Origin: an uncultured Alphaproteobacteria bacterium
GTDB taxonomy: Bacteria; Pseudomonadota; Alphaproteobacteria; RF32; CAG-239
Direction: 5' to 3'
Assembly (NCBI GenBank): GCA_944391335.1
Contig: CALXTF010000002.1
Coordinates: forward strand, 11,801 to 75,800
DNA length: 64,000 nt
In this document: positions 1 through 64,000 of the stretch, one piece after another
Layout: each line of letters opens with the position of its first letter
Position numbering within the stretch: position 1 is the first letter of the stretch
Made by a program: the position numbers and the translations under genes
The notes under the pieces: generated by a model
Database searches by the model: none
Seen by the model: only the letters and a program-made list of their open reading frames with translations
Told to the model about the DNA's origin: nothing

Positions 1-115
1 AATGAAAAGATATTTGCAAATATTTTTTGAATAGTTTTGCATAGTTATTTACATAGACTTGACAAACAAGAGAAAATGATAAAAGTTATAAGCAGTTTTG
101 ATAATTTAATTTTAG

Positions 116-1402
<1,287 letters not shown>

Positions 1403-1424
1403 GAAATGATTTAATTTAAAAAAA

Positions 1425-1452
1425 ACTACTCCATAAAAGGAGTAGTTTTTTT
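1425..1452 (+). terminator. Intrinsic terminator after eno
   Basis: Stem actactcc/ggagtagt with a 6-nt loop, followed by a T-run. Confidence 0.8.
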
Positions 1453-1458
1453 ATGATT

Positions 1459-1588
1459 CGAACGTAACACTACCTGCGTAAGCAGGTAGATGTAGACATA
1501 CCTGCCCAGCCGTTAGGCTTGCGAAGCCTTTGGGCAGGGCGAACGTAGTTCGGAACAGGTAATACCACTTGCGTTAGCTAGTGGAAGT
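1459..1588 (+). repeat. 130-bp multi-hairpin repeat element, copy A
   Basis: Reverse complement matches 10179..10308 at 127 of 130 positions by manual alignment. Contains four hairpins, for example ctacctgc-GTAA-gcaggtag and cctgccca...tgggcagg. Flanked by TTATGATT at 1451-1458 and 1589-1596. Confidence 0.9.
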
Positions 1589-1716
1589 TTATGATTTTAA
1601 GCCCATAAAAAACAAATATAAATAAAAAAACCAATAAAAACATTGACAAATTATATTTTTGGATATACCTTTGACAAATATTATAACTTATTTTATCAAC
1701 TATTAAATTTATCATT

Positions 1717-2049
1717 ATGGAAAAAAATGTTTTTGTTCTTCCGGTTAAGATTATCTTGACTATCTGTATATTCTTTAACCTATTGTTGAGTCTGTGTGAA
1801 TTACCTCTTGGCATAGTGGTTCTATCTGGAATTTGTTTTTTGGCTAGCTGTGGTATGTTGATACAACAAAGCCAGCAATTATTTTTTATTGGGATTGCTC
1901 TTTGTTTTGCAGCTTACTTAATAAAATACATTCCTATTTTACTAGGTATAACAAGAGAAGATACTGTCGTATTTTCTTTTATTTTTGCAGTTTGTGGCAT
2001 TTACGCTCTTGTTGTATCTATAATAGAAAATGAAAAACAGAAAATCTAA
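1717..2049 (+). CDS. Hypothetical small multi-pass membrane protein (110 aa)
   Basis: Strongly hydrophobic ORF followed by the bidirectional terminator at 2056-2091. Competing minus-strand ORFs look like low-complexity antisense artefacts. No recognisable family. Confidence 0.5.
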   Translation: MEKNVFVLPVKIILTICIFFNLLLSLCELPLGIVVLSGICFLASCGMLIQQSQQLFFIGIALCFAAYLIKYIPILLGITREDTVVFSFIFAVCGIYALVVSIIENEKQKI

Positions 2050-2055
2050 GGACAC

Positions 2056-2091
2056 AAAAAAGGCGGAAAGAAAATTCTTTCCGCCTTTTTG
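2056..2091. terminator. Bidirectional intrinsic terminator (small membrane ORF / tig)
   Basis: Stem ggcggaaag/ctttccgcc flanked by an A-run and a T-run. Confidence 0.75.
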
Positions 2092-2107
2092 TTTATGAAC
2101 ATAATTA

Positions 2108-3481
2108 TTATAAACTCGCTTTTTTCTTATGTGATTTTTGCTTTTTATCCGAAGCTTCATCTTCATCAAAAGAATATAATTCTTCAACCGAAACTTTTTT
2201 CTCATTAACTTTAGCTTTAGCGAGAACAAAATCAATGATTTTTTCCTCAAAGACAGGAGCGCGTAGGGCTTCAACAGCTTTGGCGTTTTTTAAATAAAAA
2301 TCGAACACGACTTTTTCTTGTCCCGGATATTTTTGAGCTTCTTTCATAATGGCTTTATTTAAATCATCAGCACTTACGGTAACTTTAGCTTCAGAACCGA
2401 CTTCAGATAATAACAAGCCCAGTTTAACACGGCGAGAGGCTATTTTTTTATATTCCTTCATTAATTCGTCTTCAGGAGTATTTTTTTCATGTTCATCCAA
2501 CTGATTTAACTCTTTCGCGCGTTTATATTGAGCTTCAATCGCTTTAAATTCTTCTTCCACCAAACTTTCAGGAACTTCGAAATTATAAGTTTCATCCAAA
2601 CGATCCAACAATGTGCGTTTTAATTTCAAACGGGAAGCATTTTCATAATCATTTATAATCCGTTTTCTTATGCTGTCTTTTAGATCTTCCAAACTTTTAG
2701 AACCAACAGATTTAGCAAATTCATCATTAACTTCTATATCTTTGGGCTGACGAATTTCTTTAACTGTTACCGCAAAAACAGCGTCTTTGCCGGCTAAATT
2801 CTTTGCATGATAATCTTCAGGGAATTTAACATTAACATCTATTTTATCATTGACCTTACATCCGACCAACTGATCTTCAAAACCGGGGATAAACGTATTT
2901 GATCCTAATTCGAGGGGATAATCATTACCTTTTCCGCCTTGGAATTCTTCACCATTGATTGAACCGACAAAATCTATAACCAGAGTTTCACCTTTTTGCG
3001 CCTGATGATTTTCATCTTCAATTTTGGATGTTTCACGACGGGAAGAAACAATATATTTCAAAGCTTTTTCCACTTCTTCTTCTGGAACATCTGCCATTAA
3101 TTTTTCAACAACGATTTCAGAAAAATCACCGACCTTAATTTCCGGCAATATTTCCGCCTCTATATCAAATTCTATATTTTTACCGTCTTCAAATTTTGTA
3201 ATATTAATATTAGGATGTAAAGCCAATTTTAATTTATTTTCTTTAATGACTTCATCTGTTGTTTCGCGGACGATTTCATCCAAAGCTTCCCCCATAACCG
3301 AAGCGCGGTATTTCTGTTTCAACATTTCTTTTGGGGCTTTTCCCGGGCGAAAACCTGGAAGTTTAACTTTTTTACCGAGATCATTTAATTTTTTTTCGAT
3401 TTTTGCTTCAAAATCTTTGTTTTCGATAACCACCTGATATTTTTTCTTCAGTCCATCTTTTTTCTGTTCTGTAACCTTCAT
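2108..3481 (-). CDS. tig: Trigger factor
   Basis: 457 aa. N-terminus MKVTEQKKDGLKKKYQVVIE, an FKBP-type middle region and an acidic/lysine-rich tail. tRNA-Leu lies immediately upstream, as in many bacteria. Confidence 0.93.
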   Translation of the reverse strand: MKVTEQKKDGLKKKYQVVIENKDFEAKIEKKLNDLGKKVKLPGFRPGKAPKEMLKQKYRASVMGEALDEIVRETTDEVIKENKLKLALHPNINITKFEDGKNIEFDIEAEILPEIKVGDFSEIVVEKLMADVPEEEVEKALKYIVSSRRETSKIEDENHQAQKGETLVIDFVGSINGEEFQGGKGNDYPLELGSNTFIPGFEDQLVGCKVNDKIDVNVKFPEDYHAKNLAGKDAVFAVTVKEIRQPKDIEVNDEFAKSVGSKSLEDLKDSIRKRIINDYENASRLKLKRTLLDRLDETYNFEVPESLVEEEFKAIEAQYKRAKELNQLDEHEKNTPEDELMKEYKKIASRRVKLGLLLSEVGSEAKVTVSADDLNKAIMKEAQKYPGQEKVVFDFYLKNAKAVEALRAPVFEEKIIDFVLAKAKVNEKKVSVEELYSFDEDEASDKKQKSHKKKASL

Positions 3482-3515
3482 TTTCTTCTCTATCTAAAAA
3501 CGTTGAAACTAATTT

Positions 3516-3600
3516 TGGTGCGGGCGAAGGGACTTGAACCCCCACGACTTGCGTCATCAGAACCTAAATCTGACGTGTCTGCCAATTTCACCACGCCCGC
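3516..3600 (-). tRNA. tRNA-Leu (anticodon UAG), type II with long variable arm, CCA encoded
   Basis: The reverse complement reads GCGGGCG...CAGATTTAGGTTCTG...GGTTCAAGTCCC...CGCCCGCACCA. Acceptor stem pairs 7/7 and the anticodon loop is tTTAGgt. Confidence 0.9.
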
Positions 3601-3752
3601 ATGATAAAATTCTTCACGATAGTACTCAAATTATTTTATAAATCAAGTCTAAAATACGAAAAAGCAACAAGAAAAGCATATAGACTATTGCAAAACATAT
3701 AAAAATATGTAATATCCGATTAAATTTAACAATTTTTAAAGTATTGATAAAC

Positions 3753-5336
3753 ATGAACCAGATAAATTTAAGAAAAACTTTCGCAATTATTTCCCATCCG
3801 GACGCCGGTAAAACGACCTTAACCGAAAAATTGCTCTTATTCGGCGGAGCTATTCAACAAGCCGGTGCGGTTAAGGCAAGAGGCGAAAATAGACGCGCTC
3901 ATTCCGATTGGATGAAAGTTGAACAAGAACGTGGAATTTCTGTTGCGTCATCAGTTATGACTTTTGATTATAAAGATATTACTTTTAATCTTCTTGATAC
4001 CCCCGGACATGAAGATTTTTCAGAAGATACTTATCGTGTGCTAACTGCCGTAGATTCTGCCGTTATGGTTATTGATTCCGCAAAAGGTATTGAAACGCAA
4101 ACAAAAAAATTATTTGAAGTTTGCCGCTTGCGCAATGTCCCGATTATCACTTTTATTAACAAATTGGATCGTGAAGGAAAAGATCCATTTGAACTTCTTG
4201 ACGATATTGAAAAAACATTAGCTTTAGATGTTACTCCGGCAAGTTGGCCTATTGGTATGGGTAAAGATTTCTTAGGATGTTATGATCTTATCGGTGATCA
4301 ATTGATTTTGATGAATAAAACCGGAGATAAATCACAAAAAAATACAACCATCGAAACTTGTAAAGGATTAGATGATGAAAAACTCGACCACTTGCTGCCG
4401 GCATATGCTGTGGCTAAATTGCGTGAAGATGTAGAAATGGTGCGTGAACTATGTCCGGTTTTTGATAAAGAGCTTTATTTAGCCGGTGCTTTAACTCCTG
4501 TTTTTTTCGGCAGCGCGATTAACAATTTCGGCGTACAGGAGATTTTGGAAGGATTACATAGTATAGCTCCTTCTCCTCGTCCCCAACCAACCGCTGAACG
4601 AGAAATTCTGCCAACGGAAGATAAAGTTACCGGTTTTATTTTTAAAATTCAAGCCAATATGGATCCAAAACATCGGGACCGAATAGCTTTTATGCGTATT
4701 TGTTCCGGACATTTTAAACGAGGAATGAACTTGTTTCAAGTCAGGACGGGAAAACAACTCAAAGTCGCCACTCCGGTGATGTTTTTAGCTCAAGAAAGAG
4801 AATTAGCGGAAGATGCTTTTGTTGGTGATATTATCGGTATACCAAACCACGGACAATTGCGAATTGGAGATTCTCTGACAGAAGGTGAAAAATTACATTT
4901 TACGGGAATCCCGAGTTTTGCTCCGGAATTACTTAAAAGCGTACGCGCACTTGATCCACTTAAATCCAAACATCTCGGCAACGCTCTGCAGCAAATTGCC
5001 GAAGAAGGAGGCGCAAGCGTCTTTAAACCGCTTATCGGGGCAGAATGGATTGTCGGCGTCGTTGGTGTTCTGCAGTTTGAGGTTATGGCAGACCGCATTC
5101 GCACAGAATTCGGAATTCCTGTCGCTTTTGAACCAACACAATATTTTACAGCTCGTTGGCTCTCTGCCGAAAATCCAGATGATTTGAAAAAATTTACTGA
5201 TGCCAATCGCGCTTCCATGGCTACCGACCATGACGGTGCTGAAGTCTTTTTGGCTCGAAATGCTTGGCATTTAAACAAAGCTAAAGAAGATTTTCCTAAA
5301 GTGGAACTCAAAAAAACCAGAGAACAGGTATTTTAA
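3753..5336 (+). CDS. prfC: Peptide chain release factor 3 (GTPase)
   Basis: G1 motif AIISHPDAGKTTLTEKLL, DTPGHEDF and NKLDR. The ATG at 3753 is preferred over the TTG at 3744 used by the ORF track. Confidence 0.94.
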   Translation: MNQINLRKTFAIISHPDAGKTTLTEKLLLFGGAIQQAGAVKARGENRRAHSDWMKVEQERGISVASSVMTFDYKDITFNLLDTPGHEDFSEDTYRVLTAVDSAVMVIDSAKGIETQTKKLFEVCRLRNVPIITFINKLDREGKDPFELLDDIEKTLALDVTPASWPIGMGKDFLGCYDLIGDQLILMNKTGDKSQKNTTIETCKGLDDEKLDHLLPAYAVAKLREDVEMVRELCPVFDKELYLAGALTPVFFGSAINNFGVQEILEGLHSIAPSPRPQPTAEREILPTEDKVTGFIFKIQANMDPKHRDRIAFMRICSGHFKRGMNLFQVRTGKQLKVATPVMFLAQERELAEDAFVGDIIGIPNHGQLRIGDSLTEGEKLHFTGIPSFAPELLKSVRALDPLKSKHLGNALQQIAEEGGASVFKPLIGAEWIVGVVGVLQFEVMADRIRTEFGIPVAFEPTQYFTARWLSAENPDDLKKFTDANRASMATDHDGAEVFLARNAWHLNKAKEDFPKVELKKTREQVF

Positions 5337-5360
5337 TCATACCGACTGTTTTATTTACTC

Positions 5361-5396
5361 AAAATCCCCACTGATGACATCTATGGGGATTTTTTC
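5361..5396. terminator. Bidirectional terminator between prfC and the 446-aa gene
   Basis: Stem aatcccca/tggggatt with a 13-nt loop, an A-run upstream and a T-run downstream. Confidence 0.7.
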
Positions 5397-5404
5397 AAAC
5401 TTGA

Positions 5405-6745
5405 TTATTTTTTGTTTTCCTTTTTCTTTATATATTTTTCATATTCATATTCTATTTGATTACGCCCAAACATTTCTGAAGTTTGTTTATTATATTTTTC
5501 CGAATGAATAGCCAAACGAGCCGTACTTTCATCTATTAAAGTCGCTTCTTTCCAATTTTTCCATCCCACCATTTTAGCCGAAATTTTCAAAGCCTCATAA
5601 TGTCGAATATTTAACATATTTTTTAGCTTTTTCGCCTTTTGTTTTAAAATTTCCAAATAAATTTCTCCGGCACTTTTCTGAATTTTTAACAAACGATTGT
5701 ATATTTCCGGAATATAATAAGACGGTACTCTTTCCACATATATATCCAATTGCGGAAAAACTTTTTTCATTTCTGACAACAAATCCGATTCCACTATTTT
5801 AGGGTAGTCGCTACCTAATAGAAATCTACCATCGGCAAAAAGTGCGTATTTATAATTATCAGGCGAATAAAATAATTTATCCGACGGACAAACGACACTC
5901 AAACATTTATTGTCATCAGCTAACAAATTGTGAATAAAAATATTCATCTGCAGCTTTTCATCTTCTCTCAATGGAGATTGCGGTTCTTCCTTATAATCTT
6001 CCGCCGGCATAAACCATTCAAACTCTTGCGCTTTTTGGTAGATGGCATCAATATAGTGTTGCGGCACATATTCTCTTTGTAAATAAACATATTCCTCATG
6101 CTGCCGATAAAAAGCATCAATTTTTCGATAATCTTTTATACCAAAATGATTATTATAATCTTCCGATATAAGAAAACGACCGTCATCCATCAGAACCATA
6201 TATTTACGGCATTCGGGATTGATATTTTCATCTTTTGAGGCCGTCAGACAAATATTTCCGCCGGCAAACAATGTTTGAATAAACTTCTTTTGCGGTTCCA
6301 ATTTTTCAAAATAAAAATTCTTTTCATCCGCATAAATATTATTCAAATTTTCGGTAATTTGTTCAATATCCGAAAAAGAATATCCTTTTGTTATATCATA
6401 ATTGCCATAGACTTTTTTTATAAGAAATCCTTTTTGAGCCGCTAATTTTAAGACTTTTTCTATTGTCTTTTGCGGTGTATGAAAACGATAGAATAAAGTA
6501 CCATCGGCAAACAAAATAAAGCGATTGTCATCAAAAGGCAAAAGCACGTCACGAACCATAACCCGACCGGTTGTTTCGGCTTTGGTTTTGACATCATAAT
6601 AAATATTCCGTGCTTTTCTTGAATAAAAAGGATTATATCCGATAGCCTTGGTATAGGCCATCATTTGGATTATTTCTTGAAACGGCAGCATTTGTTGGGA
6701 TTGTGCTAACTTTTTATTATAAAAAACAGAGATATTATCAGTCAT
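5405..6745 (-). CDS. Hypothetical protein with three internal repeat modules
   Basis: 446 aa. Recurring motif RFILFADGTLFY / KYMVLMDDGRFLISEDY / KYALFADGRFLLGSDY, each followed by a Y-rich helical stretch. No family recognised. Confidence 0.8.
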   Translation of the reverse strand: MTDNISVFYNKKLAQSQQMLPFQEIIQMMAYTKAIGYNPFYSRKARNIYYDVKTKAETTGRVMVRDVLLPFDDNRFILFADGTLFYRFHTPQKTIEKVLKLAAQKGFLIKKVYGNYDITKGYSFSDIEQITENLNNIYADEKNFYFEKLEPQKKFIQTLFAGGNICLTASKDENINPECRKYMVLMDDGRFLISEDYNNHFGIKDYRKIDAFYRQHEEYVYLQREYVPQHYIDAIYQKAQEFEWFMPAEDYKEEPQSPLREDEKLQMNIFIHNLLADDNKCLSVVCPSDKLFYSPDNYKYALFADGRFLLGSDYPKIVESDLLSEMKKVFPQLDIYVERVPSYYIPEIYNRLLKIQKSAGEIYLEILKQKAKKLKNMLNIRHYEALKISAKMVGWKNWKEATLIDESTARLAIHSEKYNKQTSEMFGRNQIEYEYEKYIKKKENKK

Positions 6746-6913
6746 GTCTTTAACTCCTTACAGGCGGGAAATTTTTGATGCCTGCCAATCAAAATTCCCT
6801 TATATAAGGGTTAAAGTCAAAACAATATACAAAAGATTGTCTCATCCGAGTTTGCCAACGGCAGGCAGCAAGCGTCAATCATCGCTTATAAGGGAAATGT
6901 ACCACAATTAATC

Positions 6914-8872
6914 TTATTTGTCAATTATACAATTCCAATAACGGCAACCAATATATTCACGAACGGTCTTTAAAACTAATTTATCTTTATCTGCAAAAAT
7001 TGACACACCGCCAGCCAAACGAACATCAAAATCTTGTCCGTCGATTTTAACATAATTACCAGATTCAATTTTTATTCGTTTTTGATAAATGGGGTTGTTT
7101 ATAAATTTATCTTCTGTTTCTTCATCGGCTGCAAATTTAGTCAACCAATTTCTTTTATTCCAACGATTTGCTTGCGGACAAAAGTAATATTTACCATTAT
7201 TATGGTTAAGTACCGCTATGGTTTTTATTTTGGAATCAATAATAACTTCCGGTTTTTGAACGCAGAGAATACTTAAAAAACCGATTATAATAGGTGCTAC
7301 GCCCCATAACCGCCAACGTCCAATCCATAAACACAGCCATAATCCTCCAAAAATTATCAATATAAATCCCCAAAAAGGCATTGATACGACACCAACCACG
7401 GCATTAGGCAAAGAGGCGACCCATAAAGTCAGTTTATTAACAATAGCAAGTCCAAAACCAACGATTTTCAAAGGTAAGACTTCTAATCCTAAAGGCATGG
7501 TTAATAATGATACCAAGATAAAAGGCATAATAATAAAAGAAATTATCGGTCCAGAAAGTAAATTTGTTAAACTGGTATAGAGAGCCACTCGATTAAAATG
7601 ATAGATAGCAAAAGGAAGTGTTGCAACAGAAGCAACAAAATCAGCAACTAAAACACCAACGCAATAAAGCATTAAACCGCGAAAAATTTTATGGGTTAGC
7701 GATATTTTTTCATCGCTTAAAAAATGATTAAGTCGACCTGCAAATTTTTCGTAAAAAGCAACTAATGCCGTTACTGCAGCAAATGACATTTGAAAACTCG
7801 CACTTATTAAAGCTGCCGGAGAAATTATCAAGACAATAAAAGCCGAACAAGCAAGCGTCCTCATTGAAATAGCTTGTCTTTCAAATAAAACAGCGGCTAA
7901 AACCACTTGTGTCATAATAAAGGCACGTTGCGCCGGTACAGACATTCCGGATAAAATTAAATAAACACTACTGACAACAATAGATAATAAAGCGGCTGTT
8001 TTCTTAGAATTAAAACGTAAAGCAAGTGACGGAATTAGAGCCATAAACACGCGAACCAATAAAAACATTAGTCCCGCCAACATACTCATATGCAATCCAG
8101 AAATTGATAAAAAATGAGCTAATCCAGAATCTCTATAAGCTTCGATTAAAGAACGACTGATTTTTGTTTGATCTCCGGCAACAAGAGCTATGGTTACAGC
8201 AGCGCGGTCTGTTGGTAAAATTTCATAGATTCGACGAGAAATATTTTCTCTAAGCATGGCAAAATAATCTTTAAATCGAGGAAATGATGTAATTTTTATA
8301 ACATCACTTGGAATATACCCTGTTCCTGTAACACCTTTAAAATAAAAATTACGATCAAATTCATATCCGCCGACAATGCTGGGTTTAAATAACGGCGAAA
8401 CAACACCTATTAACTCTACGACATCACCAACTTTAATGTCCGGATTTTGATGAATAAGTGTTAAACGATAACGACCTTTAAGTGGATTATCATCAAAATC
8501 AAACATTGAGGAAAGTAAAATCCGCTGACGTCCGTTATAATTAGCGTCTATATTATCTATTTGACCACGAATATATAATTTTTGTTCTTGTTCAAAATTA
8601 ATTTCATCAGATAATAAAATTGTTCTATATTGTATATTTGCAAAGCCTGCCGCAATTAAAAACAATAATAAAAATATAGAACGTAACAATAGATATCGGC
8701 GAAAAACAAATAATCCAACAATCAGAATAAATAAAACAATATTTGTCATAAATAATGAAGGTTCTTCAGGTAATAAAAAATAGATACCGATTCCAAAGGC
8801 AAAAAAAATCGGCAGCCATAATAACCATCGATTACGTTCATAAAGAAAACAAGATATTATTTTAGTCCACAA
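6914..8872 (-). CDS. comEC: ComEC/Rec2-family DNA internalisation channel; no metallo-beta-lactamase domain visible
   Basis: 652 aa polytopic membrane protein with the competence-domain motif GLAHFLSISGLHMSMLAG and an N-terminal OB-like (DUF4131-type) region. No HxHxDH motif in the C-terminus. Confidence 0.85.
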   Translation of the reverse strand: MWTKIISCFLYERNRWLLWLPIFFAFGIGIYFLLPEEPSLFMTNIVLFILIVGLFVFRRYLLLRSIFLLLFLIAAGFANIQYRTILLSDEINFEQEQKLYIRGQIDNIDANYNGRQRILLSSMFDFDDNPLKGRYRLTLIHQNPDIKVGDVVELIGVVSPLFKPSIVGGYEFDRNFYFKGVTGTGYIPSDVIKITSFPRFKDYFAMLRENISRRIYEILPTDRAAVTIALVAGDQTKISRSLIEAYRDSGLAHFLSISGLHMSMLAGLMFLLVRVFMALIPSLALRFNSKKTAALLSIVVSSVYLILSGMSVPAQRAFIMTQVVLAAVLFERQAISMRTLACSAFIVLIISPAALISASFQMSFAAVTALVAFYEKFAGRLNHFLSDEKISLTHKIFRGLMLYCVGVLVADFVASVATLPFAIYHFNRVALYTSLTNLLSGPIISFIIMPFILVSLLTMPLGLEVLPLKIVGFGLAIVNKLTLWVASLPNAVVGVVSMPFWGFILIIFGGLWLCLWIGRWRLWGVAPIIIGFLSILCVQKPEVIIDSKIKTIAVLNHNNGKYYFCPQANRWNKRNWLTKFAADEETEDKFINNPIYQKRIKIESGNYVKIDGQDFDVRLAGGVSIFADKDKLVLKTVREYIGCRYWNCIIDK

Positions 8873-8909
8873 AATTAAACCCTCTCATAACGACAAAATA
8901 TCTTTACCT

Positions 8910-8945
8910 CTAAAAAATAAAAGTGCCAAACTTTTTGTTTGGCAC
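8910..8945 (-). terminator. Intrinsic terminator after the 99-aa gene
   Basis: On the minus strand: stem gtgccaaac/gtttggcac followed by TTTTATTTTTT. Confidence 0.65.
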
Positions 8946-8948
8946 CTC

Positions 8949-9248
8949 TTAATTATTCAACAACATCTGCAATCGATTTTTCACTTCTTCTATATTATTC
9001 AATTCGACAATAATAACATTAACGTCGACCGAAGATATAAAGGAGAGCATATTTTCACTAACAATTAGTGTTCCTGCATTTTTAAATGCATTATTACAAA
9101 CACACTGATCGACAGCGATATAAACAGCTTCCCTATCATAAGATGAAAGCCATGGATTCGCGAAATAACTCACTTCATGAGTTTCATCACCATAAAAAAG
9201 TATTGGTGAAAAATCGGCTAATTCATTTAAAATTTTTTTAATTGTCAT
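8949..9248 (-). CDS. Hypothetical protein (99 aa)
   Basis: Clean ORF with its own terminator. No recognisable motif. Confidence 0.55.
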   Translation of the reverse strand: MTIKKILNELADFSPILFYGDETHEVSYFANPWLSSYDREAVYIAVDQCVCNNAFKNAGTLIVSENMLSFISSVDVNVIIVELNNIEEVKNRLQMLLNN

Positions 9249-9392
9249 AAAATAATGTATTAATAGTGAATATTTGTTTTAATATAACTTATATTTTTAT
9301 ATTTTGTCAACTTATTAATTTTTTTTTATCTTTCACATTTAGAATATATTGTTATAATAACTGTTATTATATTAATTATAAGGGACAAGATT

Positions 9393-10157
9393 ATGAATGA
9401 TTCTTATTCTACTCCGACCAACTTAAATCAACAGATTGGAAACCTATATCAACAAATAATATCAATACCGTTTAATGATATAAATGAGATTATAAAATAT
9501 GAATCTTTAATCAACAGAATGTTGATGCAAGATAATGAGAACATCGAATTATTAATTCTGCAAATGCATCTTGAAATCCTTAATTCCCGTGAACAAAGGG
9601 CAAGAAGCATTGCTGCCAGAATATGGGAGCTTGGAGGAAATCTCTCAAACTTGTTTGAAAAAATGTATCTGGATGATTTATTAAATCTCGGATTATTAGA
9701 AATGGCCATGTTGCTTATTAAACCTCATTTTGAGAATCTTCAAAACGATATAGATATTTATCCCTTGGAAATGATTAAATTTGCCATTATGACAGGGAGT
9801 ATCCCCTTATTAAAGAAAATTATCAACGCAGCACCGCAAAATCCTCTTTATGATGCCCTTAATCAATTCGCCGACGCATATCAACTCAATCATTATGAAG
9901 AGCATTTTAAAAATATTCAAAAAATAGTTATTGAAACTTTTGGTAAAGAAATTTGCGCATATGATTATAATATTTATACAGATAGAGGTTTTACTGATCT
10001 TGAAATTGTTCTTTACTTCAGCAACTCTAACACAGAACTAACCAAATATCTCACTTTGCTTGAAAATAGAATTAATGGATATTTTCTTTCCACACAAACA
10101 AAACGCATCTACAATTTATCGTTTGATTGTCAAAACATCAAAGACCACCCCGAATAA
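9393..10157 (+). CDS. Hypothetical helical protein (254 aa)
   Basis: Long ORF with an AAGGGA-like RBS (taagggacaagattATG). No family recognised. Confidence 0.7.
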   Translation: MNDSYSTPTNLNQQIGNLYQQIISIPFNDINEIIKYESLINRMLMQDNENIELLILQMHLEILNSREQRARSIAARIWELGGNLSNLFEKMYLDDLLNLGLLEMAMLLIKPHFENLQNDIDIYPLEMIKFAIMTGSIPLLKKIINAAPQNPLYDALNQFADAYQLNHYEEHFKNIQKIVIETFGKEICAYDYNIYTDRGFTDLEIVLYFSNSNTELTKYLTLLENRINGYFLSTQTKRIYNLSFDCQNIKDHPE

Positions 10158-10178
10158 AGGCGTGAAAGCATAAAATAA

Positions 10179-10308
10179 ACTTCCACTAGCTAACGCAAGT
10201 GGTATTACCTGTTCCGAACTACGTTCGCCCTGCCCAAAGGCTTCGCAAGCCTAACGGCTGGGCAGGTATGTCTACATCTACCTTTTTTCGCAGGTAGTGT
10301 TACGTTCG
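10179..10308 (-). repeat. 130-bp multi-hairpin repeat element, copy B (inverted relative to copy A)
   Basis: Matches the reverse complement of 1459..1588 except for three clustered substitutions (tacctgctta vs tacctttttt) that weaken hairpin 1. Flanked by (CA)TAAAATAA at 10169-10178 and 10312-10321. Confidence 0.9.
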
Positions 10309-10315
10309 AATCATA

Positions 10316-10351
10316 AAATAAATTCCTCTATTTGGCATGAGGAATTTATTT
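10316..10351. terminator. Bidirectional hairpin between convergent genes
   Basis: Stem ataaattcctc/gaggaatttat with A/T-rich flanks. Confidence 0.55.
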
Positions 10352-10354
10352 TAT

Positions 10355-11596
10355 TTAATCGTTTGACTGATACTGTGTCATATTGTTTTCTTGTGATTGA
10401 TCTATTCGCAAAAACAATTTTCGACCGGCTTTTCGTAACAATTTATGCAATAATTGTTGTGCGATTTCTTGTTCATTTTTACCGCTTTCAAATAAAACAA
10501 ACCGATTTTGATGTTCAGAAAATGAAATTGATGAATCACTCTTTTTTAATTCGAGAGAAACGACCATTTGCATACGTTTAGTTTGAGAATTAAGAATATC
10601 GACTTTAGCTTTCAAAACTTTTGGGTAAAAGGCGTAATTAGCTTGATCTGAATTATTAACCAATTGATATCCTTGTGTATCGGCAAACATATCTTTTAAA
10701 ACTTGGGAAGATTTAGTTGAATAAGTATTATTGTTAAATTCGACGGGACCGACATAAACAAAGACTTTATTTTGCTCCGTTTCCGATAGGTTTTCTTGAG
10801 ATTTGGATATATCTTGAGTTTTAGATATATTATTTTCTGCCTCAAGATATTTATTTTCATCTTCTGTTTGATTTTCCGTAAAAGAAGATGTTTTATCATT
10901 TATATTTTGAAGCTGTTTTTTCTCGATTAAATTTTTCTCGTTATTTTCCGCGTAGACCACAGGATATTGAGGACTATCATTAAGAGTTTCTTGATTATAA
11001 ACGTTGATTTTATCAAAGTTTTCATTATTAACGTCAGCAAATTGTTTTTCTTGTTCGGTTATTTCATCCGTGCCATTATATAAGACATCTGCGGCGGGTT
11101 CTGCTTGAGGATACATAGCCCACTCATCTTCATCCGTAATAACTTCTTCTTCAATTTCGGCTGCTTGTTTAATATCATATTCAGGAGCAGGACTATCCGG
11201 TGAATAATTTCTGATAACCGATTCGATATCGGTGACAGGAATGGCACCGGTTACTTTAACACATAATTCCTCATCATTTTGACTGGTTGTACGAACCATT
11301 AAGTCACGCATATAATTATCGACGAGATTATAGACAATAACATTAAAATCATGTTCCAACATATGAGATCGCACATCTGCCAGATTTTCGATTTGACTTA
11401 CGGCTTTATAGCTGGCTTTGTCTGTTACCCGAACACGTATACTTGACTTTGATTGCCCTGCGACAAATTTTTCACACGCTTCGCCTTTTATTTTCACCAC
11501 ATCTTCCGTCCGTGCCGAAAAAGCTGCGACCCCCAAAAGAACTACCGAAGCGACCAATAATCCTGTTTTCAATTTACCACCAACTTCTATCATCAT
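10355..11596 (-). CDS. Hypothetical membrane-anchored or secreted protein with an acidic, N/Q/E-rich low-complexity centre
   Basis: Internal start MMIEVGGKLKTGLLVASVVLLGVAAFSA gives a signal/anchor and a short overlap with the upstream lipoprotein gene. The C-terminal domain carries a motif (ANYAFYPKVLKAKVD) like the LpoB/FlgO/TolB-N type of lipoprotein folds, a weak similarity. Confidence 0.65.
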   Translation of the reverse strand: MMIEVGGKLKTGLLVASVVLLGVAAFSARTEDVVKIKGEACEKFVAGQSKSSIRVRVTDKASYKAVSQIENLADVRSHMLEHDFNVIVYNLVDNYMRDLMVRTTSQNDEELCVKVTGAIPVTDIESVIRNYSPDSPAPEYDIKQAAEIEEEVITDEDEWAMYPQAEPAADVLYNGTDEITEQEKQFADVNNENFDKINVYNQETLNDSPQYPVVYAENNEKNLIEKKQLQNINDKTSSFTENQTEDENKYLEAENNISKTQDISKSQENLSETEQNKVFVYVGPVEFNNNTYSTKSSQVLKDMFADTQGYQLVNNSDQANYAFYPKVLKAKVDILNSQTKRMQMVVSLELKKSDSSISFSEHQNRFVLFESGKNEQEIAQQLLHKLLRKAGRKLFLRIDQSQENNMTQYQSND

Positions 11597-12119
11597 TTTG
11601 AACCTGACGAATACTTTCCGTCCAACTGCCGACTTCATTATTATTCTTATCATATAAAATCATTTTATATTGTAAGGCATTACCTGGAATATCCTGTACG
11701 GACAAATGATTAACAACAACTTCCAATAGATAATCGGCTTCATCACGATTATTGACCAAAGTGAAAGTTTTAGATCCGTCAATAATTTCTTTTGTTACTT
11801 GACGAGAATAGAAAAAGCCATCCGGCACATGATCAATTCCTGTTTTTTTAACTTGCATAACATAAAGTTTAGGTGAGATAGGTTTTTCATACACATCTGC
11901 CGTTTGATCAAGCATCTTATTTGTTGCTCTGGATGCTATAATTGAATACAATTGAGGGATGGAACTTTCCACATAATAATCTTGCAGCTCATATGGATCA
12001 TCGACAACAAAATATGATATGTTTTCCTCTTCCGTTTGCTGTGTTTGGGATGATGTGTCTTGCCAAGAGGCGCATCCCGTCAACATTCCAACGGCCAAAA
12101 CGACAAATATTTTTTTCAT
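11574..12119 (-). CDS. Lipoprotein (181 aa), possibly LpoB/FlgO-like fold
   Basis: Signal peptide with lipobox MLTGC. C-terminal EADYLLEVVV motif. The family call is tentative. Confidence 0.75.
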   Translation of the reverse strand: MKKIFVVLAVGMLTGCASWQDTSSQTQQTEEENISYFVVDDPYELQDYYVESSIPQLYSIIASRATNKMLDQTADVYEKPISPKLYVMQVKKTGIDHVPDGFFYSRQVTKEIIDGSKTFTLVNNRDEADYLLEVVVNHLSVQDIPGNALQYKMILYDKNNNEVGSWTESIRQVQNDDRSWW

Positions 12120-12212
12120 AAAATTCAGCCTTTCTTAATAAAATCAATTTTAAGCACAGTATAAGCAATTTTTATTATTTTCTCAATCAATTTTTTTCAT
12201 ATTGCTTATTTT

Positions 12213-12725
12213 TTGATAGTTTTATTGCTTTTATTTTTTTTATGCTTTATATTCTGTTTAGTTTTTAACTTTTTGATGAAAAGAAACATGGTTATAACTT
12301 CAACTGTTATTTTAATGGGGTTATTATTGCTCATTGCCCCTTTGCGTAAAAATAATTTTTATATGCTACATATCGGGATAGTTATTCTTGCCGCTTATTA
12401 TATGGAAAATAATCTTTTTACGGTAACCCCCTTTCATCCCAAAACTTTATTATTATTTTTAGTTTTTCACTTAACATCAATAAATTTCGTTACCTTTATA
12501 GCTTATGGGGTTGATAAGCGTGCCGCACAAACCGGAAATTGGCGAATCTCTGAAAATAATTTGCACACTTTGGAGTTTTTGGGCGGATGGGCAGGAGCTT
12601 TACTTGGGCAAAAGCTATTTCATCATAAATCAAAAAAGAAAAGTTACCAAACTTTCTTTTGGTTAATGTTCTTTTTTGAAATTGGTTTGATTTTTGTCAT
12701 CTTAAAATTTTTAAAAATTATATAG
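12213..12725 (+). CDS. DUF1294-family membrane protein
   Basis: C-terminal YGVDKRAAQTGNWRISENNLHTLEFLGGWAGALLGQKLFHHKSKK matches the DUF1294 signature from memory. The start is uncertain: TTG at 12213 or ATG at 12276. Confidence 0.7.
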   Translation: MIVLLLLFFLCFIFCLVFNFLMKRNMVITSTVILMGLLLLIAPLRKNNFYMLHIGIVILAAYYMENNLFTVTPFHPKTLLLFLVFHLTSINFVTFIAYGVDKRAAQTGNWRISENNLHTLEFLGGWAGALLGQKLFHHKSKKKSYQTFFWLMFFFEIGLIFVILKFLKII

Positions 12726-12737
12726 GTATATCATTCA

Positions 12738-14516
12738 ATGTCTGTTAGAAATTATGTGCTTCAGCCGGAAACCAAGCAAAAATTAAAATTTGCCGACCAT
12801 TATAAACAAATGTGGCCCTTTGTTAAACCATATTGGATACGAGCTTTATTGGCAATTTTAATCTGTATTCCCGTCGGCGCTCTTGATTCGGTTATTGCTC
12901 TTGCTCTTAAACCTTACATGGATCATGTACTTGTCGATAAAGATGTTCAATCACCTATTTATATACCGCTTCTTATTGTCGCTTTTACAACGGTACAAGG
13001 TCTGTTAAATTATGCCGCCATTTATTTAAACACTTGGGTTGGAACACGCATTAATCATGATATTAAACGTGCTTTATTTAAAAAATTAATGGTTTTTGAG
13101 CCAGCTTTTTTTGATCAAAATTCTTCCGGAATTATTCTTCAACGTTTTGCCACCGATGCTGATATTGCTTGTTTGGGGTTGCTTGATAATTTAAAATTAT
13201 TTGTTTCCCGATTTTTTTCATCCGTTTCTTTAATCGCCGTATTAATTTATAATTCATGGCAGTTATCAATCATTGCCATAGTGGTTTTAATTTGTGCTTT
13301 ACTTCCTTTAACACAAGTAAAAAGAAGAATTAAAGGATTAATTAAAGATACCATTGAACGTTCTTCCGGTATTCTCACTCATTACAATGAATGTCATGCC
13401 GGTAACAAAACTATTGCTTCTTATAATTTACAAGAAAAAATGTATCTGCAATGTAATGAAATTTTACGCATGTTATTCAAATTAACCATGAAAATGGTTA
13501 AAAAAACAGGTTGGATGACACCTTTAATGCATGTGGTTGTTTCAATCGGCGTCGGTGCTGTGATAGGCTTCGGCAGCTATTTAATTGTCAACGGAACGAT
13601 TAGCTCCGGAAATTTTGTTTCTTTCATTACAGCTTTAATTATGCTTTATACCCCGATTAAAGGAATTGGAAAGAATTTTAATAACGTACAAATTTCTTTT
13701 CTTGCCATAGAACGGATTACGGATATTTTAAATATTCCTTCTGATATTACAGATAAAGAAAATGCTAAAGAATTAAAAACAATAAAAGAAAATATATGTT
13801 TCAATCATATTAATTTTGAATATATTCAAAACACACCCGTATTAAAAGATATTTGTTTACGGGTTAAAGCTGGAACGACTGTTGCCTTAGTTGGTAATTC
13901 AGGAGGGGGAAAAACAACTATTGTAAATTTATTACCGCGGTTTTACGATGTAACCGATGGTTCAATTACAATTGACGGAACAGATATCCGCGATTATTCT
14001 TTAAAATCCTTACGAGAAAATATAGCTATTGTTTTTCAAGATAATTTTTTATTTTCCGGAACGATTCGCGATAATATTTTACTTGGTAAACCAGATGCTA
14101 GTGAAGAAGAAATCCATAAAGCACTTAAAATGGCCTATTTAGAAGAGTTTGTTAATGAACAAGAAAACGGACTTGATACAGATATCGGAGAACGAGGCTC
14201 CTCTCTTTCCGGAGGGCAACGGCAACGTTTGGCAATTGCCCGTGCTTTAGTTAAAAACGCCCCTATAGTCATTCTTGATGAAGCCACTTCCGCTCTTGAC
14301 AACCGTTCAGAAGCCGTTGTACAAAAAGCAATCAACAACCTCATGAAAGATCGTACCGTTTTTGTCATTGCTCACCGTTTATCAACCATTCAAAACGCTG
14401 ATCTTATTGTCGTATTAAATGATGGAAAAATTATCGAAACCGGACGTCATGAAGAGTTAATGCAAAAAGAAAACGGAGCATATCGTAATTTATATAACGC
14501 TCAATTTAAAAATTAA
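12738..14516 (+). CDS. ABC exporter, fused permease/ATPase (MsbA-like)
   Basis: Six-TM N-terminal half. Walker A GNSGGGKTT, signature LSGGQRQR, Walker B IVILDEATSALD. Confidence 0.9.
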   Translation: MSVRNYVLQPETKQKLKFADHYKQMWPFVKPYWIRALLAILICIPVGALDSVIALALKPYMDHVLVDKDVQSPIYIPLLIVAFTTVQGLLNYAAIYLNTWVGTRINHDIKRALFKKLMVFEPAFFDQNSSGIILQRFATDADIACLGLLDNLKLFVSRFFSSVSLIAVLIYNSWQLSIIAIVVLICALLPLTQVKRRIKGLIKDTIERSSGILTHYNECHAGNKTIASYNLQEKMYLQCNEILRMLFKLTMKMVKKTGWMTPLMHVVVSIGVGAVIGFGSYLIVNGTISSGNFVSFITALIMLYTPIKGIGKNFNNVQISFLAIERITDILNIPSDITDKENAKELKTIKENICFNHINFEYIQNTPVLKDICLRVKAGTTVALVGNSGGGKTTIVNLLPRFYDVTDGSITIDGTDIRDYSLKSLRENIAIVFQDNFLFSGTIRDNILLGKPDASEEEIHKALKMAYLEEFVNEQENGLDTDIGERGSSLSGGQRQRLAIARALVKNAPIVILDEATSALDNRSEAVVQKAINNLMKDRTVFVIAHRLSTIQNADLIVVLNDGKIIETGRHEELMQKENGAYRNLYNAQFKN

Positions 14517-14518
14517 AC

Positions 14519-16297
14519 TTACATTTTTTTATATAAATCAGGAAGCAATTTTTCTTTTTTCTTTTCTTTCTGTTTTTGTTTTTTACTAATCCGGCTAAAA
14601 ACCTGCATAAAAGCTGCTGCATCAAAATTTGCATGACGTTTAGAATATAAAACAGCTTGCAGCTTTTTCAATTGATCCGTAAACACTTCATCTTCAACTA
14701 AAGAAGCTACATCGTTAAGATTATGAATTTCATGATCTGAAAAGATTTTTTCCGCCCACTCTATAACATTATCTCTAATAGCTCTTAAATCATTATTTCG
14801 AATAGCCTTACCGACGCTTACCGAAGATGAAGCCGGATTCGTTTTCTTATTATCTAGTTGTTTTTTAGGCGATACATGATGATAACCTAAAAAATAAGCA
14901 GCTAACAAACTAACGATGATTCCTCCTGCAAATGCTGCCAATAAATACCATATCATATAATCTGTTTTTTTTACGGCTGTAGCAGAGACAGAAGAATTAT
15001 TTTTTTGTTCCAGAGTTGCATCTTTTACTGTTTGAGATAAATTTTCATCAGGTATATTGACATTTACAATTTTTCCAGGCAGCACGTTAATTTTTACTTC
15101 AGGTAAAACAGCCTTTTCTATTTTATTTAATTGGACATTATACCAATAAACAACTATTTCAGGAAGGGTGATAAGACCGCTTTTCTCTGGAATATAAACA
15201 TTTTTCATTTTCATAAAGGAAATAACATCACCATCTTGTATTTTACTTTCAACGACTGGTTTTTCCGGATATTGTTTCATTCCTGAAATTTCCGGAAATT
15301 GAATTTCGGGAAGTTGGGTGTCAATAACGCCTGTTGCTTGTAAATAAATTTCTCGACTAACGGCTTCCCCACTTTTAAATTCAGGAATTTTTTGCTGCCA
15401 ATTTGATGTTAATTTTACATCTTTGGCGGGCAACCACCAACGTCCTTGATTTGTAACAGGAATTTTCTCCACTTCAATACTAATCGGACGCGCTTTTAGA
15501 TTTACGGGAACTCGTCGTCCAAACATTTCAAGACCGAAACCTGCATCATTTAAACCGCTAAAAGCTCCCAACAACCCTTGTAAAGAACTATTATAACGGT
15601 TATCAGCCGCGACATAATAACCGCTAAAACGAACCTCAGGTATTACCAATGATCCGCTTTTTTGAGGAAATAAAGCATAATTAAAAGTAATTTCACGCAT
15701 TTCAACGCCATCTTGAATTTTTGTAGAAATAACAGGATCACCTAAAACACGAATAATCCAATCATCTGCGTTATCCGCTAAAAATTGCGGAGCTGTTCCT
15801 TGCAACGCGGCATCCGTTGTTATGGTAAAACTATAATTTATTTGCTGTTGTACAAAGGGATGTGGGTTGTCTATATTTCGCGCAACCGTAAACTTTGGTG
15901 TCAATCTCTGATTATCCACTGTTGTTGGGACATTTGAAGCATCAACTACATTTAAAACCAAAGGACGGCTTTGCACATTATTCACAGAGAGTGATGGAAT
16001 TGTGTAACTGCCGATTTGTTCGGCTGCCATTGTCACACTCCAGATATAAGTTTTATCCATTTTCCCGTTACGATATGTTCCTTTGTAAGAATTTGAAACC
16101 ATATAAACCGTAAAATCTTTTTCTAAAAGCGAAAAATCCGGACGATTATTTTTAGGATCACCAGAATATTCTAAAGTTAGAACAAAAGTTTCCCCCACAG
16201 GCACAGGGTTTCGATTAAGTTTTGCGGTTAATGTATCTGCCTGTGCCGGAGAAGCTAATAATAATGCATATAAAAAAATCCACATATATTTTTTCAT
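14519..16297 (-). CDS. BatD-like (oxygen-tolerance family) protein
   Basis: Signal peptide, a long beta-rich ectodomain, a single C-terminal TM and a lysine-rich tail. Last gene of a Bat-type operon, with a TAATG overlap to the upstream gene. Confidence 0.75.
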   Translation of the reverse strand: MKKYMWIFLYALLLASPAQADTLTAKLNRNPVPVGETFVLTLEYSGDPKNNRPDFSLLEKDFTVYMVSNSYKGTYRNGKMDKTYIWSVTMAAEQIGSYTIPSLSVNNVQSRPLVLNVVDASNVPTTVDNQRLTPKFTVARNIDNPHPFVQQQINYSFTITTDAALQGTAPQFLADNADDWIIRVLGDPVISTKIQDGVEMREITFNYALFPQKSGSLVIPEVRFSGYYVAADNRYNSSLQGLLGAFSGLNDAGFGLEMFGRRVPVNLKARPISIEVEKIPVTNQGRWWLPAKDVKLTSNWQQKIPEFKSGEAVSREIYLQATGVIDTQLPEIQFPEISGMKQYPEKPVVESKIQDGDVISFMKMKNVYIPEKSGLITLPEIVVYWYNVQLNKIEKAVLPEVKINVLPGKIVNVNIPDENLSQTVKDATLEQKNNSSVSATAVKKTDYMIWYLLAAFAGGIIVSLLAAYFLGYHHVSPKKQLDNKKTNPASSSVSVGKAIRNNDLRAIRDNVIEWAEKIFSDHEIHNLNDVASLVEDEVFTDQLKKLQAVLYSKRHANFDAAAFMQVFSRISKKQKQKEKKKEKLLPDLYKKM

Positions 16298-18009
16298 TAT
16301 TTATCGTCCTTGTATCTGTTTTTTAGATATTCTTTACGAATAAAAGCTCGCAGCAAACCTCCTGCATCTTCCGGAATATCTCGAAATTGTTGTTCTCGCG
16401 CTTGTAGGGCTTCATTATATTCTTTCTTATTGTTTTCTTTTTCGTTTATTTGTTTTTCAAGCTCAGTTTGTTGATCTGACTTATTTTTTTGTTCCTCGGA
16501 TGTTTGTTTGTTTTGAGACTGTTTATCGGAATTATTATTTTTCTGTTCTAATTGTTGTTGCTGTTGATTATCTTCAGAAGCATCATTTTGATTTTCAGGT
16601 GATTGTTGTTCTTGCTTAGCGGCATCTGATGATTGTTGTTGTGTTTTATTCTGAGGAGTATTTTGATTATTATTTTGATTCTGATTATTATTTTTCTCGT
16701 TTTGGTTTTGATTATCGCTTTGCCCGCCAGACTGCTGTTGTTTCTGTTGCTGTTTAAGATATTCTAAGTTAAATTTAGCATCTTCATGATTAGGTTGTAT
16801 TTCAAGAACTTGTTCATATTTTTTGATAGCTTCTTCGATTTTACCGCTTTTAGCCAAAGCGTTACCTTGATTATAAAGACTTTCAACATCTTTACCGGCA
16901 AAATATTTATAGGCATTTTCGAAATCACCAAGACGATAATATGAAGAAGCTTTCCACGCCGGCAAATCAAATTTTTGAGCGGCTTGTTGAAATTCTTGAT
17001 TCTGAAAGGCTTTTATTCCTTCTTGATTGTGATTAAGAAAGAAACCGGCTTGGGCAGAAGTTGTACTTAATCCCCAAAATAAGAAAATCATAAAAATACC
17101 ATGACGAAAAAAATATAATGTACATATTAGAGGTAAGAATAATAGCCAATATCCTCCATCTTCCCATATTTCTTTTTCATTTTTTCCTTCTTTAAGATTT
17201 TTATCATTACTTTTATTTAGATTTTGAGCTAATTGATTTAAACCGGTAAGAACATCTACATATAATCCTCCGCCTTTTTCAGCAATCATTTTCAATTTTT
17301 CCGAAGTTTTAGCTCCGACATTAACGACATTGACACGAAACCCTTTAGCATAGGCTGCGGCTGCAGATATTATTGCCAGATTAAAATCTTGTCCAACATC
17401 TGCAGCTAAAACCACAATATTTCCTTCTTTCATTTGGGCTTCATTAAAACGCAAAACAGCATAATCTAAAGCACGATATAAACGATCTCCGTTTTCGGGC
17501 ATAATATCTAAAGTTACAGCAGCTAATAAATTATCGATAACTTTTTTATCAACAGTCAAAGGACTAATCAAAAAAGGTTCTTCCGTATAAACAATCAATC
17601 CGCTATCAGCATTATCAACAGATTTTAACAAATCAGAAATGGCGTATTTTGCTCGTGTTAATCGATTTGGGGTAACATCATCCGCATTCATATCGGAAGA
17701 TAAATTTAATAGGAACATTACAGGATTTTCAGTTAAAAAAACAGGTATGTATTTTTTTTGCCATGTTGGTCCGGCTAAAGAAATAATAGCACCGAGCATT
17801 CCCGTTAAGATCAAACCTGCGGCCAAACGTCTCTGTCGAGAAGATCCTTTGATTAATAAAAAATCAAGTAATTTTTTATCACACACGGCTTCCCAAGCGG
17901 AAACATTATTAAAGCCTGAAAAGAAACGAAACCAACCGATTATTGGAAAGATAACAGCTAACAACCACCACGGTCTTAAAAAATGGAAATTAACTATAAA
18001 TTCTGTCAT
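16297..18009 (-). CDS. BatB-like VWA plus TPR protein with a long Q/N-rich low-complexity tail
   Basis: N-terminal TMs, a VWA region, a TPR segment (YNQGNALAKSGKIEEAIKKYEQVLEIQPNHEDAKFNLEY), then about 100 aa of Q/N/K repeats. Confidence 0.8.
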   Translation of the reverse strand: MTEFIVNFHFLRPWWLLAVIFPIIGWFRFFSGFNNVSAWEAVCDKKLLDFLLIKGSSRQRRLAAGLILTGMLGAIISLAGPTWQKKYIPVFLTENPVMFLLNLSSDMNADDVTPNRLTRAKYAISDLLKSVDNADSGLIVYTEEPFLISPLTVDKKVIDNLLAAVTLDIMPENGDRLYRALDYAVLRFNEAQMKEGNIVVLAADVGQDFNLAIISAAAAYAKGFRVNVVNVGAKTSEKLKMIAEKGGGLYVDVLTGLNQLAQNLNKSNDKNLKEGKNEKEIWEDGGYWLLFLPLICTLYFFRHGIFMIFLFWGLSTTSAQAGFFLNHNQEGIKAFQNQEFQQAAQKFDLPAWKASSYYRLGDFENAYKYFAGKDVESLYNQGNALAKSGKIEEAIKKYEQVLEIQPNHEDAKFNLEYLKQQQKQQQSGGQSDNQNQNEKNNNQNQNNNQNTPQNKTQQQSSDAAKQEQQSPENQNDASEDNQQQQQLEQKNNNSDKQSQNKQTSEEQKNKSDQQTELEKQINEKENNKKEYNEALQAREQQFRDIPEDAGGLLRAFIRKEYLKNRYKDDK

Positions 18010-19010
18010 CAGCTTTCTCTCCTTTTAAGCCATATAGTTATAAAAGCCACTAATAACGCAGCCGCCAACGGCCAATAAAATAAGTCTTTTGCTTCACGCG
18101 TATATTGATTATCATTAGCACTTGGTTCCAACCGATTAATTTCCTCATAAATTTTTTTCAAACCCTCTGTATCATTAGCCCGAAAATAAGATCCTTGAGT
18201 TTCTGCGGCTAATTGTTTTAATCCTTCTTCATCAACATCATTTCCGGATAAGCGTATACCAAAGAAAGAATCAACAAAAGCCTGTTGAGAACCGACGCCA
18301 ATTGTATAAATTTTCACTTGTTCATTTTTAGCCAAATTAATAGCTTGAGGCAAACTTAAGCTACCATCGTTATTTTCTCCATCCGTCAATAAGATAATAA
18401 TTTTATCTTTTGTACCGTCATCATTTCGAATATTTTTTAAGGCCAAGCCGAGAGCGTCACCTATTGATGTAGAATTACCGGCCATACCGGCTTCCATTGA
18501 CCACAATATTTCGCGTACGGATTTTCTATCAAAAGTCACAGGCGATTGCAAATAAGCTCGTGTTCCGAACAAAACCAGTCCTATACGATCATTTTGCCGT
18601 TGTTGAATAAAATTATCCGCAGCTAATTTAACAGCGGTTAATCTATCGATTCGCTGGCGGTTAAGAATAAAATCAGGTTCACGCATAGAAGTTGATATAT
18701 CCATAACCAACATAATATCGCGTCCGTAATTTTTATTTTTCATGGGTTCTCCAAGCCATTGAGGCCGTGCGGCAGCGATTGTCAACAAACCCCATATAAC
18801 AAAGAGAAGGAATAATCCTTTATAATTGCTTTTAGATTGAGCATTTTTTCCCCATATACTTCCGCTTTGTTGATTAATATTGGCAATATCATTTAGAAAA
18901 GGAACTTTTAAAGCATCTCCGTGCAATCCTCGAACAGGTGGAAGCAATTGCCGAACGAGCCAAGGCAAAAGAAGCAACAAGAACATAATCGGATAAGCAA
19001 AAGTTATCAT
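18009..19010 (-). CDS. BatA-like VWA-domain membrane protein
   Basis: VWA MIDAS-type DISTSM and LLTDGENN motifs, with terminal TMs. The start at 19010 gives an ATGA overlap with the upstream gene. Confidence 0.85.
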   Translation of the reverse strand: MITFAYPIMFLLLLLPWLVRQLLPPVRGLHGDALKVPFLNDIANINQQSGSIWGKNAQSKSNYKGLFLLFVIWGLLTIAAARPQWLGEPMKNKNYGRDIMLVMDISTSMREPDFILNRQRIDRLTAVKLAADNFIQQRQNDRIGLVLFGTRAYLQSPVTFDRKSVREILWSMEAGMAGNSTSIGDALGLALKNIRNDDGTKDKIIILLTDGENNDGSLSLPQAINLAKNEQVKIYTIGVGSQQAFVDSFFGIRLSGNDVDEEGLKQLAAETQGSYFRANDTEGLKKIYEEINRLEPSANDNQYTREAKDLFYWPLAAALLVAFITIWLKRRES

Positions 19011-19459
19011 AAATTTTCTCCAATCCACTGACGACAAAAGGTGTAAAGATCGGTAATATCTTTTTCATGATAAACTTTAGAATTAGGATGGATATAAGGG
19101 GCATCAAGCAATAATCTGGCGGTTTTTCCCGTAATCTTACGATGTGTATGATTATTTAAAAAATCAATCCATTCCTGCCCAAAGACGGAAGCTGCGTTGG
19201 GATATTTATAAACACAAATGCGCCTAAGTATTTCAGACATTTTAACCGCCGATGAAAGATTCGAACTATAATTTTTTTCTAACAACTCAAGCGCATAACG
19301 TTTTTTACTTTTAAGCCATAGGAAGCGTCCCAAGACCGAGACGACGAGTAAAACCACTATTGTAATTATAATGATCCACCAACCATAAGCCAAAGGGAAA
19401 ATAGGTATATCTTCCACAGGTAAATGAATATCTCTTAATTCCGGCAAATTATCCTGCAT
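19007..19459 (-). CDS. DUF4381-like small membrane protein (Bat operon member)
   Basis: Single TM (WWIIIITIVVLLVVSVL) followed by a basic stretch. Sits directly upstream of batA, as in Bat operons. Confidence 0.6.
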   Translation of the reverse strand: MQDNLPELRDIHLPVEDIPIFPLAYGWWIIIITIVVLLVVSVLGRFLWLKSKKRYALELLEKNYSSNLSSAVKMSEILRRICVYKYPNAASVFGQEWIDFLNNHTHRKITGKTARLLLDAPYIHPNSKVYHEKDITDLYTFCRQWIGENL

Positions 19460-19553
19460 TAACTCAGCCTTTCTCTATACCTTTTTAATTTAGTTTTTTA
19501 TAAGTCAAATATCAAGACTTAAACTATAAACAAAGCATTTATAATCTATTTAT

Positions 19554-20939
19554 TTAATCATAAAAAGCCGAATTTTTATTAATTGTGTAGATACCGTTAT
19601 TTTGTGGCAAATTATACCAAACATACATCACATTATGAACAGGACAATTTTTTTGGCACCAAGCATTATAATTTTCAATGACTTGTCTTTGCAGATAATT
19701 TGCAAAAACACGTCGTATCGTATTATCTATTTTTATAGAAAAAGAAGAAGAAAAGGATGGTGAAGTCACAATATTTATGATAATAATTCCCGAAGGAGCC
19801 AAAGCTTTTCGCGCACGAATAAAATATTCTTCTGTAACTAAATCAAGAGGAATAATTTGTCGGCTGGAATATGTATCAAGAACAATTAAATCATATTTTA
19901 TATTTGTTTCTTTTAGAAATTGATTAGCATCTTCAACAACAAATTTTTTATTTTTTGCAAGAGGTTTTGAAAGAAAATATTTTTCGGCAACATCTTTTAA
20001 CGAAGCGTCGACATCAACATAAGTATATTGATTAAAATGGTCATACTGCCCCATTGTAAAACCACCAGCGCCTATAATTAAAACTTGTTTAGGCTTTCCG
20101 GAAGTTGGTAAAAATTTAATAAAATTATCTTCAACAAAACGAACATAAGCAAAACGCAATTTAGGATTTTGAGATATTTTGGAGGCTCCGCCTCCGTTCA
20201 TTAACATAATTTTAGACTGATTATCATCGGCAGGAAACACAGCTATTGTAGATACGGCATTATTTTCAACAATGTGGTAAATTTTGAGCAATAACGCGTC
20301 ACGATTAAGCAAAAATACTGCCAATAAAATTGTCAGCATAGCAACTATTTTTCTATTACCTAAAAGCCAAGCGGTTAATAAAGCGGCAAAAGTAATAAAC
20401 ATAATTGTATGATTTACCCCAATAAAAGGCATCACCAAAAGAGTCGTCATTATTGAACCAAGTACGGAACCAATTGTATCTACGGCCATAATACGTCCAA
20501 TATTATTATGATCAAAACGGTTCAAATACCTACTTAACACCGCCGTAATTTTACCGAAAAGATATGGTGCAAAAGATAGAAAAATAAAGGAATAAAAGAA
20601 TGTTTGCAAAATATTTGATTTTAATCCGATTTTATTCATAAACATGAAGTAGATATCGATTAAAATATAAGATGAAGCCAAAACAGTCATCAAAGCAATG
20701 ATAACAAAATCTCCAGATAGAACTTGCCGTAAACGTGCGCGCCGAATAGAAATTTTTGATCCGCAATAATATCCCAAAGACATAAAGGCAAGCATCATTC
20801 CAATAACAATAGAAGCTGTTACCGCTGTTGAACCGACAAAACCGCTTAATTGACGCATAACAACCAATTCCAAAGATAAACTACAAAATCCACCGAAGAA
20901 AACAGCAGTAAACAATATATTTTTAAGCTTTTTATTCAT
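19554..20939 (-). CDS. Fused polytopic membrane domain plus spermidine-synthase-like aminopropyltransferase/methyltransferase
   Basis: About 220 aa of TM helices, then VLIIGAGGFTMGQ...YVDVD...YDLIVLDTYSS (Rossmann/SpeE-like). Confidence 0.75.
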   Translation of the reverse strand: MNKKLKNILFTAVFFGGFCSLSLELVVMRQLSGFVGSTAVTASIVIGMMLAFMSLGYYCGSKISIRRARLRQVLSGDFVIIALMTVLASSYILIDIYFMFMNKIGLKSNILQTFFYSFIFLSFAPYLFGKITAVLSRYLNRFDHNNIGRIMAVDTIGSVLGSIMTTLLVMPFIGVNHTIMFITFAALLTAWLLGNRKIVAMLTILLAVFLLNRDALLLKIYHIVENNAVSTIAVFPADDNQSKIMLMNGGGASKISQNPKLRFAYVRFVEDNFIKFLPTSGKPKQVLIIGAGGFTMGQYDHFNQYTYVDVDASLKDVAEKYFLSKPLAKNKKFVVEDANQFLKETNIKYDLIVLDTYSSRQIIPLDLVTEEYFIRARKALAPSGIIIINIVTSPSFSSSFSIKIDNTIRRVFANYLQRQVIENYNAWCQKNCPVHNVMYVWYNLPQNNGIYTINKNSAFYD

Positions 20940-21077
20940 TTATTTTTCCATTTTGATTTACAATCAGATTAATGGCAACTTTTGTCTTATGCAAGTTTTT
21001 TTGTTTGCTAATAAATTTATAGACTTGACCTCTTTACATAAAATTATTAGCCTATAAATATATAGGAGATGTCTTTT

Positions 21078-22391
21078 ATGCGTACAGAAAAAAAATTATC
21101 TATTTACCAAAAAGAACTAAAGACATTAGAAAAACCAAATTCCTTTTCTTTTTATGCCTTTATTTTTAATTCTTTTTATTTTCTTGCCAATGGAATGATT
21201 TTTTGGTTTATAACTTGGTTTTTAAGCGGATTGATTTTAACTTTCATCGTTTTTGTATTTTTTAAAAATTTATGGGTTATTCCTATAGTTTTATTATTAA
21301 TGCGTATTTTATGTTCCGTTATCGCCCCCAAACTTAAACGAAGTTACATTAAAGATTTTATTAATAGAAATGAAAATGTTAATTATAACCACCCTGTTCT
21401 TTTTTATTCAATTTCCAGCAAAAGACTAATTATCTATAGTTTAATAAGCTGCGGTTTTTTTGAATTTTATTGGTTTTATAAAAACTGGAAAGCCGTGCAT
21501 AAAGATGTCCATGATGAAGAAATAAAACCTTTTTGGCAGGGTTTCATTTTTTGTTTTTTATTTATATTGCCGCTAATGAAAATTATTGGCTTAAATCTCA
21601 AACGCAGTAAAACTTCCGGAAAAAATTTTTCTTTACTGTCTTGCGTCTATTTTATTTCTTTTTTATTGCAAATAGTTTGTGAAATATCACCGTTTATTTT
21701 TCAAGGAGCTAATTATCTTCTCCCTATGTTATGGTTTATATACATAATTATTTGGTTAATTGGATTAATGGCTTTAGCCGCCATACAGAAAAGGATTAAT
21801 TTTCATAACAATAAAAGCAACCCACGTCAAATTCCTTTCTCTAAAAGAGACTATCATGAAATTATTGTAGTTCTAATAGGATTGGCACTTAACATGACGC
21901 TTTTTATTATTCATACACCTTTTGCACAAAATGATGAAAATTTAGTAATAGCTTTAAGCAGCACCTATCGAATGATGGTTGCTTATCCGGATTTTTGCAG
22001 AAAACAAGGTTATGAAATGACACAATTTCCTAAGGTTTACGCACAATATTTTTCTCCAGAAATCAAAACACTTAATCATCATCTACAACCATACCATCTT
22101 AATATGGAACAAGCATGGATATTCTTTCAAATAAAATTTAAAAATATAATGGAAGATAGCATTATGAAAGAATTTATGGCTCTCAAACCAGCAATCATCA
22201 AAATGATTATTCGGCAATACCAAGAAGAAGATATTAAAGGGTTCAATTCGCAAATAGCTAACGAATTTTTAGATAAAGAAATCACCTTTGCCGTTTTATG
22301 CGCGGAGACAGATCGTCATGCTTATGAAATTCTTGATATTAATAAAGATTATCAAAAATTTCTTCGCCAAACCGTTAAAAGCATTGAATAA
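21078..22391 (+). CDS. Hypothetical membrane protein with a soluble C-terminal domain
   Basis: GGAG lies 10 nt upstream of the ATG at 21078. Multiple TMs in the N-terminal 280 aa. Confidence 0.7.
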   Translation: MRTEKKLSIYQKELKTLEKPNSFSFYAFIFNSFYFLANGMIFWFITWFLSGLILTFIVFVFFKNLWVIPIVLLLMRILCSVIAPKLKRSYIKDFINRNENVNYNHPVLFYSISSKRLIIYSLISCGFFEFYWFYKNWKAVHKDVHDEEIKPFWQGFIFCFLFILPLMKIIGLNLKRSKTSGKNFSLLSCVYFISFLLQIVCEISPFIFQGANYLLPMLWFIYIIIWLIGLMALAAIQKRINFHNNKSNPRQIPFSKRDYHEIIVVLIGLALNMTLFIIHTPFAQNDENLVIALSSTYRMMVAYPDFCRKQGYEMTQFPKVYAQYFSPEIKTLNHHLQPYHLNMEQAWIFFQIKFKNIMEDSIMKEFMALKPAIIKMIIRQYQEEDIKGFNSQIANEFLDKEITFAVLCAETDRHAYEILDINKDYQKFLRQTVKSIE

Positions 22392-22472
22392 AAAATATTA
22401 TTGACAAAAAAATTTTTTATTATAATATGTAAGGTAGTTATTCATTATTCATAAACTATTAAAAACTTTTTT

Positions 22473-22703
22473 ATGAAACAATCATTAGTACTTGTAAAAG
22501 TTATTGTTCTTGTAATTATCTCACTTATTATTTCCCCTTGCATAGGTGCTTTGACAGGTTGGCTTGTCGGTCTCCTTTTTGGACAAACGATTTTGGGAAT
22601 TCTGGAAGAAATTGGTATTACCGGATTTAGCATGTGGCAAATCGGAGCCTTTTTAGGTTTTATATCCTCTTTCTTCGTTTCATCAAAATCTTTGAAATCG
22701 TAA
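22473..22703 (+). CDS. Small glycine-zipper membrane protein (76 aa)
   Basis: Hydrophobic sequence with GALTGWLVGLLFG, followed by a strong hairpin terminator. Preferred over the overlapping minus-strand ORF. No clear RBS. Confidence 0.45.
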   Translation: MKQSLVLVKVIVLVIISLIISPCIGALTGWLVGLLFGQTILGILEEIGITGFSMWQIGAFLGFISSFFVSSKSLKS

Positions 22704-22716
22704 AATGCTGACAATC

Positions 22717-22757
22717 AAAAAAAAGAGTTTTTGGAAATTAATCCAAAACTCTTTTTT
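22717..22757. terminator. Bidirectional intrinsic terminator
   Basis: Stem aaaagagttttgg/ccaaaactctttt with an A-run and a T-run. Confidence 0.75.
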
Positions 22758-22856
22758 TGATTTAAAATATATCCTGTTATGGATTATTGAGAAATTAAAC
22801 ACGCATCAATCAACGATGAGATCAATAAAAAAGCAGGCATAACCTGCTTGATAGAT

Positions 22857-22932
<76 letters not shown>

Positions 22933-23082
22933 GATTTATGTGCTATTTATTACTCTATCCAAAATAATTTGGCAAGACTTTTTTTCATTATTATTGTATT
23001 TTTTATATGATATATATTTTGTTATTAAAAAGTTAATCTTTTTTTCTTATAATACATTATTATATAGGACAGAGGAATTGAA

Positions 23083-23964
23083 ATGGAAAACAAAATTAAT
23101 TTTAAAGTCAATTATTCACAACTCAATATTCTAAGAGAATATAATAATAGAGAACCTCGTTATCCTATTGTATTATCAATTCCACACAGCGGTCAAAATT
23201 TTCCTGATGAATTTTTAGCAAATATTGCTGTTGATATTTCGGAGTTACGAAGTAATGAAGATCCATATATTGACGAATTAGTTATCGAAGCCTCTAATTA
23301 TGGGATTCCAATGATAAAACTTAATATAGGTCGAGCCTTTATCGACGTAAATCGTGATATATTAGAGATTGATCCGACAATGTTTTATAATTATCCCAAG
23401 ACACAATCTATAACCAACAATAAACGCAGCCGCGTGGGACTTGGTCTATTTCACCGTATTACCGCCAACCGCAAAAACATTTATAATGGTTTATTGGATT
23501 ATCAAGAAGCACAAGAACGAATTAATCGCATCTATAAACCTTATCATATATTATTAAAAGATCTTATTGATCGCACAATAAGAAAATTTGGTTTTTGTTT
23601 ATTATTAGACTGCCACTCAATGCCTTCAAAAATATGTAATATCATGCAAGATAACCGTCAAATTGAATTGTGCCTTGGAACATTATTTGAACAAAGCTGC
23701 CCAAGCGAAATATATGAATTTTTCTTACAGAGATTACAGCAAAAATATAACGTAACCCTTGATTGTCCATATTCGGGAGCGCATATAATTTTTCATTATT
23801 GCCAACCGCGCAAGAATATTTACACTCTTCAAATTGAAATTAACCGCAGTCTTTATGAAGATGAAGCTGTGTATAAAAAAAATTCGAATTTTCAATATAT
23901 TAGCTCCGATTTGTGTGAGGCTATTATAGACCTCGGTAATTTTTTACTGGATTTTAAAAAATAA
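23083..23964 (+). CDS. N-formylglutamate amidohydrolase family protein
   Basis: Motifs SIPHSG, FIDVNR and LLLDCHSMPS. GAGGAA RBS. Confidence 0.85.
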   Translation: MENKINFKVNYSQLNILREYNNREPRYPIVLSIPHSGQNFPDEFLANIAVDISELRSNEDPYIDELVIEASNYGIPMIKLNIGRAFIDVNRDILEIDPTMFYNYPKTQSITNNKRSRVGLGLFHRITANRKNIYNGLLDYQEAQERINRIYKPYHILLKDLIDRTIRKFGFCLLLDCHSMPSKICNIMQDNRQIELCLGTLFEQSCPSEIYEFFLQRLQQKYNVTLDCPYSGAHIIFHYCQPRKNIYTLQIEINRSLYEDEAVYKKNSNFQYISSDLCEAIIDLGNFLLDFKK

Positions 23965-24093
23965 TTATGATATAAATCTTTCTGTTTTAATAAAAACTTT
24001 AAGGCGAGAAAAAGCCTATATGATATAACAGCCTATGGATTTATTTATGTTTTGCCGAAAGCAAACTGAAATCAGCTAAGGGTTGAGGGATGT

Positions 24094-24846
24094 TTGTGGC
24101 AGTCCAAGGTAACAGAGGGATACTGCTGGAAGTATCAATTTTTTATGTTTTTTCTAATATTGCTGATGTTGCTCCTGCCCATCAAGGTAAACGCTCAGGA
24201 AGCGATAACTGTTGATGACGGTTTTATATGTATGGAAGCAACCACTAAAGCGGAAGAAAAATATCAGATAAAAAAATATCTACTAACCTCCATATCAACT
24301 GTTGAAACAGGGAAATGGAATAAAACCGCTCAACAAAAAACGGCTTGGCCATGGACAATCAACGTACATGGAAAAGGTCATTATTATAAGAACAAAGAAG
24401 CTGCCGTTGCTGCAGCAAAAAATTTAAGGAAAAGAGGCATTAATAATTTTGATGTTGGCTGCATGCAGATTAATATGCGTTTTCATGGCAAAGAATTTGC
24501 CAGCTTGGAAGACGCATTTGATCCAGAAAAAAATGTTGCTTATGCTGCAAAATTTTTAAAAAAGCTTTACAATCGAAGACAAGATTGGATGAAAGCGGCA
24601 ACGGATTATCATTCTCGCCGTCCATCTAAAGCCAAAGCTTACCAAAAAAAATTATTAGCAGAAATAGAGACCGTAAAGAAAGGACATCAAACCTATACGT
24701 CTTTATACGCGGCAATTCAATCTCCGGCTATGGAACAAAAGAAAGAAAGGAATTGGTTGAGCCGCTTACTATGGGGTGATGGAAATGAAAACAAACAAAA
24801 AATTAAGCTTTCATTACAAAATCAAGAAATATTTGGGAATAAATAA
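24094..24846 (+). CDS. Lytic transglycosylase (SLT-type), secreted
   Basis: Signal-like FFMFFLILLMLLLPIKVNAQ, catalytic-type TVETG, WPWTINV and FDVGCMQIN motifs. The start codon is uncertain (TTG at 24094 or a later ATG). Confidence 0.8.
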   Translation: MWQSKVTEGYCWKYQFFMFFLILLMLLLPIKVNAQEAITVDDGFICMEATTKAEEKYQIKKYLLTSISTVETGKWNKTAQQKTAWPWTINVHGKGHYYKNKEAAVAAAKNLRKRGINNFDVGCMQINMRFHGKEFASLEDAFDPEKNVAYAAKFLKKLYNRRQDWMKAATDYHSRRPSKAKAYQKKLLAEIETVKKGHQTYTSLYAAIQSPAMEQKKERNWLSRLLWGDGNENKQKIKLSLQNQEIFGNK

Positions 24847-24851
24847 AGTGT

Positions 24852-24890
24852 AACATCAAGGTATATTAAAAATATACCTTGATGTTTTGA
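24852..24890. terminator. Bidirectional terminator
   Basis: Perfect long stem aacatcaaggtatatt/aatataccttgatgtt followed by TTT. Confidence 0.75.
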
Positions 24891-24906
24891 TTTATGATTT
24901 TAAATA

Positions 24907-25650
24907 TTAACGATAAGTCCATTCTGCGTTATTTCGCCGATTACGAATATTTTGTTGCATATCCCAAGGAAGGCTTTTAAATATTCGATTGGAATACGTT
25001 TTTTTTAAATTCCATAATTCATATTGTCCGCTTTCTGTTTGATTATAAAGAGGTTCCATAGCGCGGATACAATCATAAAAACATTTATAACGCATAGAAG
25101 GAAGAACATCTAAAGTTCTATTTAAAGCTTTTTTATAGGCATTAACTTTTTTTTGCGGTTCATCAAATTTTTGAGCTTGGGAGAATTGATTATAAAAATC
25201 CTTTAGAGCGATTTTTTGAACCAAAGTTTTGCAATTTGGATATTCCGCTGCTTCAATAGGCATAATTTTCAAAGCCTCTTTAGCGCATTTTAAAATTTTA
25301 TCTGTATTTTTAGAAATTTCCGGAAGATAAGAGACGACATCAATAAGGCGTTTTTCTTGGTCTAGATTGCTAGGGCATTTTTTAACAAATTTTTGCACAT
25401 GATTAAACCAATTATCCAAATCCTTTTGACTTCTTAATTGAGGATCGACGGCTTTATAGGCGCAGTGCATCATATATTCATCAATGAAAGTTGGTTCTTT
25501 TAAGAAGTTTTTTTTCAACTCGTTAATAATACGACGCAGCTGATGTTGATCGATTAATTTATCCATAGAAGCAACTAAAGGATCTTTATTTTGTTGTTGT
25601 CGTAAGAAGACACGCAATTCATTTTTTAGATTTTCGAAAGTTTCATTCAT
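24907..25650 (-). CDS. Hypothetical helical protein (247 aa)
   Basis: Long clean ORF. No family recognised. Confidence 0.7.
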   Translation of the reverse strand: MNETFENLKNELRVFLRQQQNKDPLVASMDKLIDQHQLRRIINELKKNFLKEPTFIDEYMMHCAYKAVDPQLRSQKDLDNWFNHVQKFVKKCPSNLDQEKRLIDVVSYLPEISKNTDKILKCAKEALKIMPIEAAEYPNCKTLVQKIALKDFYNQFSQAQKFDEPQKKVNAYKKALNRTLDVLPSMRYKCFYDCIRAMEPLYNQTESGQYELWNLKKTYSNRIFKSLPWDMQQNIRNRRNNAEWTYR

Positions 25651-25660
25651 AAGCTATCCG

Positions 25661-26101
25661 TTAATTTAAATTTTTCACCATACGAGCGAAGGTAATTCCA
25701 CTTTCTTCGAAGATATCACCTTCTTGTTGATAACCGAGTTTTTCATAGAAATGAACGACTGAAAGCATTGCATGCATAATGATACGAGAGAAGCCTGCTT
25801 CTTTAGCTCTTTTTTCGGCGTATTTGACCATTTCGCGGCCGATTCCCTCGCGTTGATATTTTGTATCGACAGCGACTTGCATAAGTCTGATATCCTCATT
25901 ATTAACTGGGACCAACATAAGTCCGCCGACGAGTTTATCATCTAGAGATTCGATACAACCGACATGAAGATAACTCATTTCGTTTTCACGGTATTTATCC
26001 AGAAATTTTAATCCGAGAGGTTCCAGAAGGATTTTATATCTTAATTCGACAAGTTCGTCATAACGAGAAGAACCAAAGTCAATATCAATTATTTTTTTCA
26101 T
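25661..26101 (-). CDS. GNAT-family N-acetyltransferase
   Basis: Acetyl-CoA motif QVAVDTKYQREGIGREMV. AGGAG lies 8 nt upstream of the ATG at 26101. Confidence 0.85.
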   Translation of the reverse strand: MKKIIDIDFGSSRYDELVELRYKILLEPLGLKFLDKYRENEMSYLHVGCIESLDDKLVGGLMLVPVNNEDIRLMQVAVDTKYQREGIGREMVKYAEKRAKEAGFSRIIMHAMLSVVHFYEKLGYQQEGDIFEESGITFARMVKNLN

Positions 26102-26229
26102 TCTCAAACTCCTTTCCGGCATATTATATAATTATCATAAATTAAGGCAACAATCAATAATATATTGCCATATTGTTTTTTTTACCCTATGAATTGAATA
26201 ATTTATAAAAGATAAGATAGGTAAATGAA

Positions 26230-28035
26230 ATGGTTGATGATTTAAGTTTAATTCGTAATTTTGCAATTATAGCCCACATAGATCATGGGAAATCGACGCT
26301 TGCGGATCGATTAATTGAATATTGCGGGGGCTTAAGCGAACGTGAAATGCAAGAACAAGTTCTTGATTCCATGGATATTGAACGAGAACGAGGGATTACC
26401 ATTAAAGCGCAAACCGTACGATTAAACTACCGTAGCAGAGATGGTAAGGTTTATCAACTTAATTTAATAGACACTCCCGGACATGTTGACTTTTCATATG
26501 AAGTGAGTCGATCACTTGCCGCATGCGAAGGCTCTATTTTAGTTATTGACGCGACACAAGGGGTAGAAGCACAGACATTAGCTAATGTTTATTTAGCCAT
26601 AGAAAACAATCATGAAATTATACCTGTTTTAAATAAGATTGACTTACCTTCAGCCGATTCACAAAAAGTCTGCCGACAAATAGAAGATGTTATCGGACTT
26701 GATGCTTCTGGAGCGATAGAAACATCGGGAAAGACGGGTTTAGGTGTTGAAGATCTTTTAGAAGCCATTGTCAACCGCCTTCCCGCACCTAAAGGAGATA
26801 AGGAAGCTCCTCTAAAAGCGTTATTAATAGACAGTTGGTATGACTCATATCTTGGTGTTATTATATTGGTTCGCATAAAAGATGGTATTTTGCGTAAGAA
26901 ACAACAAATACGCATGATGTCGAACAACGCGGTATATCAAATAGATAAAGTTGGTATATTTACTCCCAAAATGGAAGATGTTGAAGCGTTATATCCGGGA
27001 GAAATAGGATTTATCACCGCCAGTATAAAGAGTGTTGGGGATTGTCATATTGGCGATACGATTACAGACAACCGCCGTCCCTGTGATACGCCGCTGCATG
27101 GTTTCAAGGCTTCTGTTCCGGTTGTTTTTTGTTCTATTTTTCCTGTTGACAGCAGCCAATACGAAAATTTAAAAGATGCTTTATCAAAACTAAAATTAAA
27201 TGATGCCAGCATAGATTATCAAAATGAAAATTCTGCGGCGCTTGGACTTGGTTTTCGATGCGGTTTTCTTGGTCTTTTACATATGGAGATTATTCAAGAA
27301 CGCTTAAGTCGAGAATTTGATCTTGATTTAATAACCACGGCTCCTTCGGTTGCATATATATTACATTTAACCAACGGCAATCAACAAACTTTATGCAATC
27401 CTGCCGACATGCCTGATTTATCTTTGGTACAAGCAATTGAAGAACCTATTGTTCGTGCGACGATTTTAGTTCCGGACGAATATCTGGGTGCGGTTTTAAA
27501 ATTATGCAACGATCGACGGGGGATTCAAGAAGAATTAACTTATGCCGGCAGTCGAGCGATGGTTATTTATAAAATTCCATTAAACGAAATTGTTTTTGAC
27601 TTTTATGATCGATTAAAATCAATTACAAGCGGTTATGCGAGTTTTGATTATGAAATTATTGGTCATCAAATAGCGGATTTAGTAAAAGTACAAATTTTAA
27701 TCAATGAAGAACCGGTTGAAGCATTGGCTTTTTTATGCCATCGTTTAGAAGCGGAAAGTCGGGGACGGCAAATTTGTGAGAGATTAAAAGATTTAATTCC
27801 CAGACATTTATTTAAGATTCCGATTCAAGCGGCTATTGGCGGTCGTGTCATTGCTCGTGAAACGATATCTGCGTTAAGGAAAGATGTAACGGCAAAATGT
27901 TACGGCGGAGATATCACACGCAAACGTAAACTTCTTGATAAGCAAAAGAAGGGTAAACAAAGAATGAGGCAGTTTGGCAAAGTTGAAATTCCTCAATCAG
28001 CTTTTATTGAAGCCTTGAGAATTAGCGACAAGTAA
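26230..28035 (+). CDS. lepA: Elongation factor 4
   Basis: [30 protein letters not shown], and the LepA-specific C-terminus [18 protein letters not shown]. Confidence 0.97.
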
Positions 28036-28100
28036 ATTAAGCCTTGAGAAAAGTGAGTCTATTGTTTATACTGGAAGATATTATTAAGGAGGACTTATTA

Positions 28101-28886
28101 ATGAAATCAATTATATTTCTTATAGCAGGACTATTGTTTTTATATCCGACAAAAGTTTATAGTCAAGCCGTAGAAGGTGTTCAATCGTTTAGCCAACCGG
28201 AAGGTTCATGGCGAAGAGAAGTACAAGAAGCTAAAAAGGAGCAAACAAAAATAAAACCATTACAACGATTTTATGACGATTCGGGAAAGTTTGCCATTGA
28301 GAACATAACTAAAGCGGAACAAATTTTTTGTTATGAAGTTTTTCCATTAGATGCAAAATACGAAGGATATACAATAGATGGTTTTCCGATTCGTGGTTTT
28401 TGTGGTATAATTAATGAAGAAGTTAAAAATTTAATTGTCGAACATTTTTTTGCTTCCGAGACGAATGTTGTATTTGATAAATCGGAAGAATGTGTTATTG
28501 AACCGAAAATAATCATTCGTTTTGTTCGCGGGGTTGATTATACGGATGTTTTATTGTCTTCTCCCTGTCATTCTTTTGCCGTTTTTTATGGGGGCAATGT
28601 TCATGTTTATAATTATAAACCGGCGGCAGCGATTATTGATGCCTTAGTTAAAGCTTTTAACAATAAACATATTGAATTTATTTCTCCTGCATTGCTTAAT
28701 CAACTCTTACCTATTGGCGTTATCCAAAATGAACAGCAGCGTAAATTGATTAATCGCCGCAATGAACCCATACGCAAATGGATAGAAAAAGCGGAAGAAA
28801 AAGAAATCAAAAGAGCTGAAGAGAACAAAAAGAATAATAGTGGGTGGAATAAATTAAAAATGCGCAACTTAAACACTGCGCCATAA
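28101..28886 (+). CDS. Secreted hypothetical protein
   Basis: AGGAGG RBS 8 nt upstream of the ATG at 28101. Signal peptide MKSIIFLIAGLLFLYPTKVYSQA. Confidence 0.75.
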   Translation: MKSIIFLIAGLLFLYPTKVYSQAVEGVQSFSQPEGSWRREVQEAKKEQTKIKPLQRFYDDSGKFAIENITKAEQIFCYEVFPLDAKYEGYTIDGFPIRGFCGIINEEVKNLIVEHFFASETNVVFDKSEECVIEPKIIIRFVRGVDYTDVLLSSPCHSFAVFYGGNVHVYNYKPAAAIIDALVKAFNNKHIEFISPALLNQLLPIGVIQNEQQRKLINRRNEPIRKWIEKAEEKEIKRAEENKKNNSGWNKLKMRNLNTAP

Positions 28887-28908
28887 AACTGATCCAACCT
28901 ACTTTCAT

Positions 28909-28945
28909 CCCCGATTTGAAACTTTTAAATCGGGGTATTTTTATT
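28909..28945 (+). terminator. Intrinsic terminator
   Basis: Stem ccccgattt/aaatcgggg followed by TATTTTTAT. Confidence 0.7.
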
Positions 28946-29109
28946 CTTATCCAACCGATTTTTGAACAAAAAAATGCTTGATAAAAAGGAAGCAGGACTT
29001 TTTAATTAAAGAAAAGAAAATTATCTTGCAATAAAACAAATACCATAATATGATACCGACTTTAAGGAAAGTAATTTCCTTATTCGAGAGTATTAATCTT
29101 TCACAACCA

Positions 29110-29151
29110 AAACAAAACCTTTCGAAACAGATGTTTCGAAAGGTTTTGTTT
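29110..29151. terminator. Long perfect hairpin terminating the giant pilin-like gene
   Basis: Stem aaacaaaacctttcgaaac/gtttcgaaaggttttgttt (19-20 bp), 15 nt downstream of the stop codon on the minus strand. Confidence 0.75.
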
Positions 29152-29166
29152 ATCACGCCTAAAATA

Positions 29167-32100
29167 TTACCACGGATCATTGTATTTAAGTGTGCTATCA
29201 TTCAAACGATTTATATAATCAGTATTCGTATTCTCTTTATCCTTTTTATTCCAATATTCCCTGGGGTTATTGAGTTGATCATAAGTTGTATCAACCATAT
29301 CTACATTGAAACCTTCTCTGTTAAAATAACAATACACGGTTGCATAACCTTCTAATTGTCTATAATACACAGGATATATATTCCAATAAACCGTATCACT
29401 TCCTTCGTCAACATTTCCACTACCGAAAGCGACACCATTTATATTACCTTTGGCAACCTTCTTTAAAAAATCACCATAATAGCTTTCAGGATAAAGGAAG
29501 CCCATAATCACTCCCCAACCGGTAAATTCACCTGAGTCATCTTTACAGCTATTATTAAGATCAAATCCGTCACAATGAGGAACAACCATTGCTCTTAACC
29601 ATGTACTTTTTTGAAAAGTCAGAGGTTGAACGGGTTCCGCATTTTCAACATCAGTTCTAGGCGTTCCAGCTCCATCAGGACCAGGTAAATTCCAATAAAG
29701 ATAAGGATTTGTATGGGGAACTATATCAATACGTCCCATAGTTTGATCATCATAAGGTGTTCCGGCTTCCGCCATTGACCAACCGGATGGATTAACCGTA
29801 ATCACTTTAGAATAATTTGGTGGACAAATCGGTGTTGGCACAAAGCCAAGATAAGGAGAAGTTGCTGTTTTAAAAGCAGTATTTTCATTTGTAATTTCAT
29901 ACATTCCCTCTTTAATTTCCTTAACTGTCTTGGTTTGCCAAGGTGTTTCTTCCTTAAAAGTATTATTGACGACATAAATTCCTTTATTAATAAAATCAGG
30001 TAAAATATCGCTTAACCTTGCACCTCCACGAGTCGTCAATTTAATATCATGCATTACCGAAGTATAAGCCGGATTAACTTCATAACGATCATAAGGGGTT
30101 ACCTTACCATAATTTGTGTCGGTTCTGTCTAATACACCATTTTCCGGCACGACATGAGAAATAAAACGATTTGCAGCTATATAACCAACTGAATTGGTTT
30201 CACTAGCATAATCCCCGACTATCGTACTGTTGGCCAAACGGCTACCGTTGGCACTAGCGATATTGATTGCCCCGCGACGGATATAAACGCTGCCGCGGTC
30301 ATCCGTTACCTTAGGAGTGCCATCTTCTGCCGTTGTCGGAATAGCATCATATGTGTCATTATTATCCACGTGCAAGACGATATCCCCCTTATTTAGTCCA
30401 TCTTCCGTGGTCAAAATCTGAAAATCACCTTTACCGACATAAAGCGATGGATTACCTATACTACCCCCTGTGATCTTGCCGTCTTCATCTACAACAAAAG
30501 CCGGATTATCCGGATAATCCTCCTTCCCTGTAACATCATAATCATATATAGCAAAGCCACCGGCAAAACGTGATGAAATAAGGCCTTCTTCCCTAGCTGC
30601 TTCAATATCGACGACAGGTACTATTTTATCATCAGATTCAGATTCAGATTCAGATATAGCACTAATACTAAAATCCATATCACCTAAAGCAACCAAACCT
30701 CTATCACCCCTTGAATATAGTTGATCATGTGTTATACCTTGATCTCCTGTATATCTTGCATCTCTTGATAAAATACGCATTTCGTCAGTTACAGAGTCTA
30801 TATAACCATAACCATCTTCACCTTTACTAATATTATAAGCACGCAACATATCATCTTGAATGGAGACCACTCCTTTGCTATGGAATTTTCCATTTTCACC
30901 AATTGTTGAAAGAGAAACAGCTTTTTCTGCACCTATTTTAATCTGTCCAGAGGCCGGATCCTTAGAAGTACCATTATTAGAAGTATCATTTGCATCAACT
31001 TCCTCAACTAAACTAACATTATTGCCTGAGCGTAAACTGATACCTTTTTCATGATACATACTGATACCTGCCATGATATTATTATTATTATCATCTTCCT
31101 CTACAATCTGCAATCGATATTGAGTACTCGTGTCGCCAGCACTTGTGTCGGTACTTGGGGTTACTTTTCCAACCAATAACCGTCCCGTATTATCACCATC
31201 ACTTTTCTCTGCAATTAAATAAAAATCTTCATCGTTTGTTGCTGTATTAAAACTATTCCACGCAACACCGGCTCTAAGCTTTGCCGCATCAACATTATAA
31301 GTCTTAAGATGAGGCGTCCTTAAACTATCTTTAACAAAAGCCGGTCCATTTACGGTTAAAGCGTGTCGACCTTCTGAATTATTTGTGCCACTACCATTTG
31401 AATTATTTGTGCCACTACCATTTGAATTATTAGTGTCACTTGGGTTTTTGGGAGTACCGTTTGTATCATATACATAACTTGTATAAGAACCTGTATAAGC
31501 ATTACCACCGCCAATAACCACCGCTGGTGTTTTTGAGTTCCACTGGTTGGTAGAATTATCTTTATAAGTTGTATCAGAATTGACGTCATTATTTCTGACA
31601 CTCAAAGCTCCATTTAAAAGATTAACACTTGAATCTTGGGCGGCAATTAAATTTTGAGAAGTGGTAGATGTCGTTCCATCTTCTTCGGAACTGTTTGTTT
31701 TATATGCAAAATTCATTGATTTATTTTCTTTATCTACCGTCAACAAAACACCGGCAGTCTCTCTGTCAATATTACCATATTCCAGTTTGGAAGATGTGAC
31801 ACTAAATACGCTTTTTCCTTTAGTAGTAGTTGTTACCGTATTATTAGGATCCGTCGAATCTGTTGTAGTTTTTGTTTCATAATACTTGATACCACCATCT
31901 CCACTATCATTTTCTTCTTTTACAGTAAATAACGAAGATACGGCGGCTAAATTCCCTTCCAAAAAGGCTCCTCCTTTATTGCCTATATATAAGGAATAAT
32001 CGAGGTTTGAAAGAGAATTGTCGTCATTAAACGGAATTGCAATATTTTCTTCCGGTCTCATGTCTGTTGAATTATTTTCCGCGCCAACCATCCATTCCGT

Positions 32101-33015
32101 ATCCGGCATCATAATAATTTGGTTGACTTGACGAATATTGTGATTTTTATCGTTATAGCTCATAAACAGGTCTGTTTCCATGGAGTTGAGCAAATTGTCA
32201 TTTTGCGGTTCATATTTACGGTGCAGAACGTCTTCATTAGCCAATCCTTGTGAAGATATAGGTTGTAATGAAGAAATAACAAAAGTATTCTCCGCTAAAT
32301 TCATATCTAACTCATCATCACCGTCTAAACTCCAGATTCCCTGCGCTCCCATAATTTTACCGCTGACAACATTACCATCTTCATCTTCATAATTTGCCAT
32401 TTTATAACCACCATTACTACCAACCATCGTAGCAATACGAGCGACACGGGTTGAAGGGAATTCTTCGCCATCATGAGGAACAGCGGTTACAAAACCGGTT
32501 ATTGTTTGTGCTATAACTTTATCATCTTCATCTTCCCCCCCCACTTCTGAAGCGGTAGTTTTTTTCAAAATGACCTGAAAAGAATTACTATCGCTTTCCG
32601 AAGACGCGAACAATTTGCTGTCTTGCGTTTTTCCATTGCTGTCCAAAAACCCGTAAGGCAGATATTCACACAAGTGAGAGACATCAAAAGTATATGTATC
32701 TGTTTGGCTTGTGACGCCGCTGCCGCTATCACTGCTTGAATCGACAGGATTTCCATAATCGACATTATCATCATTGCAATTGTTGACAACTTCTTCACCC
32801 GCAGCTATGCGAGAGAAATTATCTTTAATATAAGCATCCATAGCATTGGCTAAAATACGCAATTGATTGGAAGCATTAATATCTTGCAATTCAGTTGTTC
32901 GTTCCGCGGCTTTTTTATACAGAATCGGGGTAACCATGGCAATAAGCCCTAACATGGCCATTGCTTCCACCAGCATGGTACCGGTTTCATTGATTTTATT
33001 AAACATCTTTCTCAT
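29167..33015 (-). CDS. Giant (1282 aa) protein with a prepilin-type (class III) N-terminal signal; candidate modular type IV / Tad-like pilin or pseudopilin
   Basis: N-terminus MRKMFNKINETG|TMLVEAMAMLGLIAMVTPILY: a basic leader ending in G, Glu at +5, and a 20-aa hydrophobic helix. The remainder is T/S/N/D/G-rich with short tandem repeats and a Cys/aromatic-rich C-terminus. Confidence 0.6.
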   Translation of the reverse strand: MRKMFNKINETGTMLVEAMAMLGLIAMVTPILYKKAAERTTELQDINASNQLRILANAMDAYIKDNFSRIAAGEEVVNNCNDDNVDYGNPVDSSSDSGSGVTSQTDTYTFDVSHLCEYLPYGFLDSNGKTQDSKLFASSESDSNSFQVILKKTTASEVGGEDEDDKVIAQTITGFVTAVPHDGEEFPSTRVARIATMVGSNGGYKMANYEDEDGNVVSGKIMGAQGIWSLDGDDELDMNLAENTFVISSLQPISSQGLANEDVLHRKYEPQNDNLLNSMETDLFMSYNDKNHNIRQVNQIIMMPDTEWMVGAENNSTDMRPEENIAIPFNDDNSLSNLDYSLYIGNKGGAFLEGNLAAVSSLFTVKEENDSGDGGIKYYETKTTTDSTDPNNTVTTTTKGKSVFSVTSSKLEYGNIDRETAGVLLTVDKENKSMNFAYKTNSSEEDGTTSTTSQNLIAAQDSSVNLLNGALSVRNNDVNSDTTYKDNSTNQWNSKTPAVVIGGGNAYTGSYTSYVYDTNGTPKNPSDTNNSNGSGTNNSNGSGTNNSEGRHALTVNGPAFVKDSLRTPHLKTYNVDAAKLRAGVAWNSFNTATNDEDFYLIAEKSDGDNTGRLLVGKVTPSTDTSAGDTSTQYRLQIVEEDDNNNNIMAGISMYHEKGISLRSGNNVSLVEEVDANDTSNNGTSKDPASGQIKIGAEKAVSLSTIGENGKFHSKGVVSIQDDMLRAYNISKGEDGYGYIDSVTDEMRILSRDARYTGDQGITHDQLYSRGDRGLVALGDMDFSISAISESESESDDKIVPVVDIEAAREEGLISSRFAGGFAIYDYDVTGKEDYPDNPAFVVDEDGKITGGSIGNPSLYVGKGDFQILTTEDGLNKGDIVLHVDNNDTYDAIPTTAEDGTPKVTDDRGSVYIRRGAINIASANGSRLANSTIVGDYASETNSVGYIAANRFISHVVPENGVLDRTDTNYGKVTPYDRYEVNPAYTSVMHDIKLTTRGGARLSDILPDFINKGIYVVNNTFKEETPWQTKTVKEIKEGMYEITNENTAFKTATSPYLGFVPTPICPPNYSKVITVNPSGWSMAEAGTPYDDQTMGRIDIVPHTNPYLYWNLPGPDGAGTPRTDVENAEPVQPLTFQKSTWLRAMVVPHCDGFDLNNSCKDDSGEFTGWGVIMGFLYPESYYGDFLKKVAKGNINGVAFGSGNVDEGSDTVYWNIYPVYYRQLEGYATVYCYFNREGFNVDMVDTTYDQLNNPREYWNKKDKENTNTDYINRLNDSTLKYNDPW
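30632..30655. repeat. Hexanucleotide repeat (TCAGAT)x4 inside the giant gene (encodes SESESE)
   Basis: Read directly from the sequence. Confidence 0.9.
31376..31440. repeat. 24-bp tandem repeat, about 2.7 copies, inside the giant gene (encodes NNSNGSGT repeats)
   Basis: gaattatttgtgccactaccattt occurs twice perfectly, then as a diverged partial copy. Confidence 0.9.
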
Positions 33016-33033
33016 GGTCTTTCTCCTGTAAAA

Positions 33034-33915
33034 TTAGAATCTGGACATATAAACCAAACAATAATCACAACTTGAATACATATTATCTTGGGGATTTTGG
33101 GGATCATATTCCTCATTAGATTGTCTTAAACTACCACATACGTTGGCAAAAGAACGATTTCCCATTGAGGTTTCTGAAATATAATTCGGGATAGGTGTAT
33201 AAAATTGTCCGCCTTGTCCATAAACCCCCATATTTGTATCAATTTCCTCAGTATAAGCAGAATCAGCTGTATAAATATCATCAGATAATTCATCTCGATC
33301 AATAGCATATCCTAAACCATTTGTATAACCGGTTGTTGTTTTCATTGAACCAAGCAACCTTGCTCCTGGTTTACCGGTACGAATATCCTGCCATTTAGAA
33401 GGTACGCATCCGTATGTAAGCACATAAACCACAGCCGAAGGATCGTTGCAGCAATTAGATCCATTCCCCAAATCGGTATTTTCATCTTCTGTTTCGCCGC
33501 CGGAACCTTCACCGGAATCGCCCTCGCCGGCGGAGCCTCCCTCTCCTGTTGGCAAACCTGATGTACATAACGAAGGCAAAGCACCGGCACCTGTTTGTTC
33601 TAAATTATTTCTATTCAAACAATATATCCATGTCGTAAATTTTGCCAGACCGCTATCTTGTTGAAATCCGTAAGGTAAATCATTTTTCAACATATCCGCG
33701 GTTAATTCTCCGGGCCAATAATTTAAATCATCCAAACCAGAAGATCGACTGTGTTTAGATATATAACTCATTGCTGCTCGATGTTGAACATAAAGTTTCG
33801 TTACGACTGTTTGCGCCTGCGGTTCGATATATAATTGTTCAATATCTGGACGTATAGACGTATTCATCGCAAAAAGAGCAGCAATCAAAGTTGCTATAAT
33901 AACCCATAAATACAT
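33034..33915 (-). CDS. Membrane-anchored, Cys-rich protein, paralogous to the N-terminal region of the giant pilin-like protein
   Basis: Starts directly with a hydrophobic helix, MYLWVIIATLIAALFA; there is no leader because an in-frame stop lies 8 codons upstream. Shares the LPYGFxxDSG motif with the 1282-aa protein. Has a G/E/S-rich acidic linker and 9 Cys. Lies 19 nt upstream of the giant gene. Confidence 0.7.
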   Translation of the reverse strand: MYLWVIIATLIAALFAMNTSIRPDIEQLYIEPQAQTVVTKLYVQHRAAMSYISKHSRSSGLDDLNYWPGELTADMLKNDLPYGFQQDSGLAKFTTWIYCLNRNNLEQTGAGALPSLCTSGLPTGEGGSAGEGDSGEGSGGETEDENTDLGNGSNCCNDPSAVVYVLTYGCVPSKWQDIRTGKPGARLLGSMKTTTGYTNGLGYAIDRDELSDDIYTADSAYTEEIDTNMGVYGQGGQFYTPIPNYISETSMGNRSFANVCGSLRQSNEEYDPQNPQDNMYSSCDYCLVYMSRF

Positions 33916-34126
33916 AGGCGTATCCCATTTAATACACTAATTCAATTGTATTCTAACATAAACTTCTTTAAAAAAAAAGCAAATTAAAATACTTAATTTT
34001 TAATTTCACATATTTGTAACATCTCAAAAAAATAAAAAATCGGCTTATAAACTTATATTTGTCTTTGCTTGATAAAAAAAATGTTTTACATTAATCATAT
34101 ATATGCTTTAGGGAGATCAATAAACA

Positions 34127-34282
34127 ATGGTAAAAGTTAATCAAATTACTTACCCAAAACATAAAAAACTCTTACGGCGGATTATCTTAATACTTGTTAT
34201 TGCCGCTGTTTGCACAATATGTTGGAATCTGATTGATAATCCTTCTTCTTTGCCAACAGAGGAAATAAAATATGATATCTGA
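34127..34282 (+). CDS. Small single-TM ORF (51 aa), possibly a FliL-like remnant
   Basis: Not in the ORF track because it is under 60 aa. GGGAGA RBS 8 nt upstream. Sequence MVKVNQITYPKHKKLLRRIILILVIAAVCTICW. Its stop overlaps the start of the next gene. Confidence 0.4.
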   Translation: MVKVNQITYPKHKKLLRRIILILVIAAVCTICWNLIDNPSSLPTEEIKYDI

Positions 34283-34982
34283 AAATTACTCTGATGATCC
34301 CGCCGTCTTAACTGCAGAAGAAATTAACTTTTTGCTCAAACCAAAAGTATCTCCTTTTATGGAAGAGCAAACCATAAATACTTTGGCTGCTTTAATAATA
34401 AAAAAATTACATCCTTTATTCCCCTCTTCAAGCGTTATTTCGGCAAAGATAGATCAAACACATAAAATAAATCAAAATAATTATATTTATAAAATATCCT
34501 TTTTTAAAAAAGATTTTTTTTTACAACTTAGCATCGCCGACGCAGCAACACTTGTTAATACTGCTTTAGGGTGTTTTAAACTTTCCCTTGTCTCTCAACC
34601 GCTTGGAAAAATATCACTGGCTGTCGTCAATCAATTTATCAATTTAATTGCAAAAGCAATTGCTCAAACTTTTCATCTTTCCGAAAACAATTTTAGAATT
34701 ACTCAAGTAAATAATCTTATTGATAAAAACTATTGTACTCTGGTAATTAATATCAATAATATTCCCATATGTTTTTCTTTATATGGCGATTTTTTAACCA
34801 CAACCAATGCCGTTATACACTTTAAGCCTTTCAATATACCTATTGAAAATATCGCGCAATGGAAAAAAGGGTCTATAATCTCCTTGCCATCCAATCAAGC
34901 TCAATTAATTATTCCCGAAAAATTGACAACCGCAACTCCTACCGCGCAAAACAAAAACCTATATACTGTTAAATTGATTTAA
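34272..34982 (+). CDS. FliM/FliN-like flagellar switch-type protein (short, 236 aa)
   Basis: N-terminal LTAEEINFLLKP resembles the FliM CheY-P-binding peptide LSQxEIDALL. The C-terminal WKKGSIISLPSNQAQLIIPEK...LYTVKL resembles a SpoA/FliN domain. Confidence 0.45.
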   Translation: MISENYSDDPAVLTAEEINFLLKPKVSPFMEEQTINTLAALIIKKLHPLFPSSSVISAKIDQTHKINQNNYIYKISFFKKDFFLQLSIADAATLVNTALGCFKLSLVSQPLGKISLAVVNQFINLIAKAIAQTFHLSENNFRITQVNNLIDKNYCTLVININNIPICFSLYGDFLTTTNAVIHFKPFNIPIENIAQWKKGSIISLPSNQAQLIIPEKLTTATPTAQNKNLYTVKLI

Positions 34983-34995
34983 AAAGGCAACTAAA

Positions 34996-35343
34996 ATGAC
35001 ACATATCGAATTTTGGATTAACATCATAACTTTAATTCTTCTTTTTCCCGCGATTTTTTATGCGGCCATACTTTCCCGTCAAATCCGACAACTGCAAAAA
35101 AATCAGGAATTAATGTTTGAATTAGCAAAAAAACTTCAATTACTGGCTCAAAAATATGAAAAAGAAAAAAATCCCACCGCAGCAACGGTTATTTCTCAAA
35201 TTCAAACTCCAAACGATTCTCTAATTTATGATAATATTCCAAATGAACCCCATTTTGAAAAAATTTTTTCCATGTCAACATCAAATGGACAGACTTCTAC
35301 TGCCGAACAAGAACTTCTTGAAGCTTTACGCTCAATTAAATAA
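34996..35343 (+). CDS. Single-TM coiled-coil protein (DUF6468-like position in alphaproteobacterial flagellar clusters)
   Basis: N-terminal TM and a helical middle. Sits between the FliM-like and MotE-like genes. The family call rests on context only. Confidence 0.45.
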   Translation: MTHIEFWINIITLILLFPAIFYAAILSRQIRQLQKNQELMFELAKKLQLLAQKYEKEKNPTAATVISQIQTPNDSLIYDNIPNEPHFEKIFSMSTSNGQTSTAEQELLEALRSIK

Positions 35344-35355
35344 GGATTATTGATC

Positions 35356-35826
35356 ATGAAAAAATCATCTTTATTTCTTGTTTTCTTAACTTCCGTTTTA
35401 TTAGTATTCGCTTTAGTTAAAGGGTATCGAATTATTCACCACTTGCCGCTTCAACCACCTCATATAACAAATCGGCACACTCCAAAATATAAACAAACAC
35501 CTCATAATGATAAAATTCAACTTGAACAAGCTATTCGTCGAAAACTTGATGCCGATGCCAAAACAATAACACCATATGAAAAATTTATTCCTTCCGATAA
35601 AAAAATAAATGACAGCTTTTTCTACGAAAGACGCTTGGCAAATATCTATACCCAGATGTCTCCTAATCGCGCCGCTCAAATTATTGAAACAATGGAAAAA
35701 GCTCAAGCCGCTTTTTTACTAAAATCCATGCGTGCCGAAGATGCCGCGGCTATTATGTCACACATGGAAACACAAAAAGCAAAAGAAATTACGGAATTTA
35801 TGCTAAAAGCAACTCAACTGCAATAA
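35356..35826 (+). CDS. MotE/FlbB-like protein (MgtE-N-type helical domain)
   Basis: Signal/anchor followed by SPNRAAQIIETMEKAQAAFLLKSMRAEDAAAIMSHMETQKAKEI. AAGGA RBS 9 nt upstream of the ATG at 35356. Confidence 0.6.
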   Translation: MKKSSLFLVFLTSVLLVFALVKGYRIIHHLPLQPPHITNRHTPKYKQTPHNDKIQLEQAIRRKLDADAKTITPYEKFIPSDKKINDSFFYERRLANIYTQMSPNRAAQIIETMEKAQAAFLLKSMRAEDAAAIMSHMETQKAKEITEFMLKATQLQ

Positions 35827-35835
35827 AATAAATAA

Positions 35836-37845
35836 ATGGATGAAAAATTTAAAATTATAAGTCCTTTTGAACCTGCCGGAGATCAACCAACGGCTGTTAA
35901 TGAGCTTTGTCAAGGTTTAAAAAGAGGAGAAAAAAATCAAGTCCTGCTTGGCGTCACCGGCTCGGGGAAAACTTTTACTATGGCCAAAATTATTGAACAA
36001 ACCCAAAGACCCGCTCTAATTATGGCTCCAAATAAAATTTTGGCGGCTCAACTTTATAGCGAAATGAAAGAATTTTTTCCTCACAACCACGTTGAATATT
36101 TCGTTTCATATTATGATTATTACCAACCTGAAGCGTATATTCCCAAAACAGACACTTATATTGAAAAAGACTCCGCTATTAATGAACAAATCGATCGAAT
36201 GCGTAACGCTGCAACACGCAGTATTTTAGAATACCGCGATGTTATTATAGTCGCTTCCGTATCTTGTATATACGGCTTGGGAGATGTTGCCTCTTATTCT
36301 GCAATGACCTTAGAATTAAAAACAAATGACGAAATCGCTCCTCAAAATATTTATCAAAGATTAGCCGAATTACAATATGAAAGAAACCAACTTAATTTTA
36401 TTCGTGGAACATTCCGTGTGCAAGGCGATATTTTAGATATCTTTCCGGCTCACTTGGAAGATCGCGCATGGAGAATTTCTTTTTTCGGAGATGAAATTGA
36501 AGATATTTCCGAATTTGACGCCCTAACCGGAAAGAAAATTACATCTTTAGAAAGAGTCATTGTTTATCCTGCCAGCCACTATGTCACGCCCAGACCGACA
36601 CTTTCACAAGCAATTTCAAGGATTAAACAGGAATTACAACCCAGATTAGCCTATTTTCGTGACAATAACAAATTGCTTGAAGCGCAAAGATTAGAACAAA
36701 GAACACGTTTCGATTTAGAAATGTTGGAAACGACAGGCCATTGTAAAGGTATTGAAAATTATTCTCGTTATTTAACCGGCCGCGCTCCAGGAGAACCTCC
36801 ACCGACATTATTTGAATATCTGCCGCAAGATGCTCTATTATTTATTGATGAAAGTCATATTTCCATTCCACAAATCGGAGGAATGTATCATGGTGATCGT
36901 AATCGTAAAGGAACTTTATCGGAATATGGTTTTCGTTTACCTTCCTGTTTAGATAATCGTCCTCTTAAACTTGAAGAATGGGATCAAATGAGACCGCAAA
37001 CAATTTTTGTTTCCGCCACTCCCGGAGATTGGGAACTTGAACAAACCAAGGGAAATTTTGTTGAACAAGTTATTCGTCCTACCGGTTTGGTTGATCCTAT
37101 GTGTTTTGTCCGCGGAATCGAAAATCAAATTGATGATTTAATGCAAGAATGTCAAAAAAACATTCAAAAGGGTGAACGGGTTTTAGTAACAACACTTACA
37201 AAAAAAATGGCAGAAGATCTAACCGAATATCTAAATGAAAATGGTATTAAAGTCAGATATATGCATTCGGATATTCAAACCCTTGAACGTATTGAAATTA
37301 TAAGAGATTTGCGGATGGGACTGTTTGATGTTTTGGTGGGTATTAATTTATTACGAGAAGGACTGGATATTCCGGAATGTTCTCTTGTTGCTATTTTAGA
37401 TGCCGATAAAGAAGGTTTTTTACGATCCACACGTTCCTTGATACAAACAATCGGACGTGCGGCTCGTAATGCCGAAAGCAGAGTTATTCTCTATGCCGAT
37501 AAAATAACAACTTCTATAAAAGAGGCTCTTGATGAAACACAACGACGCAGAAATAAACAACTTCAATACAATTTAGAACATAACATCACCCCTCAAACAA
37601 TAAAGAAAAGTATTTCTTCGGCTTTAAGTGAAATGACGGCAATAGATTATATAAACGATAAAACCGAACAACCAGGTAAAGTAGATGATATTGAAAAACA
37701 AATTAAAGAATTAACAAAGTTGATGAAAGAAGCCGCACAAAATTTAGAATTTGAACAAGCCGTTATATATCGTGATAAAATAAAAGCTCTCGAGTTATTG
37801 GCTATGAGAACTTATGAAAACGCCATTTTTATAAAAGGAAGCTAA
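35836..37845 (+). CDS. uvrB: Excinuclease ABC subunit B
   Basis: [10 protein letters not shown], helicase motifs, and a C-terminal UVR domain ([16 protein letters not shown]). Confidence 0.97.
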
Positions 37846-37863
37846 ATAAAAGAGATATGAAAA

Positions 37864-38349
37864 TTAAGAAAATTTTACCATAAGCCTTGCTTTTTCACGA
37901 TTCCAATCTCTTGTTTTAATTGTTTCCCGTTTATCAAAATTCTTTTTTCCCGTACCAAGACCGATTTCTAATTTTGCTCGTCCTTTTTCATTAAAAAATA
38001 ATCGTATGGCAACCAAAGTTGCTCCTTTTTTGGCTAAAGCGGAAATAATTGTATTAATCTCTTTTCTTTTGAGCAATAATTTACGATCTCTTTTTTCCGC
38101 ATGACTTTCATAACCTTTATTGGCATATTCGGCAATAAACATATTTGAAATATAGAGTTCATTATTTTTTTGGATTCCAAAAGCATCGTTAATATTAGCA
38201 TGTCCAAGTCTTAAAGATTTCACTTCTGTACCGGTTAGTTCCAACCCGGCAATAAATTTTTCATTAATAAAATAATCGAAATTTGCTCGTCGATTCTGAG
38301 CGACCAAACCTTTAGAGAGGAAATTTATTTTTTTATTTTTTTGAACCAT
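37864..38349 (-). CDS. smpB: SsrA-binding protein
   Basis: 161 aa with VAQNRRANFDY...GTEVKSLR...KGRAKLEIGLGTGKK. Confidence 0.95.
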   Translation of the reverse strand: MVQKNKKINFLSKGLVAQNRRANFDYFINEKFIAGLELTGTEVKSLRLGHANINDAFGIQKNNELYISNMFIAEYANKGYESHAEKRDRKLLLKRKEINTIISALAKKGATLVAIRLFFNEKGRAKLEIGLGTGKKNFDKRETIKTRDWNREKARLMVKFS

Positions 38350-38354
38350 TTTTA

Positions 38355-38816
38355 TTAAGCGGATTTAATTTTAGCAACGACTTTTGGTGCTGTAACCGTA
38401 GTTGTTGAAGAATTAACAGGAGATGCTCCGTCATTTTTAGTCTGCACGCGAATACAATGTCCATCGATATACGCTCCCGGTTCAATAGCAATTGTATTAT
38501 GCGTTGCATCACCGATAAGTTTTGCTGTTTTAGCGATAAAGAGATTATCTGCAACGGCTTTACCCTGTAAAGAACCATATAAATACAAACTTTGAGCTTT
38601 AACTGTACCCAGAATATTACCTTTTGCTCCAATCACCAACTCTTCACAATTAATATCGCCTTCTATATAACCATCTACGTGCATAATACCGCGACTGGTG
38701 ATATCACCGTGAACTTTTGTATTTTCGCCAATAATTGTCGGCACTTGTCGTTCACTACGACTACGACCGAAAGTACGAGCCATTTTAAGATAGATCATTT
38801 TCTTAAATTTTTTCAT
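38355..38816 (-). CDS. Bactofilin
   Basis: Beta-helical repeat pattern TKVHGDITSRGIMHVDGYIEGDINCEELVIGAKGNILGTVKA (DUF583). Confidence 0.85.
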   Translation of the reverse strand: MKKFKKMIYLKMARTFGRSRSERQVPTIIGENTKVHGDITSRGIMHVDGYIEGDINCEELVIGAKGNILGTVKAQSLYLYGSLQGKAVADNLFIAKTAKLIGDATHNTIAIEPGAYIDGHCIRVQTKNDGASPVNSSTTTVTAPKVVAKIKSA

Positions 38817-38839
38817 TGATATTTCCTTTTTCTGTAAAC

Positions 38840-40066
38840 TCAGGATATTTTAGCTTTCATAAACGGCATAGGGTCAACATCATGTCCTTTATATAGAATT
38901 TCATAATGCAGATGAGGACCTGTTGAACGTCCGGTAGAACCGACTTCTCCGATGGCATCACCGACACGAACATATTGACCTTTTTCCACATAAATTTTAT
39001 GCATATGCGCATATTTTGTTTTAAAACCATTTCCGTGATCCACTTCCACCATTTTTCCATAACCGGCGACATTTCCCGCACGAGTAACTTTTCCTTCTGC
39101 CATAACCTTAATTTTATTACCCGTTCTTGCAGCTAAATCAACTCCCTTATGATATGCTTTAGTTTTTTTAAATGGATCTGTACGTCGACCGTAAGGTGAA
39201 GATACCCAAAAGCTCCATACAGGTTTACCGATTGGGACGGTTTTTAGAACTTCACGATAATATTCGACATCGTCTGTATTTTTAAAAATCGAACTTATTT
39301 TATCGCTAATTTCCTTATCTTTCAGGAAAGAATTATCTTCAGGGATATAAGGACCGCCGGTAGCAGATTGACGTTTATCATTTGCCAAGGGGTTAAAATA
39401 GAGACCTTTTTTCTTTAACGGAACATTAATATCAGTTATGGCTCTTTTAATTTTTGCAGCTTCCTTTTCGGCGATTCGCGAGACACGTTCAATAATTTCC
39501 GCTTCAGCTTCACGGATATCCTCTACTGTTTTTTGCAGTTCCACCAATTGTTCTTTTAACAAATCCCGTTCAGAAATAGCAATATCTCGTTGTAAAGAAA
39601 TTTCATTTAGATTTGCTTTTTCTGCTAATTTTTCGGTATTAATCCATTTGACTTGAGTTGTAATTTGTTTAATTCTTTCTTCAACCAATGCGGCTTGTTT
39701 TTGATATTGTCCGAGATTTAATTCTGATGTTTTTGCGCTATCGAGTGTTTTAATCATTCCGGCAATATTTTTTTGCAGAGTAACGAAATTTCCCATTAAA
39801 TCGACATAAGCATCACGAGTCTCTATCAGTTCATTTTCTTTTTTTACAATAATCATATCCGAACGATGATACATATGATAGTAATAGAAACTCCAAACAG
39901 AAACAAATACAGCTAAAAGTATCATTCCCACCTGCATTTTAGAGGAAATAGTAAAAACTTTAGCTCTGCCGTTGCTTCGAAAGATAACTTCTTTAGGCGA
40001 GAAAAAAGGCTTTTTAGAAGCATATTGCATTGGTTCAGAAATTATTTTTGTTGTTTTTTGCATCAA
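38840..40066 (-). CDS. Bitopic coiled-coil M23 metallopeptidase (LmdC/EnvC-like architecture)
   Basis: Cytoplasmic tail, one TM, about 200 aa of coiled coil, and a C-terminal M23 domain with HKGVDLAA and GPHLHYEI intact. Confidence 0.88.
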   Translation of the reverse strand: MMQKTTKIISEPMQYASKKPFFSPKEVIFRSNGRAKVFTISSKMQVGMILLAVFVSVWSFYYYHMYHRSDMIIVKKENELIETRDAYVDLMGNFVTLQKNIAGMIKTLDSAKTSELNLGQYQKQAALVEERIKQITTQVKWINTEKLAEKANLNEISLQRDIAISERDLLKEQLVELQKTVEDIREAEAEIIERVSRIAEKEAAKIKRAITDINVPLKKKGLYFNPLANDKRQSATGGPYIPEDNSFLKDKEISDKISSIFKNTDDVEYYREVLKTVPIGKPVWSFWVSSPYGRRTDPFKKTKAYHKGVDLAARTGNKIKVMAEGKVTRAGNVAGYGKMVEVDHGNGFKTKYAHMHKIYVEKGQYVRVGDAIGEVGSTGRSTGPHLHYEILYKGHDVDPMPFMKAKIS

Positions 40067-40196
40067 AAATCCATCATTATATATTCAGACAATTTAGTAT
40101 GATTAATTAAAATTTAACTATATATAACAAAAAAAAATATAAAAATACAGACTTTTTTTACATCTATTTTAATATCAAGAAATTAGAAGAAATATT

Positions 40197-40508
40197 TTAT
40201 TCATCTAAAATAACAAATTCATCTTCTGCGGCAAAATTAAGCACGACGCGGACTCTTTCATCAAGAAGATCCAAATCCAAACTATCTGGAGACAGGAGTC
40301 TGATTTCTTCATTTAAGCGTTCTTTTTTTATTTTATATTGTTGAGCCAACATTTGAGCTTGTTCGACTTCACGGCGCAAATAAAGATATTTACGGATTCC
40401 ACGTTCTCCGTAGAAGGCGTAAAAACCAAAATAGCAGATAACCAATGTGAATATGATATAAATTCCCGAATTTTTTAATCTGCTTCCTAAATCAAACCCA
40501 AATCCCAT
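40197..40508 (-). CDS. ftsB: Septum formation initiator (FtsB/DivIC family)
   Basis: 103 aa with an N-terminal TM followed by a coiled coil (YLYLRREVEQAQMLAQQYKIKKERLNEEIRLL). Confidence 0.7.
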   Translation of the reverse strand: MGFGFDLGSRLKNSGIYIIFTLVICYFGFYAFYGERGIRKYLYLRREVEQAQMLAQQYKIKKERLNEEIRLLSPDSLDLDLLDERVRVVLNFAAEDEFVILDE

Positions 40509-40584
40509 CTTATGACTCTAAACAAACAATTTATAGAGTCGGATTTTAGACAAATTATATTAATATTTCGTTACATTAATAAAT

Positions 40585-40992
40585 TTAATAAGCGACGCAA
40601 TTATTTCCCTTCCATCGCCATGCACGGACAATTTCATTTTCCACAAGAAAAGATGTTTGACAAGTAAATTCAACGGTATAACCGAAACTTGTTGCCAAAG
40701 GGGAAAAATCATAATCTCCGACAAAAGGAGAATAAACAATTTCTTGACCAGGAACAAGTGTATCGCTGTAAATATAATATTCTGACGGCACATATGAGGT
40801 ATCCACCTTAGTATAGGTAATAACTTTAGTATTATTATCAATAATTTTAGCTGCGGAAGGTTTACCAAATTTAGCCTCCACTTTATTTACAGGTTGATCG
40901 ATAAAAGTATTAAGTTCTTGATTGTATTTTTGTTCAGTTGCACAACCCGACAAAACAAAAAGGCCACAAGCGGCAACAACTAATTTTTTCAT
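40585..40992 (-). CDS. Lipoprotein (135 aa)
   Basis: Lipobox VLSGC after a signal peptide. Confidence 0.75.
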   Translation of the reverse strand: MKKLVVAACGLFVLSGCATEQKYNQELNTFIDQPVNKVEAKFGKPSAAKIIDNNTKVITYTKVDTSYVPSEYYIYSDTLVPGQEIVYSPFVGDYDFSPLATSFGYTVEFTCQTSFLVENEIVRAWRWKGNNCVAY

Positions 40993-41081
40993 TTTATTTT
41001 CCCTTTGTTTATTAATATCTGCATATTAAATAAACAAAAGATAATCTTTTTCAAGAGACCATATTATCAATAATATAAGAA

Positions 41082-41543
41082 TTATTTTTCATGACGTTTG
41101 GCTTTAAAGAAACTCTTAAGTAAATCAGATGCTTGATCAGCCATCAAACCTGCTTCTGTTTGTGGTCGGTAATGACAAGTTGAACTATTATAAAAAGTTA
41201 CGCCGTTTTCAATAGCTCCACCTTTAACATCTTCAGCCGCATAATAAATTTTTCGGATTCGCATGAATGATGCAGCTGCGGCACACATTGTACATGGTTC
41301 AAGTGTTACATATAAGTCCAATCCCCATAACCTATTTTGTTTAAGTTTCCGACAAGCTTTGCGCATAACTTCTACTTCGGCATGGGCAAGTGCGTCTTTA
41401 GTATGTTCTCCCAGATTATGCGCTCGAGCTATAACCTTTTCATCTACCGGATCAACAATAACCGCGCCAATGGGAACTTCATCTTGATTAAAAGCTTTTT
41501 GCGCTTCTTTAAGAGCAATTTTCATATAATCTTGAGGATTCAT
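41082..41543 (-). CDS. tadA: tRNA-specific adenosine deaminase
   Basis: HAEVEVM and PCTMCAAA zinc-binding motifs. Confidence 0.9.
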   Translation of the reverse strand: MNPQDYMKIALKEAQKAFNQDEVPIGAVIVDPVDEKVIARAHNLGEHTKDALAHAEVEVMRKACRKLKQNRLWGLDLYVTLEPCTMCAAAASFMRIRKIYYAAEDVKGGAIENGVTFYNSSTCHYRPQTEAGLMADQASDLLKSFFKAKRHEK

Positions 41544-41603
41544 CTTTATTTTTCTTTCTTTTGGTTTATTATAAATAAAAAAAATATCAGGAAAGCATTA
41601 AGA

Positions 41604-42326
41604 ATGAGTGAAAGACTTGCCAAATTTATTGCCCGCTCAGGTGTTTGTTCCAGACGCGAGGCGGAAGATTTAATCTTGCAAAAGAGAATTACCGTTAATG
41701 GAGAAGTAATTGTTTCTCCTGCTTTTAATGTTGACGGAAATGAAAAAATTTTACTTGATGGCGAAAGACTACCAGAAAAAGAAACCACGAGATTATGGTT
41801 GTATTATAAACCTATCGGTCTTGTTACAACTCATAAAGACACCAACGGCAGACCAACTGTTTTTGAGAATTTACCCAAAGGATTACCCCGTGTTATTTCC
41901 GTAGGTCGATTAGATTTGAATTCTGAAGGACTGCTGCTTTTAACAAATAATGGGGAACTTTCACGAATGCTTGAACTTCCGCAAAATGGTTGGAGCCGGC
42001 GTTATAAAGTCAAAGTTCATGGACAAATCAAACAAAATAAAATCAATTCTTTAACTAAAGGAATTATCATTGATGGGATATCTTATGGTCCGGTTAAAAT
42101 TACGGTTGGCGAAACTCAAAACACTAACACTTGGTTGACCATTACCCTACAAGAAGGTAAAAATAGGGAAATTCGACGACTAATGAATTATATCGGCTTG
42201 GAAGTTGCACGGCTTATCCGTCTGTCTTATGGACCGTTTCAACTTGGAAACCTGCAAAAAGGCGAAGTTAGAGAAATTTCTCAAAAAGTACTTAAAGAAC
42301 AATTAGGAGAAAAATTTAAATTATGA
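41604..42326 (+). CDS. rluB: Pseudouridine synthase, RsuA/RluB family with an S4 domain
   Basis: MSERLAKFIARSGVCSRREAEDLI (S4), GRLDLNSEGLLLLTN (catalytic Asp) and REIRR. The 89-codon N-terminal extension in the ORF track overlaps tadA antisense and was trimmed. Confidence 0.88.
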   Translation: MSERLAKFIARSGVCSRREAEDLILQKRITVNGEVIVSPAFNVDGNEKILLDGERLPEKETTRLWLYYKPIGLVTTHKDTNGRPTVFENLPKGLPRVISVGRLDLNSEGLLLLTNNGELSRMLELPQNGWSRRYKVKVHGQIKQNKINSLTKGIIIDGISYGPVKITVGETQNTNTWLTITLQEGKNREIRRLMNYIGLEVARLIRLSYGPFQLGNLQKGEVREISQKVLKEQLGEKFKL

Positions 42327-42889
42327 GAATTATCAGCGGACTTTATCGCGGAAAAAAACTTTTTTCTCCCCGTTCAGCAAATATTCGTCCCACCTTAGAC
42401 CAATCACGCGAAGCTGTGTTCAATATTTTATATTCTAAACTCAACAGAGAATGGAAAAATTTACGTTTGGCGGACATCTTTACCGGCAGCGGTGCTTTTG
42501 CCTTAGAAGCTATATCCAGAGGAGTCGCTTGCGTCACTCTGGTTGATTTGGATTTGACAGATGCTAAGCGTAACATTACCCTTTTTCCCAATGAACAAAA
42601 AAAAATCAACCTGCTCAAAGCCGATGCCACTTGCCTTCCCTATTCTCAACAATCTTACGATATTATATTTCTTGATGCTCCTTACAATAAAGGATTAAGC
42701 GAACAAGCTCTAATCTCTCTTTTAAAACAAAATTGGTTAGCCCCCGATTCGATTTGTATCGTTGAACTGGCAAAAAAAGAACCTTTTATATGCCCTGCTG
42801 AATTTACCATCATAGATGAACGCGCTTATGGTATTACCCGTTTTATCTTTCTCCGTAAAAAATATTTTTTAACATCAGTCGACTACTAA
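42323..42889 (+). CDS. rsmD: 16S rRNA (guanine966-N2)-methyltransferase
   Basis: MRIISGLYRGKKL, DIFTGSGAFALEAISRG and FLDAPY. ATGA overlap with rluB. Confidence 0.85.
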   Translation: MRIISGLYRGKKLFSPRSANIRPTLDQSREAVFNILYSKLNREWKNLRLADIFTGSGAFALEAISRGVACVTLVDLDLTDAKRNITLFPNEQKKINLLKADATCLPYSQQSYDIIFLDAPYNKGLSEQALISLLKQNWLAPDSICIVELAKKEPFICPAEFTIIDERAYGITRFIFLRKKYFLTSVDY

Positions 42890-42994
42890 AATTGATTTTA
42901 TTACTATAGCCGCTTATTAAATAAAAATACCCATACCTAGCACCTAAATACAAATTTAGGTTTCAAAAAAATACAAGAAAACCTTTTATTCAAA

Positions 42995-43750
42995 TTATTT
43001 GGTTAAATTGACTTTTGTATATGGATAATTTTTGATTGTTTCCGCATTAAGTTCGTCACATTTTTGTTCGATTTTTCTTTGCAATTCTTCAATAAAAGCA
43101 TTTTTATCTTTACCGGCGGTCATTGGTTCCATAAACTCAATAATCACTTTTCCTGGAAAATGTTTAATTGAATTTCTTGGCCAAAACAAACCACTATTAA
43201 GCGCAACAGGTATTATCGGCAAATCTAAATTCTGCGCCATAAATAAAAATCCGGGTTTATATTTTTGTGTTGTTCCTGGTTTCATTCTATGACCTTCGGG
43301 AAAAATAATAATTGGTCTTTTTTGTTCCACTCGTTTTTTTGCCATCGCCAACATTTTTTTCATGGCTTTTGCTCCCGCTCCTCTATCGACAGGAATCAAA
43401 CCATACAACCATTGAGCCCAACCAAAAAAAGGAATATATGTCAGTTCTTTTTTTAAAATCATAACACCACGAACAATAATTGTCGACATAACATATGTTT
43501 CTAACGCCGATTCATGTTTACAAGCATAAAGAGCTTTATTTTGATTAATATATTGTTTTCCGCGTACTTCTATACAAATTCCGCCAAAAACTTTTAATCC
43601 CCATAAAGCAACCGGCAGTTGAAAGCGATTCCAATAATAAATAACCCATTTTTGGGGTATAAACCAACCTAAAACACATGTCAAAATTACACCAAATGCA
43701 ATCCAAAAATAAATCCACAAAGAACCTAACCATGAGCGTATCAAAAACAT
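42995..43750 (-). CDS. plsC: 1-acyl-sn-glycerol-3-phosphate acyltransferase
   Basis: KHESALE (an H-x4-E variant of HX4D) and IIFPEGHR motifs. N-terminal TM. Confidence 0.82.
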   Translation of the reverse strand: MFLIRSWLGSLWIYFWIAFGVILTCVLGWFIPQKWVIYYWNRFQLPVALWGLKVFGGICIEVRGKQYINQNKALYACKHESALETYVMSTIIVRGVMILKKELTYIPFFGWAQWLYGLIPVDRGAGAKAMKKMLAMAKKRVEQKRPIIIFPEGHRMKPGTTQKYKPGFLFMAQNLDLPIIPVALNSGLFWPRNSIKHFPGKVIIEFMEPMTAGKDKNAFIEELQRKIEQKCDELNAETIKNYPYTKVNLTK

Positions 43751-44335
43751 TTAGTCCTCCTTTAATTTACTTATATGATTTTTAATCCAAACATATAAAA
43801 ATTTATTATATTCACCCGCAATAAGTATAAAACTGCACCAATTACGCCACCATTTTTTTGCAACTTTTTCAGAATAAACAGGATGTGCCAAAATTAACAA
43901 CTGTTGATTATTGGCGCGAAATTCGGCCATACTCCGAGGAATATGATAATTAGAAGTAACCAATCTAACAGATTGAATATTATTGTTTTTTATCCATTCT
44001 GCGGCTTCAATGGCATTTTCAATCGTATTTGTTGATTTTTCATCTAATGTTATTTCTCGTGAAGTTGTAATATTAATATCATCTCTTTTTTTTAAGGTCT
44101 CAATAGAAATTCCTTTAGAAACACCGGAGATTAACAATTGTTCCGCCAAACCGATATTAAGCAGTCTTATAGCTTCGCTAATTCGATTTCTTCCGCCGGT
44201 TAACACGATAATCGCATCTGTTTTGTTTTTTTCCTCTGTTTTGAAATGATTAATTGTATAACCAAAACCAATTAGCCCTCCCAACCAAGCACAAAAACAT
44301 AATAAGACAAAATATAACAATCTTTTTTTTATCAT
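43751..44335 (-). CDS. YdcF/ElyC (DUF218) family protein
   Basis: N-terminal TM. AIIVLTGGRNRI and VTSNYHIPR motifs. Confidence 0.8.
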   Translation of the reverse strand: MIKKRLLYFVLLCFCAWLGGLIGFGYTINHFKTEEKNKTDAIIVLTGGRNRISEAIRLLNIGLAEQLLISGVSKGISIETLKKRDDINITTSREITLDEKSTNTIENAIEAAEWIKNNNIQSVRLVTSNYHIPRSMAEFRANNQQLLILAHPVYSEKVAKKWWRNWCSFILIAGEYNKFLYVWIKNHISKLKED

Positions 44336-44339
44336 TGAC

Positions 44340-45251
44340 TTACATCATTTTTTCTAAAGTTCTTTTTACGGTATAATAAGCTGTTTGCATAGCGATTAAC
44401 ATTGAAAAGAGTGGTAAACTAAGAATAGTCAACCATGCTCCCCAAGACAAATGAGCTTCATTAATAATACCACCTTCTATTTGTTGAGCCAAATGAGCGA
44501 TAATAAAAATAGTCGGTAGAGCAAAAGCCACGCCTATTAAACCTCCAATTAATCCAAGTATGGAAGTTTTAGCGGCATATTGTTGAGCGATATATGTATC
44601 TTTTGCTCCCAACAAATGAAGAATTTCAATAATATCTTTATGCAAACCGAGACTGGTCTGAGTTGAATAAAAAATTGCACCGGAAGTTATTCCAATAACC
44701 AGAAGCAACACACTTAGAGCCAATATCTTTAAACCACCCGCAAAATTAATTAATTTATTCAACCATAATTTATGATTATCAAGAGAAGCTTGAGGAGCAA
44801 CAGCGGCTAATTTTTCGGCTAAGACAAGGAAATTAATTTCCTCTCCTTTTTTTATTTTAACATCAATTAATCTTGGCATAGGCAAACTGCTTAAATCGAC
44901 ATCATCCCCCAACCATGGTTTTAAGAGTCTTTCCAATTGTCCATCCGAAAGAGGGGTTACTTTTTGGACTTCGGGCATTGCTTCAAGCATGGCAACGGCT
45001 TTTTCTTGTTGTATTAATGTTTCATTTTTAGCTTTAAGTTTATCCACACCGTTAATCGGAATAATTTGAACGGTTAAAGAACCTAAAATACTTGTATTCC
45101 AATTAACAAGCATTGAATTAATAGATAAGACGCCGGCTAATGTTACAGCAAATAGAAATACAGCAATAGAAATCATAACTTTTAAAAACAAATTAGATGA
45201 ATCTTTTGACAAAGGGAGTTCGCGATGACGCATATTATTATATTTCAGCAT
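44340..45251 (-). CDS. ftsX: Cell division permease FtsX-like
   Basis: Four-TM FtsX topology with a large periplasmic loop. GGAG lies 7 nt upstream of the ATG at 45251. Directly downstream of ftsE. Confidence 0.8.
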   Translation of the reverse strand: MLKYNNMRHRELPLSKDSSNLFLKVMISIAVFLFAVTLAGVLSINSMLVNWNTSILGSLTVQIIPINGVDKLKAKNETLIQQEKAVAMLEAMPEVQKVTPLSDGQLERLLKPWLGDDVDLSSLPMPRLIDVKIKKGEEINFLVLAEKLAAVAPQASLDNHKLWLNKLINFAGGLKILALSVLLLVIGITSGAIFYSTQTSLGLHKDIIEILHLLGAKDTYIAQQYAAKTSILGLIGGLIGVAFALPTIFIIAHLAQQIEGGIINEAHLSWGAWLTILSLPLFSMLIAMQTAYYTVKRTLEKMM

Positions 45252-45942
45252 ATTTATCTCCATCTTCCGGATTAATAATCGTCAAGCCATGATTTTTTAG
45301 ATGAATAGTAGGATATTGAAATTCCTTAATTAAATTTTCATTATGGGTAGCAATTACAACTGTTGTTCCGAGTTTATTAAGTTCAATGAACAATTTCATT
45401 AATTTAGGAGCAATATCATTATCGACATTACCGGTAGGCTCATCGGCCAACAATACATCGGGACGATTAATAACCGCGCGAGCAATAGCCACGCGTTGTT
45501 TTTCACCACCGGAAAGGGTTGATGTAATTGCCGAAGTACTTCGATCGATTTCCACCCATTTAAGTAATTCATTTACTCTTTTTTTTATTTCTTTTTCATT
45601 CATGCCGCATACTCTAAGGGGTAAAGCGACATTATCAAAAGCGGAACAATGTTCAAGCAATCGGAAATCTTGAAAAACGACGCCGATTCGACGTCGAAAC
45701 ATAGCCAAAGCGTTACGATTAGCAAAATTTACATTTTTACCAAAGACATTAACATTTCCCCTACTTGGTTTTTGCGCTAAATACATCATGCTTAGTAATG
45801 ATGTTTTTCCTGCACCGCTTTTCCCTGTCAGATAATGAAAAGATCCTTTTTCCAAAGACAAGTTGACATTACTTAAAATTTCAGGTCCGCGTCCGTAACG
45901 AATACAGACATTTTCCATTTTAATAATCGGTTCACTACTCAT
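45238..45942 (-). CDS. ftsE: Cell division ATP-binding protein FtsE
   Basis: GKSGAGKTS, LSGGEKQRVAIARA and LLADEPTGNVD. The start is taken at MSSEPIIKMENV. Confidence 0.9.
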   Translation of the reverse strand: MSSEPIIKMENVCIRYGRGPEILSNVNLSLEKGSFHYLTGKSGAGKTSLLSMMYLAQKPSRGNVNVFGKNVNFANRNALAMFRRRIGVVFQDFRLLEHCSAFDNVALPLRVCGMNEKEIKKRVNELLKWVEIDRSTSAITSTLSGGEKQRVAIARAVINRPDVLLADEPTGNVDNDIAPKLMKLFIELNKLGTTVVIATHNENLIKEFQYPTIHLKNHGLTIINPEDGDKYAEI

Positions 45943-46060
45943 TTCTGACAAATACTCCTTGGTTTTTATTAATAACATATTATAATAATATTATCTTTAA
46001 GAAAATCTTTTTTTATTGCCAAAAGATATTTTTTATAAATATTTGCTTAAAGGAAATCAA

Positions 46061-46275
46061 ATGTTAATTAAATGTCCTCTTCATCATCTGACTTTATAAA
46101 TATTCCACCTTTAAGGATACATCTTCTCGGCTTAAAAGATGATTTTTTAAAAGAAAACACTTTAATACCGGAAAGACGTATTCTTGCTCCCAATACTTCC
46201 GTTGATTTTGATATAGTAGTTGAAGCTCCAACACAAACAGTTAAACGTATTCATGCTTTTTTTATGCCATCATAA
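46061..46275 (+). pseudogene. Probable decayed zinc-ribbon (MJ0042-type) / DUF3426 gene
   Basis: AGGAAA RBS then ATG at 46061 gives MLIKCPLHHLTL-stop (the MxIxCP start of MJ0042-type fingers). A different frame from 46072 encodes 67 aa ending in a DUF3426-like RILAPNTSVDFDIVVEAP. Such genes commonly sit divergent from ftsEX in alphaproteobacteria. Confidence 0.35.
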
Positions 46276-46299
46276 CATTGATTTTTAGGTTTATGGACT

Positions 46300-48030
46300 T
46301 TAAGCCTTTAGCATAACATTTGGAGCTTCAATACCAAGCAAATTTAGCATTTTTATAAGCACATTTCGTGTCAACAAAGCGATTGAGAGTCTGGAAGCAG
46401 CAATATCTGGTGATTGGGCGTTTTTAATTGGTGATGTATTATAAAAACAACTAAACAACTGAGCCAAATTATACACATAATCAGAAACAATACTTGGTTC
46501 GCATTCAGCTTCGGCACGAAAGACAATATTATTTAATTGTGTTAATTTAAGAGCCATATTGCGTTCTTCAGAATTAGTAATAATAATATTTCCTGGAGTA
46601 ATTTCTTGATTTTTATTCATAATAGAGTTAATACGGGCCACGGCATATTGAATATAAGGTCCTGTTTTACCGTCAAAATCAGCGAAATCATCAACTTCGA
46701 AAACATAACCGGAAGCAATATTATTTTTCAAATCTTGAAATTTAATAGCTCCAACAGCGACTTGAGAAATTAAATTATCAAGATAATCTTGAGTAATTCC
46801 CTTACTTTCATCAGCTTTAGGCATCGATTCGGCAACTTTTGCTTTAGACATTTTTATCATATCGTTTAAATTCATCACGCCGCCATCACGAGTTTTAAAG
46901 GGCTTTCCGTCAGCCCCATTAACAGTTCCAAAGCCGATATGTTTTAATTTAACATTTGGAGCGATTCCTAGCTTTTCGGCGGCCTCAAAAACCTGTTCAA
47001 AATGAAGTGATTGCCGTTTGTCGACAAAGTAGATGATTTCATCTGCTTTCAAATCATCCACACGCATTTTGATTGTTGCCAAATCGGTAGCCTGATAGGT
47101 AAAACCTCCATCTGATTTTTCGATAATGACCGGTGGTTTAGGTTTATTCTCTTCATCTAAACGAATAATGTAAGCTCCATCGTCATACTCGAGCAAACCT
47201 TTATCTTGAGCAATTTTTTTAATTTCAAAACAGGTATTATGGGCATCACTTTCTCCAAGCCATAAATCGAAATGGACACCGAGTTCTTTATAATTTTCTT
47301 TAACGGCGTCAACAGATATTTGACGAATATGTTTCCATGCCATACGATAGATTTCATCGCCTTCCTGCAGTTTAGCCGTAATCTGTCGGGCTGTTTCTTT
47401 TGCTGTTTCATCTTCTTTACAGCGAATATTAGCTTGTTTATAAAAACGAGTAATTTCTGCAATATTATAAGTTTTGATTTTACTTAAATCCCCATCTTGA
47501 GCAATGACTTCAGCCAAGATCATTCCAATAGGAGTTCCCCAATCCCCGAAATGGACATCAGAAATTGTTTTATTACCGACAAAATCCTCGATTCGCCGCA
47601 TAGATTCGCCTATAACGGCGGAACGAAGATGTCCGACGTGCATTTCTTTTGCTACATTTGGTCCACCATAATCTAATACGATAGTTTTTGGTTTTGCGAA
47701 TTTTGCGCATCCGAAACGTTGATCTTCCGCCATTTTATCTAGGACCGAAGCAAGAAATTCATTTTTCAATGTTATATTCAAGAATCCCGGTCCATCGACG
47801 GATATTTTATCAAAATCATTATCTTTACGCAGCTGTTGTGCGATACATTCGGCAATTTGCCGAGGATTTTTCTTTTCAATTTTTGCCAGAGCTAAAGCAG
47901 CATTACATTGAAAATCACTTAAATCTGGTCGATCAGATATTTTTATAACGGCATATTTATCATCGAGATTTAAGGCAAGGAATACCGTTTTAAGTTTTTG
48001 ATTAATTATTTCTTCCAACACATAACTCAT
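46300..48030 (-). CDS. argS: Arginine--tRNA ligase
   Basis: 576 aa. HIGH-type HVGHLRS, class I synthetase layout and a DALR-type C-terminus. Confidence 0.95.
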   Translation of the reverse strand: MSYVLEEIINQKLKTVFLALNLDDKYAVIKISDRPDLSDFQCNAALALAKIEKKNPRQIAECIAQQLRKDNDFDKISVDGPGFLNITLKNEFLASVLDKMAEDQRFGCAKFAKPKTIVLDYGGPNVAKEMHVGHLRSAVIGESMRRIEDFVGNKTISDVHFGDWGTPIGMILAEVIAQDGDLSKIKTYNIAEITRFYKQANIRCKEDETAKETARQITAKLQEGDEIYRMAWKHIRQISVDAVKENYKELGVHFDLWLGESDAHNTCFEIKKIAQDKGLLEYDDGAYIIRLDEENKPKPPVIIEKSDGGFTYQATDLATIKMRVDDLKADEIIYFVDKRQSLHFEQVFEAAEKLGIAPNVKLKHIGFGTVNGADGKPFKTRDGGVMNLNDMIKMSKAKVAESMPKADESKGITQDYLDNLISQVAVGAIKFQDLKNNIASGYVFEVDDFADFDGKTGPYIQYAVARINSIMNKNQEITPGNIIITNSEERNMALKLTQLNNIVFRAEAECEPSIVSDYVYNLAQLFSCFYNTSPIKNAQSPDIAASRLSIALLTRNVLIKMLNLLGIEAPNVMLKA

Positions 48031-48368
48031 GATTTGTTTCTTTCGTCATCTTGAACATTTATGCATTTAAACTTCCACACAGCGGGCGTCAACAAACGAC
48101 AAACAAAAAATTCCTGTTCTTGTGGTTGTGCATAATTTCCTGTTTCATTTTTAAGGCATTCATTATTGGCCATTTCTTGTATTTTTTCAAAATCCGTAAC
48201 CCATCCATTATAACATATAACCGGACTATCTGGTTTAGAACTTCCAACATATAATTTTTCGGGATTTGCTCCCGCCTCTCGTCGACGATCAACAAAAGGT
48301 TCTGTTAAAGAACAAGCTGCCGCAGATAAAGATAAGAGAACACAAACGGATAATTTTATCCTAGACAA
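48027..48368 (-). CDS. Lipoprotein (113 aa)
   Basis: Lipobox SAAAC. ATGA overlap with argS. Confidence 0.7.
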   Translation of the reverse strand: MSRIKLSVCVLLSLSAAACSLTEPFVDRRREAGANPEKLYVGSSKPDSPVICYNGWVTDFEKIQEMANNECLKNETGNYAQPQEQEFFVCRLLTPAVWKFKCINVQDDERNKS

Positions 48369-48425
48369 TTTCTAAATCTCCATTTAAATTAACATTAAAC
48401 GAACTATAAGCGAAGAAAATTAATT

Positions 48426-49028
48426 ATGCAATGTCAAAATAAATATATAGGCGACGAGAAAATGCAAAAACTGCTTAATCACTATCAATGCGAAATGCCG
48501 CTTGAAGTTGTTAAGATGCGTTTTGGCGGCGCCATATGCAGTCCTAATTTAGAATTAAGACCAACAGATGTTATAGCTTCTTTATGGACACAGGATAAAC
48601 AACCACGTTTACAAACCAAAGAAGAAGCAGAATTATTTTTTAAGTTTTTCATGGGATTATGGGATAATATTTTTGATCAAATTAAAAACAATAAATTTCA
48701 ATTGTCTGGTTATATAGAAGGAAGCTCACGATCATATTGGCAAAAATTATGCCATAATCGTTTTGAAGAAATTGAACAAGGTTTTATAGAAGGTTTCTGG
48801 GGAGGATATGACAATTTAAAAATCCCCGCCTATTTGGCAGAAATTGTGGATTCATTAAGCGATTTGGCAGAAATTTATATAAAACTTGAACATAAATTAT
48901 CCCAAGAAAATAATATTGAAAATTTAATTAAAACCATAAAAAACACAGACAAAACAGTAAATCATTCAATTGCCTTTATCATTGAACATTTATTTTTACC
49001 ACAAATGAATAAATTGCAAAAGCAGTAA
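48426..49028 (+). CDS. Hypothetical protein (possibly UPF0149/YgfB-like)
   Basis: Helical 200-aa ORF. The family call is weak, and the start may be the ATG at 48462. Confidence 0.6.
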   Translation: MQCQNKYIGDEKMQKLLNHYQCEMPLEVVKMRFGGAICSPNLELRPTDVIASLWTQDKQPRLQTKEEAELFFKFFMGLWDNIFDQIKNNKFQLSGYIEGSSRSYWQKLCHNRFEEIEQGFIEGFWGGYDNLKIPAYLAEIVDSLSDLAEIYIKLEHKLSQENNIENLIKTIKNTDKTVNHSIAFIIEHLFLPQMNKLQKQ

Positions 49029-49049
49029 ATTTTTTAAAGGAGAAAGACT

Positions 49050-49583
49050 ATGGAATTAATAGAAGGCTTATTGACGCGTCGTTCGATTCGAAAATATCAG
49101 GATAAACCCATAAAAAAAGAAATAATTGAAGAAATTATTAAAGCAGCCCAATATTCACCCTCAGCGCACAACAGGCAACCTTGGGAATTTTTAGTTATTG
49201 ACGATAAAAAATTTTTAGCCGAATTACGCCATATTCAACGTTGGACTTCTTTTGCCCAAGACGCCGCTTGCGTAATTATCGTCTGTGGCGATATGGAAAA
49301 ATCGTTCAGCCGCAACAAAGATGATGAAAAATGGAGTTTTGTTGACGTAGATTGCGCAATAGCGACTCAATCTTTAATGTTAGCGGCCTGGGCCAAAGGT
49401 ATTGGAAGCTGTTATTGTGGTGCCGCCCCCATGCAAAAAATTGTAGACAGTCTAAAAGAAAATTTAAAACTTCCTGATAATATCCGTCCGTTTGCAATTG
49501 TTCCCCTCGGATATCCGGCAGAAACTCCGAAACAACCTGAAGATAGATACCACCCTGAAAAAATACATTGGGGAAACTGGTAA
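49050..49583 (+). CDS. Nitroreductase family protein
   Basis: LLTRRSIRKYQDKPI and SPSAHNRQPWEFLVI motifs. AAGGAG RBS. Confidence 0.9.
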   Translation: MELIEGLLTRRSIRKYQDKPIKKEIIEEIIKAAQYSPSAHNRQPWEFLVIDDKKFLAELRHIQRWTSFAQDAACVIIVCGDMEKSFSRNKDDEKWSFVDVDCAIATQSLMLAAWAKGIGSCYCGAAPMQKIVDSLKENLKLPDNIRPFAIVPLGYPAETPKQPEDRYHPEKIHWGNW

Positions 49584-49694
49584 CCATCAATTCTGTGAAA
49601 CAAGTACAAAAATTTCTTGAAAAAAAATCAATTGATGATACATTAAGGACGAAAAATTAATGCCTGTGCGGGGCGTTCCGCATGATATTTATAA

Positions 49695-50717
<1,023 letters not shown>

Positions 50718-50726
50718 TTTTATGTT

Positions 50727-50793
50727 CCCCGTGGTTACCCTCCGTTTAATATCAACACAAAAAGCGGCAGGGATAAACACGGGGATTTTTTTT
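50727..50793 (+). terminator. Possible terminator or structured spacer between gap and pgk
   Basis: Stem ccccgtg/cacgggg followed by ATTTTTTTT, but enclosing an unusually long interior of about 44 nt. Confidence 0.4.
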
Positions 50794-50819
50794 AGAAAAA
50801 TTTTAGGATATGAAAAACA

Positions 50820-52031
50820 ATGATTGAATATAAAACAATGAAAGATTTGGGCGATTTGCATGGCAAGGTTGTTATGCTTCGCGCAGACTTAAACGTTCCG
50901 ATGGATGAAAATTTCCACGTTACCAATACTGCCCGTATCGACCGCACGGTTCCCACTATCAAAGCGTTAATGGAAAAAGGAGCTAAAGTTGTCGTTATCA
51001 GCCACTTTGGTCGTCCTGAAGGCAAAGGTGATATGAAGAATTCTCTCTCGCACATTGTCGCCGATCTGGAAAAAGCTCTAGGCAAAAAAGTTGTGTTTGT
51101 TGACGACTGCATCGGTGAAAAAGTAGAGCAAGCCGTAAAAGCTATGAGCAATGACGAAATTTTACTGCTTGAAAATCTGCGTTTCTACAATGAAGAAAAG
51201 AAAGGCGACGAAGCTTTTGCCAAAGAATTGGTTAAAGTTGCCGATGTTTATGTATCGGATGCCTTTTCAACCGCTCACCGCGCACACGCTTCCATGGTAG
51301 CCGCGGTTAAAGAAAGACCTTCTGCCATGGGATTGCTGATGGAAGAAGAGGTTAATGCCTTGTCCAAAGGATTGAATGATCCCCAACGTCCGTTGATGGC
51401 AATTGTCGGCGGTTCAAAAGTTTCTACCAAGCTCGACTTGCTCAACAACTTGGTTAAAAAAGTTGACAAATTGGTTATCTCCGGCGGTATGGCTCATACC
51501 TTTATGAAAGCCAGCGGTATTGATACCGTAAACGAAGCTAACTCTTTGGTTCAAATGGATATGATTGACACCGCCAAAGAAATTATGGCAACCGCCAAAG
51601 CCAACAACTGCGAAATCATTTTGCCTTTAGACGTTGTTGTTGCTAAGGAATTTAAGGCAGAAGCCGAACACATGACTGTTGATTTGGAACACATTCCGGC
51701 TGAAGGTTGGAGCTTGATGGATGTCGGCGAAAAAACCATTGCCGCCATCAATGCCAAATTGGACGAATGCAAAACTTTGGTTTGGAACGGCCCCTTAGGT
51801 GTATTTGAAATGAAGCCGTTTGACAATGCCACCAATCAAGTTGCTGCTCACGCTGCCGAATTAACTCAAGCAGGCAAACTGACAAGTGTTGCCGGCGGCG
51901 GTGATACCGTTTCCGCTTTGGCCAATGCCGGTGTTGAAAAGAAATTTTCTTACATCTCAACGGCCGGCGGTGCATTCCTCGAATGGATGGAAGGCAAAGA
52001 ACTCCCCGGTGTTGTTGTTTTGAAAAAATAA
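50820..52031 (+). CDS. pgk: Phosphoglycerate kinase
   Basis: LRADLNVP, ISHFGRPEG, and a C-terminal STAGGAFLEWMEGKELPGV. Confidence 0.95.
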   Translation: MIEYKTMKDLGDLHGKVVMLRADLNVPMDENFHVTNTARIDRTVPTIKALMEKGAKVVVISHFGRPEGKGDMKNSLSHIVADLEKALGKKVVFVDDCIGEKVEQAVKAMSNDEILLLENLRFYNEEKKGDEAFAKELVKVADVYVSDAFSTAHRAHASMVAAVKERPSAMGLLMEEEVNALSKGLNDPQRPLMAIVGGSKVSTKLDLLNNLVKKVDKLVISGGMAHTFMKASGIDTVNEANSLVQMDMIDTAKEIMATAKANNCEIILPLDVVVAKEFKAEAEHMTVDLEHIPAEGWSLMDVGEKTIAAINAKLDECKTLVWNGPLGVFEMKPFDNATNQVAAHAAELTQAGKLTSVAGGGDTVSALANAGVEKKFSYISTAGGAFLEWMEGKELPGVVVLKK

Positions 52032-52047
52032 TCAACCGGATACAAAA

Positions 52048-52082
52048 ATCTCCCCTCGGACAAAACCGAGGGGATTTTTTTT
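52048..52082 (+). terminator. Intrinsic terminator after pgk
   Basis: Stem tcccctcgg/ccgagggga plus T8. Confidence 0.85.
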
Positions 52083-52114
52083 ATTCTCCAAAGGTCAAAA
52101 ATATAGCCTTTTGG

Positions 52115-52143
52115 TTGCATTTACAAAAAAATATTACTAAATA
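52115..52143 (+). promoter_or_regulatory. Candidate sigma70-type promoter for the first HTH gene
   Basis: TTGCAT, 17 nt, TAAATA. Confidence 0.3.
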
Positions 52144-52176
52144 AAGATTGGTTCACGGCTTTAAGGAGTTAACAAA

Positions 52177-52896
52177 ATGAGCAACGGCAATTTACCTTTT
52201 GAAACTGCAAAATATTTAATTTTGGGCGAAGGCAACAAAGTTAAAAATTTAAGAACGCTAAAAAGACTCACGCTTTCGGAATTGGCGCAGTCTGCAGCTA
52301 TTCCCGAAGAAAGATTAAAATCAATCGAGTGTCAAAAAACAGAATTGATAGATATTGACTTATGCCAAATTGCCAACGCTTTAAATGTTGATACCGAATT
52401 ATTGTTAGATTCGTCAATATGTATGGATAATCAAGATATGTATTGGCTGAGAAGCATTTTACAAAATCATAAAACCGAAACAAACTTTTCACGATTGCAA
52501 ACACAAATAACAAATTTAATACATATTATTTTATATAAAAACCGAGAACAATGGAGTGAAATGCGCAAAGATTCAATTGTCGCCTTATGTAAATGCGAAA
52601 GAAAAGATTGTGCCCGTAAAGCCAGAAAATCAAGAGATGAAAAATATGCGCCGTTTAGGGAACATTTCAAACAAACACAATATGAAAAATTTATGCAATA
52701 TCAACAAGAAGGCAAAATATTATCTGCCAACTTTTTTGCCAAGTGGTATTTGACACATAAATCCGAAGAAATGCCAATTCCTTATGCCAAACAAAACATT
52801 GCCAACAAATTAGCGCAATTGGCACAAAAGAATAATCGCGAATTCAAAGAACTTCTATGCGTAAAAGCTGATACCTCTATCGTTACGGATAATTGA
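52177..52896 (+). CDS. XRE-family HTH protein with an unknown C-terminal domain
   Basis: LRTLKRLTLSELAQSAAIPEERLKSIECQKTELIDIDLCQIANALNV (HTH_3-like). AAGGAG RBS. Confidence 0.8.
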   Translation: MSNGNLPFETAKYLILGEGNKVKNLRTLKRLTLSELAQSAAIPEERLKSIECQKTELIDIDLCQIANALNVDTELLLDSSICMDNQDMYWLRSILQNHKTETNFSRLQTQITNLIHIILYKNREQWSEMRKDSIVALCKCERKDCARKARKSRDEKYAPFREHFKQTQYEKFMQYQQEGKILSANFFAKWYLTHKSEEMPIPYAKQNIANKLAQLAQKNNREFKELLCVKADTSIVTDN

Positions 52897-52956
52897 TTTT
52901 TATGCGAAATTTTTTAAAATTTATATTTCTGATATTAATCACAAAGGAGAAGAAAT

Positions 52957-53805
52957 ATGGATTTGGAAACATACAAAAGAAAATTATTGGAAGACGATGA
53001 ACGCAAGAATTTAGCCGAATTGCAAAAAAAATATAGCGGAAAGGTAACGCCCAATTACGCTGATATGAGCTTGCGAGAAGAGTTGGAAACAAGATTTGAC
53101 TTAAACGAACTCAACGACCTGCAGCAAAAGTACGGAGAGCAACAAACACAAACAACTTCAACACCGTATAGCCAACCGAGCGCACCTCAACAACCCAATC
53201 CGCAACCGTCAACTTGGGATAATGCTTTGCGCAAAACAGAACAACTGGCAACCGGAGCTTTAGACGGATTTAGCCTCGGTTGGTTTGATGAATTAGAAGG
53301 TCTGGCAAGTGCCGCCGGTTACGGATTGGCCAGCCTAAATCCCAAATGGAACAAGACCAACGAAAGTGTCTGGGACGCAATGAAACGCGGCTATGTTAAC
53401 GGTCGCGACAATCGGCGTCAGGTTTTGGCTCAAGGTCTTCAAGAAAATCCGGCAGCGACAACGCTGGCACAAATGGCGGGGGCTGTGTCATCTCCGATTA
53501 ACCTTTTTAGATATTCCAAAGCAACGCCTTTAAGAATTAAAAATATTCTCAACAAAAAAAATGCCATCACAAACGGCGTAATTTATGGTTTTGGCTCAGG
53601 GCAGAATGATTGGCAAAATTATGCTCAACAAATCGGAACTGGTTTAGCGGGAAATGTGCTAGGGAATCAATCGGCAATAAAACACTTTGGTCCGGCTGCC
53701 AATCCGTTAACAAGAAACATATTTAGTGAAATAAGCAGTCAAGGTACTGACTATCTTGTTGACGGAATAAAAAATTGGTATCATAATTATACAAATAATA
53801 ATTAA
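52957..53805 (+). CDS. Hypothetical protein: helical N-terminus, Q/P/T-rich linker, Gly-rich C-terminal domain
   Basis: AAGGAG RBS. No signal peptide. Linker QTQTTSTPYSQPSAPQQPNPQPS. C-terminal ATGALDGFSLGWFDELEGLASAAGYGLASL and GTGLAGNVLGN glycine-zipper-like stretches. Confidence 0.75.
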   Translation: MDLETYKRKLLEDDERKNLAELQKKYSGKVTPNYADMSLREELETRFDLNELNDLQQKYGEQQTQTTSTPYSQPSAPQQPNPQPSTWDNALRKTEQLATGALDGFSLGWFDELEGLASAAGYGLASLNPKWNKTNESVWDAMKRGYVNGRDNRRQVLAQGLQENPAATTLAQMAGAVSSPINLFRYSKATPLRIKNILNKKNAITNGVIYGFGSGQNDWQNYAQQIGTGLAGNVLGNQSAIKHFGPAANPLTRNIFSEISSQGTDYLVDGIKNWYHNYTNNN

Positions 53806-53821
53806 TAAGAAAGGGACGGCG

Positions 53822-54112
53822 ATGTTTAAGGTAAATATGATGTCAATAATAAAAGTAATTTCAACTATTTTTTTTGTTTTTTTAGGTTACTTTGCCATCT
53901 ATTCAATGGCTAAATCCCAAGCATCGCTGATTCCTGGTTATATATGTATTTTTATGTTGATTGTTATTGATTGGGCAATCGATTATATTTTGATCAAAAA
54001 AGGAAAAGAAAACTCACCATACTTTGATCCGGAACATCATTGGAAATATAGTCAGCTGATAGGTATCGTTGATTGCCTGATTGTCATAATAATGTACCGC
54101 TATTTATTATAA
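53822..54112 (+). CDS. 96-aa three-TM membrane protein, paralog 1
   Basis: AAGGGA RBS. Nearly identical to the copies at 54154 and 54486 apart from patches in TM1 and TM2. Confidence 0.75.
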   Translation: MFKVNMMSIIKVISTIFFVFLGYFAIYSMAKSQASLIPGYICIFMLIVIDWAIDYILIKKGKENSPYFDPEHHWKYSQLIGIVDCLIVIIMYRYLL

Positions 54113-54153
54113 CCACCTTGTTGACGGAATAAATTAATAAGAAAGGAACGGCG

Positions 54154-54444
54154 ATGTTTAAGGTAAATATGATGTCAATAATAAAAGTAATTTCAGCTAT
54201 TTTTTGTGTTTTTTTAGGTTGTATTGCTGTCTATTCAATGGCTAAATCCCAAGCATCGCTGATTCCTGGTTATATATGTATTTTTATGTTATGTATTGAT
54301 GATACAGTAATCTCTCATATCTTAATAAAAAAAGGAAAAGAAAACTCACCATACTTTGATCCGGAACATCATTGGAAATATAGTCAGCTGATAGGTATCG
54401 TTGATTGCCTGATTGTCATAATAATGTACCGCTATTTATTATAA
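54154..54444 (+). CDS. 96-aa three-TM membrane protein, paralog 2
   Basis: Same frame and length. Diverged block CIDDTVISHILI versus IVIDWAIDYILI. Confidence 0.75.
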   Translation: MFKVNMMSIIKVISAIFCVFLGCIAVYSMAKSQASLIPGYICIFMLCIDDTVISHILIKKGKENSPYFDPEHHWKYSQLIGIVDCLIVIIMYRYLL

Positions 54445-54485
54445 CCACCTTGTTGACGGAATAAATTAATAAGAAAGGGACGGCG

Positions 54486-54776
54486 ATGTTTAAGGTAAAT
54501 ATGATGTCAATAATAAAATTTATTTCATCCATTTTTGGGCTTTTTTTAGGTTACTTTGTCATCTATTCAATGGCTAAATCCCAAGCATCGCTGATTCCTG
54601 GTTATATATGTATTTTTATGTTGATTGTTATTGATTGGGCAATCGATTATATTTTGATCAAAAAAGGAAAAGAAAACTCACCATACTTTGATCCGGAACA
54701 TCATTGGAAATATAGTCACCTGATAGGTATCATTGATTTCCTGATTGTCATAATAATGTACCGCTATTTATTATAA
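54486..54776 (+). CDS. 96-aa three-TM membrane protein, paralog 3
   Basis: Same frame and length. Diverged N-terminal TM (KFISSIFGLFLGYFVIY) and a few C-terminal changes. Confidence 0.75.
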   Translation: MFKVNMMSIIKFISSIFGLFLGYFVIYSMAKSQASLIPGYICIFMLIVIDWAIDYILIKKGKENSPYFDPEHHWKYSHLIGIIDFLIVIIMYRYLL

Positions 54777-54796
54777 CCACCTTGTTAACGGAATAA

Positions 54797-55069
54797 ATGA
54801 TGAATATTAATTTAAATAAAATTTCTCAATATCTGCGAAAGACTTTAAAAGGACTGTTTCTTATTGTCGGATGGTTTATAATTGCCATAATATGTTATGC
54901 AGTTTATTTGGCAATGGATGAAAAAGGTCGGTGTTTGAGCGAAGGGCACGGTGTTTGGGATGCCGATAGGCGTGAATGCAGACAAGATTGTCTGACCTGG
55001 CGTGAGGATATCGGCTGTGTTCCGATAACCAAAGAAAACATCATAAAAAAAGAAAAAGGGGTATTATAA
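54797..55069 (+). CDS. Small single-TM protein with a 4-Cys C-terminal domain (90 aa)
   Basis: TM GLFLIVGWFIIAIICYAVYLA followed by CLSEGHG...ECRQDCLTWREDIGC. The start codon overlaps the fourth copy of the relic motif. Confidence 0.55.
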   Translation: MMNINLNKISQYLRKTLKGLFLIVGWFIIAIICYAVYLAMDEKGRCLSEGHGVWDADRRECRQDCLTWREDIGCVPITKENIIKKEKGVL

Positions 55070-55121
55070 ACCTAAAAATTCCCTCGGTTAAACCCAAAAG
55101 ATTTTTGCAGCTATATTTTTC

Positions 55122-55150
55122 TTGCACGTTCACAAAATATTCTTTAATAT
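55122..55150 (+). promoter_or_regulatory. Promoter-like hexamers of ncRNA unit 1
   Basis: TTGCAC, 17 nt, TAATAT. Confidence 0.35.
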
Positions 55151-55320
55151 CACGCTTGCCCCCGAGAGATCGGAGGCGGAGTGTGACAACTCCTATCGCA
55201 AAAAAGAACAACTCCTACCAAGAGGGAGCTGGGGAAATAAGGCTATGCTCGAATACCCCAGACTGTTCTGCGATCAGTTGTCAACTCCCTCGCCTTGTTT
55301 TTTCAGGGCGAATTTTTTTT
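55151..55320 (+). ncRNA. Structured ncRNA, tandem unit 1 (most degenerate copy)
   Basis: 5' hairpin, long-range helix TGACAACT (55184-91) with AGTTGTCA (55276-83), helix ATCGCA/TGCGAT, two internal hairpins, then a terminator hairpin plus T9. Has mismatches in the 5' hairpin and in the terminator stem. The 5' end is not defined. Confidence 0.55.
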
Positions 55321-55367
55321 AACCGAAACAAACAAAATTTAAAAGGGAAAGTATATTACAAAAACGC

Positions 55368-55396
55368 TTGCAAAATCTGCAACATTTTTCTAATAT
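55368..55396 (+). promoter_or_regulatory. Promoter-like hexamers of ncRNA unit 2
   Basis: TTGCAA, 17 nt, TAATAT. Confidence 0.4.
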
Positions 55397-55568
55397 CACT
55401 CTTGCCTCCGAGAGATCGGAGGCGGAGTGTGACAACTCCTTTTACACAAAATAATCCCTATTGAGGGAGATACCGAAATAAGCCGTTTTTGCGGACGAAT
55501 AAGGTATGCTGTCTGTGTAAGCAGTTGTCAACTCCCTCGCCTTGTTTTTTCAGGGCGAGTTTTGTTTT
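55397..55568 (+). ncRNA. Structured ncRNA, tandem unit 2 (variant core)
   Basis: Same 5' hairpin (gcctccg/cggaggc), same P2 helix (55430-37 with 55523-30) and same terminator. The core sequence differs but keeps the architecture: TTACACA/TGTGTAA replaces ATCGCA/TGCGAT, and there are still two internal hairpins. Confidence 0.62.
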
Positions 55569-55615
55569 AACCGAAACAAACAAAATTTAAAAGGGAAAGT
55601 ATATTACAAAAACGC

Positions 55616-55644
55616 TTGCAAAATCTGCAACATTTTTCTAATAT
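55616..55644 (+). promoter_or_regulatory. Promoter-like hexamers of ncRNA unit 3
   Basis: TTGCAA, 17 nt, TAATAT. Confidence 0.4.
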
Positions 55645-55817
55645 CACTCTTGCCTCCAAGAGATCGGAGGCGGAGTGTCGCAGCTCCTATCGCAAAATAA
55701 AGAACAACTCCTACCAAGAGGGAGCTGGGGAAATAAGGCTATGCTCGAATAACCCAGACTGTTCTGCGATCAGTTGCGAACTCCCTCGCCTTGTTTTTTC
55801 AGGGCGAGTTTTGTTTT
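55645..55817 (+). ncRNA. Structured ncRNA, tandem unit 3
   Basis: Core like unit 1. The P2 helix is TCGCAGCT (55678-85) with AGTTGCGA (55772-79), which gives two fully compensatory pair swaps plus one G-U relative to units 1 and 2. Terminator ctcgcc/ggcgag plus TTTTGTTTT. Confidence 0.62.
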
Positions 55818-55842
55818 AACCGAAATACAGGGAGTTATTCAA

Positions 55843-56094
55843 ATGTTTTTAAAAAAACAAATCAAACGACAACTAGGCGAGATTCTACGCGAATATCGCT
55901 GTTCACATCATCTAACAATCAGTACAATTTCCAAACAAAGCGGTCTCAACTGCCAACAAATAGATACCCTAGAAATTGGTTCATTAAAGACTTGGAATAT
56001 ATATGAAAAATTACTCAATTGTTATAATAAAAGAATAAAAATTGAATTAATAGAAGATAGAAAAGAGATAACTGTTGAAAGAGAATCCTCTTAA
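55843..56094 (+). CDS. Small XRE-like HTH protein (83 aa)
   Basis: GGGAG RBS 7 nt upstream of the ATG at 55843. LGEILREYRCSHHLTISTISKQSGLNCQQIDTLEIG resembles HTH_3. The upstream part of the track ORF lies in the ncRNA terminator and was trimmed. Confidence 0.7.
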   Translation: MFLKKQIKRQLGEILREYRCSHHLTISTISKQSGLNCQQIDTLEIGSLKTWNIYEKLLNCYNKRIKIELIEDRKEITVERESS

Positions 56095-56128
56095 TTAAGC
56101 GTTAGAGGCAAAAGTTTATTTGTCAAAG

Positions 56129-56187
56129 AAACACCGCCATCAACTTAATTACCTCAATTGGCAATTTAGCGTTAAGCGGTGTTTTTT
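56129..56187. terminator. Hairpin between the convergent HTH gene and rplO
   Basis: Stem aaacaccgc/gcggtgttt with a long interior. T6 on the plus strand and a weaker TTTCTTT on the minus strand. Confidence 0.5.
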
Positions 56188-56198
56188 GATATAAAGTA

Positions 56199-56657
56199 TT
56201 ATGCTTCGATAATATTAACTTTTCCACCAGCTTTTTCAACTGCGGCGACAGCAGCTTTAGAAGCCGAATTTACGGAAATAGTGACAGCCGTTGTCACTGC
56301 ACCGCGAGCAAGCAAACGAACGCCATCATAAGTTTTAGTAATAATTCCGGCTTGAGCCAGAGTATCTAAATCAATAGCATTAGCTTTTAACTTACCGGCA
56401 TCAATAGCAGTTTGCAAAGTATCAAGATTGACGATAGCAAAAACTTTTGCGAACGGATTTTTAAAACCACGTTTTGGAAGTCTACGATAAATAGGCATCT
56501 GTCCACCTTCAAAGGCGTTAATAGCCACACCGCTGCGTGCTTTTTGACCTTTTTGTCCGTGTCCGGATGTTTTACCTTTACCGCTACCGATACCACGTCC
56601 GACTCTAATTCTGTTTTTTGTTGCGCCGCAATTGTCTTTCAATTCATTAAGTTTCAT
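56199..56657 (-). CDS. rplO: 50S ribosomal protein L15
   Basis: [34 protein letters not shown]. Confidence 0.95.
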
Positions 56658-56712
56658 TTTCTTACACCTGATTTTCAGACAGGAGCGAAGGATAGCACCC
56701 TCGCCCCATTAA

Positions 56713-56895
56713 TTAATCCACAATTTTAACAAGATGAGGAATTTTATTAATCATTCCGCGAATAGCTGGAGTATCTTCCAACTCAACGACTTTATTCATC
56801 TTGTTTAAGCCCAATCCGATTAAGACAGCTTTTTGTTTTTCCGGTCTACCGATAGGACTTGCGATTTGCTTAACTTTTATTGTTTTATTAGCCAT
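56713..56895 (-). CDS. rpmD: 50S ribosomal protein L30
   Basis: 60 aa: [25 protein letters not shown]. Confidence 0.93.
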
Positions 56896-56898
56896 ATG

Positions 56899-57462
56899 TT
56901 AAGCCTCCTCTTTTTCAGCTTTGACTACGCCGGAATTTTCCCGACGACTAACGATATCACCTACTTTTTTGCCTCTTTTAGCAGCAATCATACGAGGAGA
57001 GCTGATTGACAATAAAGCATCAAAAGTAGCCTTAATCATATTATATGGGTTATTAGATCCGAGTGATTTAGCGACCACATCTTGCACACCGAGTGCTTCA
57101 AAAATAGCGCGCATAGGTCCGCCGGCAATAACACCGGTACCTGCGGGAGCTGTTCTTAAGATGACTTGTCCAGCACCGAAACGACCGTGTACATCATGAT
57201 GTAATGTCCGGCCTTCACGCAAAGGAATACGAACCATATTTTTCTTTGCTTCATTAGTAGCTTTTGTAATAGCTTCTGGAACTTCAGCAGCTTTACCGGA
57301 ACCATAACCGACGCGTCCTTTTTGATCACCAACGACAACAACCGCGGCAAAAGACATATTACGGCCGCCTTTAACGGTTTTAGCCACACGATTTATATGA
57401 ACCAGTTTTTCAACCAATTCTTCTTTTTTTTCTGTTTTACGACGATCTACAGCTTGTGCCAT
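56899..57462 (-). CDS. rpsE: 30S ribosomal protein S5
   Basis: [26 protein letters not shown]. Confidence 0.96.
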
Positions 57463-57473
57463 TTTCCAATCTC

Positions 57474-57836
57474 CTAAAATTTCAAACCAGCTTCACGAGC
57501 TGCTTCAGCCAGAGCTTTTACACGGCCATGAAAGATATAGCCGCCACGATCAAAGACCACTTGATTAACTCCGGTTTTCAAAGCTCTTTCGGCTATGGTT
57601 TTACCGATAACACCAGCCGCTTCAACGGTAGACGTTTTTTTCAAACTTTCTCTTACTTCTTTATCTAAAGTAGAAGCTGAAGCAACGGTTACACCTTTAA
57701 TGTCGTCAATAATTTGCGCATAGATATGCTTACCGCTGCGAAAAACAGATAATCTCATTTTTCCATTAGCAGCGTTTTTCAAAGCTGTTCTAGCGCGTGC
57801 TTGTCTTTTTTTAAACAATTTTTTTGGCGTATTCAT
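57474..57836 (-). CDS. rplR: 50S ribosomal protein L18
   Basis: [18 protein letters not shown] ... [26 protein letters not shown]. Confidence 0.96.
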
Positions 57837-57847
57837 TAAACTATTCC

Positions 57848-58387
57848 TTATTTTTTCTTGCCTTCTTTACGACGGACGTACTGCCCTGTATATCTTACGC
57901 CTTTACCTTTATAAGGTTCTGGTTTTCTGTACTCGCGAATTTTATCGGCGACTTGACCAACCAACTGTTTATTTGCACCAAAAACGGTGAGTTGGGTTGG
58001 AGAGACACAGGTAATTTTAATACCTTCTGGAGCAGTATATATGATATCGTGAGAAAAACCTAAAGACAAAACCAATTTATTAGTGCCTTCCATTCTGGCT
58101 TTATAACCGACACCGACCAATTCCAGTTGCTTAGTGAAACCTTCACTCACGCCTTTAACAATAGAATTGATTTGAGCGCGGGTTGTTCCCCATAAAGCAC
58201 GGGCCTGTTGCGACTGATGTAAAGGAGCAACAACAACTTTATTTTCTTCCAGTTTTGCGTTGACCATACCGTCATTAAAAACAAATGATAATTCACCATT
58301 TTTACCTTTAGCGGTAACAACATTACCATTAACGGTAACACTAACGCCTTCAGGGACAATAACTGGGTATTTTCCAACTCTAGACAT
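57848..58387 (-). CDS. rplF: 50S ribosomal protein L6
   Basis: [15 protein letters not shown] ... [11 protein letters not shown]. Confidence 0.96.
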
Positions 58388-58404
58388 ACCAATTCTCCCT
58401 TACA

Positions 58405-58803
58405 CTAAAATACTTGACAAAGAATTTCACCGCCGACATTGGCCTTTCTGGCATCATTGTCGCTCATAACGCCTTGAGGGGTCGAAATAATCGAAATACC
58501 CAAGCCATTATATACTCTCGGCAAGTCTTTCACACTTGAATAAACGCGACGACCAGGCTTTGAGACGCGGTAAATTTTATTAATAACGGAAGCACCTTCA
58601 AAGTACTTCAATTGAATACGAAGTTCATCAACACCGTCACGTACGCTATATTTTTCGTAACCAAGGATATAACCTTCTTTTTTCAGAACTTCCAAAACAT
58701 TTTCACGCAAGCGAGAAGCAGGAGAGATGACTTCCTTTTTCTTTGCGCTTTGTGCGTTTCTAATGCGAGTGAGCATATCGCCCAAAGGATCAGACATAGA
58801 CAT
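58405..58803 (-). CDS. rpsH: 30S ribosomal protein S8
   Basis: [14 protein letters not shown] ... GGEILCQVF. Confidence 0.96.
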
Positions 58804-58816
58804 TTCTCAAATCTCC

Positions 58817-59122
58817 TTACCAGCTGGATTTTACTAAACCGGGGATTTCACCGAAACTTGCCATTCTTCTTAATTCATTACGGCATAATTTAAACTTACG
58901 GTAAACGCCACGGGAACGACCTGTATTTTCACAACGGTTTTTTATACGAACCTTTGATGAATTGCGAGGTAATTCGGCTAATTTCAATACTTTTTTGAAT
59001 CTTTCTTCCGGAGAAGTATTTTTATCTTTAATTTCGGCAATTAATTTATTGCGAATATTTGCAAACTTCTCTGCTTTTTGGATTCTTTTTAAGTTTCTGT
59101 ATATAGAACTCTTTTTTGCCAT
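58817..59122 (-). CDS. rpsN: 30S ribosomal protein S14 (long, 101-aa form)
   Basis: C-terminal [23 protein letters not shown]. Confidence 0.95.
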
Positions 59123-59136
59123 GGTAAAATCTCCGC

Positions 59137-59685
59137 TTAATTCTTAATCGGTAAGTTAAAACCTACGAGAAGAGCTTTAGCTTCTTCATCGGTTTTAGCA
59201 GAAGTACAGATAACTATATCCATTCCGCGAACGGCATCAACTTTTTCATAGTTGATTTCAGGGAAAATAATCTGTTCTTTAATGCCAAAAGCGAAATTGC
59301 CGCGGCCATCAAAATTTTTACCCTGAATACCGTGAAAATCTCGGATACGCGGTAATGCCATATTGACCAATCTTTCCAAGAATTCATACATTTTTGCTCT
59401 ACGCAAAGTAACTTTGCAGCCTATTGGCATATCTTCTCTAACTTTAAAGGTAGCTATAGATTTACGAGCTTTTGTTATAACTGCTTTTTGACCGGCGATT
59501 AAGCCCATTTCATCAGCAGCATTTGTAAGTTTTTTCTTGTCCATAACGGCATCTCCGACACCCATATTAAGGACAATTTTGGTCAGCTTAGGAATCTCGT
59601 GGTTATTGGTGTAACCGAATTTATCCACGAGAGATTTCTTAATGACCTCATTATATAATTTTTCAAAATTTGTCATCAATTTCAT
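59137..59685 (-). CDS. rplE: 50S ribosomal protein L5
   Basis: [16 protein letters not shown] ... [17 protein letters not shown]. Confidence 0.96.
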
Positions 59686-59688
59686 CCC

Positions 59689-60006
59689 TTATTTATCGAT
59701 TACTTCACCAGACTTACGAGCAAAACGTACTTTACGGCCGTTTTCTTCCTTATAGCCGACCTTGGTTGCTTTTCCTTGAGAATCAACCAAAGCAACATTG
59801 GAAACGTGAATCGGTGCTTCTTTTGTAATTATACCGCCTGCCGACGTTTGACTCGGTTTAGTATGTCTTTTTACCAAATTAATACCTTGAACGACGACTT
59901 TACCTTCTTTAGGCATAGCTTTTATAATTTCTCCGGTTTTACCTTTGTCATCTCCAGACAAAACGATAACCCGATCGCCTTTTTTAACTTTTAATTTCAG
60001 GTTCAT
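59689..60006 (-). CDS. rplX: 50S ribosomal protein L24
   Basis: [22 protein letters not shown] (KOW motif). TAATG overlap with rplN. Confidence 0.95.
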
Positions 60007-60374
60007 TATAGTACCTCCGGTGCGAGTGAAATTATTTTCATAAATTTCTTTGCGCGCAATTCTCTGGTAACAGGGCCAAATATACGAGTTCCGATTGGTT
60101 CCCCATCTTTATTAATCAAAACTGCGGCATTACTGTCAAAACGGATTACTGATCCGTCTTTACGACGGATATCACTGGCTGTACGGACAATAACGGCTTT
60201 ACATACATCACCTTTTTTGACACGGCCTTTTGGTAGTGCATCTTTAATCGAAACGACGATGACGTCACCGACGGTTGCGTGCATTCTTTTTGAACCACCA
60301 AGAACCTTTATGCACTGCACCTGACGTGCGCCCGAGTTATCTGCAACATCCAGGTTGGTTTGCATTTGTATCAT
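60006..60374 (-). CDS. rplN: 50S ribosomal protein L14
   Basis: [17 protein letters not shown]. Confidence 0.97.
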
Positions 60375-60389
60375 TTTTTTATTCCTTCT

Positions 60390-60629
60390 CTATTCGGCGT
60401 TATCAACTAACACGGTCCAAGTCTTGGTTTTAGAATAAGGCTTGGCCTCGATAATTCTAACTTCATCACCAATTTTGAACTGGTTATTTTCATCATGAGC
60501 TGCATATTTTTTGCTTTTCTTGATGAATTTTTTATAAACAGGATGCATAACCTGACGTTCTACTTTAACAACAACAGTTTTATCCTGTTTATCACTAACA
60601 ACAACACCTTGAAGAATTCTTTTAGGCAT
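60390..60629 (-). CDS. rpsQ: 30S ribosomal protein S17
   Basis: [20 protein letters not shown] ... HDENN. Confidence 0.95.
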
Positions 60630-60639
60630 ATCTTTTCTC

Positions 60640-60837
60640 CTAACTATTCTTCTTACGCTCGGTTAAAAGCGTGTTGATTTTTGCTATTTCGCGGCGAACT
60701 TTACGGACATTTGCTGTATTTTGCAACTGACCTGTAGACTGTTGAATTCTCAAATTAAACAACTCTTTTTTATTTTCGAGTAATTTAGCTTCTAATTCAT
60801 CAGCGCTCATGCTGCGAAGATCTTTTATTTTTGCCAT
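60640..60837 (-). CDS. rpmC: 50S ribosomal protein L29
   Basis: [26 protein letters not shown]. Confidence 0.94.
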
Positions 60838-60838
60838 T

Positions 60839-61267
60839 TTATGCTACTCCTTGGTCTGAATTAAGACGTTTAACGAATTTTGTTTTAATTGGGAGTTTTG
60901 CGGCACCTAAAGCAAAAGCTGTACGTGCTGTTTCTTCGCTAACACCGTCAATTTCAAACATAATTCGACCGGGATGCACTCTGGCGCACCAATATTCTAT
61001 TGAACCTTTTCCTTTACCCATACGAACTTCGGCTGGTTTATCAGATACTGGTACATCGGGGAAAATTCGGATCCATACTCTTCCGGCTCTTTTCATTTCA
61101 CGGGTAATCGCACGACGAGCTGCTTCTATTTGACGAGCTGTAATACGATCCGGAGTGAGAGCTTTCAATCCATATGTTCCGAAACTCAGTTCCGCTCCGC
61201 CTTTGGTCAGGCCGTGAATACGACCTTTATGCTGCTTACGGAATTTCATTTTCTTTGGACTTAACAT
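60839..61267 (-). CDS. rplP: 50S ribosomal protein L16
   Basis: [16 protein letters not shown]. The start is trimmed to the conserved MLSPK. Confidence 0.96.
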
Positions 61268-61282
61268 TTTTAACCTCAATCT

Positions 61283-61951
61283 TTACTTTTGTTCAGCCAA
61301 TTTCTTATCTTGAGCCATTGGATCATGAGCCATAATTTCACCTTTATAGATCCATACTTTAACACCGCAAGCTCCGTAAGTTGTATGAGCTGTTGAAGTT
61401 GCATAATCAATGTCTGCGCGCAAGGTATGTAATGGTACCCGACCTTCACGATATTGTTCGGTTCGTGCTATTTCGGCTCCGCCTAAACGACCCGAGCAAC
61501 TTACTTTAATACCTTCGGCACCCAAACGCAAAGCTGATTGCATAACGCGTTTCATAGCGCGACGGAATGCAACACGTCTTTCCAATTGTTGAGCAACAGA
61601 ATCTGCTACTAATTGTGCATCAAGTTCAGGTTTTCTGACTTCCAAGATATTTAATTGAACTTCTGAAGAAGTCAAAGCTTGTATTTCTTTTCTTAAAGCT
61701 TCAATATCCTGACCTTTTTTGCCAATAACAACACCCGGTCTGGCCGAATGAATAGTTACTCTGGCTTTTTTAGCAGGACGTTCAATGACGATTTTACTAA
61801 TACCAGCTTGAGCTAATTTATTCTTCAAAAATTCTTTAATTTTTACATCTTCATGCAAGTAATCGGCATAATTATCGTCCGCGTACCAACGAGAGTCCCA
61901 AGTGCGGTTTACTCCCAAACGAAGACTTGTAGGATTTGCTTTTTGTCCCAT
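61283..61951 (-). CDS. rpsC: 30S ribosomal protein S3
   Basis: [13 protein letters not shown], with KH and S3-C domains. The start is trimmed to MGQK. Confidence 0.96.
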
Positions 61952-61955
61952 CTGT

Positions 61956-62330
61956 TTACTCCCCACGCTCGGTTACAACGATTGTAATGTTGGAGAAAGG
62001 TTTTAACACTCTTGCTCCTCTGCCGCGGCCTCTAGCGTGCATACGTTTCATTACTAAACCTTTTCCGCAATAAGCTTCACTTACATAAAGCTTATCTATA
62101 TTTAACTGATGATTGTTTTCAGCGTTTGCAATTGCGGATTGCAAAACTTTTAAAACCGATTTTGCTATTCTCTTCTTGGAGAAAGTCAATTCAGCAACAG
62201 CCTTTTCTGCAGATAGTCCGCGGATTGATTCGGCAACCAGATTTAGTTTACGGGGACTTGTTCGTAATGCATTGCAAACAGCTTGCGCTTGATTGGCTTG
62301 CAGTCTTCTTGTATCTTTAGACTTTCCCAT
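61956..62330 (-). CDS. rplV: 50S ribosomal protein L22
   Basis: [14 protein letters not shown] ... [26 protein letters not shown] lies 6 nt upstream of the ATG at 62330. Confidence 0.95.
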
Positions 62331-62332
62331 CA

Positions 62333-62611
62333 CTAACTCCTCTTTGCTTTCTTATCGGCTGCGTGTCCGTAGAATGTACGGGTTGGTGCAAATTCACCAA
62401 ACTTGTGTCCGACCATATCTTCGGTAACCAGAACCGGGATAAACTTATGACCATTGTGAACACCAAATGTTAATCCGACAAATTGTGGCAACATGGTGGA
62501 TCTGCGCGACCAGATTTTAATAACTTCATTTCTACCGGAAGCTCTGGCTGCATCTGCTTTCTTCAAGAGATATCCATCAACAAACGGTCCTTTCCATACT
62601 GAACGTGTCAT
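62333..62611 (-). CDS. rpsS: 30S ribosomal protein S19
   Basis: [12 protein letters not shown] ... [13 protein letters not shown]. Confidence 0.96.
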
Positions 62612-62627
62612 TAGCTTATCTCCTTAA

Positions 62628-63461
<834 letters not shown>

Positions 63462-63464
63462 TTT

Positions 63465-63782
63465 TTAAATTCCTGTTGTAACATCAATATTTTGACCTTC
63501 GACAAGTGTTACGAGAGCTTTTTTATAATCTGAGCGACAACCCAAATTATTTCTAAATCTCTTAACCTTGCCCGCCTGACGAATAGTATTCACCTTAACA
63601 ACTTTAACATTAAAAATTGTTTCAACAGCTGTTTTAATTTCATCTTTTGTTGCTTCCAAGGGAACACGAAAAACTATTTTTCCCGCTTCACTTGAAAGCA
63701 TTGATTTTTCGGTGATTACCGGACGAATTAATGTATCATACATTTGCCCTGTTACATTGTTGGTTTTCTTTTCTTTACTCAT
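63465..63782 (-). CDS. rplW: 50S ribosomal protein L23
   Basis: IRPVITEKS ... VVKVNT. The start is taken at MSKEKK, just downstream of the rplD stop. Confidence 0.93.
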
Positions 63783-64000
63783 TTTAATCTTTCCTCCAAG
63801 CAACTGACAGCATTTTTGGTTAACACTAATTTGTCTTTTCTTAAGATATCATATACATTAGCTCCGATTGTTGGTAATACATCAACGCCGATAATATTAC
63901 GAGTTGCCAATGCAAAATTGACATCAACCTCTTGTCCGTCAATGAACAGGCAGTTATTTAATCCGCAAGCATCCAACTTTGCTTTTAAGTCTTTTGTTTT
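63779..64000 (-). CDS. rplD: 50S ribosomal protein L4, C-terminal part (gene continues beyond the window)
   Basis: C-terminal ...[42 protein letters not shown]. It sits upstream of rplW, as in the S10 operon. Confidence 0.85.

Follow-up and report, generated by a model that had tools for sequence, protein, structure and literature searches.

An oversized PilV-like modular pilin encoded with a leaderless pilin-like protein in uncultured Alphaproteobacteria of the gut

Results

Gene layout of the locus

We analysed a window of 64 kb (64,000 nucleotides) from the genome of an uncultured alphaproteobacterium of the RF32/CAG-239 lineage. Two adjoining genes on its minus strand are the subject of this report. 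One (33034 to 33915, from the list of open reading frames) encodes a leaderless pilin-like protein of 293 aa, hereafter the partner; the other (29167 to 33015, from the same list and family data) encodes a PilV-like modular pilin of 1282 aa, hereafter the giant protein. A preliminary description of this DNA had quoted the translations of both frames as we found them. It had put the gap between the genes at 19 nt, and the sequence gives 18 nt (33016 to 33033, minus strand), which read TAA-TTTTACAGGAGAAAGACC-ATG with the flanking codons. This operon junction carries an AGGAGA ribosome-binding site, and the short spacing between partner and giant genes was kept across related loci.

Downstream of the operon, a perfect 20-nt inverted repeat with a 2-nt loop (29110 to 29151; 100% complementary) was located 15 nt 3' of the giant stop codon. 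Judged from its sequence, it is likely the transcription terminator of the operon. The 3' flank of the giant gene extends 280 nt to the next gene. A gene for a secreted protein of 261 aa occupies 28101 to 28886 on the plus strand; its product has a Sec signal, four invariant Cys and a conserved GWNKLK tail. Upstream, the operon and a divergent flagellar fliM/N-like gene share an A+T-rich intergenic region of 356 nt (33916 to 34271). The promoter of the operon is presumed to lie in this region, where a sigma-70-like match at 33972 to 33945 on the minus strand was no better than chance.

The pairing of the two genes was conserved. The partner preceded the giant gene in all lineages examined; it was the immediate upstream neighbour at 76 of 84 loci, and likewise in three divergent subfamilies. 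Most related genomes have the pair as part of a three-gene unit, which the preliminary description had not foreseen; the third gene encodes a secreted protein of about 250 aa. At most of the loci with a homologue of this third gene, it lies ~100 nt downstream in the same orientation; it is on the opposite strand in the lineage of the window, and is missing from the three divergent subfamilies. The 261-aa protein of the window matched nothing in Pfam or the PDB and was unrelated to the R64-type pil proteins.

Flagellar genes (fliM/N-like, DUF6468 and MgtE_N-like) lie divergently to the operon in the window and in many relatives. These neighbours are lineage-specific: neither the rumen clade nor the three divergent subfamilies have them, and housekeeping genes surround the pair there. 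Because the synteny is lineage-specific, we rejected a functional connection between the operon and the flagellum.

The giant family and its class III signal

The family of the giant protein comprises 381 clusters at 50% identity and occurs in at least 266 alphaproteobacterial MAGs, counted at the species level, from gut or rumen; the best 150 of the 381 family matches all had the giant-type architecture or were fragments. Lengths ranged from 861 to 1414 aa among the members scored and reached 1492 aa in the last search. The possibility of an assembly artefact, raised earlier, does not hold: the same protein is encoded on two contigs and intact orthologues occur in independent assemblies from at least 266 species, so the open reading frame is real. 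Within a large clade of uncultured Alphaproteobacteria from gut and rumen, the giant gene belongs to the core genome and is inherited vertically.

The N-terminus reads MRKMFNKINETG|TMLVEAMAMLGLIAMVTPILY, exactly as previously quoted. The basic leader MRKMFNKINETG (codons 1-12; 32980 to 33015, minus strand) ends in a Gly that is invariant in the family alignment, and the predicted prepilin-peptidase cleavage site follows this G12. The window protein has T at +1, and its E17, which is the +5 residue, is invariant across the family. Of the 226 members with 850 aa or more, 219 showed the arrangement leader-G-[ST]xxxE-A. The seven exceptions comprised five N-terminally truncated gene calls and two proteins that deviated only past the Glu. 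Family leaders are 8-27 aa long and variable in sequence, with a net charge of 0 to +5 and an invariant Gly(-1). Intact N-termini continue with Ser/Thr at +1 and Glu at +5, after which some 45 residues hardly vary; TMLVEAMAMLGLIAMVTPILY itself is nearly invariant even among members with less than 40% identity. The prepilin-type (class III) signal proposed for the giant protein is thus a family-wide motif, far beyond chance.

The +1 residue of the family is Ser/Thr, not Phe/Met. Pfam detected no N_methyl signature (IPR012902), either in the window protein (E<=1) or among 42 members of the family (E<=0.1).

Relationship of the N-terminal module to PilV

Codons 13 to ~305 (32101 to 32979, minus strand) form a pilin module of the PilV (Shufflon_N) type, as delimited by hhalign, tblastn and Pfam. 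The family aligned with plasmid PilV by hhalign (99.2%, E 7.4e-20) over 229 columns with the shared motifs in register. When the N-terminal 282 aa of a homologue were used as a tblastn query, 2190 plasmid records were matched; among the 15 of these matches listed, which covered 92-98% of the query, 13 were annotated as pilV, one as 'shufflon protein' and one only as 'hypothetical protein'. The window protein's own N-terminus gave six tblastn matches, all pilV. Pfam Shufflon_N (PF04917) matched four of 42 family members, with a best E of 2.2e-9, and member P0083 scored 28.9 bits against a cutoff of 27.5; the window protein itself had no Pfam match.

The module is predicted to run from a hydrophobic alpha1-N through a long alpha1 helix to a beta-sheet, and carries the motifs YLPYGF, R..RIA.M.GSNGGY, G.QGIW and LHRK...LN.MET.L.M. 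In the AF2 model of the N-terminal half (pLDDT about 80-90), a helix spans residues 2-72 and strands span 75-178. A Foldseek search of the two-domain N-half model against the PDB returned no significant pilin match, and CofB appeared only at E of about 1.5-4.6. None of the Tad profiles in Pfam (Flp_Fap, TadE, Tad/TadG) was matched by the window protein with a limit of E<=1, nor by 42 members with a limit of E<=0.1.

On the strength of these profile and tblastn alignments, we assign residues 1 to ~305 as homologous to PilV, the minor pilin and tip adhesin of type IVb thin pili of the IncI/R64 type. The hhalign relation to PilV and the tblastn matches on pilV genes identify the region as a pilin module, neither a Sec anchor nor Tad-type. 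The preliminary description had judged the signal compatible with type IV/T2SS pilins and Tad pseudopilins alike; the assignment to pilins stood and was narrowed, the module being specifically PilV/Shufflon_N-like (type IVb minor pilin).

Stalk and C-terminal domain

Beyond the module, residues ~331-1282 make up the very large added region that had been expected of a modular pilin. Its first part is an S/G/D/N/T-rich, beta-rich stalk (codons ~331-850; 30466 to 32025, minus strand), delimited by the family alignment and repeats, and is poorly conserved and variable in length over the family. The two tandem repeats noted before were borne out at the DNA level: the NNSNGSGT repeat is a 24-nt unit present 2.8 times (31375-31440) and the SESESE repeat a 6-nt unit present four times (30632-30655). 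The stalks of some members matched beta-helix-type Pfam entries, namely Bactofilin, LbH, DUF2345 and Gp5_C.

The C-terminal domain of about 430 aa (codons 851-1282; 29170 to 30465, minus strand) is conserved, as seen from its invariant columns, and has no known fold. The Cys/Trp/Tyr motifs ascribed to this region were found in the translation. The domain carries YEVNPAYTSVMHDIKLTTRGGARLSDILPDFINKGIYVV, the invariant C1064 and C1229, and a terminal RLNDxxLKYxDPW; the final residue is W in 220 of the 226 members. The domain had no sequence match in Pfam, NCBIfam, PHROG or the PDB, and a sequence-profile search of the PDB gave only a chance-level match to EtpA (E 0.05). The window proteins had no matches in Pfam, NCBIfam or PHROGs. 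Foldseek with the AF2 models of both halves against the PDB, and with that of the C-terminal half against BFVD as well, returned nothing at E<=0.001. Non-significant hints in these searches were VgrG, fibres of trimeric type from phage or Bdellovibrio and, repeatedly with the N-terminal half, CofB.

The leaderless partner

The partner starts with MYLW and a hydrophobic helix and ends in ..CLVYMSRF, with a C-terminal C..C pair. Nine Cys had been reported for it, and we counted eight. It is leaderless, as described, with an in-frame TAG eight codons before the start. Class III features are absent: there is no leader and no Gly(-1)/Glu(+5) motif. In the family alignment (214-317 aa), the start is MY(L/I)W, and M1, Y2, W4 and several Cys are invariant.

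BLASTP found no similarity between the partner and the giant protein. Comparison of the two families by hhalign gave 79% and E 1.6e-5 between columns 8-89 and 18-128, YLPYGF included, and within the giant protein the likeness does not reach beyond residue ~100. Against PilV, the partner family gave a weak hhalign signal (20-26%) in the same register; this was the only signal when the 293-aa and 261-aa families were compared with every R64-type pil protein. The partner had no Pfam or PDB match. It had been called a paralogue of the N-terminal region of the giant protein, which can be upheld at the profile level for some 80 N-terminal columns including YLPYGF and not for the whole region. Given the negative BLASTP result and a relation at the profile level only, we regard it as a divergent leaderless pilin-like protein rather than a clear paralogue.

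Strain-level divergence of the giant gene

When two strains were compared, the flanks of the giant gene were 99.6-100% identical and codons 331-1282 just 86-94% identical. There was no nonsynonymous difference in codons 1-330. For codons 331-1050, dN/dS was about 2.4 (Fisher p=0.004), an estimate with few synonymous changes behind it. The post-pilin part also differed by in-frame indels and the loss of one repeat unit, and two further strain pairs displayed a like pattern. The part of the giant gene beyond the pilin module is a hotspot of strain-level divergence, which the preliminary description had not anticipated. Such fast evolution of the outer part fits the expectation for a surface adhesin.

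As for the source of the variation, a search for a shufflon or silent cassettes found no repeated inverted cassettes in 26000-36000 and no recombinase among the neighbours. A diversity-generating retroelement is unlikely, since the differences are spread over ~3 kb and a reverse transcriptase is absent nearby.

Search for pilus machinery

Pfam tables bore out that the 64-kb window holds no pilus machinery, and no further class-III-like N-terminus was found in it. With about 20 kb more of the same contig included (~84 kb in all, Pfam tables), neither machinery genes (prepilin peptidase, pilus ATPase, platform protein, secretin) nor a gene for a second class III protein turned up. The same set, together with other pilins, was missing within ±10 kb of 87 related loci, and Tad genes were found at no locus examined. 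The regular expressions used for the machinery covered class III motifs, PilB/GspE-type Walker A boxes and the GxGD box of A24 peptidases. They were run on the window and on loci L001-L088; three additional loci were covered by Pfam tables only. A search of the literature on pili in RF32/CAG-239 returned nothing useful.

Discussion

The giant protein is a modular type IV pilin, a real and oversized relative of PilV. We favour the reading, at a probability of roughly 0.6, that it is a tip-displayed modular adhesin pilin of a putative type IV filament encoded elsewhere. The tip location, the adhesin function and the role of the partner are what we infer, and they would work as follows. The basic leader would keep the giant precursor in the inner membrane until a prepilin peptidase, encoded elsewhere, cleaves past Gly12. 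The invariant alpha1 helix with its Glu5 would then insert into the core of a type IV filament built by machinery encoded elsewhere. Because the bulk of the protein is too large for the fibre body, it would sit at the tip, probably as an assembly-priming cap like CofB/TcpB, PilV and the modular pilins, and would present the stalk and C-terminal domain as an adhesin. For the partner, which lacks Gly(-1) and Glu5 and so would need no cleavage, we propose a pairing with the giant pilin in a tip complex, perhaps by accepting the invariant C-terminal peptide of the giant protein. Several results count against this reading: the absence of machinery genes from ~84 kb of the contig and from ±10 kb of 87 related loci, when known PilV genes lie within their pil operon; the lack of a Pfam N_methyl match; and the lack of a significant Foldseek pilin match for the N-half model.

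Whether a pilus is involved at all deserves consideration, given that a self-contained pair is conserved in very different contexts with a machinery gene near none of the 87 loci. The giant protein and its partner might use the pilin fold independently of pili, forming their own envelope-spanning or surface fibre or anchor with the helices anchoring or bundling. The partner with neither leader nor Glu5 would suit such an arrangement, as would the Gp5_C, DUF2345 and Bactofilin repeats of trimeric-fibre type and the fact that the best, although non-significant, fold matches are trimeric fibres. We consider it unlikely nonetheless: the combination of an invariant Gly(-1)/Glu(+5) with a leader that varies freely is the hallmark of cleavage by a peptidase and packing into a filament, and a diderm must have a secretin or an equivalent to expose a 1200-aa protein. 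Machinery genes are, moreover, commonly located apart from minor-pilin genes. A bolder version, to which we give still less credence, takes the two proteins as an undescribed self-contained surface-display device of gut Alphaproteobacteria, with a pilin fold and no conventional multi-subunit pilus. Such a device may be a single-copy 'one-subunit pilus' or a trimeric fibre that a minimal or unrecognised machine pushes out or anchors. The partner might then stand in for the major pilin, with the two proteins locked together by the invariant C-terminal peptide.

If a pilus is involved, it could be of the Tad (type IVc) kind, with the giant protein as an accessory pilin equivalent to TadG/CpaL that is processed by a TadV/CpaA-type peptidase and primes or caps the Flp pilus. 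The host is alphaproteobacterial and Flp is the usual pilus type there. The type IVb and Tad peptidases are of the same short type, which suits this proposal. TadG/CpaL is a large, minor-pilin-like protein important in Tad fibre assembly (PMC13533445). However, the Flp, TadE and Tad(G) profiles matched none of 42 members at E<=0.1, whereas Shufflon_N matches; the homology is to PilV, and Tad genes were seen at none of the loci examined. We therefore hold a Tad accessory pilin to be doubtful. The adjoining divergent fliL/fliM-type genes of the window and many relatives could instead point to a flagellum-associated envelope protein, with an uncleaved helix as inner-membrane anchor and a periplasmic or basal-body accessory role. 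That neighbourhood does not extend to the rumen clade or the three divergent subfamilies, and PilV homology with diversifying change at the strain level suits a surface adhesin, not a motor part, which makes this proposal very improbable.

A tip-displayed adhesin pilin, the reading that we prefer, has its closest counterpart in PilV of the IncI1/IncI2 plasmids (R64, TP114). The N-terminal ~300 residues are homologous, with a leader and hydrophobic alpha1 in both, and the motifs YLPxGF, RIA..G..GG(Y/F), G..G.W and LYRK..P.LNTM.T.L.MG are shared. In both proteins the N-terminal pilin part is constant, and the variable part beyond it is presumed to bind ligands; PilV variants function as adhesins (PMC9045228). 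The differences are also clear. PilV has about 430 aa against 861-1414 aa for the giant family members scored. PilV varies by a shufflon, with inverted repeats and Rci, whereas the giant protein varies by point changes, indels and repeat slippage, and its extreme C-terminus is the most conserved part, not variable as in PilV. PilV genes lie inside the plasmid pil operon (pilN-pilV), whereas the giant gene is chromosomal, in housekeeping contexts, and paired with the leaderless pilin-like gene.

CofB of ETEC CFA/III and TcpB of V. cholerae, both type IVb and about 430-520 aa long, are likewise large minor pilins composed of a pilin module and beta-rich extra domains. CofB sits at the pilus tip, as cited in PMC9045228, and TcpB initiates pilus assembly (PMC5207764). 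Unlike these proteins, with which it shared no significant sequence or fold match, the giant protein is encoded beside pilus machinery at no locus examined. The modular pilins, such as PilB and PilC of S. sanguinis, follow the same design of a bulky functional module grafted on a pilin module. They are thought to be exposed at the tip, and the most extreme case in a survey that relied on the IPR012902 motif had 860 residues (PMC8179133). The giant family is larger, has no detectable N_methyl and carries extra modules that match no known domain. PilC/PilY1 and TadG/CpaL are fibre-tip proteins of ~1000 aa whose invariant C-terminal peptide is essential for the tip complex, through beta-strand addition to a minor pilin (PMC13533445). 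The invariant ..RLNDPxLKYxDPW of the giant protein and the adjoining small pilin-like protein suggest an analogous arrangement, in which peptide and partner may be organized like that tip complex. In contrast to the giant protein, PilC/PilY1 are no pilins and have no class III signal, and no sequence similarity between them was detected.

The uncultured clade that carries this gene pair is common in the guts of humans, rodents, birds and ruminants, and almost nothing is known of how its members attach or interact. The giant family is a candidate adhesin that is universally conserved in the clade and diversifies fast between strains. Its members widen the span of pilin sizes far past the extreme of the published modular-pilin survey, and the family reveals that the PilV module, known from conjugative plasmids, also has a chromosomal, vertically inherited branch. 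The 430-aa C-terminal domain is a target for structural work, and the invariant C-terminal peptide, taken with the strictly paired leaderless protein, provides a testable new case of how the tip complex of type IV filaments may be built.

Organization of the two genes

We located both open reading frames of the operon: the giant gene (29167-33015, minus strand), encoding 1282 aa, and directly upstream the partner gene (33034-33915, minus strand), encoding 293 aa. The translations contained the giant-protein N-terminus, the C-terminal Cys/Trp/Tyr motifs and the acidic Gly/Ser/Glu linker as the preliminary description had quoted them. The two repeats it named were real, NNSNGSGT being a 24-nt unit present 2.8 times (31375-31440) and SESESE a 6-nt unit present four times (30632-30655), and the in-frame TAG indeed lies 8 codons 5' of the partner start. 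Two of its counts needed correction: the spacer between the genes is 18 nt, not 19 nt, and the partner has 8 cysteines, not 9. The spacer contains AGGAGA. An inverted-repeat search placed a perfect 20-nt hairpin 3' of the giant gene (29110-29151). The window has a G+C content of about 35% and comes from a 109.5-kb metagenome scaffold with housekeeping genes.

A core gene of a gut and rumen clade

A word-indexed search returned 298 relatives of the giant protein. In an exhaustive search, residues 1-370 matched 381 clusters at 50% identity; the best 150 of these, which were listed, were 790-1414 aa long or obvious fragments. Scanning one genome per species gave 266 stretches with relatives. Of these, 80 were kept, nearly all labelled as uncultured Alphaproteobacteria, 'Azospirillum sp.', Rhodospirillales or Candidatus Scatocola; they came from the gut or rumen of human, mouse, chicken, deer, yak, goat and reindeer. 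The giant gene is a core gene of its clade, and its products are named 'hypothetical' in all source records. Two related loci, L021 and L073, are labelled Bacteroidaceae and Lactobacillaceae MAGs; their neighbours fit alphaproteobacterial synteny, and these contigs are probably mis-binned.

The family has two conserved blocks, residues 1 to ~370 and ~850-1282, separated by a middle that varies in sequence and length. The largest member scored has 1414 aa and a 1492-aa member appeared in the last search, whereas the extreme in a published survey of modular pilins is 860 aa (PMC8179133).

A class III signal on a PilV-like module

The family leaders are 8-27 residues long, vary freely in sequence and have a net charge of 0 to +5. 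In contrast to this variable leader, Gly(-1), Ser/Thr(+1) and Glu(+5) are invariant, and the next ~45 residues, [ST][LM][LM][VI]EA[LM]AML[GA]LI.MVTP.LYKK.AERT.ELQDIN, are almost invariant, even where two proteins have less than 30% overall identity. The strict motif was present in 219 of the 226 members scored (at least 850 aa); five of the other seven were N-terminally truncated gene calls, and two deviated only past the Glu. A variable leader joined to a constant mature end is what one would expect where cleavage at the Gly removes the leader and packing constrains the helix. The prepilin-type signal proposed in the preliminary description fits this conservation; a Sec signal-anchor would not predict it, and we rejected that reading.

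The window protein itself had no Pfam match. Two homologues reached the gathering region of Shufflon_N (P0083, one of the giant-protein homologues, with 28.9 bits against a cutoff of 27.5), and Shufflon_N matched 4 of 42 diverse members (best E 2.2e-9). When residues 1-282 of one homologue were compared with 72,556 plasmids by tblastn, 2190 records matched. Among the 15 listed, 13 were annotated pilV, one 'shufflon protein' and one only 'hypothetical protein', with 92-98% query coverage and 24-27% identity. Residues 1-300 of the window protein gave only 6 tblastn matches (E 0.01-9), all six to pilV. The family profile aligned with Citrobacter plasmid PilV at 99.2% probability (E 7.4e-20, 229 columns), pairing family residues 1 to ~305 with PilV 1-232. 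In register were YLPYGF with YLPTGF, RASRIASMIGSNGGY with AARKIATRIGADGGF, and GxQGIW with GSLGAW, together with the shared motif LYRK..P.LNTM.T.L.MG. The LPYGF spotted in the preliminary description therefore belongs to the motifs of the PilV family. In the AF2 model of residues 1-640, a helix (2-72) preceded a beta-sheet, with pLDDT of ~80-90 to residue 250.

Flp, TadE, Tad and N_methyl profiles matched neither the window protein nor 42 family members. Given this and the PilV homology, we assigned the module to the type IVb PilV kind. The pilin-type N-terminus of the preliminary description is supported, and the module is neither Tad nor classical type IVa. Judged from sequence, the giant protein carries a canonical class III signal on a PilV-homologous pilin module.

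Stalk and C-terminal domain

About 950 residues beyond the pilin module are fused to it. The middle of the protein is rich in S/G/D/N/T, with a predicted beta-rich structure; matches to the beta-helix repeat families Bactofilin, LbH, DUF2345 and Gp5_C and to phage tail-fibre PHROGs occur in some members. The longest invariant stretches of the family lie within the C-terminal ~430 residues. This region has two invariant cysteines (C1064 and C1229) and a conserved end, RLNDPxLKYxDPW, whose Trp is the last residue in 220 of 226 members. Neither AF2 half-model had a significant structural neighbour in the PDB, nor did the C-terminal half-model in BFVD; the best, non-significant, fold matches were CofB and trimeric fibres. 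A PDB sequence-profile search with the giant protein found nothing.

Divergence between strains

We compared the window with strain L090, whose flanks are 99.6-100% identical over 20 kb. Codons 1-330 of the giant gene had no amino-acid changes, whereas codons 331-1282 were only 86-94% identical in DNA. The replacements were clustered and accompanied by in-frame indels, including the loss of one 24-nt repeat unit. The dN/dS was 1.5-3.0 in every bin of codons 331-1050, and the pooled bins held 88.7 nonsynonymous versus 11.3 synonymous differences (odds ratio 2.4, Fisher p=0.004). In two further strain pairs, the flanks were 94-99% identical versus 83-84% in the post-pilin part. The giant gene therefore diversifies between strains outside the pilin module. 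A repeat search around the gene found no shufflon-like cassettes or inverted repeats, so that substitution, recombination and repeat slippage account for the variation.

The partner and the third gene

The preliminary description regarded the 293-aa protein as a paralogue of the giant N-terminal region. BLASTP found no similarity between the two. At the profile level, partner residues 8-89 aligned with giant residues 18-128 (79% probability, E 1.6e-5) over the hydrophobic helix, the amphipathic helix and YLPYGF; in the same register, the likeness to PilV was weak (20-26% probability). An invariant MY(L/I)W and a hydrophobic helix open the sequences of the partner family; leader, Gly and Glu are all missing. 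Conserved Cys pairs are present, one of them in the C-terminal strand. Since the likeness exists in profiles and not in BLASTP, we class the partner as a divergent pilin-like protein that lacks a leader, and not as a clear paralogue of the giant N-terminal region.

In 76 of 84 loci, the gene directly upstream of the giant gene is a partner homologue, and in most exceptions the giant gene is cut by a contig end. The partner is likewise in place in three subfamilies that have diverged far (hmmsearch E 1e-27 to 1e-31) and whose genomic context is unrelated in every other respect. The giant gene is strictly paired with this leaderless pilin-like gene. A third gene, encoding a ~250-aa secreted protein with four invariant cysteines and no known relatives, lies downstream on the same strand in most homologue-carrying loci; in the lineage of the window it has the opposite orientation (28101-28886, plus strand), and the three divergent subfamilies lack it.

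Genomic neighbourhood

The search for pilus genes covered the window, ~20 kb of extra contig and ±10 kb around 87 related loci, and it recovered no pilus ATPase, platform protein, secretin or prepilin peptidase and no further class III protein, so that the lack of pilus machinery noted for the 64 kb was borne out. Plasmid pilV differs: it closes a complete pil operon that includes the peptidase.

Divergent from the operon, a small flagellar cluster (34272-35826, plus strand) comprises genes for a protein of 236 aa with orthologues matching FliM/FliMN_C, a DUF6468-type protein of 115 aa and an MgtE_N/FliG_N-like protein of 158 aa. Other lineages have a 1054-aa protein without a Pfam match inserted between the flagellar cluster and uvrB (related locus L004, 2920-6084). 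In L087, a locus of the same species ~7 kb beyond window position 1, one 466-aa product (3186-4586) matches YscJ_FliF_C, FliG_M and FliG_C, an apparent fusion of the FliF C-terminus to FliG; its gene adjoins FliN-, FlhF- and FlhG-like genes.

A ComEC/Rec2-type competence channel gene (DUF4131 and Competence; 6914-8872, minus strand) is surrounded by genes that match no Pfam family. Its direct neighbours include no competence-pilus genes, and the presence of ComEC alone proves nothing about pilus machinery. The BatA-D-like operon (14519-19459, minus strand; DUF4381, VWA, VWA+TPR and BatD) is unrelated to the giant pilin, and its VWA genes are not Tad or pilus genes.

At 52177-55069 (plus strand), genes for 239-aa and 282-aa proteins without Pfam matches precede three tandem copies of a 96-aa membrane protein gene (92-96% identical, 332-nt period) and a gene for a 90-aa Cys-containing membrane protein. 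The arrangement resembles a toxin gene with multiplied immunity genes, and in a sister strain the 96-aa gene occurs just once. Between this region and a small HTH-like ORF, three tandem non-coding units of ~247 nt (55121-55850; 77-95% identical) had no Rfam match at gathering thresholds and could be a repeated small-RNA or regulatory element.

Discussion

We propose that a peptidase encoded elsewhere would cleave the giant protein after Gly12 and that the invariant helix would then insert into a type IV filament. Given its bulk, the protein would sit at the filament tip, where it may act as an adhesin and possibly also as an assembly primer. PilV adhesins (PMC9045228), CofB at the pilus tip and TcpB as initiator of assembly (PMC9045228, PMC5207764), and modular pilins (PMC8179133) are precedents. 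A newly described rule has large tip proteins locked to a minor pilin via an invariant C-terminal strand (PMC13533445). By analogy, the invariant ..KYxDPW end and the partner protein may each have a specific role of this kind.

Other arrangements are conceivable. The giant protein and its partner might build a fibre independent of any pilus, a reading that suits their strict pairing and the missing linked machinery but sits poorly with the prepilin-type signal, and we consider it unlikely. Equally doubtful is a Tad-pilus accessory analogous to TadG/CpaL, a role for a large pilin-type protein to be set against the PilV homology and the silent Tad profiles. Least likely is a flagellum-associated anchor: divergent fliL, fliM, DUF6468 and MgtE_N-like genes adjoin the operon in part of the clade only, and we therefore regard this adjacency as incidental.

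With modular pilins and PilV already described, the giant protein is of a known kind. What is new is the absence of linked machinery over the regions searched, the conserved 430-aa domain without a recognisable fold, the size of this pilin family, its fixed pairing with a leaderless pilin-like protein, and the chromosomal, vertically inherited and clade-wide occurrence of a module that is known from plasmids.

Follow-up and report, generated by a model that had tools for sequence, protein, structure and literature searches.

A candidate riboswitch-like leader RNA upstream of small XRE-type regulator genes in uncultured gut Alphaproteobacteria

Three tandem units at 55122-55817 on the plus strand of the window (the whole 64,000-nucleotide stretch analysed) point to a new riboswitch-like leader RNA that lies 5' of small XRE helix-turn-helix (HTH) genes and may control the downstream gene at two levels, termination and the Shine-Dalgarno (SD) sequence. 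The probability of this reading, which comes from sequence comparison, is put at roughly 0.65. An earlier note, made from the window, had taken the units for independent AbcR-like trans-acting sRNA paralogs merely lying beside a regulator gene; comparison across homologues does not support this as it stands, the RNA being an obligate 5' partner of a small XRE gene.

In the proposed mechanism, each unit would be a self-contained transcription unit, its RNA beginning at hairpin P1 and ending at an intrinsic terminator. In the OFF state the core would be folded, with helix P4 formed and the terminator complete, so that most transcripts would stop as RNAs of about 165 nt; in those that read through, an element called z could mask the SD. 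In the ON state a second element, b, would capture z, and the base of the terminator beside the U tract would be lost and the SD freed. A common cellular effector (small molecule or protein) probably sets the balance through the conserved junction and P5 loop; that the effector is shared is suggested by the RNA being far better conserved than the paralogous proteins encoded behind it, which share 15-40% identity. Unit 3 would be the working leader of an 83-aa HTH gene, and units 1 and 2 tandem duplicates of promoter, leader and terminator from which the ORF has been lost, mainly making terminated RNA and perhaps serving as extra attenuators or decoys. Promoters, 5' and 3' ends and read-through are all predictions from the DNA.

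If this model holds, the RNA would be among the better-supported orphan leader candidates (more than 290 copies, with covariation in five native helices and in the alternative pairings). Its carriers are uncultured gut Alphaproteobacteria that are almost unstudied; the identity of the effector would show what they sense in the gut and would bring a new protein-binding RNA or aptamer, together with a compact expression platform that acts on both termination and translation. The targets are unusual in being only small transcription factors, many per genome, so that one signal read by RNA could switch a layer of regulators. Tentatively, the RNA may be a new riboswitch class whose ligand is a single, probably gut-relevant small molecule or ion gating 4-9 or more paralogous XRE factors per genome; a riboswitch would then sit atop a transcription-factor regulon, a three-partner GGAG/CUCC exchange would couple antitermination to SD release, and the type B variant might be altered in specificity. 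The case also illustrates that duplicated leaders, seen in one stretch of DNA alone, can pass for tandem sRNA genes until comparative genomics shows what they are.

Organization of the three units

The units, all on the plus strand, repeat with a period of 246-248 bp, each consisting of a sigma-70-like promoter, an RNA of about 165 nt and an intrinsic terminator. The unit 1 promoter (55122-55150) has its -35 hexamer, TTGCAC, at 55122-55127 and, after a 17-nt spacer, its -10 hexamer, TAATAT, at 55145-55150. The predicted RNA of about 163 nt (55158-55320; MFE -69.1 kcal/mol, z-score -5.97; covariance model match 55146-55321, 152 bits) has no ORF after it. It opens with P1 (55158-55177) and element a (GGAGU, 55178-55182), followed by upper P2 (55184-55190 with 55277-55283), element x (CUCCU, 55190-55194) and P3 (55195-55200 with 55269-55274). 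Within these lie element y, the 5' strand of P4 (CUCCU, 55212-55216), element b, which is both the 3' strand of P4 and the 5' strand of a putative antiterminator (GAGGGAG, 55222-55228), and P5 (55229-55234 with 55256-55261), whose internal loop sets AAAUAAG (55235-55241) opposite CGAAUA (55250-55255). Element z (ACUCCCUC, 55284-55291) leads into the terminator found by a terminator scan (55290-55311) and its U tract (55312-55320). Beyond it, at 55326-55337, come an A tract (AAACAAACAAAA) complementary to the U tract and a decayed SD remnant (AAAAGGGAAAG).

Unit 2 has its promoter at 55368-55396 (-35 TTGCAA, 55368-55373; -10 TAATAT, 55391-55396) and a predicted RNA of about 165 nt with a divergent core (55404-55568; MFE -73.0 kcal/mol, z-score -8.02; model match 55392-55568, 153.8 bits), again followed by no ORF. 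Its parts are P1 (55404-55423), a (55424-55428), upper P2 (55430-55436 with 55524-55530), x (55436-55440), P3 (55442-55448 with 55514-55520), y (55455-55459), b (55463-55469), P5 (55470-55474 with 55503-55507) with the loop GAAAUAAG (55475-55482) opposite CGAAUAA (55496-55502), z (55531-55538), the scanned terminator (55536-55559) and the U tract (55560-55568).

Unit 3, the putative leader proper, has its promoter at 55616-55644 (-35 TTGCAA, 55616-55621; -10 TAATAT, 55639-55644) and its RNA at 55652-55817 (MFE -70.5 kcal/mol, z-score -5.97; model match 55640-55817, 160.8 bits). It contains P1 (55652-55671), a (55672-55676), upper P2 (55678-55684 with 55773-55779), x (55684-55688), P3 (55689-55694 with 55765-55770), y (55708-55712), b (55718-55724), P5 (55725-55729 with 55753-55757) with the same loop sequences as unit 2 (55730-55737 and 55746-55752), z (55780-55787), the scanned terminator (55785-55808) and the U tract (55809-55817). 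Downstream lie an SD region, GGGAGUU (55830-55836), complementary to unit 3 z (AACUCCC, 55779-55785), and the 83-aa XRE/Cro-C1-type ORF (55843-56094), the proposed regulated gene of the module. The RNA has the arrangement of a leader, in a 5' UTR with a promoter upstream and an HTH ORF downstream, with the start predicted.

All the sequence features that the earlier note had listed for these units are there at the positions it gave: the promoter hexamers, 17-nt spacing and 5' hairpin in all three; the long P2/P3 helix around a three-way junction with two hairpins (P4 and P5); the purine-rich P5 internal loop, (G)AAAUAAG opposite CGAAUA(A); the 2-nt indel between units 1 and 3; the P2 change from TGACAACT/AGTTGTCA to TCGCAGCT/AGTTGCGA; and the different core sequence of unit 2. 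The GC hairpins and T runs at the unit ends scored as terminators in all three.

Fold and covariation

Each unit folds 6-8 standard deviations better than dinucleotide shuffles (z-scores of -6 to -8), and all three match a homologue-based covariance model (152-161 bits, E 1e-44 to 1e-46), which has no further match in the 64-kb window except an unrelated one, a weak hit at 1417-1501 on the minus strand that is an ordinary terminator. The common fold with compensatory changes proposed from the three units is borne out by 84 non-redundant homologues: 93.5% of cells in a 37-pair consensus are paired, 24 of the 37 pairs show double (compensatory) changes, and this covariation was reached by none of 500 shuffles (slid controls were 36-56% paired). 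Covariation supports P1 through P5 and the terminator, including the P2/P3 helix; P3 alone occurs as 84 distinct strand pairs, with 5.93 of 6 positions paired against 4.10 when partners are permuted.

Conserved unpaired nucleotides lie in the P5 internal loop, the J2/3 loop (UCC/CA), the A-rich J3/4 and GACUG. The homologue sets were gathered with exact motif patterns, and the invariance of GGAGUGU, CUCCU, AUAAG and CGAAUA in one alignment (A2), and of the P5 loop in another (A4), is partly by construction; the conserved, covarying domain with conserved unpaired nucleotides should be read with that in mind.

Alternative pairings

Strand b can pair either with y, forming P4, or with z (CUCCCUC), which comprises the last nucleotides of the P2 base and the bottom 2-3 nucleotides of the terminator stem, so that the b:z helix shares a strand with P4, overlaps the bases of both P2 and the terminator and would act as an antiterminator. 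The b:z helix is 96.1% paired in alignment A2, a value reached by none of 500 shuffles (slid controls, 53-62%), and it covaries through at least seven variants, including GAGGGAG/CUCCCUC, GGGGGAG/CUCCCCC, GGAGGAG/CUCCUCC, GGAAGGAG/CUCCUUCC, GGUGGAG/CUCCACC and GGCGGAG/CUCCGCC. The local a:x hairpin changes from GGAG:CUCC to GGUG:CAUC and is 98.3% paired. As in an attenuator leader, the RNA has both an intrinsic terminator and a mutually exclusive pairing that uses one strand of the structured domain.

A second set of pairings involves the SD. The sequence GGAGUU follows the SD core in 81 of about 100 modules; for GGAG-type SDs that precede other genes at these loci the share is 8.8%. Where z carries AA-CUCC the SD reads GGAG-UU (108 of 121), and where it carries AG-CUCC the SD reads GGAG-CU (17 of 23) or, with a G.U pair, GGAG-UU (5 of 23). 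The covarying position is 3' of GGAG; SD triplets upstream of GGAG show no covariation with the 3' part of z. This z:SD pairing (AACUCC/GGAGUU or AGCUCC/GGAGCU) closes a junction that holds both the terminator hairpin and a hairpin between the U tract and the A tract, which themselves match in homologues: UUUUGUUUU occurs with AAAACAAAA in 74 cases and UUUCUUUU with AAGAAA/GAAAC in 22, with three mismatched. Because y, too, matches the SD in type A RNAs, the CUCC element masking the SD in each state is ambiguous for this type; covariation between the type A and type B states may go back to a small number of independent events.

The CAACUCC motifs emphasized in the earlier note are real anti-SD elements; they are not displayed, as had been thought, and are base-paired in a stable fold. 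In both MFE and consensus folds the CUCC motifs are paired, and they take part in mutually exclusive GGAG/CUCC pairings with the terminator and the gene's own SD, the SD on the same transcript being their sole complementary target with covariation support.

Predicted energetics (ViennaRNA) place the terminator fold of the terminated RNA 12.2 +/- 3.3 kcal/mol below the b:z fold; before the terminator 3' strand exists the gap to the b:z fold is 7.2 +/- 3.3 kcal/mol, and in the unit 3 read-through leader the z:SD and b:z folds lie 5.9 and 11.6 kcal/mol above the terminator fold. Because the terminator fold is so strongly favoured, the ON state would need a stabilising factor or a kinetic route.

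Distribution and the downstream HTH gene

A pattern scan of GTDB genomes yielded at least 119 stretches, and the matches listed are nearly all from gut or faecal Alphaproteobacteria MAGs with several copies per genome; a second pattern, covering the P5 loop only, yielded 120 metagenome stretches, mostly human gut. Searches of these with nhmmer and the covariance model found at least 153 copies in the genome set and 139 in the metagenome set, which for gut alphaproteobacterial MAGs and metagenomes from the human gut together makes more than 290; each genome has at least 4-9. Of the copies that could be evaluated, about 95% are followed immediately by a small XRE/Cro-type HTH gene (72-130 aa) or by a further copy of the RNA: among the genome loci listed the RNA is followed by an HTH gene in 106 cases, another RNA in 13 and neither in seven, and in the metagenome loci the counts are 94, 10 and six. 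The HTH ORF starts about 25-35 nt past the terminator. Conversely, of the 105 HTH-family ORFs at the genome loci listed, 96 have the RNA within 400 nt upstream; those that do not either are generic XRE genes or stand second in HTH operons of two genes. Apparent "orphan" RNAs are mostly followed by MITE-like insertions or decayed HTH genes.

The modules are dispersed in many copies per genome and in unrelated contexts, and among the loci no conserved neighbour other than the HTH gene (toxins, integrases, reverse transcriptases) was found. Arrays of 2-4 copies occur in several lineages (18 of 116 arrays in the metagenome loci), their size varies between strains, with one or three units, and two loci (L042 and L089) have mixed type A and type B arrays before one gene. 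Plasmid sequences gave no match in blastn. Against phage sequences the sole blastn match, MT835910.1, is a bacterial contig misfiled as "Bacteriophage sp." (it carries RluC-, RarA- and RecX-like ORFs), and the one match in a pattern scan of viral contigs is due to chance.

The 83-aa protein alone had no Pfam match, the window's island proteins gave no informative one, and a homologue search with the single sequence returned only itself. The family alignment (A3) places it with XRE/Cro-C1 HTH proteins: Pfam HTH_31 is found in 26 of 40 members and HTH_3 in 17, the best PDB relatives of the family profile are DdrOC (7.5e-10) and C.BclI, with SinR and HipB structures also matching, and an AlphaFold2 model (pLDDT 83) has a four-helix core and an unstructured, conserved C-terminal tail. 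Searching with the alignment gave 77 close relatives within the family, none of them informatively named. Conservation in the family is highest in this basic tail, FYxKKIKIELVD, which is outside the HTH.

Relation to known RNAs

The RNA belongs to a previously undescribed family. As the earlier note had supposed, it matches no known one: cmscan of the whole window against Rfam 15 at gathering thresholds found only two tRNAs, and at E<=10 the region 54900-56000 gave sub-threshold, chance-level matches with no alpha-r family among them. The RNA falls in none of the Rfam 15 families considered (alpha-r15/AbcR, alpha-r14, glycine, ykkC, TPP, c-di-GMP, SAM-II, fluoride). The best near-match, c4-a1b1 (18.5 bits against a gathering score of 46.7; E 0.069), covers only P1 and the a/x region, and identity with it is ruled out by score and context. 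The phage P1/P7 immI C4 RNA is similar in being leader-derived, with a complementary target that includes a ribosome-binding site further down the same transcript; here, in contrast, there is no icd/ant-type operon or prophage context, and the module occurs many times per genome. No description of the RNA was found in the literature searched. A human-microbiome catalogue of candidate structured RNAs names HTH_XRE among the frequent neighbours; the portion of its supplements searched did not yield this RNA.

The closest likeness is to riboswitches and terminator leaders, which share the promoter-proximal structured domain with covarying helices and conserved junctions, the terminator directly behind it, a conserved alternative helix that overlaps the terminator and uses one strand of the domain, additional SD masking and occasional tandem copies before one gene. 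Unlike those, this RNA would regulate no enzymes or transporters but a single gene family, small XRE regulators, a setting that offers no metabolic hint at a ligand; its effector is putative, each genome has it at 4-9 or more loci, its duplicates retain promoters, and the energetics strongly favour the terminator fold.

Alternative interpretations

It is unlikely that the terminated RNA of about 165 nt is itself the product, a trans-acting sRNA whose CUCC/AACUCC anti-SD seeds act on mRNAs, including family HTH mRNAs with UAAGGAGUU, and whose dose is raised by the ORF-less units. In keeping with such a role, every unit, with or without an ORF, retains promoter and terminator, stable sRNAs typically have such a 5' hairpin and 3' terminator, several lineages have arrays of 2-4 copies, and y (AACUCCUU) is an 8-9 nt complement of the family SD. 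AbcR1/AbcR2 (alpha-r15) and CcsR/"cuckoo" (alpha-r14) are likewise tandem alphaproteobacterial RNA genes with their own promoters and terminators and C/U-rich anti-SD motifs. Those sRNAs display their motifs in loops and hit many mRNAs through Hfq, whereas here the motifs are paired in a strongly favoured fold and covary with same-transcript partners, no sequence or structure match exists (cmscan, E<=10), and the RNA keeps to a single downstream gene family, nearly always standing before an HTH gene or in an array with an HTH gene at its end. Its conserved single-stranded nucleotides are in junctions and internal loops without a seed-like stretch, and the terminator-overlapping helix, the z:SD covariation and the post-terminator U/A hairpin make sense only within one transcript. 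The terminated RNA could conceivably act in trans.

Equally doubtful is a protein-responsive leader or RNP, in which the encoded HTH protein or another protein would bind the P5 loop or junction and feed back, with ORF-less units titrating it. The one-to-one pairing of RNA and gene, the conservation of a basic C-terminal tail that is unstructured in the monomer model and the sense that decoy copies would make for a titratable protein are consistent with this; the RNA core, however, is near-invariant across paralogs that have diverged so far, C-terminal tails vary (AYKYHYKLKISFEKK, YYQLRVYAGF, LRYEKILNISW) with no corresponding change in the RNA, and XRE domains bind DNA, no RNA-binding domain having been detected in Pfam and PDB profile searches.

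A type III toxin-antitoxin-like or selfish module, in which the RNA neutralises the protein or its mRNA, is very improbable. The order of promoter, RNA (sometimes repeated), read-through-limiting terminator and small protein gene is formally that of toxI-toxN, and the dispersal of the modules would suit it, but the protein is an ordinary XRE HTH rather than a ToxN/CptN/TenpN-type endoribonuclease, the repeat is a complete promoter-to-terminator transcription unit of 246-248 bp rather than a processed repeat of 34-36 nt, most loci have a single RNA copy, and no toxin-like partner gene is conserved nearby. A non-functional REP/MITE-like repeat or mis-called coding region, suggested by the multi-copy, hairpin-rich character and by ORFs of 52-119 aa overlapping the units, is contradicted already by covariation and synteny, since, as the earlier note had argued for RNA over coding sequence, indels between units break every frame and compensatory changes preserve diverging helices, the position relative to promoter and HTH gene is fixed, and the units lack flanking terminal inverted repeats or target duplications.

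Promoters

A predicted sigma-70-type promoter lies at a fixed distance upstream of the RNA: of 126 distinct upstream regions from homologues, 107 have the pattern TTGNNN-16..18-TANNNT ending 25-34 nt before GGAGUGU, compared with 46 of 2000 random 90-mers (2.3%). An outer cactc/gagtg helix (P0) was rejected as part of the fold, its pairing in homologues (61.1%) equalling that in shuffles (61.2%); it lies upstream of the predicted transcription start, which settles the caveat that the earlier note had attached to this outermost pairing. An element acting only in cis would not need the intact promoter that each duplicate keeps; its retention suits a dosage role of free RNA. The promoter DNA stretch is TTGCAAAATCTGCAA. 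In unit 2 an inverted repeat, TTGCA-AAATC-TGCAA, overlaps the -35 hexamer, and palindromes centred on the -35 recur in other modules.

Tandem RNA units in the window

Three promoter-RNA-terminator units lie head-to-tail at 55100-55843 (+), with a period of 246-248 bp, the third preceding an 83-aa helix-turn-helix (HTH) gene. Each has a promoter-like TTGCA(C/A)-17 nt-TAATAT (55122-55150, 55368-55396 and 55616-55644, all +) and ends in an intrinsic terminator, a GC-rich hairpin plus U run located by terminator scan (55290-55311, 55536-55559 and 55785-55808, all +). Every unit has a 20-nt hairpin (P1) and a long interrupted helix (P2, an internal loop, P3) closing a three-way junction from which two hairpins branch, P4 (short) and P5 (longer); the latter contains a symmetric purine-rich internal loop, (G)AAAUAAG / CGAAUA(A). 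Folding energies of the predicted ~165-nt RNAs are -69 to -73 kcal/mol, lower than those of dinucleotide shuffles by 6 to 8 sd.

The indel, the altered P2 of unit 3 and the divergent core of unit 2 described in the earlier note are all present, and its statement that the units match none of the RNA families it compared agrees with cmscan against Rfam 15: the whole window gave two tRNAs and nothing else at gathering thresholds, and 54900-56000 gave no substantial match at E<=10 (top, c4-a1b1, 18.5 bits; threshold 46.7). The outermost cactc/gagtg pairing, which the note suspected of extending beyond the transcript, does lie upstream of the predicted RNA start; as a pairing it is not conserved (61.1% paired, as in shuffles). 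Besides the three units, at 152-161 bits, a covariance model finds in the 64-kb window only a weak match at 1417-1501 (-; 14.3 bits, E 0.008), an unrelated intrinsic terminator (ACUACUCC-UUUUAU-GGAGUAGU plus U run).

Homologues and the downstream gene

Three further RNA copies with compensatory changes came from a blastn match in human faeces, a scaffold recorded as "UNVERIFIED Bacteriophage sp.". A phage origin was rejected for this scaffold (locus L001; MT835910.1, INPHARED "Bacteriophage sp.", 15.6 kb), which looks like a misfiled alphaproteobacterial contig: it encodes RluC-like, RarA/MgsA-like, RecX-like and pentapeptide-repeat proteins besides the RNA array. A motif pattern made from the blastn-found copies, demanding GGAGUGU, CUCCU, AUAAG and CGAAUA, recovered at least 119 stretches from the GTDB genome collection, nearly all from gut or faecal Alphaproteobacteria MAGs of human, chicken, deer and mouse (labelled "Azospirillum sp.", "Candidatus Scatocola" or "Alphaproteobacteria bacterium"), with several loci per genome (at least 9 in JAHALQ01, 9 in MNTV01, 6 in CAAFGZ01 and 5 in DVOM01). 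Another pattern, which covered the P5 loop alone, recovered at least 120 stretches from metagenome contigs, mostly human gut. Profile and covariance-model searches of this DNA gave at least 153 copies in the genome set and at least 139 in the metagenome set. Because the patterns required them, the invariance of these motifs within each set is partly by construction; the two sets are complementary.

Among the matches listed, nearly every RNA copy is followed, ~25-35 nt past the terminator, by a UAAGGAGUU ribosome-binding site and a small ORF (72-85 aa, or in some cases 110-130 aa) ending in FYxKKIKIELVD. The proteins are XRE/Cro-C1 HTH proteins (Pfam HTH_31 in 26 of 40 members, HTH_3 in 17 of 40), with DdrOC and C.BclI as closest solved structures and a model (pLDDT 83) of four helices plus a disordered conserved tail; the 83-aa ORF at 55843-56094, behind unit 3, belongs to this family. 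Among the matches listed, what follows the RNA is an HTH gene, another RNA, a contig end or neither in 106, 13, 17 and 7 cases in the genome loci and in 94, 10, 29 and 6 in the metagenome loci, the last class being mostly decayed HTH genes or MITE-like insertions. Conversely, 96 of 105 HTH-family ORFs listed from genome loci have the RNA <=400 nt upstream, and 3 of the other 9 are at contig ends; HTH genes lacking the RNA are either generic XRE genes or stand second in two-gene HTH operons. No other conserved neighbour was found in the loci collected and the next gene is usually on the opposite strand, so that the inherited unit is promoter, RNA, terminator, Shine-Dalgarno sequence (SD) and small XRE gene. 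This unit is dispersed over many chromosomal sites.

Two-gene operons, one RNA followed by two tandem HTH paralogs with the 120-aa type first, occur in L107 (757-1354, -) and L082 (398-~830, -). In L026 (5342-5767, +) a full-length RNA precedes a 72-aa ORF (MTETQTFYNDIPSNTDLTHKRLRYLICQ...) unrecognised by the HTH-family profile, the sole candidate for a different downstream gene among the matches listed.

Native fold and alternative pairings

For 84 non-redundant RNAs (alignment A2) RNAalifold gives a consensus of 37 pairs, and compensatory changes occur in 24 of these; the share of paired cells is 93.5%, compared with 75.8% for shuffles and 36-56% for slid partners, and not one of 500 shuffles matched the observed covariation. 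P3, examined separately because MAFFT misaligns it, pairs at 5.93 of 6 positions over 84 distinct strand pairs (71 distinct 5' strands), against 4.10 +/- 0.08 when permuted. The apical part of P5, of variable length (6 to 31 nt), is absent from some RNAs of the type B variant, where the loop GUAAUAUAUUGAAUAA remains.

In the leader, elements of GGAG type occur three times (a, following P1; b, the P4 3' strand; c, the SD), and so do those of CUCC type (x, inside the P2/P3 internal loop; y, the P4 5' strand; z, running from the P2 3' end into the terminator). Besides y, its partner in P4, element b has a second complement in z. The 7-bp helix b:z reaches 96.1% paired in A2, as did 0 of 500 shuffles (slid controls, 53-62%), with A-U replaced by G-C at one pair (31 vs 51 sequences, none unpaired) and G-C by A-U at another. 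A pattern-independent set includes GAGGGAG/CUCCCUC, GGGGAG/CUCCCC, GGGGGAG/CUCCCCC, GGAGGAG/CUCCUCC, GGAAGGAG/CUCCUUCC, GGUGGAG/CUCCACC and GGCGGAG/CUCCGCC, and averages 6.81 contiguous pairs (permuted partners, 5.17 +/- 0.14); y changes along with these variants. Since z spans the bottom 2-3 nt of the terminator 5' strand, beside the U tract, b:z is a credible antiterminator.

In the minimum free energy (MFE) fold z pairs with a, forming the invariant base of P2, and this is mutually exclusive with a local a:x hairpin. The abundant type B has GGUGU-CUNAAAAAC-AUCU instead of the GGAGUGU-N5-CUCCU of type A: a and x change jointly from GGAG:CUCC to GGUG:CAUC (A-U in 56 sequences, U-A in 37, 98.3% paired), and the same change creates a U.U mismatch in a:z, which argues that the a:x hairpin is also under selection.

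Finally, z is complementary to the SD. Among the matches listed, GGAGUU follows the SD core in 81 of ~100 modules, against 8.8% of the GGAG-type SDs of other genes at the same loci; the two covary, in that AA-CUCC accompanies GGAG-UU in 108 of 121 modules, while of 23 type B modules with AG-CUCC, 17 have GGAG-CU and 5 have GGAG-UU, which pairs through G.U. A little upstream of the SD, an A tract is the partner of the terminator U tract, again with covariation among the matches listed (UUUUGUUUU/AAAACAAAA, 74; UUUCUUUU/AAGAAA or GAAAC, 22; mismatched, 3). This U/A hairpin puts the SD beside z, and z:SD, terminator and U/A hairpin therefore form a junction, exactly that predicted by ViennaRNA for L005.

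A proposed switch

These features lead us to class the leader as a structured cis-regulatory RNA, a putative riboswitch-like attenuator. With the core folded and P4 formed, the terminator would be complete and most transcripts would stop as ~165-nt RNAs; in those that escape, z could mask the SD. If b captured z instead, the terminator would lose its base and the SD would be free. The order of partners in type A is uncertain, because y matches the SD too. By predicted energy the terminator fold is the more stable, by 12.2 +/- 3.3 kcal/mol in the terminated RNA and by 7.2 +/- 3.3 kcal/mol at the stage preceding synthesis of the terminator 3' strand (read-through leader of unit 3: -77.9 MFE, -72.0 with z:SD forced, -66.3 with b:z forced), so some factor must move the balance.

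What might this factor be? The RNA core is almost invariant across paralogs whose proteins share 15-40% identity, which favours an effector common to all modules, perhaps a metabolite, an ion or a conserved protein, with the conserved junction and P5 loop as candidate sites; the cognate HTH protein seems less likely as effector.

Behind units 1 and 2 there is just a decayed SD remnant before the next promoter; both units are duplicates that comprise promoter, leader, terminator and SD remnant. Other strains of this species carry three units (L122, L123, L125) or one (L124), and arrays of 2-4 copies occur at ~15% of loci elsewhere, among the matches listed. Since a transcript from unit 1 would face three terminators before the gene, the upstream units would mainly supply terminated RNA. 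Under a small-molecule model this would be neutral, whereas a titratable effector would give it meaning, as decoys or as an anti-SD RNA acting in trans. The promoters kept by the duplicate units are the best argument for such a trans role, which we consider improbable.

The putative attenuator is set apart by an unusual target class and as an unusually well-documented multi-partner switch. Full-text literature searches found no description of it. In a catalogue of candidate structured RNAs of human microbiomes, HTH_XRE is the second commonest neighbouring domain of novel candidates (PMC8040213), so that the family may sit unnoticed in such catalogues; it was not found in the portion of those supplements covered.

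Promoter

Among the matches listed, TTGNNN-16..18-TANNNT ends 25-34 nt (mode 27-28) upstream of GGAGUGU in 107 of 126 distinct upstream regions (2.3% of random 90-mers have this arrangement), and this fixed distance puts the predicted RNA start 0-3 nt ahead of P1. An inverted repeat, TTGCA-AAATC-TGCAA, is centred on the -35 hexamer at 55368-55382 and 55616-55630, and others at many loci (e.g., L007, L099, L108); an identical palindrome, TTAATTGCAAATTAA, occurs in modules from different genomes, and 22 of 164 promoters among the matches listed have a perfect repeat with 6-nt arms centred there. Such repeats are possible operators, either autoregulatory or bound by a shared regulator.

Variants, insertions and the surrounding island

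Type B occurs at L089 (2386-3042), L042 (3418-3587) and many of L129-L248 (e.g., L181, L197, L154), upstream of same-family HTH genes, with z as AGCUCC, SD as GGAGCU and sometimes a P5 without apical stem. It can share an array with type A, as in L042 and, in the order B, B, B, A, in L089.

Some RNA copies are interrupted at one point, after CAGU of the P2 3' strand, by the same foreign sequence, TCTTCACTTAAGCATCTAAATTCGCCGCGG... (L001 7758-8040; L121 6908-7044; L087, L120, L044, L136, L190, L211, L131, L225), which in L001 runs for ~105 nt before the terminator resumes; in a second group (L008, L026, L229) the continuation is TCTTGCTGCGTAGGTTTCGCGC. Both are probably inherited insertions inactivating the copy. 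MITE-like elements lie between the terminator/A tract and the HTH-gene SD in L025, L102, L029 and L045 (GC-rich, ~170 nt) and in L082 and L072 (a GTCATCCTCGG...CCGAGAATGAC element); a repeat of the GTGAGTTTGTTTTTT segment flanks the insert in L025 and L102.

The region 52177-56094 has the look of an island that varies between strains, flanked by pgk (50820-52031) and the end of the ribosomal-protein operon (rplO, 56199-56657, -, without secY/adk after it in the window). It contains a 239-aa HTH-like ORF, a 282-aa ORF (52957-53805), a tandem array of three paralogous genes encoding 96-aa predicted membrane proteins within 53800-54798 (53822-54112, 54154-54444 and 54486-54776, all +), a 90-aa Cys-containing ORF (54797-55069), the RNA array and the 83-aa HTH gene. 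The 96-aa genes repeat with a period of 332 bp at 92-96% identity, in 1 to 3 copies by strain. Pfam gave no match for the 96-aa, 282-aa or 90-aa proteins; their layout resembles that of a secreted toxin or bacteriocin with an immunity gene array.
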